This document shows positions 1 through 19,832 of a stretch of 19,832 bases of DNA, piece after piece; positions within the stretch are counted from its first letter, which is position 1; the number at the start of each line of letters is the position of its first letter. The stretch covers positions 1-19,832 of the forward strand of contig JAIVZN010000016.1 of the NCBI GenBank assembly GCA_048634875.1, in the 5' to 3' direction. This DNA is from Deltaproteobacteria bacterium (GTDB taxonomy: Bacteria; CG03; SLGR01; JBDRKX01). Both the position numbers and the translations under genes were made by a program. The notes under the pieces are model-generated. The model had not been told where the DNA came from. It searched no databases and was given only the letters and a program-made list of their open reading frames with translations.

Positions 1-1296
1 GTTGGTGGAAATGCTACTATATTGAATAATGCATGGGGCGGTATTTCAAAGAAGTTAGACATTATAGATAATCTAACTGCATCTCTTTTTGTTGGCCGTG
101 GGTATACAGGCGCGCTAACATCAATCGGCGGTCTTGGTTTTAATGCCGGTAACAATGACCCGTGGTTTTCTGATGTTACTGGTATTGGCGCTACTACATT
201 CCTTGCTACTAATCTTTTTGCATTGGCTCCGGTTGGGAAATATGATGTCTTATTGTCATACTCTGCTGACATCGCAGATATTGGCGCAGCGCTCACATAT
301 GCATCCTTTTCACAGAATGACAAAAATCTCCCATTGAATTCAGGTGCAGTAACTGGCCCGATTCCTGCCGGTACACTTGAAGATACGGAAGAACTCAAGT
401 CGTCTGATATGGGAATAGCCATCGGCGCAAGGAAAAATGATATCGGCCCTATCTCATCTTTGGATGTTGTTGTTTCTATGAATATGCTCAATGCTGAAAA
501 TACTGAAGACAGAAATCAGTATGTTTTAGTCGGAGCGGTAACTACAGCCAGGAATAGTATAGATAATAAATTTGAATTAGATAATGGAATGAATTTAAAT
601 ATTGGTGCAAGGGCAGTTATTGAAAAAGAAGATGCAAAGAAGATACTGGTCTTAAATTACTTTTCACAGGATGTTTCAAATAAATTTACAACGCAGATAG
701 ATGGTGATCTTGATGGAACTCTTGTTGGTGTAGTTGATACTGATAGAATACAGACCAGGGAAGAAAAAAATACAACTTTATCAATCGGTGCAGCCATGAA
801 CAAGAACATCTCAAAAGAAACATTGCTGATCTGTGCCCTCAGTTATAACCGGACAAAAACTATTGTTAATGCAGAGGAAGAGAATAAAAACATAGCAAAC
901 ATTGTTGGTGTATATGAAGCATATAATTGGGAACAAATAAGAACTACGCTTCCTCTGAACCTTGCAGTTGAACATGTGATATCAAAAGCAGTTACAGCAA
1001 GATTAGGTGTTGCAAAGAATATCATGAACAAACGCACTGTCACCATAGATGATCCTGATTACATATTAAATGCAGCTGGAACAGCCTGGGTAGAAGATTA
1101 TGGCGATGCCTCTAATGAGGATGTCAACGATCTTGTTGGTGCAGCCGTAGTTACAATTGGTGTCGGAATAAAGCCACTTAAAAACCTGGTAATAGACGCT
1201 CTGGTAAGACAGCAGCTTCTCTTTACAGGCGGTTTTCTTGCAAGTGGTATTCCTGAAACACTTGCCGGACAGGTTACAGCTACTTTAAAGTATTAA
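1..1296 (+). CDS. 5'-partial hypothetical surface/outer-membrane-like protein. The frame is open to the window start; the first in-frame ATG is at 22. Composition is Gly/Ala/Thr/Asn-rich and the protein ends in ...TATLKY.
   Basis: Uninterrupted frame-1 ORF from nt 1. Alternating small and hydrophobic residues and a C-terminal aromatic residue are typical of beta-barrel or surface proteins. A strong terminator follows. No specific family was recognised. Confidence 0.5.
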   Translation, partial: VGGNATILNNAWGGISKKLDIIDNLTASLFVGRGYTGALTSIGGLGFNAGNNDPWFSDVTGIGATTFLATNLFALAPVGKYDVLLSYSADIADIGAALTYASFSQNDKNLPLNSGAVTGPIPAGTLEDTEELKSSDMGIAIGARKNDIGPISSLDVVVSMNMLNAENTEDRNQYVLVGAVTTARNSIDNKFELDNGMNLNIGARAVIEKEDAKKILVLNYFSQDVSNKFTTQIDGDLDGTLVGVVDTDRIQTREEKNTTLSIGAAMNKNISKETLLICALSYNRTKTIVNAEEENKNIANIVGVYEAYNWEQIRTTLPLNLAVEHVISKAVTARLGVAKNIMNKRTVTIDDPDYILNAAGTAWVEDYGDASNEDVNDLVGAAVVTIGVGIKPLKNLVIDALVRQQLLFTGGFLASGIPETLAGQVTATLKY

Positions 1297-1320
1297 AGAC
1301 ACAAATTAACCTTCCTTATA

Positions 1321-1357
1321 ACCCTGGTTCAGAAGCTCATCTGAACCAGGGTTTTTA
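1321..1357 (+). terminator. Rho-independent terminator: 12-bp perfect stem (ACCCTGGTTCAG / CTGAACCAGGGT), 8-nt loop, then a T-run
   Basis: Read directly from the sequence: accctggttcag-aagctcat-ctgaaccagggt-ttttaatt, immediately 3' of the stop at 1296. Confidence 0.75.
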
Positions 1358-1365
1358 ATTAAAAA

Positions 1366-2160
1366 ATGAAAATTTATTATTTTTCAGGAACAGGCAATAC
1401 TTTATTTACAGCAAAAATAATAGCTGATGAGCTGAAAAATAAAGGTATGGATACATCCATTGTTAATATTGAATCCATTAAAGATGAGATAAGTAATATA
1501 GATTATGATTTTATACTTATGTTTCCTGTATATGCATATGGCCCGCCTAAGATTATAAACAAGTTTATAGAAAAATTACCCCTTCAGGTGAGAGGGGAAT
1601 TTAATGTTTACTTAATTTTAAATTATGGACTTTTATCAGTAAATACCTATTCTATAACAGCTAATCTTTTGAAAAAGAAAGGCTATAATGTAAAATACTC
1701 TAACGGGGTAAGAATGCCTGCAAATTACATAAACCTTTACAACCCACCGAAATTAAAGACCTCAGTAAAAAGAGTTGATAAAGCCATACAAGAATTAAAA
1801 ATTATATCTGATGAAATTTTTCATGGCAAAAGAAATAAGATAAAAAGAGGTTTTATATTACTTCGTTTTCCAATGAAAATAATCTACCTACTGTTTGTAA
1901 AATTTTCAGACAGAATGGGCAGTAATTTCTATGCAGATGAAAAATGTAAGGGGTGCGGTATTTGTGTTAAAGCATGCCCTGCTTCAAATATTAAATTTGA
2001 TGATAATAACAGGCCTGTATGGGATAACCTGTGCGAGCAGTGTGTCAGGTGTATTCATTTATGCCCTGAAGGCGCCATACAGTGGTTATTTCTGACAAAA
2101 AAACGAAGACGCTATAAAAACCCGCATATTAAATTAGAAGAATTAGTCCCTCCGCAGTAA
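1366..2160 (+). CDS. Fusion of a flavodoxin-like domain and a 2x[4Fe-4S] ferredoxin domain (EFR1-type ferredoxin)
   Basis: The N-terminus MKIYYFSGTGNT resembles a flavodoxin phosphate-binding loop. The C-terminus carries two CxxCxxCxxxCP motifs (CKGCGICVKACP, CEQCVRCIHLCP). Confidence 0.7.
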   Translation: MKIYYFSGTGNTLFTAKIIADELKNKGMDTSIVNIESIKDEISNIDYDFILMFPVYAYGPPKIINKFIEKLPLQVRGEFNVYLILNYGLLSVNTYSITANLLKKKGYNVKYSNGVRMPANYINLYNPPKLKTSVKRVDKAIQELKIISDEIFHGKRNKIKRGFILLRFPMKIIYLLFVKFSDRMGSNFYADEKCKGCGICVKACPASNIKFDDNNRPVWDNLCEQCVRCIHLCPEGAIQWLFLTKKRRRYKNPHIKLEELVPPQ

Positions 2161-2217
2161 TACACTTTAAATATTCTTTTACTTGCTTTTTAAAGTAAGT
2201 TTGGATATTATTTAATC

Positions 2218-2718
2218 ATGAGAGAGAAAAATTTCCAGTTAAGACTTAAAGATTTGTCATCAGCAAAACCGCCTAAAAAAATTGTAGGTGTTATAGGCGG
2301 GGCTCAGGCTGACAGAGAAATACTTGAAATTGCTAGAAACTTAGGCAGAGAAATTGCAAAAAACGGATATATCCTTGTCTGCGGAGGACTTGGCGGAGTA
2401 ATGCGTGCTGCCTGCATGGGTGCAATAGAAGCCGGCGGGATAACTGTAGGAATACTCCCTGGAACCGACAGAGAATCTGCAAATCCATATGTTACAATTC
2501 CTGTTGTTACTGCAATGAGCCACGCAAGAAATGCAATAATTGTCAGGACTGCTGATATCCTTGTAGCCATAGACGGAAGATACGGTACTCTTTCAGAGAT
2601 TGCGCTTGCAAAAGCAGTTGGAAAGAGGGTGATAGGGTTGTTTACCTGGGAAGAAGTGCCTGGTGTGGAAATGGTAGAGTCAGTAGAAGAAGCAATCCAG
2701 GTAATTAAAGAAACTTGA
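2218..2718 (+). CDS. TIGR00725-family / LOG-like Rossmann-fold protein (lysine-decarboxylase-like)
   Basis: Carries GVIGGA...ILVCGGLGGVM...AIDGRYGTLSE motifs characteristic of the LOG/TIGR00725 family. A fair ribosome-binding site precedes the start. Confidence 0.7.
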   Translation: MREKNFQLRLKDLSSAKPPKKIVGVIGGAQADREILEIARNLGREIAKNGYILVCGGLGGVMRAACMGAIEAGGITVGILPGTDRESANPYVTIPVVTAMSHARNAIIVRTADILVAIDGRYGTLSEIALAKAVGKRVIGLFTWEEVPGVEMVESVEEAIQVIKET

Positions 2719-3149
2719 AAGTAGTAATTCAAAGAGTAAAGAAAGCTTCTGTTACCAGTGGAGATTATTCTGCTATGATAGCTGAAGGGCTGCTTGTCCT
2801 TGTAGGAGTTGCGAAAGACGATGAGATTAAAGATGTTAATTACATGGTAGATAAGACTGTAAATTTAAGGATATTTTCCGATTCCGCAGGAAAGCTGAAT
2901 TTGTCAGTCAGGGATATCGGGGGAGATATTCTTGCAGTACCTCAGTTTACTTTATATGGAGATTGCCGCAAAGGGCGGAGGCCCGGTTTTGAAAGTTGTG
3001 CGGATAGAGTTAAGGGTAAAGACTTTTTTGATGTTTATGTTAATGGATTAAAGGCTGAAGGCGTGAGGGTTGAGACAGGATTGTTTGGGAAAGAAATGGA
3101 AGTAGAACTTGTAAATGATGGGCCTGTTACATTTATTGTAAAAAGTTGA
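2715..3149 (+). CDS. dtd: D-aminoacyl-tRNA deacylase
   Basis: The protein shows MKVVIQRV...SQFTL-like (PQFTLYGD)...NDGPVTF motifs and a length of ~145 aa. Its TTG start overlaps the upstream stop (cTTGA), indicating translational coupling. Confidence 0.85.
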   Translation: MKVVIQRVKKASVTSGDYSAMIAEGLLVLVGVAKDDEIKDVNYMVDKTVNLRIFSDSAGKLNLSVRDIGGDILAVPQFTLYGDCRKGRRPGFESCADRVKGKDFFDVYVNGLKAEGVRVETGLFGKEMEVELVNDGPVTFIVKS

Positions 3150-3185
3150 AAGAAAATGAGATTGGGAGATTAGGAGACTAAAATA

Positions 3186-5042
3186 GTGAAAATAGGAAAG
3201 TTTTTTTTAGGGGTACTCTTAATCGGTACTCTTCTTCATGGTATTCTGCTTCCTAAAATTTTCATAAAGCCGGATAAGCTGGCTTACCTTCATTACAATT
3301 TCATTAAAGTTTCTGTAAAAGGCAGCCCTGATTTCTTAAAAGATACAGTAGCATGTGTGTATAAAAATGGCGAAAAAGTGACTACTGTCGGTGCGCAGGA
3401 TTGTATTAAATTTAAGTATAATCATGAGAGCAAATTGTGGGAAGGGAAATTTCCTGTACCGTGGGGCGCTGAAGACGGGATTTATACCATAAGGTTACTG
3501 CAGGATAATAAATTAATAGATTGGGAACAAGTATTTTATATTAAGACCAGGATTCCGCATGTGAAATTTAACAGTCCATTAAAAATTTTAGACCTTGAAA
3601 GCATGAAGAGGTTAAAAAGTTTTAAAGTTAAGAATCCATCAGGGGAAAGGGTTGGTTATACCGGAATCTTTGACTGGATAAAGTATATCGGAGGCAACAC
3701 TCTATGGTATATAGCAGGCCAGACAGCTTCTTATAAGAAAAATGATTTACAGGAAGATCGTCCCTGGGTCAAAGATAACCTTAAAACATTAAAGGAATTT
3801 GCCGAAAAAGCAAAAAGTGAAAATATAAATTTTGGAGCGTGGATAAGCTGTTTTAGGGTATTTGGGAAGAGCAGTTTGAAACCCGACTGGTATAATTACA
3901 GTTATAAATTATCAAAAGGTAAAGTTGTAGAAACAAATGGAATATCTATTCTTGACCACAAAAGAGTTGACGACATAATAAAACTTGCTAAAACGCTTAA
4001 TGATATGGAATCAGTTGATTATATAGGCCTGGATTACATAAGGCCCGCAGGCGGAGGGCTTGACCTTGTTGATGAGTTTGTTGAAGCAATGGCAGTTGAA
4101 GTGCCTGATAGCTGGAATGAGTTTTCTAAAACCCGGAGAATGGAATGGTTAGGCAGGATTGTTACCCGCTCAAGTAACAGAAATGTTCCTCTAATAGATA
4201 AATGGAACTGGTGGAGAGCGCAGAGGATATCAAAGATTATAAATTTATTAAAAGAAAAAGGTAATTTAAAAAAGCCTCTCTGGACATTTGTGTTGAGCTG
4301 GGAAATGGGGCACCAGCATGGCCAGGATCCTATTATGTTTCAAGATGCGGGAATAGACCTTATTGCAGTTATGATATATGAGACAGATGGCCCGAGGTTT
4401 GACCATATTATAAGTGAATGGAAGGAGTATTTAAAAGATTTTAATGTTAATATTGTAATAGGAAATCAGTTAGACTGGATTTTACATCAGTATTCAGTTT
4501 ATCCGTCAGGACCTGCGGAGTATGCAAGGAGAATGGAAAAAAGCATAGAATATATAGATGAGACAGGAAATTTAAGAGGTCTTTTTATTCATGATTTTGC
4601 CAGGGCAATGCGTGGAAGGCTTGGTCCGTATACTTCAATGGAGTGGCTCATTGGAGGCGCAAGGGGATTTACTAAATTGTCAAAAAAAGAAAACAGAATA
4701 AAAATTAATATAGATATACCTGATGTAATAAAAACAGATGAAATAATTAAAGCCAGTTTGAAGTTAGAAAATCTTACAGATAACAGTTTAAATAATATAA
4801 ATATTAATTTTCCCCGGTTAAGTGGAATAGAAATATTAAATAATGTAAAATTAATTAATGTTTTGAATGTGAAGGAAACAAAAGAAATTCCATTTAATAT
4901 AAGAGTCAGAGGAAAGCCTTGTTATAGAATGGGGCGCTACATGGTAGGTGTAAGGGCTGTTCATGAAGAAGGTGTATATATTGATTTTAAAAATTTCTGG
5001 GTTAAAGGAGTGTCTTTAGATAACGGAAGCAGTTATAGATGA
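3186..5042 (+). CDS. Hypothetical exported or membrane-anchored protein, 618 aa (GTG start). A TIM-barrel glycosidase-like fold is suspected but not verified.
   Basis: The N-terminus carries a hydrophobic signal or anchor (FFLGVLLIGTLLHGILL). It is a long ORF with no motif I recognise. It is tightly followed by two lipoprotein genes. Confidence 0.45.
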   Translation: MKIGKFFLGVLLIGTLLHGILLPKIFIKPDKLAYLHYNFIKVSVKGSPDFLKDTVACVYKNGEKVTTVGAQDCIKFKYNHESKLWEGKFPVPWGAEDGIYTIRLLQDNKLIDWEQVFYIKTRIPHVKFNSPLKILDLESMKRLKSFKVKNPSGERVGYTGIFDWIKYIGGNTLWYIAGQTASYKKNDLQEDRPWVKDNLKTLKEFAEKAKSENINFGAWISCFRVFGKSSLKPDWYNYSYKLSKGKVVETNGISILDHKRVDDIIKLAKTLNDMESVDYIGLDYIRPAGGGLDLVDEFVEAMAVEVPDSWNEFSKTRRMEWLGRIVTRSSNRNVPLIDKWNWWRAQRISKIINLLKEKGNLKKPLWTFVLSWEMGHQHGQDPIMFQDAGIDLIAVMIYETDGPRFDHIISEWKEYLKDFNVNIVIGNQLDWILHQYSVYPSGPAEYARRMEKSIEYIDETGNLRGLFIHDFARAMRGRLGPYTSMEWLIGGARGFTKLSKKENRIKINIDIPDVIKTDEIIKASLKLENLTDNSLNNININFPRLSGIEILNNVKLINVLNVKETKEIPFNIRVRGKPCYRMGRYMVGVRAVHEEGVYIDFKNFWVKGVSLDNGSSYR

Positions 5043-5048
5043 AAGAGG

Positions 5049-6521
5049 ATGAAGATAATTGAGACCATGAAACAGTATTTAGCAGTTTTTGTTGTTTTTA
5101 TGTCTCTAATTGCATGCGGAACTTCTGATACAGTTAATGTGAGAAAACCGGTTGTAAAGGGGCAGTTTTATCCTGCGGGCTCTTATGATTTGAAGAGAAT
5201 GGTTGATAAGTTTATAAGTGTTCCTGTTAATCTTAAAGGAAAAGAGATTTCAGGAATAATTGTGCCGCATGCAGGGTATGTATATTCTGGGTTAACAGCA
5301 GGCTATGGTTTCAGCGCTGTAAAAGGGAAGAGTTTTTCTACGGTTATACTTATTGGCCCGAGCCACCATAGTTTTTTAGAAAAACCCTGTTCATGTGAGT
5401 TTAAAGAGTGGTCAACACCACTTGGCAATATTAAAGTAGATTATAAGCTTTTAAATGATATTAAAAAAATAGAAATAAATATAAATAATAACATATTTAT
5501 ACCAGAGCATAGTTTAGAAGTTGAGTTGCCTTTTCTTCAGAGGGCATTAAAAGGGGAGTTTAAGATTCTTCCTGTACTTATAAATGAGTATAGAATTGAA
5601 AAAATCAAGCCTTATGCAGAAAAACTTGCACGGATTTTAAAAAATAAAAAAGATATTCTTTTTGTTATGTCAACAGATATGTCTCATTATTACAGAGCTT
5701 CCATTGCTGAAGAAATGGATAAGAAAATTACTGAGGCACTTATAAATAAGGATTTTAAAAAAATAGAAAATCTCTTAATGACAAAGAGCGGAGAACTGTG
5801 CGGCGCAGGCGCAGTAATGCTTGGCCTGTTAACTTTAAACGAGTTAGGCATTGATGAAATTATAAAGCTTCATTATTCACATTCAGGTATGGTTTCAGGA
5901 GATAATTTCAGGGTTGTCGGTTATGGGGCATTTGCTGTATGTAAGGGAGGTAAAAAAGTGGGATATAATAGAGAACAGAAGATTAAACTTCTTGAAATTG
6001 CAAGAAAGACCATGGAAACTTATGTCCGTGAAGGTAGAAGGATAGAGATTGATGTCAAAGATGAAGAACTTAAAGAAGAAAGGGGTGTTTTTGTAACTCT
6101 CCATAAGGATGAGCGTCTCAGGGGATGTATTGGAAATATAATGCCTGTAAACAAACTGTATCTTGCTGTTCAGGATATGGCTATCTCCTCTTCAACAAAA
6201 GATCCCAGGTTTTCACCTGTGAAAGAGAATGAATTAGATGATATTGAGATAGAGATATCCGTGCTTACTGTTCCACGGAAAGTTAAGAGTGCTGATGATA
6301 TTGTTATGGGAAGAGACGGGGTCATTGTTAAAAAAGGATACCGCCAGGGGGTATATCTGCCGCAGGTGGCAACTGAGACAGGATGGAGTAAGGAGGAGTT
6401 TTTAAGCAGTCTCTGTTATTCAAAGGCTGGTCTTCCTCGGGATGCATGGAAGGATGGAATTACTGAACTCTATACTTTTCAGGCAGAAGTATTTAATGAA
6501 AAAGAAATGGGAATAAAATAA
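5049..6521 (+). CDS. Fusion of a Memo1-like domain (AmmeMemoRadiSam protein B) and an AMMECR1-like domain (protein A), with a lipobox signal peptide. An alternative start is at 5067.
   Basis: Memo motifs are present: VPHAGYVYSG, LIGPSHH, MSTDMSHYY. The AMMECR1 motif is LRGCIGNIMP. The N-terminus MKQYLAVFVVFMSLIAC|G has a lipobox (LIAC). Confidence 0.75.
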   Translation: MKIIETMKQYLAVFVVFMSLIACGTSDTVNVRKPVVKGQFYPAGSYDLKRMVDKFISVPVNLKGKEISGIIVPHAGYVYSGLTAGYGFSAVKGKSFSTVILIGPSHHSFLEKPCSCEFKEWSTPLGNIKVDYKLLNDIKKIEININNNIFIPEHSLEVELPFLQRALKGEFKILPVLINEYRIEKIKPYAEKLARILKNKKDILFVMSTDMSHYYRASIAEEMDKKITEALINKDFKKIENLLMTKSGELCGAGAVMLGLLTLNELGIDEIIKLHYSHSGMVSGDNFRVVGYGAFAVCKGGKKVGYNREQKIKLLEIARKTMETYVREGRRIEIDVKDEELKEERGVFVTLHKDERLRGCIGNIMPVNKLYLAVQDMAISSSTKDPRFSPVKENELDDIEIEISVLTVPRKVKSADDIVMGRDGVIVKKGYRQGVYLPQVATETGWSKEEFLSSLCYSKAGLPRDAWKDGITELYTFQAEVFNEKEMGIK

Positions 6522-6563
6522 TAATGAGTAAGAACGCTGGATTAAACCAGGAGGAGTGAAAGA

Positions 6564-6908
6564 ATGAATGGTATGAAATTAATATTACTGATATTCTTGT
6601 TTGGTTTCTTGGGGTGTACATCAATGCAGAAGAAAAATCTGGCAACTGAAAATGGAGTTATAAGCGCTTTATTTAATATTCCCGAGAGTACTGTAGAATC
6701 CTTAAGAACAAAGGGGCTGGAAGATGAACAGATTTTAAAACTGTTGATTATTTCAACAGCTACTTATTTAACTCTTCCTGAAATTTTAAGTATGATGGAA
6801 GACGGGGTAAGCCTCCATGAAATAGCAACTGACACCGGAATTGAGCAGGAAGTGCTTCAGGAAAGATTGGACAAAATTAAAAAAGATTTAACCCGGATTT
6901 TGCATTAG
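6564..6908 (+). CDS. Small hypothetical lipoprotein (114 aa)
   Basis: The signal peptide has lipobox FLGC. A GGAGG ribosome-binding site precedes the start. The last six codons lie inside the 5' arm of the structured element that follows. Confidence 0.5.
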   Translation: MNGMKLILLIFLFGFLGCTSMQKKNLATENGVISALFNIPESTVESLRTKGLEDEQILKLLIISTATYLTLPEILSMMEDGVSLHEIATDTGIEQEVLQERLDKIKKDLTRILH

Positions 6909-7052
6909 GAATGAAGAACCGAGACGATAAAGATGCTATATAATACACAAACAAAAAAGTGAAGTAATACTCGTAAGTATTGATGAGCTTTTTTGTGACG
7001 TAGAATGTGGCATATTTTTCGTCGAATTCCATTGTCTAATGCAAAATCCGGG
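6892..7052 (+). ncRNA. Candidate structured ncRNA, copy 1. It has a 17-bp closing helix, an inner 9-bp helix and a terminal hairpin. Family unknown; 6S-like architecture is possible.
   Basis: Perfect closing helix cccggattttgcattag/ctaatgcaaaatccggg; inner helix acaaaaaag/cttttttgt; hairpin aatact-cgta-agtatt. All three helices covary with copy 2 at 16077-16240, while the loop sequences (ggaatgaagaaccgag, gtagaa.tg, gaattccattgt) are conserved. Confidence 0.5.
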
Positions 7053-7053
7053 T

Positions 7054-9195
7054 TTAAATACTTATAAGAGTAACACATCCGAGACTTAAAATCCCTATAG
7101 CAAGTAAAACATCTATAATTCCCATTACAGGGACCATAATTATTGCTCCAATGCATGCAAATAAAAATCCTGAAAGTATAAGTGTATATAATTTAAGTAC
7201 TTCATTGCTGCTGTTTGCTAATATCAGATAACTGTTTATTCCTGAATATAGAATACTTCCAAAAAGAAATCCCCCGATAAATGTAAATATAAATGTACAT
7301 ACAAATGAAGGCGGGGAAATCATTATTTCAAATACCGCTGCAAGCAGTATTAAGAATAACACTGACAGTGTTAAGAATATTCTGAAAGCAGAAATAAATA
7401 CAGCAGGATGTTTTTTTTCTAATAATATTATTGAAAATATCAAACCAATTGCTGTACCTGCGAGTAAGAGCGGTATAAACCGGTATATCTGTCCTGTGCC
7501 TGAATGAAATGAAACAGTGGTATTATAGAGAAATACAGCAAAAACGAAACCTGCTGCAGGGAGTGTAATCTTTAATTTAGTTTCAATAGTTTTCTTTGAA
7601 AACAGCTTTAAAAAGATTAAAATAAAAACTATCAATATAACATAAATAAAATTAGAGTTAATACTTTCACTTAGATTTATAAAAAAACCGGATAATACTC
7701 CAAATGTATAGAGTAACTCATGCAAGGCAAACTTGAGTGATGCAGGTTTAGTGTCAGTATTGATGGAGACACAATTAATATCTAAATCTTTCATTACCTG
7801 TTCTTTTGAATTTATCTTGTATTTTATAAGTGATGGCGATATATAATCAGGAATATCCTCTAAAGCATTCAAAAACTCCGAGAGAGCCCTGTGTGAAGTT
7901 GTGAAATTGCGGTTGTGCGAGGCAAGAATCTGTATTCTTTTTCCATATGATTCTAATGTATTTGGAAATGTTTTTTTCAGGGTATTGTACGCAGTTGCAG
8001 AAAGGAACTTGCGATTTCTGCTTAAATTTTCTTCACCTGTTTTAATTGCAATTGAAATCATTGAATTATTTGATAACACTGAACTGGTTTCCTTGAAAAA
8101 TTCATTGGTGTAGTATCTGTTAAAAAAAATATTTGTAGGGTCAGGAAGTGTTATGATTACAATGTCAAAAATTTTTCCTTTTTCCAGTTTTTTTATAAAA
8201 CTTCGCGGGTCTGAATTATTTAATATTCTGAGTTTTTCAGGATATGTAAATTTAGCCGGCAGTATTTTCCAGCCTTTCTCAAAACAATCAGGCACAGGAT
8301 TAGCCCAGTAGACATTTTTTATATTTGGATATCTTAAAACTTCTTCAATTATTTCATTCCAGCCGCCAATTACAAGTATGCTTTCTGCCCATGGGTATTG
8401 TAATAAAGATGTATGAACTATTTCCTGTGTATTGTGTGTATCAGGGTATTTAAAAAGTCTTGAATGGTTTATTGAAAATATGTATGTATCTCTCTTTTTG
8501 TGGATATAAAGTTCTCCATATGAAGTTATATCGTTTGATATAAGGGTTGTTTTAAATTCTCTTACAAATGATTTTATACTGCAGTTGATATCTTTTGGTA
8601 TTGAACTGAATATCAGTAAAATCAATGCGGTTGCAATAATTCCATATTTAAATTTTGGCAGAGTTTCATATGCTGTAAAACAAAGGACAATAAATCCAAG
8701 AGCGGTTATTACTAAAGCAGAATATAAAAGTTCAAAACGCCATAAAACTATAATGTCAATTAAAAAGTAAAGAGCAGAACCAAAAAATAAAAATTTCATG
8801 TTCAATTTTTTTGTAAGTAATTCATTAAAAAATATCACAAAAGACAAAGCAACAGGCAGAAAAATAAAAAGCGGATAAATTGTCAATGCGTACCATGGAA
8901 GTGGACTGGAAAAGGATAATCCTAACACAATCTTTTCCTGCGACATCAATATGCAGAAAAAAGGTGTATACATGGAACATAATAATACTGATAGGTTAAA
9001 CAGCCTGTGTTTTTTAAGAATGCCGGTTATATTTTTATAGAAAAGGAAACCTGCTAAAATTTCTATTCCGAAGATGAAGAAAAATACTGGCAGATGAAAT
9101 AGAGGAAGCTGTGATAATATAAAAAAACCGCGGAATATTAATATCAATTCCGCGGCTAAAAATGCTCCGAACAATATCAGTGCGGAGATTGTCAT
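7054..9195 (-). CDS. Polytopic membrane protein (713 aa) with a central spermidine-synthase-like (aminopropyltransferase-fold) domain flanked by N- and C-terminal multi-TM regions
   Basis: About 6 TM helices lie at each end. The central block DIVIITLPDPTNIFFNRYYTNEFF matches the SpeE DVIISDCTDPxGP...LFTxEFY block. The SAM-binding GGGDGG motif is degenerate (ILVIGGWNEI). Confidence 0.55.
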   Translation of the reverse strand: MTISALILFGAFLAAELILIFRGFFILSQLPLFHLPVFFFIFGIEILAGFLFYKNITGILKKHRLFNLSVLLCSMYTPFFCILMSQEKIVLGLSFSSPLPWYALTIYPLFIFLPVALSFVIFFNELLTKKLNMKFLFFGSALYFLIDIIVLWRFELLYSALVITALGFIVLCFTAYETLPKFKYGIIATALILLIFSSIPKDINCSIKSFVREFKTTLISNDITSYGELYIHKKRDTYIFSINHSRLFKYPDTHNTQEIVHTSLLQYPWAESILVIGGWNEIIEEVLRYPNIKNVYWANPVPDCFEKGWKILPAKFTYPEKLRILNNSDPRSFIKKLEKGKIFDIVIITLPDPTNIFFNRYYTNEFFKETSSVLSNNSMISIAIKTGEENLSRNRKFLSATAYNTLKKTFPNTLESYGKRIQILASHNRNFTTSHRALSEFLNALEDIPDYISPSLIKYKINSKEQVMKDLDINCVSINTDTKPASLKFALHELLYTFGVLSGFFINLSESINSNFIYVILIVFILIFLKLFSKKTIETKLKITLPAAGFVFAVFLYNTTVSFHSGTGQIYRFIPLLLAGTAIGLIFSIILLEKKHPAVFISAFRIFLTLSVLFLILLAAVFEIMISPPSFVCTFIFTFIGGFLFGSILYSGINSYLILANSSNEVLKLYTLILSGFLFACIGAIIMVPVMGIIDVLLAIGILSLGCVTLISI

Positions 9196-9196
9196 T

Positions 9197-9400
9197 TTAT
9201 TCCATAGTTATTGCTGATACAGGGCAGACTTCCTCGCATGTCCCGCAACCGGTGCAGTCTTCAGGCCGGGCAAGAATTGAAACATCTGTTTCCATTTCAA
9301 GTGCATTTGTTGGACATTCATCAATACAAATTGTGCATCCTGTGCAGGTATCTGCATCTATTACAGGTTTTTCATTATCTGACATAATTCCCTCCTTCAT
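9197..9400 (-). CDS. Small 2x[4Fe-4S] ferredoxin
   Basis: Two CxxCxxCxxxCP motifs in 67 aa (CTGCTICIDECP, CTGCGTCEEVCP). It lies 1 nt upstream of the membrane-protein gene on the same strand. Confidence 0.8.
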   Translation of the reverse strand: MKEGIMSDNEKPVIDADTCTGCTICIDECPTNALEMETDVSILARPEDCTGCGTCEEVCPVSAITME

Positions 9401-9479
9401 TTTAATTTACTGTAGTTGCAAAGCTTGCGTTGCTTTTGAAAGAAATTGTAACATTGATATAACAAATTTCCATTTTTTT

Positions 9480-9508
9480 TTCAAATTTAATTATATTTTG
9501 CTATAATA
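9480..9508 (+). promoter_or_regulatory. Putative sigma70-type promoter (TTCAAA, 17-bp spacer, TATAAT) for the SPFH-hflX-pgsA-der-plsY-gpsA operon
   Basis: Hexamers read directly from the sequence. They sit ~80 nt upstream of the ATG at 9590 inside a divergent intergenic region. Confidence 0.35.
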
Positions 9509-9519
9509 ACTAAAATTGG

Positions 9520-9576
9520 GTAAAGTGTAAAGAGTGAATTTTTTTTTGCTTTACGTTTTACAGTTAACGCTTTACA
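9520..9576 (+). promoter_or_regulatory. Leader hairpin or operator. GUAAAGUGUAAAG (9520-9532) pairs fully, including G.U pairs, with CUUUACGUUUUAC (9549-9561). A third CTTTACA repeat lies at 9570-9576.
   Basis: A 13-nt inverted repeat separated by a T-rich 16 nt. It is perfect as RNA on the + strand and has 2 mismatches as DNA. It sits between the predicted -10 and the ribosome-binding site. Confidence 0.35.
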
Positions 9577-9589
9577 ATAGGAGGTAAAA

Positions 9590-10552
9590 ATGGGTGCATT
9601 GTTTTTGTTGGTTTTTATTGTTATTGCTGTAGTGGTATTTAATGCCATGTTCGGCTCATCTGAAAAGGAGGAAGGTTCAATGGAAAAAGTTATTGATCTT
9701 AAAGGCGAGGTAAAGAAAAAAGCACATATGATAATTATTGGTGTTATTGCGTTTCTTATATTGATCACAGTTATAAAAGGAATTGTGGTTGTTCCCGCAG
9801 GGCACAGGTATGTTGTATTTAATATTTTTAAAGGGGTGCTGGAAAATGAACTTGATGAAGGAATACATATAATACTGCCATACTTAAATACAGTTTCTTC
9901 ATATGATGCAAGGCTGCAGGAATATACAATGTCAAGCATAAGGGGAGAAGGCAGAGTAAATGCGCCTGATAGTCTGTGGTCTCCGACAAAAGAAGGATTG
10001 CAGGTTGGAATTGACCTTACTGTCTGGTATAAAATTGATCCACAGAAAGTTTCTGTGTTACATCAGGAGATTGGTCCTGCATTTGAATCAAAAATAATAA
10101 GACCTTCAGTACGGTCAACTGTAAGACATCATATATCTAAATATGCCATTATGGATGTGTATTCCAAGAAAAGAAAAGAGATAGAAGATAATATATTTAA
10201 TGATTTAAAAGAGCAGTTAACAGTCAATAATATTTTAGTTGAAGGGGTAAAATTAAGAGATGTGATTTTTAAGGATAAATTTGCTGCTTCTATTGAACAG
10301 AAACAGGTTGCCCAGCAGGAGATGGAAAGATGGGAATATATAAAGAAGCAGAGGGAAAAGGAAGCTGATGCAAGAATAATAGAAGCTAAAGGTAAAGCTG
10401 AAGCTATGAGAATTATTGCAAAGCAACTGAAAGCTAACCCTGATATAATAAAATATAATTATGTTGAAAAACTTTCTGATAATATAAGTGTTATAGTAAC
10501 TGATCAATCAACGATTATGGATTTAAAAGGAATGCTTGACCGGAAAAAATAA
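9590..10552 (+). CDS. SPFH/band-7 (prohibitin/HflK/C-like) membrane protein
   Basis: Strong AGGAGGT ribosome-binding site; N-terminal TM segments; SPFH-domain and coiled-coil (QQEMERWEYIKKQREKEADARIIEAKGKAEAMR) tail typical of band-7 proteins. Confidence 0.8.
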   Translation: MGALFLLVFIVIAVVVFNAMFGSSEKEEGSMEKVIDLKGEVKKKAHMIIIGVIAFLILITVIKGIVVVPAGHRYVVFNIFKGVLENELDEGIHIILPYLNTVSSYDARLQEYTMSSIRGEGRVNAPDSLWSPTKEGLQVGIDLTVWYKIDPQKVSVLHQEIGPAFESKIIRPSVRSTVRHHISKYAIMDVYSKKRKEIEDNIFNDLKEQLTVNNILVEGVKLRDVIFKDKFAASIEQKQVAQQEMERWEYIKKQREKEADARIIEAKGKAEAMRIIAKQLKANPDIIKYNYVEKLSDNISVIVTDQSTIMDLKGMLDRKK

Positions 10553-10555
10553 AAG

Positions 10556-11815
10556 TTGTGGGATTTACAAAACACTGATATTGAAAATACTGTTCTAATT
10601 GGAATAGATTCTCCGGTTTCAGAAGTACCGTTAGATGAGAGCCTCCGGGAATTGCATCAATTAGCTAAAACTGCCGGCGCTAAAGTTTCAGGTAAAGTTA
10701 CTCAGAAAAGGGAACATCCGCATCCTGTATATTATTTTGGCACAGGTAAATTAAAAGAGTTAAAGGATTTTGTTCTTGTCAATAGTTTACAACTGGTTAT
10801 TGTTGATGACGAATTAACTCCAACGCAGGAAAAAAATCTTGAGGAGGAATTAGGTTGTAAGGTAATTGACAGAACACGCCTGATACTTGATATTTTTGCA
10901 ATTCATGCTTCTTCAGGTGTCGGAAAACTCCAGGTTGAATTAGCTCAAATGGAATATTATCTGCCCCGATTAAAAAATATCTGGACTGAGTTCTCAAAAC
11001 TTGGCGGCGGTATAGGAACAAGGGGGCCGGGTGAGAAAAAAATTGAAATTGACCGCAGAATTATCAGTGATAGAATTACTGCAATTAAAAGGAAACTCAG
11101 GATAACTGCTGTTCAGGGAAGGGACCGCAGAAAACGAAGATATGAATCCTTTAAAAAAAACATCTGTTTGGTTGGATATACAAACTCGGGTAAATCTACA
11201 GTAATGAATGTATTAACAGGAGCAGGTGTTGAAGTTGCAAATAAACTTTTTTCTACACTTTCTCCAACTACAAGAAAGTTAAACTGCGGAAAACACGATG
11301 TTCTTTTAACTGATACTGTTGGTTTTATCAGAAAACTTCCGCATCAGGTAGTGGAGGCTTTTATGGCAACCTTGGAACAGGTGAAAGAAGCTGATTTACT
11401 TCTTCATGTTATTGATATTTCATTTGAAAATTACAGGCATCAGATAGAAGCTGTAAAAAATGTATTAATAGAACTTAATGCTATGGACAGGCCGATTTTA
11501 AGAGTGTATAATAAGATTGACAGGACATCCTTCCAGCCAAAAATAAAGGAAAGTAATCCGCCTTCTGTATTTGTATCAGCATTAAAAAATGATGGAATCC
11601 AGGAATTAAAAAATCAGATAGAAAAGCAGCTGGATGAAGGTATAAGTGAAGTCAGGTTCAGGGTGCCTCAGACAAGGCAGGATATTATTAACTCTATATA
11701 TGAAAATTCATGTGTTATTGAACGAAAATATGTGAAGAATGATGTTATCATAAAATGTTATTTAAACAGAGATTTAATTTCTGCATACAGGAGTTATGTA
11801 ATAAAAGGAGACTAA
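10556..11815 (+). CDS. hflX: GTPase HflX
   Basis: HflX N-domain followed by G-domain motifs GYTNSGKST (G1), DTVGF (G3) and NKID (G4). The TTG start lies 3 nt after the SPFH stop. Confidence 0.85.
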   Translation: MWDLQNTDIENTVLIGIDSPVSEVPLDESLRELHQLAKTAGAKVSGKVTQKREHPHPVYYFGTGKLKELKDFVLVNSLQLVIVDDELTPTQEKNLEEELGCKVIDRTRLILDIFAIHASSGVGKLQVELAQMEYYLPRLKNIWTEFSKLGGGIGTRGPGEKKIEIDRRIISDRITAIKRKLRITAVQGRDRRKRRYESFKKNICLVGYTNSGKSTVMNVLTGAGVEVANKLFSTLSPTTRKLNCGKHDVLLTDTVGFIRKLPHQVVEAFMATLEQVKEADLLLHVIDISFENYRHQIEAVKNVLIELNAMDRPILRVYNKIDRTSFQPKIKESNPPSVFVSALKNDGIQELKNQIEKQLDEGISEVRFRVPQTRQDIINSIYENSCVIERKYVKNDVIIKCYLNRDLISAYRSYVIKGD

Positions 11816-11863
11816 GAGATTAGGAGATTAAGTAATTAAGTTTTATGAAAAAACCTAATCTCT
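11815..11863 (+). promoter_or_regulatory. Inverted repeat AGAGATTAGG...CCTAATCTCT (10-bp stem, ~29-nt loop) between hflX and pgsA. It may be an attenuator or processing hairpin.
   Basis: Read directly. There is no convincing T-tract, so it is not called a terminator. Confidence 0.3.
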
Positions 11864-11895
11864 GAATTTCTCTGGAAAGTGGAAGGTTGAAAGTG

Positions 11896-12423
11896 ATGAA
11901 TTTAGCGAATTATATAACAATTTTCAGGTTAGTTATGGTCCCTGTTTTTCTGATATTAATTTCAGGGGAATTCTACCCGGCAGCATTAATTATTTTTATT
12001 ATAGCAGCAGCAGGTGACGCTGTTGATGGATTTATTGCAAGAAAAACAAAATCCATTACACCGTTAGGAAGATTTATTGACCCTATGGCTGATAAACTGC
12101 TTCTTGTGTCGGCATTTGTGTCACTGACAATTTTAGGAAAGATACCTGTCTGGCTTACAGTTATTGTAATCTCAAGAGATATAATATTGTTTGTAGGGTG
12201 GTTAGGAATTTATATTGTTACCGGCGTAAAATCCATTAACCCGAGCATTGTAAGTAAAATTACAACTTTCATACAGATGGTTACAATAGTTGCAGTAATG
12301 CTGAATATGCACATAAAAGATTTTATTTTTAATATTGCTGCGTTATTGACAACTATTTCAGGGTTACATTATGTTATAAGAACAGCAGTGAAACTGCCAG
12401 AATACATAAATTCCAATGATTAA
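11896..12423 (+). CDS. pgsA: CDP-diacylglycerol--glycerol-3-phosphate 3-phosphatidyltransferase (CDP-alcohol phosphatidyltransferase family)
   Basis: Carries the motif DAVDGFIARK...G...DPMADK (D-G-x2-A-R...G-x3-D-x3-D) and multiple TM helices. The ATG is at 11896 with a GGAAGG ribosome-binding site; the track start at 11887 is a TTG alternative. Confidence 0.8.
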   Translation: MNLANYITIFRLVMVPVFLILISGEFYPAALIIFIIAAAGDAVDGFIARKTKSITPLGRFIDPMADKLLLVSAFVSLTILGKIPVWLTVIVISRDIILFVGWLGIYIVTGVKSINPSIVSKITTFIQMVTIVAVMLNMHIKDFIFNIAALLTTISGLHYVIRTAVKLPEYINSND

Positions 12424-13774
12424 AACTATTGCAATAATAGGAAGACCTAATGTAGGTAAATCAACTTTGTTTAATACTCTTATTAATAGAAAAGAGGCTC
12501 TTACATCTCCAAATCCGGGATTGACCAGGGACAGAACATATTCGTATTTTAACCCGGAGGGTAATCTTAAATATTTGCTGATAGATACAGGCGGGTTTAT
12601 GTTAGGTACAGAAAAACCACTTGTAGAGAAAGTTAATATTCAGGTAGATGTAGCTATCCAGCAGGCGGATTTACTGTTATTTCTTGTTGATGCAAAAGAA
12701 GGTCCTGTACCAATGGATGTGGACATAGCGCAAAAACTGAGAAAAACTTTTAAACCTGTTATACTTGTAGCAAATAAGGCGGATATGCCTGAAAGAGATA
12801 TTCATTCTAACGAGTTTTTTGAGCTTGGATTTGGTGAAGTAATAGCTGTATCTGCTCTTTTAAAGAGGAATATGTCAGGTTTAATTGATAAGATAATAAG
12901 TAAGCTTCCTGATAGTGTTGAAGATAAAAAAACAAATGGACATCTGACCCTTTCGGTTGTCGGTAAACCCAATGTAGGGAAATCAACTTTAGTAAATAGA
13001 ATGGTTGGCGAAAAGAGAGTTATTGTTGATGAAGAGCCCGGCACAACAAGGAATCCTGCAAAATGTTATCTTGAAATAAATGGAAAAGAGTGGGAACTTG
13101 TTGACCTTGCTGGAATATCCAGAAGAAAAAGAGGAAAAGATGAAGAAGATGTTATCAGTATGGTTGCAGCGCGCAGGGAAATTGAACGATCGGATGCCTG
13201 TATATTTCTTCTTGATTTAACGCAAGGCTTGTCATTTGTTGACAGCCGTATTGCAGGCTGGATAGTGGAAACAGCAACCCCGGTAATAATTGCTGGAAAC
13301 AAAAAAGATTTAATTGAGGAAACAGAGGAAATGGAGGAATCATATTTTCTGAGTTTAATTGAACAGATGCCTTTTATGGATTTTGCGTCTTTTGTTATGA
13401 TTTCAGCAAAAGAAGGTCAGGGTATAAAAAGAATTCATGAAGAACTGGGCAAAATTATGAAAAACTCATTTAAGGAGATACCGCAGGAAGAACTTGACTT
13501 GCTCTTAAAAAAAATAATCAGCAAGCGGCCGCCACCGAAAGCAGCAAATGTCAGGCCACGGGTTTTAAAACTCTATCAGGAAAGTGTAAATCCGCCTGTT
13601 TTTAAACTGCGCATTAACCATTATAGGCTTGACAAAATTCCCCAACATTGGAAAAATTATGTAAGAAATTCAATATATAAAGAGTTTGATTATTATGGTG
13701 TGCCATTAACTGTAAAATTTATTCCTCACATAGGACGAAGAGCAGGAAAAGGGATAAGGATTAAAAAGCAATGA
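12416..13774 (+). CDS. der: Ribosome-biogenesis GTPase Der (EngA)
   Basis: Two tandem G-domains (GRPNVGKSTLFN; GKPNVGKSTLVN) plus a C-terminal KH-like domain. Overlaps pgsA by 8 nt. Confidence 0.9.
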   Translation: MIKTIAIIGRPNVGKSTLFNTLINRKEALTSPNPGLTRDRTYSYFNPEGNLKYLLIDTGGFMLGTEKPLVEKVNIQVDVAIQQADLLLFLVDAKEGPVPMDVDIAQKLRKTFKPVILVANKADMPERDIHSNEFFELGFGEVIAVSALLKRNMSGLIDKIISKLPDSVEDKKTNGHLTLSVVGKPNVGKSTLVNRMVGEKRVIVDEEPGTTRNPAKCYLEINGKEWELVDLAGISRRKRGKDEEDVISMVAARREIERSDACIFLLDLTQGLSFVDSRIAGWIVETATPVIIAGNKKDLIEETEEMEESYFLSLIEQMPFMDFASFVMISAKEGQGIKRIHEELGKIMKNSFKEIPQEELDLLLKKIISKRPPPKAANVRPRVLKLYQESVNPPVFKLRINHYRLDKIPQHWKNYVRNSIYKEFDYYGVPLTVKFIPHIGRRAGKGIRIKKQ

Positions 13775-14355
13775 GACTGATTAATTTAATAATTTATGCA
13801 GTTTTAGTATTTCTTTTAGGTTCCATACCATTTTCCTATATAATAACCAGGTATGTCGGAAAGAAAGATATAAGAAAAATAGGCAGTGGAAATCCGGGAG
13901 CGACAAATGTTGTCAGGGCTCTTAATATATGGTATGGGTTATTGGTTTTATTTCTTGATACGGGGAAAGGATTGTTACCTGTATATTTTGCCAAGCAGTC
14001 TAATAATCCTTTACTTGTGGTTGTAGTTGCATTAGCTGTTGTCCTTGGCCATGACTATTCACCTTTTCTTGGATTTAAAGGCGGTAAGGGTGTGGCAACA
14101 AGTACAGGAATATTTATCATACTTGCTCCTGTTCCCACAGTGCTTGTTGCTATCATATTTTTTCTTGTAACAAGTATTTTTAAATTTATATCTTTTGGTT
14201 CAGTCTTAGCTTCATTTTCATATCCAATAGTTGCATATCTTCTTGGCTATACCGAGTATTTGTGGCTTGCAATAGTGTTAGGCGCATTGATAATTTATAA
14301 ACATAAAGAAAATTTAAAAAGGTTATGGCATGGAAAAGAAAAAAGAGCAATATAA
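13771..14355 (+). CDS. plsY: Glycerol-3-phosphate acyltransferase PlsY
   Basis: GSGNPGATNV...HDYSPFLGFKGGKGVATS motifs and a polytopic membrane profile. Overlaps der at its ATGA stop/start. Confidence 0.85.
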   Translation: MRLINLIIYAVLVFLLGSIPFSYIITRYVGKKDIRKIGSGNPGATNVVRALNIWYGLLVLFLDTGKGLLPVYFAKQSNNPLLVVVVALAVVLGHDYSPFLGFKGGKGVATSTGIFIILAPVPTVLVAIIFFLVTSIFKFISFGSVLASFSYPIVAYLLGYTEYLWLAIVLGALIIYKHKENLKRLWHGKEKRAI

Positions 14356-15352
14356 TATTGCAGTTTTAGGCGCTGGAAGCTGGGGAATAACACTGGCAAA
14401 CCTGCTCTATGAAAATAACAATAAGGTTACTCTATGGGAGTTTGCCCCGCAGCAGGCAGAAAAATTAAAAAAAATCCGAACTTTTGTTTCTTTAAAAGGT
14501 TTTAAGATTCCTGAGAGTATAAACATTACAGATTCTCTTAAAGATGCAATTGTTGATTCAGATTATATAGTTATTTCCGTTCCGTCTTCTGCCATAAAAT
14601 CACTGGCAATTGAACTTGCTGCCCTTAACATAAATTCTTCAACAATTATTGTAAGCACAATTAAAGGTTTTGAAAGAACAACTCTCAAGAGGCCATCAGA
14701 GGTCTTAAGGGATTATCTTGGCAGTAACAGCCACATTGCTGTTTTGTCAGGTCCAAGTCATGCTGAAGAGGTAGTAAGAAAAATTCCAACAGCAGTAGTT
14801 GTAGCTTCAGTTAATTCAAATACAAATATAAAGTTACAAAAGCTGTTTTCAAACCTTTATTTCAGAGTCTATACTTCCTCTGACATAAATGGTGTTGAAC
14901 TTGGTGGAGCTCTTAAAAATATAATAGCAATAGCTTCAGGCATATCAAGCGGTTTGAAGTTAGGAGATAATACAAGAGCTGCTTTAATAACAAGAGGGAA
15001 TGCAGAAATTGCCCGGCTTGGTATTGAACTCGGGGCAAAGAGAACGACTTTCAGCGGGTTATCAGGTATAGGGGACTTAATAGTCACCTGTTTTTCTGAA
15101 TATTCAAGGAATTTCAGGTTTGGAAGGTATATAGGGCAGGGCTATAGTTTTGATGAAGCGCTCCAGAGAATTGATACAACAGTAGAAGGTATTAATACTA
15201 CAAAAAGCTGTTATAAACTTTCAAAGAAACTTAAAGTTCAGATGCCTGTGTGCAGTAAAGTTTATGAGACGCTTTTTAAAGGTAAATCTGTAAATATAGC
15301 ATGGAAGGAGTTAATGCTGAGACCTCTGAAAAGTGAAGATTTTGGTAGATGA
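14330..15352 (+). CDS. gpsA: NAD(P)H-dependent glycerol-3-phosphate dehydrogenase
   Basis: N-terminal Rossmann motif VLGAGSWGITLA and a GpsA-like C-terminal domain. Overlaps the plsY 3' end. Confidence 0.85.
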   Translation: MEKKKEQYNIAVLGAGSWGITLANLLYENNNKVTLWEFAPQQAEKLKKIRTFVSLKGFKIPESINITDSLKDAIVDSDYIVISVPSSAIKSLAIELAALNINSSTIIVSTIKGFERTTLKRPSEVLRDYLGSNSHIAVLSGPSHAEEVVRKIPTAVVVASVNSNTNIKLQKLFSNLYFRVYTSSDINGVELGGALKNIIAIASGISSGLKLGDNTRAALITRGNAEIARLGIELGAKRTTFSGLSGIGDLIVTCFSEYSRNFRFGRYIGQGYSFDEALQRIDTTVEGINTTKSCYKLSKKLKVQMPVCSKVYETLFKGKSVNIAWKELMLRPLKSEDFGR

Positions 15353-15384
15353 AAATAATTGAGCCCATTATTTTAGGTCTGCAA

Positions 15385-15423
15385 CCCCTACGCAAAACTG
15401 TAGGGGCTTGATTTATCAAGCCC
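15385..15423 (+). terminator. Two overlapping GC-rich hairpins (cccctac-N8-gtagggg and gggcttga-ttta-tcaagccc) downstream of gpsA. A weak terminator or attenuator; no clear T-tract.
   Basis: Read directly from the sequence. Confidence 0.3.
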
Positions 15424-15443
15424 GATAAAGGAATTATTTACTT

Positions 15444-15710
15444 ATGAATAAAAATGATATAATAGAAAGTGTGGCAAATGTAACATGCGCTAAAACAGAA
15501 GCAAAAGACTCTGTGGAAATGTTCATAAAGACTGTTAAAGAAGCATTGAAAAATGGCGAAAAAGTTACAATATCGGATTTTGGAACTTTTTATGTAAAAT
15601 TCAGGAAAGCGCGGATAGGAAGGAATCCAAGGACAGGTGAAACAATTGACATACATCCGCAAAAAGTAGTAAAATTTACCCCAGCTCCTAAATTAAATAA
15701 AGAATTATAA
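15444..15710 (+). CDS. HU/IHF-family nucleoid DNA-binding protein
   Basis: GFGTFYVKFRKARIGRNPRTGETIDI matches the HU/IHF arm motif (GFGxF...RxGRNPxTGE). Length 88 aa. Confidence 0.8.
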   Translation: MNKNDIIESVANVTCAKTEAKDSVEMFIKTVKEALKNGEKVTISDFGTFYVKFRKARIGRNPRTGETIDIHPQKVVKFTPAPKLNKEL

Positions 15711-15730
15711 GGAAATAAAAGCATTTACAC

Positions 15731-16078
15731 ATGAAGAAGTATTTAACTATAAGTGAGGTTTCAAATATTACGAATATTCCTTCTTATACGCTTAGATACT
15801 GGGAATCTGAGTTCAGTCTGCTTCGGCCAATGAAGAGGGAAAGCGGACAGAGGCGGTATACTCAGAATGATGTTCATACTATTGAAAAAATAAAAAAACT
15901 CCTTTATGAAGAAAAATACAGTATTGCTGGTGCTAAGAAGCAGATAACAAAAGAGAAAAAGCTATACACTAACCAACTTGAAATACCTTTAACTACTTCA
16001 AGTGCTGCAATCAAAATTTTAAAAAAAACAAAAGAAGATCTTTTTAAAATTAAAGAGCAGTTAAACAAAGAGGTTTAA
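15731..16078 (+). CDS. MerR-family transcriptional regulator
   Basis: N-terminal MerR-type helix-turn-helix (LTISEVSNITNIPSYTLRYWE) followed by a coiled-coil tail. The adjacency to an HU/IHF gene resembles the ihfA-merR-like gene pair found in many bacteria. Confidence 0.7.
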   Translation: MKKYLTISEVSNITNIPSYTLRYWESEFSLLRPMKRESGQRRYTQNDVHTIEKIKKLLYEEKYSIAGAKKQITKEKKLYTNQLEIPLTTSSAAIKILKKTKEDLFKIKEQLNKEV

Positions 16079-16240
16079 CCCATTTGTTGCAATAGGAATG
16101 AAGAACCGAGATGAAAAAGACAAGTATTTATACAAGCCAAAAAGTGAAAAGCATACTGAGTAGTATGGGCAAGCTTTTTGGCGCCGTAGAAATGCTTGGA
16201 TTTTTTGTAGAATTCCATTGTCTATTGCAATAAATGGGTT
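16077..16240 (+). ncRNA. Candidate structured ncRNA, copy 2 (same family as 6892-7052)
   Basis: Closing helix aacccatttgttgcaatag/ctattgcaataaatgggtt (19 bp, one G.U pair on the + strand only); inner helix gccaaaaag/ctttttggc; hairpin catact-gagt-agtatg. The loop blocks are identical or near-identical to copy 1. Confidence 0.5.
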
Positions 16241-16246
16241 TAATAT

Positions 16247-16321
<75 letters not shown>

Positions 16322-16385
16322 GAAAGATAAATGATAAATAAAATGTAGTGGTGCGATTTATCGCACAAATTGTATTTAAGGTTAT

Positions 16386-16462
16386 CGGGATGTAGCGCAG
16401 TCTGGCAGCGCACTCGTCTGGGGGGCGAGTGGTCGCCGGTTCAAATCCGGCCATCCCGACCA
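16386..16462 (+). tRNA. tRNA-Pro (anticodon GGG), CCA encoded
   Basis: Acceptor cgggatg/catcccg, D-stem gcgc/gcgc, anticodon stem ctcgt/gcgag with loop CTGGGGG (G37), T-arm gccgg-TTCAAAT-ccggc, discriminator A. Confidence 0.9.
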
Positions 16463-16464
16463 AA

Positions 16465-16523
16465 TGTAAACGGAAAGTAGAAATGCACCACTCGCGGAAA
16501 ATAAAAGTGCACCAAATGAAGGA
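16465..16523. repeat. IS21 terminal inverted repeat (istB-proximal end)
   Basis: tgtaaacggaaagtagaaatgcaccactcgcggaaaataaaagtgcaccaaatgaagga matches the reverse complement of 18873-18932, with ~6 differences and 1 indel. Confidence 0.75.
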
Positions 16524-16531
16524 GTAATGGT

Positions 16532-17269
16532 TTATTCCTCCTTTTCTTTAATTCTAAAAGATTTACCGCTCAAATTAAACACCTTTGAATGATGTAATAG
16601 ACGGTCAAGCATTGCTACCGTCATTATTTCATCTCCCATCATTTCCGCCCAATCATCGAATTTCTTATTCGATGTGATAATGACTGATGATTTCTCATAC
16701 AATTCACTAATCAAATTAAAAAACAGATTTGCCTCCTTTCTTTCAATCGGCGTATAGCCGATTTCATCTATTACTGTAAGATCTGACTTTAATATACGAT
16801 TTATTCTAAATCCGGCACTTCTCTGAATGTCTGCCATCTTAAGGAGCTTGATCAAGTTATTTACCCTCTCAAAACAGACAGTATACCCAGCTTGCACAGC
16901 TTTCATGCCGATAGCTATTGAAAGATGAGTTTTCCCTAATCCGGGAGGTCCAAAAAACAGTATGTTTTCATGATTATCCAGCCAGGTGAAGTCCATAAGA
17001 TGGGATGTGTCGGATTTCGTAATACCTTTTACCCGTGAAAACATGAAATCTTCAAATTGTTTTTCTACAGGGAAATGAGCTCCGACTAGATTTCTCCTGA
17101 GTCTTCTTTCCGTCCTGAAATCCACCTCAGTTTTCAATATGTTGCCTAAGAAACTCAAATATGATATTTTCTTCTCTTCAGCTTCCGATATCTCGCTATC
17201 GAGATCGTTAGCTATGCCTTTAAGTTTCAAACTCTCAAGCAAGTGTACCATTTGCTGATATTTTTTCAT
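16532..17269 (-). CDS. istB: IS21-family helper ATPase IstB
   Basis: Walker A GPPGLGKTHL and Walker B LTVIDEIGY; 245 aa, typical IstB length. Confidence 0.9.
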   Translation of the reverse strand: MKKYQQMVHLLESLKLKGIANDLDSEISEAEEKKISYLSFLGNILKTEVDFRTERRLRRNLVGAHFPVEKQFEDFMFSRVKGITKSDTSHLMDFTWLDNHENILFFGPPGLGKTHLSIAIGMKAVQAGYTVCFERVNNLIKLLKMADIQRSAGFRINRILKSDLTVIDEIGYTPIERKEANLFFNLISELYEKSSVIITSNKKFDDWAEMMGDEIMTVAMLDRLLHHSKVFNLSGKSFRIKEKEE

Positions 17270-18816
17270 GACCGTGCCTCCGTTACCAGTTTGTGATAAT
17301 CTTCGATATTCCGGGTTTCTACCTGAAAAACCGGGTTTTTCTCTGAGATAGTCTTTAATTCCGGATTATTGCCGAGTTTGCAGTCCGGTATATCCAGTTC
17401 GGCTTCCTGCTTGCAATACAGGTATGTGTCATACAGATTTGCCATGCTATATGTCCGGTTATCAAGACATAGCTTGAGCGCTGGCTTTAGATATTCTGTA
17501 TTTATGCCGCTGGAGAACTTCTTCATCGCATCGCTGTACTGATCACGGAAGTATCGTGGGTACGTCTGATAATTCTTATCTATAAACACCTTCCATAATT
17601 CTAATGAAAACATACATTGCAATTTCTCTTTCAATTCTCGCTGCTGGGTTTCTTTGCGATAACTGCGGGTATGATTTACTACTTTTGTGCCGGGAATTGG
17701 GCATATCTCGTATTCCTGTATTTTCTCACTGGTGCGGATATCATAGATAAACAACATCTCGTTTGTCCTGTATATCTCTACTTCCCGGTTGCGGTAATCT
17801 TCCGGCACAGGATACTTGCATGAATTTACCGAGATAGTACCTAATGTGTCGACCTTGCGTTTTTCCCGTCCCACAGAGATATTGCTGCGGTATATCGAAT
17901 TCCTTAAAGGTCTCAGATGCTTTTTCTCCTCAGCAAACATTTCTCTGGGTATCCGTCGGGTAGCAAGCGATATCTTGCCATTGGCCCGGCGGCTGAGCCA
18001 TCTAAGACCCCGATCACAAGTTTCATCTATATCTTCAAAATCCCGGAGCCGGAGAAAGTTTCTTTTTATGAACTTGATCAAGTTCTCTATCTTGCCTTTA
18101 GTCTCGGGATCGCTCTTCCTGCATACATACATTTTCAGATCCATTTCTTCTCTGAAATGCCGGAAATCTTTTGTATATATTATGTCGCCATTGTTTTCTT
18201 TTAATACCATCACAGAATCCTGATCTATTACCAGTTCCTCCGGCATACCTCCCATATACTCAAAGCAATCCAGAAGATGGTTTATCAGATCCAGCGCAGT
18301 GAAATGTTCTGTTTGAAATGAGCAGTATTTGTAGCGGCTTGCGGATAATACTGCTCCAAATATATACAGTTTCAAGCCACTTCGTGTAAGATATTCACCA
18401 AAATCTATCTGCATCTGCTTGCCATAGGGCAATTCTTCAACAGGATAATATTTCCGGGGAGTTTCATTGAATATCAGTTGTCCTGTATCTGTCAGATAGT
18501 TGATGTAATTCCGGAAACATCTTTCTGTTCCAGGAAGATCCCCGCATTTCTCTTCAAGATAATCATATACTGCGGCTTTCTCAAGTTTCTGGAAATCATT
18601 TTCTCGGTATACATCTAAGATATTTGTCTTGAAGGGCTCGAATATCTTGGTTCGATTCCTCACAGTTTCTATATATCGGAGATATTGCTTCTCCGTCATA
18701 TCGAAATATTTTATTACCGTCCTCTTGTTTAAACCGGTTGTGCGGATAATGTCCGATTTGCTGAAACCACGCTTTTTGAAGTTCTGTATTCGCTGATACA
18801 TAATTTTGTTAACCAT
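17266..18816 (-). CDS. istA: IS21-family transposase IstA
   Basis: N-terminal helix-turn-helix followed by a DDE catalytic core; 516 aa; precedes and overlaps istB. Confidence 0.9.
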   Translation of the reverse strand: MVNKIMYQRIQNFKKRGFSKSDIIRTTGLNKRTVIKYFDMTEKQYLRYIETVRNRTKIFEPFKTNILDVYRENDFQKLEKAAVYDYLEEKCGDLPGTERCFRNYINYLTDTGQLIFNETPRKYYPVEELPYGKQMQIDFGEYLTRSGLKLYIFGAVLSASRYKYCSFQTEHFTALDLINHLLDCFEYMGGMPEELVIDQDSVMVLKENNGDIIYTKDFRHFREEMDLKMYVCRKSDPETKGKIENLIKFIKRNFLRLRDFEDIDETCDRGLRWLSRRANGKISLATRRIPREMFAEEKKHLRPLRNSIYRSNISVGREKRKVDTLGTISVNSCKYPVPEDYRNREVEIYRTNEMLFIYDIRTSEKIQEYEICPIPGTKVVNHTRSYRKETQQRELKEKLQCMFSLELWKVFIDKNYQTYPRYFRDQYSDAMKKFSSGINTEYLKPALKLCLDNRTYSMANLYDTYLYCKQEAELDIPDCKLGNNPELKTISEKNPVFQVETRNIEDYHKLVTEARS

Positions 18817-18872
18817 ATTTTAAGTACGCTCCTTATGATATTGTATTTCCATATCATTGAAGTGTACTTTTT

Positions 18873-18932
18873 TCCTTCAAAGTGGTGCACTTTTATTTTC
18901 CGCGGTAGGTGCATTTCTGTTTTCCGTTTACA
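18873..18932. repeat. IS21 terminal inverted repeat (istA-proximal end)
   Basis: Reverse complement of the 16465-16523 repeat; ends ...tttccgtttaca. Confidence 0.75.
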
Positions 18933-19011
18933 AGGAGCTACGACAGCACCAGCACCAGGAGCTATATCTATATGGGCTAATGGAGGAAGAGGGTGGACAA
19001 AACCAAATAAT

Positions 19012-19832
19012 ATGAATAAACAAACACGAGGAGTCAATAGTGCTAACCAGGAAAAGGCGGATACAAGTGAGGACGGGTATCAACAGGCATTGGCAGCAGA
19101 AACGGAATATGTAGATGCAATAAATGCAGCAATAATGGCAGAGATGGAAAAGATGGAAAAAGGATATGCAGCAATAAGGGCATCGCAAAAGGCAGCGTGG
19201 GAAGAGAGGGAAAAAGGATATGCAGCAATAAGGGCATCGCAAAAGGCAGCGTGGGAAGAGAGGGAAAAAGGATATGCAGCAAGAAGAGCAGGTAAGCCGG
19301 TGGGTAGACAGGAATTGGCAAAAGTAAAAAAAGCATATAAACAGATATGGGCAACGTATAAACAGGAATTGGCAAAAATAGGGGAAGCATATAAACAGAT
19401 ATGGGCAACGTTTAAACAGGAAAGAAAAGAAATAAGGGAAGAGTATAAAGAGAAAAGAGAAGAATTAAGGAAAGAGTATAAAGAGAAACAAACAGGATGG
19501 GGAAAACCAAAGAGAAACTATAAACATAAAAAGGCAGATACAGATGTGAAAGGGTATAGACAGAAATGGTCAGAATTAAGGGAAGAGTATAAAGAGGAAA
19601 GAAAAGAAATAAGGGAAGAGTATAAAGATGAAAGAAAAGAATTAAGAAAAGAGTATAAAGAGAAAAGAGGAGAATTAAGGGAAAAGTATAAACAAAAAGA
19701 AATATCAAGGGAAGAGTATAAAGATGAAAGAAAAGAATTAAGAAAAGAGTATAAAGAGGAAAGAAAAGAATTAAGAAAAGAGTATAAAGAGGAAAGAAAA
19801 GAAATAAGGGAAGAGTATAAAGAGAAAAGAAA
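19012..19832 (+). CDS. 3'-partial gene for an extremely charged (E/K/R/Y-rich) tandem-repeat protein. It contains 18-aa repeats (GYAAIRASQKAAWEEREK x2-3; QELAKxxxAYKQIWATxKQ x2) and then at least 11 copies of an 11-aa repeat ([ED][EK]RKE[IL]R[EK]EYK). It is absent from the ORF track because it has no in-window stop.
   Basis: I translated the + strand by hand from the ATG at 19012 (MNKQTRGVNSANQEK...) and found no stop through 19832. The strand is purine-rich. The - strand ORFs over this region are short, low-complexity and broken. Confidence 0.55.
   Translation, partial: MNKQTRGVNSANQEKADTSEDGYQQALAAETEYVDAINAAIMAEMEKMEKGYAAIRASQKAAWEEREKGYAAIRASQKAAWEEREKGYAARRAGKPVGRQELAKVKKAYKQIWATYKQELAKIGEAYKQIWATFKQERKEIREEYKEKREELRKEYKEKQTGWGKPKRNYKHKKADTDVKGYRQKWSELREEYKEERKEIREEYKDERKELRKEYKEKRGELREKYKQKEISREEYKDERKELRKEYKEERKELRKEYKEERKEIREEYKEKR
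19162..19832 (+). repeat. Tandem DNA repeats inside the CDS: 2 exact 54-nt units (19162-19269) plus a partial third; 2 near-identical 54-nt units (19309-19416); then a 33-nt period array (19417-19832)
   Basis: Direct inspection: ggatatgcagcaataagggcatcgcaaaaggcagcgtgggaagagagggaaaaa occurs twice exactly. The unit gaaagaaaagaa(t/a)taag(g/a)gaagagtataaaga(g/t) recurs with a 33-nt period. Confidence 0.85.

Follow-up and report, generated by a model that had tools for sequence, protein, structure and literature searches.

A predicted exported Memo-AMMECR1 fusion and its conserved membrane partner at an Elusimicrobiota locus without a neighboring radical-SAM gene

The AmmeMemoRadiSam system combines members of three protein families, an AMMECR1 homolog (A, TIGR04335), a Memo homolog (B, TIGR04336) and a radical-SAM enzyme (rSAM, TIGR04337). 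Conservation of Memo and AMMECR1 extends from archaea to humans, and both have links to human disease, but we know of no established biochemical function for either of them or for their prokaryotic rSAM partner. The structurally characterized representatives, human MEMO1 (3bcz, 7kq8) and AMMECR1/PH0010 (1vaj), are individual soluble proteins of the cell interior that lack a signal peptide and have neither a dedicated rSAM nor a membrane partner. Nor, to our knowledge, is any radical-SAM enzyme known to act in the periplasm, or SAM and low-potential reductants known to be available there. Our literature search returned no paper on periplasmic or Tat-exported rSAM enzymes and none linking AMMECR1 to a spermidine-synthase-like protein, while some of what is described below may already be covered by the work of Burroughs et al. 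2019 on Memo contexts.

The locus described here lies on one entire contig of 19.8 kb (19,832 nucleotides, hereafter the window; Table 1). It resembles the described system in that its two domains score far above the thresholds set for proteins A and B and share the folds, sequence families, metal-site residues and RGCIG motif of the solved proteins, and in that its relatives in other phyla have a bona fide TIGR04337 gene adjoining the fused gene. It differs from that system in the fusion of A and B, in the export leaders predicted on the fusion and (in relatives) on the rSAM, in an extra conserved component, a 14-TM membrane protein resembling spermidine synthase (SpeE), and in the lack of an rSAM gene at the locus, both in the window and throughout its Elusimicrobiota subclade.

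Table 1. Coordinates of the features discussed in the text (a slash marks the predicted cleavage site).
Feature	Position	Strand	Description
618-aa glycoside-hydrolase-like protein (p618)	3186..5042	+	membrane-anchored; no Pfam/NCBIfam family
Memo-AMMECR1 fusion gene (AmmeMemoRadiSam B+A)	5049..6521	+	490 aa; Pfam and NCBIfam matches
Lipoprotein signal peptide of the fusion (predicted)	5049..5117	+	n-region MK(IIETMK)QY, h-region LAVFVVFMS, lipobox L-I-A-C
Memo (LigB/PCAD-like) domain	5148..5930	+	aa 34-294; PF01875, TIGR04336, MEMO1 alignment
AMMECR1 domain	5991..6494	+	aa 315-482; PF01871, TIGR04335; RGCIG and LPQVA motifs
114-aa predicted small lipoprotein (p114)	6564..6908	+	MNGMKLILLIFLFGFLG/C..., lipobox FLG/C; no family assignment
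713-aa polytopic membrane protein (p713)	7054..9195	-	7 TM, spermidine-synthase-fold domain (~aa 215-500), ~7 TM
Small 2x[4Fe-4S] ferredoxin	9197..9400	-	62-67 aa; sequence and ferredoxin family matches

Domains and leader of the fused protein

The original prediction of Memo (B) and AMMECR1 (A) domains joined in a single ORF was upheld by all four family models, with scores far above the curated cut-offs. The first domain matched PF01875 (E=1.2e-58, 198.9 bits vs a cut-off of 27) and, over the full length of the model (1-270 of 270), TIGR04336 (244.2 bits vs 26, 1.4e-72). The second matched PF01871, likewise over the whole model (1-168 of 168; E=3.6e-58, 196.2 bits vs 25), and TIGR04335 (187.9 bits vs 99, 9.6e-56). 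Similarity extends to the solved proteins, human MEMO1 for the Memo domain (1e-18) and the archaeal PH0010 for the AMMECR1 domain (1.2e-37). An alignment to human MEMO1 (3bcz) and homologs showed that the Memo metal-site residues H74, H106, D210, H213 and C251 are kept, the first four aligning with H49, H81, D189 and H192 of MEMO1, and that C251 is near-invariant among 40 homologs. The predicted order of His-rich Memo motifs followed by RGCIG is thus correct, the latter occupying aa 358-362 with R358-G362 invariant or near-invariant in the homolog alignment. Overall, the conserved residues of both domains are all retained, as they are in rSAM-linked relatives. On the other hand, the fused arrangement is not, as had been proposed, a departure from the norm but a common one: all of the best 120 homologs are fused, and such proteins are already labeled AmmeMemoRadiSam B/A by JGI and NCBI.

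The N-terminus of the fusion (MKIIETMKQYLAVFVVFMSLIA/CGTSD) contains a canonical lipobox, L-I-A-C, and conforms to the pattern generally used for lipoproteins ([LVI][ASTVI][GAS]C some 15-25 residues from the start, following a positively charged n-region and a hydrophobic h-region). The putative lipidation site, Cys23, is encoded at 5115-5117 and would be residue 17 if translation starts at the second ATG. This ATG (at 5067, giving 484 aa) is probably the true start, because the N-termini of homologs begin with MKKYL... and a 484-aa member belongs to the same 90% cluster. Both candidate starts are upstream of the hydrophobic segment, and no in-frame start occurs between this segment and the Memo domain. 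The signal was called from motif, hydropathy and conservation: a hydrophobic leader is present in at least 114 of the 120 closest fused homologs (with a relaxed lipobox in 33), and in most of the 15 nearest ones the h-region ends in Cys. The predicted export signal is therefore a clade-wide feature, and we infer that the fusion is exported and lipid-anchored. This supports the earlier idea of an extracytoplasmic Memo/AMMECR1 module and of a lipoprotein-type signal, except that the cleavage site originally given (MSLIAC/G) has to be moved, as the cut falls before the Cys rather than after it.

Neighboring genes and the radical-SAM component

According to the original prediction, the fusion forms a tight cluster (3186-6908) with an exported 618-aa protein and a small lipoprotein. 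The tight spacing, the TM helix of p618 and the lipobox of p114 were all confirmed, but a joint module appears doubtful in view of the glycoside-hydrolase-like nature of p618 and its occurrence elsewhere. The structural model of p618 (pLDDT 90.4) consists of an N-terminal TM helix, a beta-sandwich, a (beta/alpha)8 barrel and another beta-sandwich, its best matches being GH5, GH35, GH2, GH36 and GH13 proteins at low TM scores (0.3-0.4). We also considered p618 as a cryptic rSAM, a possibility ruled out by the lack of CxxxCxxC and by the GH-like barrel of the model. Its family comprises 81 homologs, mostly from Elusimicrobiota, one of which (locus L086, in another genome) is flanked by SLOG and Dtd and has no fusion next to it. 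Hence p618 is probably placed beside the fusion by lineage synteny (SLOG/Dtd) and not as a functional partner. The gene of p114, directly downstream of the fusion, has a 53% identical homolog in L082/L083 and a 110-113-aa ORF at the same position in the other subclade loci, and is conserved in the Elusimicrobiota subclade only. In 80 out of 80 fused-gene loci of other phyla, no homologs of p618 and p114 were found. As a scan of the 2100-9700 region for promoters and terminators gave no more sites than shuffled sequence, the operon boundaries are taken from gene spacing only.

The original prediction further stated that no radical-SAM partner is nearby. This is correct for the window, where Pfam and NCBIfam profiles combined with an ORF check revealed no radical-SAM gene (every other ORF being assigned), and where a tblastn search with a TIGR04337 protein gave only chance matches (E>2) and no remnant; a TIGR04337 gene encoded together with A and B, the mark of the three-component system, was thus not found within these 19.8 kb. 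Nor does the partner appear to lie just outside, the case in which the system would have been a routine one: related contigs reaching 8-10 kb to either side contain no TIGR04337, and none was found within reach of the locus in L082, L084, L085, L088 and L089. Of the relatives, only L085 has an rSAM gene nearby (from 19044 on), and this was rejected as being HpnJ/B12-class-like rather than TIGR04337. This arrangement is common to six Elusimicrobiota genomes. The absence is confined to this one subclade; a sister Elusimicrobiota operon contains both TIGR04337 and tatA (see below).

In other phyla, 23 signal-bearing loci had flanks long enough for comparison. TIGR04337 adjoins the fusion in 16 of them, usually with a predicted export leader of its own, and the remaining 7 have no adjacent rSAM. 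All ten of the neighboring rSAMs tested were assigned to TIGR04337 (E from 1e-106 to 1e-116), and these ten have 27-100 additional N-terminal residues. Leader classes and TM segments were called across the loci by hydropathy and regex heuristics. A Tat-like motif, [KR]R.F[LI], is present on 13 of 35 rSAM partners, and a leader on the rSAM tends to accompany a leader on the fusion (23/28 vs 1/7, p=0.0017, phylogenetically uncorrected and mostly from MAG contigs). The curated model TIGR01409 recognized the leader fragment of the L087 rSAM (19.8 bits, cut-off 16.7) and gave lower scores with others (L054, 15.7; L034, 15.5; L043, 12.9; L044, 12.6; L033, 9.6 bits) and no match with the KR-type leaders of Bacteroidota. 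The Pfam TAT_signal model, applied to full-length rSAM partners, produced one weak match (E=0.16) and was less informative than TIGR01409 applied to leaders alone. Many of the rSAM partners in Omnitrophota and Planctomycetota have non-RR, Sec-like leaders, which would be awkward for an Fe-S enzyme. The sister operon of L087 encodes, in this order, the fusion, TatA (PF02416, 9e-20), a 1165-aa SpeE-like protein and a leader-bearing TIGR04337 (5e-122). A tblastn search of all loci detected tatA and NosR-like modules in L087 only, so they are not general features.

A SpeE-like membrane protein and its ferredoxin neighbor

The list of locus partners in the original prediction was incomplete, having overlooked a ferredoxin and a 14-TM SpeE-like protein (p713) encoded on the opposite strand (7054-9195), convergently with the fusion operon. 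The sole model passed by p713 is PF01564 (30.3 bits vs 22.9), and its scores fall well below the SpeE equivalog cut-offs (TIGR00417, 29.1 vs 249.55; PRK03612, 53.8 vs 472, 1e-14). While a word-indexed homology search returned only 10 matches, an exhaustive profile search revealed a family of 2,136 representative clusters at E<=1e-30. Homologs of p713 are encoded in 16-17 of the loci from other phyla. A SpeE-like protein is confined to loci whose fusion bears a signal (11/23 vs 0/9, p=0.013, again phylogenetically uncorrected and mostly from MAG contigs), and in a reverse context test both of two distant family members (25% identity) were located inside operons with the fusion and rSAM. Overall, this makes p713 a conserved partner of the signal-bearing Memo-AMMECR1 fusions.

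Although sequence similarity is weak, the soluble domain of p713 shares the two-domain fold of SpeE (1uir, 1inl, 2o06) and of the PRK03612 and NF037959 ("fused MFS/spermidine synthase") families: its AF2 model, of moderate confidence (pLDDT 66), matched SpeE structures with a Foldseek probability of 1.0 and TM scores of 0.6-0.68. In contrast to these families, two 7-TM bundles enclose the domain, which is predicted to be periplasmic. Among 129 representatives of the p713 family, the modal topology is 7+7 TM and the K+R bias (N-side, 8.9 vs 4.2; C-side, 9.7 vs 2.5) puts the SpeE domain outside; in more than 100 of these 129 proteins the positive-inside rule predicts the domain to be non-cytoplasmic. 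From this predicted topology we infer a periplasmic location of the SpeE-fold domain of p713. The canonical acidic residues of SpeE (GGG(D/E)G, ribose-binding D/E, D-x-x-D-P) are only partly kept in the window subclade. In a profile alignment with the T. thermophilus SpeE (1uir), W279 replaces the loop acid, N299 the ribose-binding acid and T/S the first catalytic Asp, with D329 and D352 retained. SAM/dcSAM binding and catalysis by the SpeE-like domain of this subclade therefore appear doubtful.

A possible role is suggested by the SpeE-like proteins of L087 and P0221, which are fused to FMN_bind (PF04205) and Fer4_5 (PF12801) modules matching NosR, NapH and RnfG models; by analogy, the SpeE-like membrane protein may be engaged in electron transfer. 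The window subclade p713 is without this NosR-like fusion, and a separate small ferredoxin gene is found upstream instead. Only 1 nt separates the end of the ferredoxin gene from the SpeE-like start codon, a spacing that makes their co-transcription probable. The pairing is kept in L081, L082, L084, L085, L088 and L089 and is Elusimicrobiota-specific, as in other phyla no ferredoxin was detected next to the SpeE-like gene.

A possible extracytoplasmic variant and its alternatives

The account that we favor, to which as a whole we assign a probability of about 0.6, is that of an exported lipid-anchored fusion operating in an extracytoplasmic variant of AmmeMemoRadiSam, with the rSAM of the window lineage encoded elsewhere. 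The fusion would be exported via Sec and anchored by lipid, so that both catalytic domains would lie outside the cytoplasmic membrane. The variant would span many phyla and include, besides the signal-bearing B+A fusion, a TIGR04337 rSAM that likewise bears a leader (Tat-type or hydrophobic), and the 14-TM protein exposing its spermidine-synthase-fold domain to the periplasm. Judging from the NosR/RnfG-type FMN-binding and NapH/NosR-type Fe-S fusions present in some genomes, the 14-TM protein could link the cytoplasm to the exported enzymes, low-potential electrons being the most plausible cargo; it may perhaps also pass a SAM-related ligand or a membrane-embedded substrate. The window would then hold the fusion and the 14-TM protein as convergent units (5049-6521, +; 9400-7054, -), the latter preceded by the gene of a cytoplasmic ferredoxin, and the missing rSAM would most likely be located elsewhere in the genome. 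An envelope lipid, a polyprenyl or a polyamine-like molecule may be proposed as the substrate with low confidence. The exported version with its 14-helix membrane protein is apparently widespread and undescribed. A bolder version, which we put forward tentatively and at somewhat less than even odds, envisions a complete rSAM system outside the cytoplasm (a Tat-exported TIGR04337, the lipoprotein fusion and a dedicated 14-TM supplier of electrons and possibly of SAM or a membrane-embedded substrate), the window lineage being a derived one in which the rSAM has moved or been lost.

The absence of the rSAM from six out of six subclade loci speaks against the favored account, as do the Sec-like leaders of many rSAM partners and the supply of SAM and reductant noted above, and the window lineage may do without an rSAM altogether. 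Such a loss in the Elusimicrobiota subclade, leaving the exported fusion, the SpeE-like protein and the ferredoxin to act without radical-SAM chemistry, is in our view rather unlikely, even though it agrees with the lack of a TIGR04337 gene or remnant in the window and of such a gene within reach in the five related loci, as well as with the lack of an L087-like electron-transfer fusion in the SpeE-like proteins of the subclade. It also has a precedent in eukaryotes, which retain Memo and AMMECR1 without a dedicated rSAM. However, the tight coupling of ferredoxin and SpeE-like genes in all six genomes suggests a surviving electron consumer, both domains preserve every conserved residue just as in rSAM-linked relatives, and the 7 of 23 signal-bearing loci elsewhere show that non-adjacency of the rSAM is not unusual.

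The original concept of the fusion, p618 and p114 as a three-gene extracytoplasmic unit is an improbable alternative. The p618 and fusion genes are separated by just 6 nt (and overlap by 4 nt in L082, L084 and L085), an export or anchor signal is present on each of the three proteins, and the trio is conserved in the subclade; yet the 80 fused-gene loci of other phyla lack both companions, the small p618 family is mostly restricted to Elusimicrobiota and includes the L086 member with no adjacent fusion, and no chemical link to a GH-like barrel is evident. An arrangement in which the hydrophobic N-termini merely anchor the complex to the inner face of the membrane, with all chemistry (including radical SAM) being cytoplasmic, would remove the problem of supplying SAM and reductant outside the cell, and it draws on the many non-RR leaders of rSAMs and on scores with the curated Tat model that are mostly just under the cut-off. 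We consider it very improbable, as the lipobox Cys directly after the h-region and the positive n-regions point to N-in/C-out export, 13 rSAM partners have the [KR]R.F[LI] motif, one operon includes tatA, the SpeE-like domain is predicted to be non-cytoplasmic in most of the family representatives, and the FMN_bind modules, to which some of these proteins are fused, are periplasmic in NosR, RnfG and NqrC. Hardly credible, and largely refuted already, is the view of the ORF as an ordinary cytosolic AmmeMemoRadiSam fusion whose start was mis-called, with an artefactual hydrophobic N-terminus and a partner just beyond the contig. While genes past the ends of this complete short contig are unseen, neither candidate start would bypass the hydrophobic segment, the leader is kept by nearly all of the closest homologs (at least 114 of 120), and TIGR04337 is absent from the flanks of the related contigs.

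A widespread exported version of the system, as suggested by leaders on both enzymes, tatA in one operon, the 14-TM partner and occasional NosR-like fusions, would narrow the range of substrates towards envelope or membrane molecules and give genetic and biochemical work specific points of attack. A rSAM that is indeed periplasmic would provide the first case of radical-SAM chemistry outside the cytoplasm, overturning the assumption that such chemistry is limited to that compartment, and it would have to be asked by what route SAM and low-potential electrons arrive there. The window itself, as a clean and conserved case without a nearby rSAM, offers a useful setting in which to ask if Memo-AMMECR1 is able to act independently of an rSAM.

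The Memo-AMMECR1 fusion and its leader

The Memo (PF01875, aa 34-294, E=1.2e-58) and AMMECR1 (PF01871, aa 315-482, E=3.6e-58) domains follow one another in a single ORF, as originally predicted, and the fusion scores far above the NCBIfam cut-offs for both AmmeMemoRadiSam protein B (TIGR04336, 244 bits, cut-off 26) and protein A (TIGR04335, 188 bits, cut-off 99). Among solved structures, its N-terminal half matched human MEMO1 (3bcz, ~1e-18) and its C-terminal half an archaeal AMMECR1 homologue, PH0010 (1vaj, 1.2e-37). The catalytic motifs are intact: H74, H106, D210 and H213 are the alignment counterparts of the MEMO1 metal-site residues, and C251, RGCIG and LPQVA vary little or not at all across 40 aligned sequences. 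The protein begins with MKIIETMKQYLAVFVVFMSLIA, followed by CGTSD, and carries a textbook lipobox (L-I-A-C); the lipoprotein signal proposed earlier is thus upheld as a motif, with its cleavage site moved from after the cysteine to before it. Judging by the N-termini of homologues (MKKYL...) and by a 484-aa protein in the same 90% cluster, translation probably begins at the second ATG (5067), a change that would leave the signal unaffected.

The fusion had also been presented as a departure from the norm, a view that our searches do not bear out. All of the best 120 matches in a search of 5.8 billion proteins (from Elusimicrobiota, Omnitrophota, Ratteibacteria and others) are fused as well, being ~480-520 aa long with both Pfam domains, and already bear the JGI label 'AmmeMemoRadiSam system protein B/AmmeMemoRadiSam system protein A'. 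At least 598 stretches encoding the fusion were found by a genome scan, in Omnitrophota, Planctomycetota, Bacteroidota, Latescibacterota, Zixibacteria, Desulfobacterota, Acidobacteriota, Leptospirales and more. The putative N-terminal leader is likewise a property of the whole clade: a hydrophobic segment precedes the start of the Memo domain (G-x-F-Y-P) in at least 114 of these 120 homologues, a relaxed lipobox is present in 33 of them, and the h-region ends in Cys in most of the 15 closest relatives.

Features of the window (the complete 19,832-bp contig)
Feature	Position	Strand	Remarks
424-aa ORF	22-1296		TTG start; possibly truncated at contig edge; C-terminus ...TATLKY
EFR1-family ferredoxin	1366-2160		flavodoxin-like domain and 2x[4Fe-4S]; NF038196, 2.5e-62
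p618	3186-5042	+	618-aa hypothetical; no Pfam model
Memo-AMMECR1 fusion	5049-6521	+	490 aa
Small lipoprotein	6564-6908	+	114 aa
p713, SpeE-like membrane protein	7054-9195	-	convergent with the fusion operon
tRNA gene	16247-16318		
tRNA gene	16386-16459		
istB, IS21-family element	16532-17269	-	PF01695, 5e-73
istA, IS21-family element	17266-18816	-	rve domain
Purine-rich tandem repeats	19146-19832		to contig end; periods 54, 33, 66, 129, 162 nt

The window also encodes a SLOG/LOG-like protein, Dtd, an SPFH protein, HflX, a CDP-alcohol phosphatidyltransferase, Der, PlsY, GpsA, HU and a MerR regulator, and the IS21-family element directly follows the two tRNA genes (16247-18816). The EFR1 ferredoxin lies upstream of the SLOG-Dtd genes, a position that is not kept in relatives. 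The terminal repeats, which give spurious Cys-rich open frames on the minus strand, may belong to a K/E-rich repeat protein running off the contig on the plus strand, or may be non-coding. The 424-aa ORF, without a Pfam or NCBIfam family and found elsewhere only in a near-identical contig (L081), might be an outer-membrane beta-barrel.

Radical-SAM partners and two forms of the fused system

In agreement with the original prediction, no radical-SAM gene was found among the window's ORFs, and tblastn of the window with a TIGR04337 protein, the radical-SAM enzyme of the system, gave chance matches only. Among 80 loci fetched, the signature GCN..C..CQNW.ISQ occurs in 39 ORFs of 38 loci, and every one of the ten tested is a TIGR04337 member (E 1e-106 to 1e-116). 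One signature-bearing ORF (2098-3057 in locus L053) is a PflA-like second match and was rejected as the partner. In all ten, 27-100 residues stand ahead of model position 2-8; such extensions are either Tat-like (e.g. SRRNFL, SRRAFI, SRREFL, NRRDFIKKG, (S/N)KR(E/D)F(L/I)K) or plain hydrophobic leaders. Of 35 partners, 13 carry the Tat-like motif; against TIGR01409, a curated Tat model with a cut-off of 16.7 bits, leaders of the RR type obtain 9.6-19.8 bits and the KR-type leaders of Bacteroidota give no score.

The radical-SAM leader tracks that of the fusion (23/28 vs 1/7, Fisher p=0.0017, phylogeny uncorrected), and the leaderless fusions (~19 loci) have radical-SAM enzymes without a leader. 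The fused system is thus predicted to exist in two forms, one cytosolic and one with export signals on both enzymes. At locus L057 (8978-11383) an 801-aa protein joins a radical-SAM domain with the TIGR04337-type motif to Memo and AMMECR1, without a leader, which would make the whole system a single cytosolic polypeptide. Locus L086 (13876-16245) has an unfused classical Memo (267 aa, apparently leaderless) and a 305-aa radical-SAM gene with a DUF3108-like gene between them, so that cytosolic-type and exported-type arrangements both occur in related candidate-phylum bacteria.

The window shares its arrangement with other genomes, six in all (window/L081, L082, L084, L085, L088 and L089): SLOG, Dtd, p618, the fusion and a ~112-aa lipoprotein on one strand, and the SpeE-like protein, downstream of a 62-aa 2x[4Fe-4S] ferredoxin, on the convergent one. 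In L084 the synteny ends directly past the ferredoxin, which argues that the latter is part of the block. No TIGR04337 gene was found in the loci of this subclade within 3-10 kb of flank. The enzyme may have been given up altogether, the remaining reading; we favour its being encoded elsewhere in the genome, since the coupling to a ferredoxin and all catalytic residues are kept, and since an adjacent radical-SAM gene is also missing from 7 of the 23 signal-bearing loci outside the subclade. The window represents a subclade with no linked radical-SAM gene.

The SpeE-like membrane partner

Unbiased clustering of all flanking ORFs showed that, the radical-SAM enzyme aside, no true neighbour is shared as widely as the family of p713, a conserved partner that the original prediction overlooked. 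The protein comprises seven TM helices, a soluble domain of ~300 aa and about seven further TM helices. The soluble domain is a complete two-domain spermidine-synthase fold (Foldseek probability 1.0, on a model of moderate confidence, pLDDT 66), matching 8iyi, 1inl, 2o06 and 1uir with target-normalised TM of 0.6-0.68 at 13-17% identity, and p713 falls far under every SpeE equivalog cut-off. In contrast to canonical SpeE, the domain of the window subclade has W279 in place of the loop acid and N299 in place of the ribose-binding acid, and is without the first catalytic Asp. An exhaustive profile search recovered 2,136 representative clusters (E<=1e-30), nearly all of 700-840 aa. A second Spermine_synth protein (L089:1-1313, 805 aa), a paralogue of the partner, lies ~9 kb from the system on the same Elusimicrobiota contig.

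Where the fusion has 4 kb or more of flank on each side, the SpeE-like protein is found with 11 of 23 signal-bearing fusions and with 0 of 9 that lack a leader (p=0.013, phylogenetic relatedness ignored). In the reverse test, the two most distant word-search matches (both 25% identical) each sit in an AmmeMemoRadiSam operon, in the order fusion, SpeE-like, radical-SAM (P0220) or radical-SAM, fusion, 139-aa ORF and a membrane protein with FMN_bind and Fer4_5 (P0221). Leader-bearing fusion, leader-bearing radical-SAM enzyme and the 14-TM protein thus co-occur. Positive-inside analysis of 129 representatives, using our own hydropathy-based calculation rather than a dedicated predictor, gave a modal 7+7 TM topology with K+R enriched in the loops across the membrane from the SpeE-like domain (N-terminal side, 8.9 vs 4.2; C-terminal side, 9.7 vs 2.5); this bias, seen in 102 and 112 proteins, respectively, and opposite in 19 and 16, would place the domain outside the cytoplasm.

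The most telling relative is an Elusimicrobiota MAG (L087) with a fusion 53% identical to that of the window and a Cys-terminated leader. The fusion is followed in its operon by TatA/E (PF02416, 8.7e-20), a 1165-aa protein in which an RnfG/NosR-type FMN_bind domain and a NapH/NosR-type Fer4_5 membrane module (CX3CP motifs) supplement the 7TM-SpeE-7TM layout, and TIGR04337 (5e-122, within 8858-10261). The hydrophobic leader and first residues of the latter are encoded in another frame, by a separate 96-aa ORF upstream, so a frameshift appears to split the gene. A 50-aa ORF then joins a Tat signal, TRRNFIKGSAILIAG (TRRNFIKG..., TIGR01409 19.8 bits), to another N-terminal fragment of TIGR04337, and looks like the remnant of a second, Tat-targeted copy. 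TatA and NosR-like modules are occasional additions to the system. NosR, NapH and Rnf modules serve electron transfer over the membrane to periplasmic acceptors, and by this token the membrane partner would tie a cytoplasmic reductant to the exported enzymes.

An extracytoplasmic module had been proposed to consist of the fusion, p618 and the small lipoprotein; the idea is supported, with other partners than those chosen. The confident model of p618 (pLDDT 90.4, pTM 0.89) predicts a TM helix, a beta-sandwich, a (beta/alpha)8 barrel and a second beta-sandwich, with the best structural matches among glycoside hydrolases (GH5, GH35, GH2, GH36, GH13; global TM only 0.3-0.4), indicative of a membrane-anchored, glycoside-hydrolase-like protein. 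Its family is small (81 members, mostly Elusimicrobiota), no homologue was found at fused-gene loci of other phyla, and in L086 it lies between SLOG and Dtd with no adjoining fusion and the classical Memo/radical-SAM pair a few kb off; its place beside the fusion is therefore probably a matter of lineage synteny. The 114-aa lipoprotein, subclade-specific by comparison of flanking ORFs and matching no Pfam or NCBIfam family, is a possible accessory factor.

A possible exported AmmeMemoRadiSam variant

Overall, the fusion gene probably belongs to an apparently undescribed exported variant of the known AmmeMemoRadiSam system; we found no description of such a variant in the literature searched, although some of it may already appear in Burroughs et al. 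2019. The fusion would be exported by Sec and then lipidated, while the radical-SAM enzyme, where present, would be exported folded by Tat or anchored through its leader. With the SpeE-like domain in the periplasm, the membrane protein would deliver electrons together with the ferredoxin or NosR-like module, and possibly also supply a SAM-related ligand or a membrane-embedded substrate. As a low-confidence guess, the substrate could be an envelope lipid, polyprenyl or polyamine-like molecule, which fits the PMT/PMT_2 (GT-C type), PAP2 and GT2 genes flanking P0221, a hint of a link to polyprenyl-phosphate or envelope glycolipid metabolism. Memo has reportedly been tied to isoprenoid or base modification.

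All data come from MAG contigs, and the model has its difficulties. We know of no periplasmic radical-SAM enzyme, and to our knowledge neither SAM nor a low-potential reductant is available in the periplasm. A Sec-like leader on an Fe-S enzyme is odd, and a SpeE-like domain devoid of canonical cofactor-binding residues in the window subclade is a problem. The main interest lies in the implied radical-SAM chemistry beyond the cytoplasm and in the new handles on Memo/AMMECR1 function.

Follow-up and report, generated by a model that had tools for sequence, protein, structure and literature searches.

A probable MITE-like palindromic element with a maintained hairpin, inserted twice at TTTAA sites in an uncultured Elusimicrobiota lineage

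The stretch of DNA analysed here (the window) comprises 19,832 nucleotides of contig JAIVZN010000016.1. Relatives were found via the Der GTPase; they are Elusimicrobiota MAGs in which the gene order is conserved across the whole window. The elements described below have syntenic housekeeping genes as neighbours (der, plsY, gpsA, hup, merR and tRNA genes). A sequence-only reading had reported two related plus-strand copies of an element of about 160 nt. Both are present on the plus strand, 9 kb apart, and their exact limits are 6892-7052 (copy 1, 161 nt) and 16079-16238 (copy 2, 160 nt). A neighbouring IS21 copy with 50-nt terminal inverted repeats (TIRs) is located at 16465-18932; it was considered as the parent element and rejected on account of its unrelated TIRs (TGTAAACGG...).

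Copy 1 follows a 114-aa open reading frame (6564-6908, plus strand), which encodes a lipoprotein-like signal peptide and has no Pfam match. The last codons of this frame (TRILH) and its stop are encoded by the element itself; the sequence-only reading had not seen that an upstream frame ends inside the element. On the other side lies a convergent gene on the minus strand (7054-9195), encoding a 713-aa membrane protein that is spermidine-synthase-like according to Pfam. The termini of copy 1 are CCCGG and CCGGG, and the copy folds over its full length into a rod-like hairpin with the loop CGUA at 6972-6975. It is bracketed by the direct repeat TTTAA, a target-site duplication or a target motif. 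The left repeat (6887-6891) reads AAAGATTTAA and then CCCGG, and the right repeat (7053-7057) holds the stop codon of the convergent gene (TTA on the plus strand, TAA on the minus strand).

Copy 2 (termini CCCAT and ATGGG, same rod architecture) is located directly downstream of a merR-family gene (15731-16078, plus strand; Pfam MerR_1, 1.3e-19), which has an HU/IHF gene ahead of it. Directly 3' of the copy lies tRNA-Gly(CCC) (16247-16321, plus strand), detected by both ARAGORN and Rfam and followed by tRNA-Pro(GGG). TTTAA again stands on both sides: the left repeat (16074-16078) contains the TAA stop codon of merR, and the right one (16239-16243) is separated from tRNA-Gly by the three nucleotides TAT. 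These direct repeats around both copies had not been noticed in the sequence-only reading. Both copies thus occupy the TAA stop-codon region at the 3' end of a gene and point in the same direction as the gene upstream. The open reading frames upstream of the two copies are unrelated to each other, showing that the recurring unit is the element itself and not a module of gene plus RNA.

The two copies are about 76% identical over 186 columns (blastn) and differ by about 24%. The blocks GGAATGAAGAACCGAGA and GAATTCCATTGTCTA occur in the window only in the two copies; for GGAATGAAGAACCGAGA this was tested with up to three mismatches, with about 0.1 chance matches expected. TIRs of the form CCC...GGG are found in both copies, and the 22-nt end arms are 95% and 91% complementary. 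At 161 and 160 nt the copies lie within the range of about 50-800 bp that is used for miniature inverted-repeat elements (MITEs), and neither contains a transposase gene. A protein-coding element was considered and rejected: the minus-strand open reading frames of copy 1 and copy 2 run through the conserved block in different frames, and a phmmer search with the 51-aa minus-strand frame of copy 1 against 1.84 billion protein representatives returned no match.

Both copies form unusually stable structures. The predicted RNA fold of copy 1 has an energy of -70.7 kcal/mol (z = -11.8) and that of copy 2 of -68.3 kcal/mol (z = -10.6), compared to a mean of about -30 kcal/mol for shuffled sequences; none of 200 shuffles was as good in either case. 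Each copy is a single rod hairpin of seven helical segments with 63-64 pairs, so that 126-128 nucleotides out of 161 and 160 are paired. From the ends inwards, the rod consists of a closing helix of 24 bp with one bulged G, an AA bulge followed by GAA/UUC, the internal loop CCGA(G)/(A)GAA, two middle helices of 8-9 bp each plus UAC/GUA, an A/U-rich helix of 10 bp, and a tip helix of 6-7 bp with a 4-nt loop. The half-elements do not fold by themselves (-0.1 to -3.5 kcal/mol, z -0.9 to +1.2). Three helices had been proposed earlier, together with a large internal loop made of two conserved strands of about 40 nt; the rod is instead nearly continuous, and its largest internal loops measure at most 6 nt per strand. 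Most of the conserved blocks that had been taken for unpaired loops pair with each other (GGAAUG/CAUUgUC, GAA/UUC, the AAA run with the UUU run, UAC/GUA). Two known motifs were considered for parts of the rod and dropped: a K-turn does not fit the CCGA/GAA loop (hand inspection of the consensus), and the hammerhead-like core UUGAUGAG of copy 1 has no conserved counterpart in copy 2.

To count covariation, copy 1, copy 2 and the copy 2 orthologue of a close relative were aligned with MAFFT and evaluated against one common structure. This structure contains 62 pairs, and 96.8% of the pair cells in the three-sequence alignment are paired. Fourteen pairs are altered on both sides (five in the closing helix, seven in the middle helix, one in the A/U helix and one in the tip), and a one-column slip in the alignment masks one further compensated pair in the A/U helix. 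Control registers shifted by one to three columns gave only one or two two-sided changes and 39-49% pairing. Loop and bulge positions are common to both copies. Selection has clearly kept the hairpin shape, and many pairs have changed on both sides in a compensatory way. The compensatory helix changes described in the sequence-only reading are therefore real and more numerous than it gave.

Which strand is the relevant one was assessed in several ways. In all three sequences the plus-strand RNA fold is better than the minus-strand fold by 14-17 kcal/mol; with DNA parameters the difference is only about 3 kcal/mol (-40 vs -37 kcal/mol). On the plus strand the unpaired positions coincide in both copies, whereas on the minus strand mismatches would fall at copy-specific places within helices. 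A G.U pair in the closing helix of copy 2 had been put forward as possible only for a plus-strand transcript. This pair exists (alignment columns 13/161), and the minimum free energy structures contain 11 G.U pairs vs no A.C 1x1 mismatches. In a strand-symmetric alignment of the arms, however, G.T and A.C oppositions occur in nearly equal numbers (6:5, 5:5 and 4:6), so that the wobble count fails as proof of the strand. The RNA energy difference and the shared loop positions nevertheless favour the plus strand, which is likely the relevant single strand.

The history of copy 1 can be read from the relatives. The close relative L029 (~94-97% nucleotide identity) contains the exact empty site, AAAGATTTAAATAC, where the window reads AAAGATTTAA, the 161 nt of the element and TTTAAATAC. 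Positions 3-941 of L029 align to 5953-6891 of the window and positions 937-4517 to 7053-10550; L029 has one TTTAA here, whereas two of them surround copy 1 in the window. Side by side, L029 reads AAAAAAGATTTAAATACTTATAAGAG and the window AAAAAAGATTTAA, 161 nt, TTTAAATACTTATAAGAG. A direct repeat flanking the element and a single repeat in the empty site are what is expected of a MITE. Copy 1 is also missing at the orthologous site in L023, L025 and L034, where the convergent genes overlap or lie 22 nt apart. Since these outgroups are without the insert as well, the difference at this site is an insertion and not a deletion.

The insertion left its mark on both adjacent genes. The orthologue of the small open reading frame in L029 has 119 aa and ends with ...KKDLNTYKSNTPET, the orthologues in L023 and L025 end with ...SLKY and ...NLAKYSR, and the window protein ends with ...KKDLTRILH. 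By this comparison, the insertion replaced the ancestral C-terminus of the small protein. The C-terminus of the 713-aa protein (...LGCVTLISI) is the same in L029, and as judged from the alignment the duplicated TTTAA has regenerated or kept the stop codon of this gene.

Copy 2 is missing in seven relatives (L023-L026 and L032-L034, MerR 62-84% identical), in which tRNA-Gly begins 0-30 nt past the merR stop; the window carries 165 extra bases between the two genes. It is present only in L029, L030 and L031 (94-97% nucleotide identity), with six differences, two of which change G.U to G-C, three fall in loops and one breaks a pair. Since its insertion, copy 2 has changed at an approximately neutral rate between the two strains. 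The merR gene ends with GA(G/A)ATTTAA, GAGATTTAG or GAGATTTGA in the relatives, and with ATATAA, a synonymous change, in L029; L026, L032 and L033 show the ancestral end ATTTAA. With the ancestral end GA(G/A)ATTTAA, both insertion targets therefore read AGATTTAA. Taken together, these comparisons identify each copy as a discrete insertion at a 5'-(AGA)TTTAA-3' site. The pattern of presence and absence dates the insertion of copy 1 to after the split from the ~95%-identical L029 and that of copy 2 to an earlier time.

Concerning expression, the only promoter-like site near copy 2 lies upstream of merR (15646-15675), and tRNA-Gly in the relatives has no room for a promoter of its own. For these reasons copy 2 is almost certainly transcribed on the plus strand, and tRNA-Gly is probably co-transcribed through the element. 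No sigma-70-like promoter and no intrinsic terminator were found in or beside either copy.

Further copies and known RNA families were searched for widely. With Rfam, at gathering thresholds as well as at E<=10, neither copy matched 6S RNA, as had been suggested earlier, or another family from bacteria; apart from tRNAs, the hits were limited to spurious plant miRNA-precursor rods far below threshold. A two-block DNA pattern gave no match in the species-representative genome collection, and a 17-mer block gave none in viral contigs. In JGI metagenomes the block pattern gave 20 matches, all of them chance matches within coding sequence and without the hairpin. Blastn of the copies against plasmid and phage collections found nothing. 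A covariance model run over 142 kb of Elusimicrobiota loci recovered only the known copies (177.6 bits for copy 1, 197 bits for copy 2), nhmmer found no further match in the relatives, and blastn-short gave short chance matches only. The element is thus previously uncatalogued, with no sequence similarity to Rfam families, plasmids or phages, and the family seems to be confined to this species-level lineage, or to be too divergent elsewhere for searches with exact blocks.

These data bear directly on the interpretation put forward in the sequence-only reading, an independent structured ncRNA gene with two paralogues, resembling 6S RNA or having another protein partner. The strong structure signal with its covariation, the conservation of internal-loop and bulge sequences between the copies, and the plus-strand fold that is better by 14-17 kcal/mol would all suit such a gene. 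The rod, however, has no large central bubble, neither copy has its own promoter or terminator, and there is no match to 6S or other bacterial families in Rfam and no homologue in the species-representative genomes or the JGI metagenomes. Most importantly, copy 1 carries a clean TTTAA duplication and is missing from a relative that is about 95% identical, and copy 2 is missing from seven relatives. The reading had itself named a lack of homologues in related genomes as the outcome that would count against it, and this is what the comparison shows: apart from copy 2 in L029, L030 and L031, the copies are missing at the orthologous sites of the relatives. The presence/absence pattern of these lineage-specific insertions therefore largely refutes a conserved ncRNA gene, which we regard as highly improbable. 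The statement in the sequence-only reading that the pattern is a sign of selection on RNA structure and not of DNA repeats or transposon ends holds in part: the hairpin is selected, but the copies are TTTAA-flanked, lineage-specific insertions.

The element does share with 6S RNA (RF00013) a length of about 160-190 nt, a rod with a long closing helix and possibly the occurrence in two copies. It differs in having no match to the covariance model, no promoter-mimicking central bubble and no promoter of its own, and in being a recent insertion with a flanking duplication that is missing in close relatives, and not a vertically inherited stand-alone gene.

The position of both copies exactly at gene 3' ends and co-oriented with the upstream gene could also point to a domesticated cis-acting RNA, for example a 3'-UTR stabiliser, a terminator or an RNase III site, that serves the adjacent genes and whose mobile origin is incidental. 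Copy 2 has been kept in two diverged strains, where two of its six differences turn G.U into G-C and one breaks a pair, and hairpins of MITEs are known to modulate mRNA stability (PMC2229807). On the other hand, copy 1 has not been in place long enough for locus-specific selection, no T-run follows the rod and no terminator was called, relatives lack the element at both loci, and landing on a stop codon may simply reflect target bias, as TTTAA contains TAA. We therefore think a cis-acting role of this kind unlikely as the main explanation.

An imperfect hairpin directly after an open reading frame, with structure conserved above sequence, is also reminiscent of an integron attC or another site-specific recombination site behind gene cassettes, and the left flank, (A/G)TTTAAC, is similar to an RYYYAAC core. 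The right end, GGGTTTAA, gives no matching GTTRRRY core, however, there is no integrase, and the neighbours are syntenic housekeeping genes and not cassettes. The length of attC sites ranges from 57 to 141 nt, and the element with its 161 nt lies above it. The probability of this explanation is negligible.

The copies are best explained, and very probably, as a small, non-autonomous, MITE-like palindromic mobile element, about 161 nt long, that belongs to an uncultured lineage of Elusimicrobiota. A mobile element is indicated because TIRs, a direct repeat, a clean empty site and unrelated contexts occur together with a lack of coding capacity. Copy 1 postdates the split from L029 (~5% divergence) yet differs by ~24% from copy 2, which implies a third, unseen member of the family as the donor. 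By the same contrast between age and divergence, the compensated differences must have arisen among propagating copies and not at these loci. The presence of 14-15 compensated pairs in so young a copy indicates that the hairpin is selected during the life cycle of the element itself.

Several observations do not fit this explanation well. MITEs typically occur in high copy number, yet beyond the two copies and their orthologues no further copies were found in the 142 kb from relatives or in the collections searched. The loci examined contain neither a cognate transposase nor a complete IS whose ends match. Classical cut-and-paste transposition by a DDE enzyme does not require compensated internal helices. 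The double TTTAA could, moreover, consist of a target motif and a motif brought along by the element.

If the copies are MITE-like, a transposase encoded elsewhere in the genome would mobilise them. This enzyme could be a DDE transposase that creates a 5-bp duplication, or an HUH enzyme that acts on single strands and inserts beside TTTAA. True TIRs and the TTTAA repeat speak for a DDE enzyme. Elements of the IS1380 family, with CC termini and duplications of 4-5 bp, may be a lead to a parent IS. The hairpin could be needed for mobilisation, with the ends paired or juxtaposed in a single-stranded intermediate; alternatively, only insertions giving compactly folding, harmless transcripts may be tolerated. 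Once inserted, the element would be transcribed as an extension of a 3'-UTR or of a tRNA leader, and the very stable rod of copy 2 (~62 bp) could serve as a 3'-end stabiliser or as an RNase III target, as is reported for ERIC and Correia elements.

Mobilisation by an HUH (Y1) enzyme, by which the copies would derive from an IS200/IS605 element (PATE) or resemble REPINs, is a variant of the mobile-element explanation. Here the element would insert 3' of TTTAA without a duplication, the right TTTAA would be its own cleavage motif and the hairpin would be the substrate. Selection on the hairpin among propagating copies fits a single-stranded intermediate, the two copies share one strand of the window, and the plus strand folds better than the minus strand. 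In REPINs, hairpin positions frequently change in a compensatory manner (PMC3116915), and an IS605-type element of Sulfolobus islandicus uses TTTAA both as insertion site and as TAM (PMC11043419). Both copies stand 3' of (AGA)TTTAA, a position that a 5-bp duplication would give equally. Against the HUH variant, the arms carry neither subterminal hairpins nor REP palindromes, as is also reflected in the z-scores of the half-elements, and the ends are true TIRs, paired to one another. Neither a TnpA nor a RAYT gene was found in the loci examined, the strand asymmetry at the DNA level is small, and the G.T and A.C oppositions are balanced. Altogether, we consider an HUH enzyme possible but rather doubtful.

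It is also conceivable, though improbable, that the copies represent a new kind of hairpin-dependent mobile DNA, in which the whole rod would be recognised as a single strand by an Elusimicrobiota enzyme and inserted specifically at TTTAA, often at TAA stops. The AA bulge, the CCGA/GAA loop and the bulged G would then constitute a code for recognition by a protein. As a related and likewise improbable possibility, the transcribed rod may have been co-opted as a trans-acting RNA.

Among known systems, the MITE-like element is most readily compared with the hairpin MITEs (ERIC/IRU, Neisseria Correia/NEMIS, RUP and Coxiella QMITE). These, too, are non-coding, measure about 100-250 bp, have TIRs, are flanked by short AT-rich direct repeats where they have inserted, lie between genes or at gene ends, and are co-transcribed with their neighbours to give a long 5'-end/3'-end stem-loop (PMC2229807, PMC10969869). 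MITE transcripts fold into stable stem-loops and influence adjacent mRNAs (PMC2229807, PMC10969869). In contrast to these families, the element has no sequence similarity to any catalogued one, it is flanked by the same pentamer TTTAA at both copies, and nearly every change in its 24% divergence is compensated, along the whole rod, which exceeds what binding of a transposase to TIRs needs.

REPINs resemble the element in being non-autonomous hairpin formers of about 100-160 nt that persist within one lineage, in having conserved end modules and a more variable, compensated middle, and in forming a hairpin from the whole unit with compensatory changes, as is found here. Unlike in REPINs, the halves of the element are not REP palindromes, it has TTTAA flanks and true TIRs, no RAYT gene was seen at the loci, and its host belongs to the phylum Elusimicrobiota. 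With IS200/IS605 elements and their PATEs it may share a sequence-specific pentanucleotide target and a dependence on single-strand secondary structure. The ends of IS200/IS605 elements, however, have separate subterminal hairpins and no TIRs, whereas the ends of the element pair mutually and its arms are not self-folding; neither a TnpA nor a TnpB gene lies near it.

The element is thus a variation on known themes (MITE, REPIN, ERIC). Pairs of sequences with conserved loops and covarying stems are not sufficient to establish an ncRNA gene, since palindromic mobile elements give the same signature; it is the orthologous empty site that decides between the two. For the Elusimicrobiota, which are little studied and mostly uncultured, the copies reveal an active miniature mobile element with a clean before-and-after view of an insertion. 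An element that targets TTTAA can hit TAA stop codons; in this case the C-terminus of a protein was rewritten and the leader of a tRNA precursor lengthened. The compensated divergence among propagating copies makes this family a useful case for testing whether mobility needs the hairpin.

The small open reading frame at window positions 6564-6908 encodes a protein with a lipoprotein-type signal peptide (…FLFGFLGC), and convergent to it lies the gene for a 713-aa spermidine-synthase-like membrane protein (7054-9195). In relatives, these two genes overlap at their 3' ends by about 12-35 nt; in the window strain they are set apart by the insertion of the MITE-like element.

A second type of mobile DNA was found beside the tRNA genes. 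A complete IS21-family element occupies positions 16465-18932, bounded by 50-nt terminal inverted repeats (TGTAAACGGAAAG...) and encoding istB (16532-17269) and istA (17266-18816), both on the minus strand. It is inserted 2 nt 3' of tRNA-Pro(GGG). Comparison with the close relative L029 showed no IS at the corresponding position and a sequence that differs downstream of the insertion point, showing that the window strain has also been rearranged there. From the right end of the element to the end of the window (18933-19832) runs an open reading frame composed of 33-nt and 54-nt tandem repeats, the product of which is a Lys/Glu-rich, highly repetitive protein (…KEEYKEERKELRKEYK…). The IS21 insertion seems to have truncated or displaced this repeat gene.

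The spacer between tRNA-Gly and tRNA-Pro also varies in length. Compared with the window (16322-16385), it is about 30 nt longer in L029 (~10590-10650), the additional sequence repeating the motif GTAGTGG; the two strains thus differ here by a minor polymorphism, either an indel or a duplication. In the more distant locus L032 (~1150-1320), about 150 nt of extra sequence separate the two tRNAs. The 3' end of tRNA-Gly (TCGTCGCCCGCTCCA) recurs as a direct repeat bounding this extra stretch, which resembles what a small integrative element would leave behind as a scar or as a duplicated att site.

Gene order was compared between window positions 10556-16462 and loci L023-L026, L029, L033 and L034, which showed that the order hflX-(pgsA)-der-plsY-gpsA-hup-merR-tRNA-Gly(CCC)-tRNA-Pro(GGG) is kept in distant Elusimicrobiota. 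tRNA-Gly starts 0-30 nt past the merR stop codon, an arrangement implying that the tRNAs are co-transcribed with a protein-coding operon.

Follow-up and report, generated by a model that had tools for sequence, protein, structure and literature searches.

Hendecad periodicity has been defined among coiled coils, in which 11/3 and 18/5 are both recognised periodicities lying near that of a straight helix, and the charged repeat proteins of the CCDC90-like/DUF1640 family are present in prokaryotes and organelles (PMC4786415). The ER/K single alpha helix is described as lacking a hydrophobic seam and as rich in E-K/R pairs at a spacing of 3 or 4 residues (PMC5347031), and a long charged helix needs no more than a basic stripe for nanomolar, non-sequence-specific DNA binding (PMC10335832). 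Here, we compared with these systems a gene found at the right end of a 19,832-bp contig; the stretch analyzed (the window) is this entire contig.

A genuine, though incomplete, protein-coding gene occupies the last 900 bases of the contig; it is referred to below as the repeat gene, and we count its coding frame as established. The overall explanation that we prefer, giving it about an even chance, is an internal fragment of a genuine gene, with a 5′ end cut by an IS21 element and a helical repeat protein of the coiled-coil type as its predicted product. The features of the locus are summarized in Table 1.

Table 1. Features of the repeat gene and of the adjoining IS21-family element
Feature	Positions	Strand	Remarks
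IS21-family insertion sequence; istA 17269-18816, istB 16535-17269	16465..18932	-	istA-proximal end adjoins the repeat gene
Probable in-frame coding remnant GATTAPAPGAISIWANGGRGWTKPNN; Pro/Ala-rich linker, then first GW.KP helix-breaking motif	18934..19011	+	26 stop-free codons
Non-repetitive N-terminal part, residues 1-50	19012..19161	+	First in-frame ATG; hydrophilic KADTSEDGYQQ stretch, then acidic Ala-rich predicted helix
18-residue repeat family 1: GYAAIRASQKAAWEEREK twice, plus partial GYAARRAG	19162..19293	+	Two identical 54-nt units
Linker 1, GKPVGR, predicted helix break	19291..19308	+	AlphaFold2 break, residues 119-124 (299-residue query)
18-residue repeat family 2: QELAKVKKAYKQIWATYK / QELAKIGEAYKQIWATFK, predicted aromatic basic amphipathic helix	19309..19416	+	48/54 nt shared
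11-residue repeat block 1: QERKEIREEYK, EKREELRKEYK	19417..19482	+	
Linker 2, EKQTGWGKPKRNYKHKKADTDVKGYR; second GW.KP...KADT...GY.Q module	19483..19560	+	AlphaFold2 helix break, pLDDT <50
11-residue repeat block 2: 7 full units with a partial unit on either side; cut off by the contig end	19561..19832	+	

Coding frame at the contig edge

The first-pass annotation of this DNA had claimed a plus-strand frame of at least 273 codons without a stop, missing from the existing gene calls. Both points held: positions 19012 to 19830 translate into 273 stop-free codons, exact look-ups of the frame were negative, and protein word searches returned no match to itself. The same frame is already open from position 18820 (337 codons), within the IS21 element, and stays open up to the final base of the window. 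This frame was skipped by the gene caller used for the protein collection, and purine-rich repeat genes at contig ends can escape gene callers.

A frame of this length might also be the by-product of low T content in a non-coding, purine-rich satellite, and the base composition agrees with such an origin, with A+G accounting for 79% of the plus strand and purines for 85% of third codon positions; in addition, the opposite strand carries long shadow ORFs, the gene caller passed over the frame, and no homologs were found. However, just one of the three plus-strand frames is open, as 0 stops were counted over positions 18934 to 19832 in the frame of the repeat gene versus 18 and 27 in the other two. 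At the local base composition, a stop is expected with a probability of 0.070 per codon, which gives 4e-10 as the probability that 299 codons stay open and ~1e-4 once the repeats are reduced to ~125 independent codons. The one frame is held, moreover, through four unrelated repeat families and unique sequence, and the periods reported by Tandem Repeats Finder (54, 54, 33, 66, 129, and 162 nt) are all divisible by 3. The sole length variant among the repeat units, and the single indel, is an in-frame loss of 3 nt. Peptide motifs recur with synonymous codon changes (GGG/GGA within GW.KP; AGG/AGA for Arg), substitutions between units at apolar positions are conservative (I/L, V/I, and Y/F), and the product has a coherent amphipathic periodicity of 3.6-3.67 residues, with a hydrophobic period of 3.6-3.65 residues common to the unrelated repeat families and the unique segment. 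With these observations on the other side, we consider a satellite origin extremely improbable. A scan for promoters and terminators revealed nothing exceeding chance.

Because the window is the whole contig, the absence of a stop codon reflects an assembly break inside the repeat array, and the 3′ end of the gene would have been lost where the assembly broke within the tandem units. An exact 75-nt DNA search for the continuation of the gene in GTDB species genomes gave no match. Short-read assemblies of metagenome-derived genomes break at IS21 junctions as well as at tandem arrays.

The IS21 neighbour and the 5′ end of the gene

The element to the left of the repeat gene was assigned to the IS21 family. 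IstA matches rve and NF033546 transpos_IS21 (171.9 bits versus a cutoff of 160), IstB matches PF01695 (E=5e-73), the terminal inverted repeats of 50 nt are 90% complementary, and independent IS copies (L007-L010) share the termini TGTAAACGG...CCGTTTACA. The sole feature of the family lacking here is a target-site duplication, which was not found at the flanks of the element (CCAAA and AGGAG). An earlier estimate placed the gene 79 nt from the IS21 end, and this distance proved to be right, with the right terminus fixed at 18932 by the inverted repeats and the independent copies and the ATG located at 19012.

The proposal that the gene starts at this ATG was not sustained, since coding signals run upstream of it as far as the IS21 end. 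Within positions 18934 to 19011, C occupies 0 of the 26 third codon positions versus 15 of the 52 first and second positions (Fisher p=0.0016), and the remnant scores 48 in local alignment with the internal linker, versus 22.9 +/- 4.7 for shuffles. The GW.KP motif recurs at residue 188, with an in-frame chance of 7e-5. Furthermore, GWTKP and KADTSEDGYQQ, which flank the ATG at 19012, recur as GWGKP...KADTDVKGYRQ at positions 19497 to 19560. Neither an in-frame ATG, GTG, or TTG was present within 18934-19011, nor was a Shine-Dalgarno sequence found before the ATG at 19012. With coding signals reaching back to the IS21 end, the gene is most likely truncated by IS21 at its 5′ side, and the sequence argues strongly for this conclusion. 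We note as a caveat that the ATG at 19012 could stand as the true start; many genes in the window are without a Shine-Dalgarno sequence.

The 5′ end of the repeat gene would have been removed where the IS21 copy adjoins it, at 18932/18933, and in an IS-free allele, if one is present, TTAPAPGAISIWANGGRGWTKP would be expected to follow a signal peptide or another type of N-terminus. After the IS21 event, the gene may be a dead remnant.

Two further observations favour a truncation: the IS is without a target-site duplication, and synteny with related strains ends exactly at it, a different gene following tRNA-Pro in L004 and L005. Contigs of related strains end near tRNA-Pro. The right side of the junction of tRNA-Pro, IS21, and the repeat gene has no support, as L007, an independent contig of the same IS copy, ends exactly at 18932. 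L007-L010 confirm the IS termini only, and the missing 5′ half of the repeat gene was not found there.

Repeat anatomy and helix geometry

The protein was described at first as E/K/R-rich, with two 18-residue repeats followed by at least 11 copies of [ED][EK]RKE[IL]R[EK]EYK, all encoded by exact tandem units of 54 and 33 nt. The composition was borne out, with charged residues making up 0.76 of the main 11-mer array, and so were the 18-residue repeats, which stem from an identical pair of 54-nt units and are followed by a partial third copy. The count of 11-mers depends on how the pattern is read: five units agree with it strictly, and nine full units (one of them of 10 residues) plus two partial ones agree with it loosely, falling into two blocks with a 26-residue Gly/Pro-containing linker between them. 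The 33-nt units are inexact, sharing 24-33 of 33 nt in pairwise comparison (73-100%), and only two pairs are identical. Block 2 includes the 10-residue unit, QKEISREEYK, and shows the higher-order periods of 66, 129, and 162 nt in the Tandem Repeats Finder output. Under the explanation that we prefer, the gene is lineage-specific and evolves by unit duplication.

A second 18-residue family, QELAK[VI][KG][KE]AYKQIWAT[YF]K, is present in two copies that had been missed earlier. Its substitutions V/I and Y/F map to the apolar face, which comprises six positions rich in W, Y, F, I, and L; over its 36 residues, family 2 has a mean hydrophobicity of 0.30, a hydrophobic moment of 0.50, and a net charge of +5. 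The net charge of the 11-mer array is +4 over 90 residues and the mean hydrophobicity of the arrays is -0.4, and the linkers are strongly basic, e.g., KPKRNYKHKK, with a net charge of +7 per 18 residues.

AlphaFold2, run on the single sequence (pTM 0.34) and known to call most E/K-rich sequences helical, predicted four helices of 74, 62, 52, and 40 residues, with pLDDT values of up to 98 and with the G/P linkers and the 10-residue unit as break points. The first helix begins at residue 19 (ATG numbering), and block 2, which contains the break at the 10-residue unit, is predicted with a pLDDT of 95-98. A Foldseek search of the PDB gave no match at E<1, and only generic helical hairpins (e.g., ribosome recycling factor and CdvA) were returned.

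On an 11/3 wheel, the 11-mer resolves into three stripes, acidic, apolar, and basic; positions 6 (L/I) and 10 (Y) do not vary among the units and are neighbours on the wheel. The 11-residue amphipathic periodicity proposed in the first-pass annotation was recovered, the hydrophobic period being 3.6-3.65; apolipoprotein-type, LEA-type, and hendecad repeats have this periodicity in common. The periodicity of a hendecad coiled coil, a class defined by architecture and not by homology, was likewise found, in a 33-nt period, a fixed L/I6 and Y10, and a hydrophobic period of 3.65.

Under the explanation that we prefer, the polypeptide would be modular and almost wholly alpha-helical. Its long helices, separated by short G(W)xKP breaks, would consist of units of 18 residues (18/5, 3.60 residues per turn) and of 11 residues (11/3, 3.67). 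Each 11-mer unit would comprise three turns, so that L/I6 and Y10 would align as a narrow, nearly straight apolar seam, flanked by an acidic stripe (positions 1, 5, 9, and 2) and a basic stripe (positions 3, 7, 11, and 4). Since like charges are stacked within one helix, the helix would not be self-stabilized in the manner of a single alpha helix. Parallel side-by-side copies would satisfy the complementary stripes and yield a homo-oligomeric, untwisted coiled-coil rod of the hendecad type. We place moderate confidence in parallel self-association as a hendecad coiled coil, as read from the primary structure, and a structural or fibrous role in the cell is weakly suggested. For a stable coiled-coil core, 2 apolar positions of 11, one of them Tyr, are thin. 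A more specific arrangement, which we judge decidedly unlikely, is that the three-stripe 11-mer forms an undescribed bacterial 'charge-zipper' rod, in which salt bridges between parallel helices would be the main bond along an untwisted 11/3 axis, with the aromatic basic 18-mers as anchors to a membrane or a polyanion. On this same reading, a lost N-terminus with a signal peptide or lipobox ahead of the TTAPAPGA linker would make the product an orphan fibre of the surface or periplasm, with its length set by the repeat number.

The composition had also been taken to match an ER/K single alpha helix, a monomer that intrahelical salt bridges would keep rigid as a spacer or spring between domains outside the window. 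The charged fraction of the array together with its net charge near zero, as well as the long isolated helices with very high pLDDT in AlphaFold2, would suit such a helix, but the pattern of charges does not carry its signature. Over residues 184-273, opposite-charge i+4 pairs numbered 3+5 versus 12.2+12.3 expected (8 versus ~24.5), and i+3 pairs numbered 14+3 versus 12.6+12.5 expected, those of K/R followed by E being 3 versus 12.5. Like-charge i/i+4 pairs were enriched, with 46 observed versus 24.4 expected, and the E4K4 control behaved in the opposite way, giving 84 opposite-charge and 0 like-charge pairs. Moreover, the array has an invariant L/I-Y seam, whereas single alpha helices have none (PMC5347031). 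We regard an ER/K helix as very unlikely here, and an E/K/R-rich composition alone is insufficient to identify a single alpha helix.

The basic stripe (R3, R7, K11, and K4) could instead hold DNA, RNA, or another polyanion along the helix, as in the KER single-helix DNA-binding domain of CAF-1. This stripe runs straight along the full length of each array and the linkers add strong positive charge, yet the helix also carries an acidic stripe of equal continuity, and the net charge of the array is small; besides, neither Pfam nor NCBIfam gave a match to a DNA-binding family, and the genomic context holds no hint of such a role. Polyanion binding is accordingly given a low probability, and we think it hardly likely.

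Comparison with known helical repeat proteins

By the searches performed, the repeat protein is an orphan, with no homolog in any protein or DNA collection searched, although its predicted architecture is of a known kind. A word search of a 5.8-billion-protein collection gave no match for the whole fragment or for its non-repetitive 162 residues, and a full HMMER search of 1.84 billion representatives gave only weak repeat-to-repeat matches, none of them over residues 1-127. Back-translated peptide scans of GTDB genomes and JGI metagenomes, a degenerate DNA pattern for EYK.ERKE[IL]R.EYK in JGI metagenomes and IMG/VR, and tblastn against phages and plasmids were all without a match, and no second copy of the locus was present in any collection searched. 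Nothing reached threshold in Pfam or NCBIfam; matches below threshold (Muted, Metal_resist, and DUF725) were attributed to composition and set aside.

The nearest sequences among the 1.84 billion representatives are other 11-mer repeat proteins of the ELRxExK type, with library-wide E-values of 6e-7 and weaker that reflect repeats matching repeats; most of the weak matches carry hydrophobic anchor segments. When these matches were scanned against Pfam, two (P0003 and P0021) reached the gathering score of PF07798 and five more fell below it. P0003 aligned with the repeat gene product by pairwise BLASTP at 37% identity over 172 residues. The earlier remark that such proteins are rare in bacteria does not agree with this result, as the weak matches are themselves charged 11-mer repeat proteins of the CCDC90-like/DUF1640 type. 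The repeat-gene protein itself had no match to PF07798 at E<=1.

If functional, the gene would be a sequence-orphan example of the charged helical proteins with 11-residue repeats in prokaryotes, and its unusually clean layout of acid, seam, and base could provide a natural test of charge stripes versus a hydrophobic core in specifying the association of parallel helices. No long-standing question is made testable by it.

A likeness to LEA proteins or apolipoproteins had also been claimed, and it was not confirmed at the level of families: no Pfam or NCBIfam family reached threshold, and PF01442, ApoLp-III, and LEA_4 gave no match at E<=1 in Pfam. The sole match of solved structure was to apoA-I chains by phmmer (E=0.0044, 19.8 bits, ~140 residues aligned). 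Hydrophilins are defined by a Gly content of >6% together with high hydrophilicity; the fragment is hydrophilic to that degree in its arrays, and Gly makes up 12 of its 273 residues (4.4%), below that limit. The apoA-I match is nonetheless one of the points in favour of an amphipathic binder of lipid or membrane surfaces resembling apolipoprotein, perilipin, or LEA-type proteins, in which helices lying flat on a membrane or lipid droplet would insert their aromatic 18-mers and form a charged coat with their 11-mers. The six-position aromatic face, hydrophobic moment, and positive charge of family 2 would suit insertion, the Pro/Gly punctuation of the helices resembles that of apoA-I, and 11/3 is the periodicity of lipid-bound 11-mer helices. 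Against this, the 11-mer arrays, with their negative mean hydrophobicity and 2 of 11 positions apolar, are far too hydrophilic, the seam is flanked by acid and by base where class A helices have base at both interfaces, and the family searches and Gly content just described give no support. We consider lipid binding unlikely.

Returning to the helical repeat protein that we prefer, its relation to the described families can be set out as follows. Like ER/K helices (myosin lever extensions and the CAF-1 KER), it has E+K+R at >70% of the array and long uninterrupted predicted helices; unlike them, it is depleted in the i/i+3 and i/i+4 opposite-charge network and has a hydrophobic seam. It shares with group 3 LEA proteins (LEA_4) the 11-residue tandem repeats, the extreme hydrophilicity, and the predicted amphipathic helix, whereas its unit consensus is unrelated, lacks A/T/G-rich positions, and includes a Tyr that is invariant in every unit. 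Apolipoproteins A-I, A-IV, and E (PF01442) likewise consist of amphipathic helices with an 11-residue-based periodicity and Pro/Gly punctuation; they differ in being built of Pro-punctuated helices of 22 or 11 residues instead of helices with irregular breaks (74, 62, 52, and 40 residues), in an apolar face far wider than that of the repeat gene product, and in the class-A order of base, seam, and base in place of acid, seam, and base. In a hendecad coiled coil, which oligomerizes, the core takes up three or four of every 11 positions with apolar residues (a, d, e, and h); 2 of 11 are apolar in this 11-mer. The closest resemblance, judged by the best library matches, is to CCDC90-like/DUF1640 proteins (PF07798), which also have tandem 11-residue units with a core of E-[LI]-R-x-E-[YM]-K and for which long helices with hendecad periodicity are likewise predicted. 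Those proteins have a head domain, a coiled-coil stalk, and a C-terminal transmembrane anchor; no head or anchor is visible in the fragment, although both termini of its gene are missing. Position 3 is Arg here, versus the Ile/Leu that gives those proteins a three-residue core. The relation to this family would be one of analogy or, at most, very remote homology.

Coding status and the two ends of the repeat fragment

The unannotated plus-strand frame of at least 273 codons described in the first-pass annotation was borne out, since translation of 19012-19830 gave 273 stop-free codons, and the fragment was missing from a protein collection that holds its neighbours. The same frame is already open from 18820 (337 codons), and across 18934-19832 it contains no stop, versus 18 and 27 in the remaining two plus frames. 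Given the local base frequencies (A 51%, G 28%, T 13%, C 8%), the expected stop spacing was about 14 codons, and 299 open codons had a probability of 4e-10, or still only about 1e-4 with the repeats collapsed to some 125 independent codons. All periods reported by Tandem Repeats Finder (54, 54, 33, 66, 129, and 162 nt) are divisible by three. Synonymous sites in 18934-19832 showed extreme purine loading (third codon positions 85% A/G and 1.5% C), and the gene used GCA for 86% of Ala, ATA for 100% of Ile, and TTR for 100% of Leu, versus 48%, 47%, and 48% in neighbouring genes; this bias probably arose when a few founder units were amplified. The long minus-strand ORFs opposite the gene encode L/F/P-rich low-complexity strings; such shadow ORFs are usual where the coding strand is poor in T. 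The repeat region is a genuine coding fragment, and the helical repeat protein to which it belongs is an orphan.

The contig on which proteins from the window are recorded is exactly 19,832 bp long; the window is thus the entire contig, and the stop is missing because the assembly broke within the 11-residue array. Given the exact repeats and this break, the suggested length variability is plausible.

At the other end, ATG 19012 does lie 79 nt from the IS21 end, as had been noted, the inverted repeat ending at 18932. The 26 in-frame codons between them, GATTAPAPGAISIWANGGRGWTKPNN, carry C at 0/26 third positions versus 15/52 first and second positions (Fisher p = 0.0016), an avoidance that matches the gene body. 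Moreover, GWTKP and the downstream KADTSEDGYQQ repeat the internal linker GWGKP...KADTDVKGYRQ (alignment score 48; shuffles, 22.9 +/- 4.7), and the chance of an in-frame GW.KP is 7e-5. This interval holds no in-frame ATG, GTG, or TTG, and no Shine-Dalgarno sequence precedes ATG 19012, as is also the case at several other window genes. Judged from sequence, coding runs on through the 79 nt, and the gene adjoins the IS21 end, its 5′ part most likely removed or displaced by IS21. Within the IS21 end, the frame contains an ATG at 18835 and, at about 18862, a GTG, which give a hybrid ORF reading outward into the repeat gene, which from ATG 18835 gains a hydrophobic N terminus (MILYFHIIEVYFFPSKWCTFIF...); ATG 18835 could be a putative start. 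A promoter scan returned a weak promoter-like site at 18776-18804, no better than chance.

The IS21 junctions and other features of the contig

IstA and IstB were identified with Pfam and NCBIfam, and the IS21 termini, 50-nt inverted repeats, were identical in independent copies. The element starts 2 nt past tRNA-Pro and shows no target-site duplication, the flanks being CCAAA and AGGAG. In related strains (L004 and L005, contigs 94-97% identical), an unrelated gene for a membrane protein comes after tRNA-Pro, and both the IS and the repeat gene are missing there; the stretches concerned are 16386-16465 and 18932-18940 of the window and 11030-11130 of L004. A separate contig with this IS copy (L007, 100% identical) covers the tRNA side and ends exactly at 18932. 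The IS21 end at the repeat gene is putatively that of the copy beside tRNA-Pro. The missing duplication, the other gene after the tRNA in related strains, and the end of L007 at 18932 therefore leave three explanations for the right junction: a rearrangement mediated by the IS, heterogeneity among strains, or sequences joined across IS copies during assembly.

Elsewhere on the contig, a long-hairpin element of about 175 nt occurs in two copies about 76% identical, each folding as one imperfect hairpin (-69.5 and -72.1 kcal/mol; z-scores, -9.9 and -11.4), with compensatory changes in the outer stem and invariant internal-loop sequences TAGGAATGAAGAACCGAGA and GAATTCCATTGTCTA. It had no Rfam match, plant miRNA hairpin models scoring below threshold only, and its loop motif was absent from IMG/VR. 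Related strains (L001 and L004 to L006) conserve the copy beside tRNA-Gly; candidate identities of the element are a miniature inverted-repeat element and a structured small RNA. None of the 424-, 618-, and 114-residue ORFs matched NCBIfam, and neither of the two larger ones matched Pfam; the first, ending in ...ATLKY, may by its sequence be a C-terminal piece of an outer-membrane protein running off the contig start. The L004 counterpart of the 490-residue ORF carries Memo and AMMECR1 domains (a fusion), and the 713-residue polytopic membrane protein has a spermidine-synthase-like domain (PF01564, E = 4e-7), with NF002956 scoring well under its cutoff.

Coordinates of the repeat fragment (residues numbered from ATG 19012), IS21, and other features of the contig
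Feature	Position	Strand	Remark
Unique sequence	residues 1-50	+	translation
GYAAIRASQKAAWEEREK x2	residues 51-86	+	two identical 54-nt units
Partial third copy of GYAAIRASQKAAWEEREK 18-mer	residues 87-94	+	
Linker GKPVGR	residues 94-99	+	
Second 18-mer family, QELAKVKKAYKQIWATYK / QELAKIGEAYKQIWATFK	residues 100-135	+	48/54 nt identical
Two 11-mers	residues 136-157	+	
Linker EKQTGWGKPKRNYKHKKADTDVKGYR	residues 158-183	+	
Partial unit, six 11-residue units, one 10-residue unit, final partial unit at contig end	residues 184-273	+	
IS21	16465-18932	-	istA, istB
IS21 inverted repeats	16465-16514, 18883-18932		50 nt
Long-hairpin element	16072-16246	+	
Long-hairpin element	6884-7062	+	
ORF	22-1296	+	424 residues
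ORF	3186-5042	+	618 residues
ORF	5049-6521	+	single ORF, 490 residues
ORF	6564-6908	+	114 residues
Polytopic membrane protein	7057-9195	-	713 residues

Repeat architecture and charge layout

The two 18-residue repeats reported earlier were recovered, and a second 18-mer family had been overlooked. Exact tandem identity held for the 54-nt pair and failed for the 33-nt units, which are 73-100% identical pairwise (two identical pairs); likewise, the 11-mer array exists, and the strict pattern said to recur at least 11 times fits five units only. Hydrophobic residues recurred every 3.6 residues in the half built of 18-mers and every 3.65 residues in the half built of 11-mers, corresponding to 18/5 and 11/3, recognised coiled-coil periodicities on either side of the straight helix's 3.63 (PMC4786415). 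Single-sequence AlphaFold2 predicted four helices (residues 19-92, 99-160, 176-227, and 233-272; pLDDT 70-98), with breaks at GKPVGR, TGWGKPKRNYKHKKA, and the unit of 10 residues, whose one missing residue rotates the seam by about 100 degrees; at a pTM of 0.34 the tertiary arrangement is untrustworthy. Foldseek against the PDB returned no significant match.

The array had been labelled an ER/K-type single alpha helix, a class that is E/K/R-rich, without a hydrophobic seam, and with many E-K/R pairs 3 or 4 residues apart (PMC5347031). Charge pairs were counted in residues 184-273 against shuffles, with E4K4 as the control. Opposite charges at i+4 were depleted (3 + 5 observed; shuffles, 12.2 + 12.3), as was K/R then E at i+3 (3; shuffles, 12.5), while like charges at i+4 were enriched (46; shuffles, 24.4 +/- 3.7); the control gave 84 opposite-charge and 0 like-charge pairs. 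On an 11/3 wheel, the consensus EERKELREEYK runs E1 E5 E9 E2, then L6 Y10, then R3 R7 K11 K4, then E8, with an apolar seam of two residues between an acidic and a basic stripe. This layout is the opposite of the single-alpha-helix design, and the label falls.

A lone helix with acid on one flank of the seam and base on the other would be electrostatically frustrated, and so would an antiparallel hairpin, in which like flanks meet. Parallel copies would satisfy the charges, the acid flank of one meeting the basic flank of the next, a pairing that matches the established g-e′ rule for parallel coiled coils. Since the flanks would be satisfied in parallel, parallel homo-oligomers are favoured, and the protein would form homo-oligomeric rods with little supercoil, segmented at the G(W)xKP breaks. 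Such a parallel charge-stripe coiled coil is our best guess; its weak point is a thin core, with 2/11 positions apolar. The basic stripe also allows putative polyanion binding by analogy with the CAF-1 KER helix, for which binding of this kind is demonstrated (PMC10335832). For the second 18-mer family, lipid binding is kept alive as a putative role by its amphipathic wheel, a six-position W/Y/F/I/L/V face with Lys at the borders (hydrophobic moment, 0.50; net charge, +5 over 36 residues), which looks like a surface-binding amphipathic helix.

Relatives of the repeat protein

Neither Pfam nor NCBIfam held a model at threshold for the repeat protein, and the earlier LEA label lapses with that result. 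No relative was found by a word-indexed search of 5.8 billion proteins, by peptide-pattern scans of GTDB genomes and JGI metagenomes, or by tblastn against phages and plasmids, and a degenerate DNA pattern of the 14-residue core was absent from JGI metagenomes and IMG/VR. Matches to solved structures were to apoA-I chains only (E = 0.004-0.018).

A full HMMER search of 1.84 billion representatives gave 30 matches with E < 1e-3, all from residue 128 onward, the C-terminal, repeat-rich part; residues 1-127 had no match among them. The top match (P0001, E = 6e-11) carries PVMTDYKELLK repeats and looks like an alignment of unrelated repeats. The retrieved matches were mostly charged 11-mer repeat proteins (xELRxExKxEI), most with hydrophobic anchor segments; such repeats are therefore not rare in prokaryotes, contrary to the first-pass annotation. 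When ten matches were scanned with Pfam, 7/10 matched CCDC90-like/DUF1640, two of them at or above the gathering score, and the same seven also fitted the Apolipoprotein profile below threshold; 3/10 matched nothing. The ELRxE[YM]K core of the repeat protein recurs in the CCDC90-like/DUF1640-type matches (P0003, 37% identity over 172 residues), but these have a third apolar position where the repeat protein has Arg. By sequence comparison they appear to be the closest architectural class, short of demonstrated homology, and architecturally the repeat protein belongs with 11-mer repeat proteins of the hendecad and amphipathic kinds.
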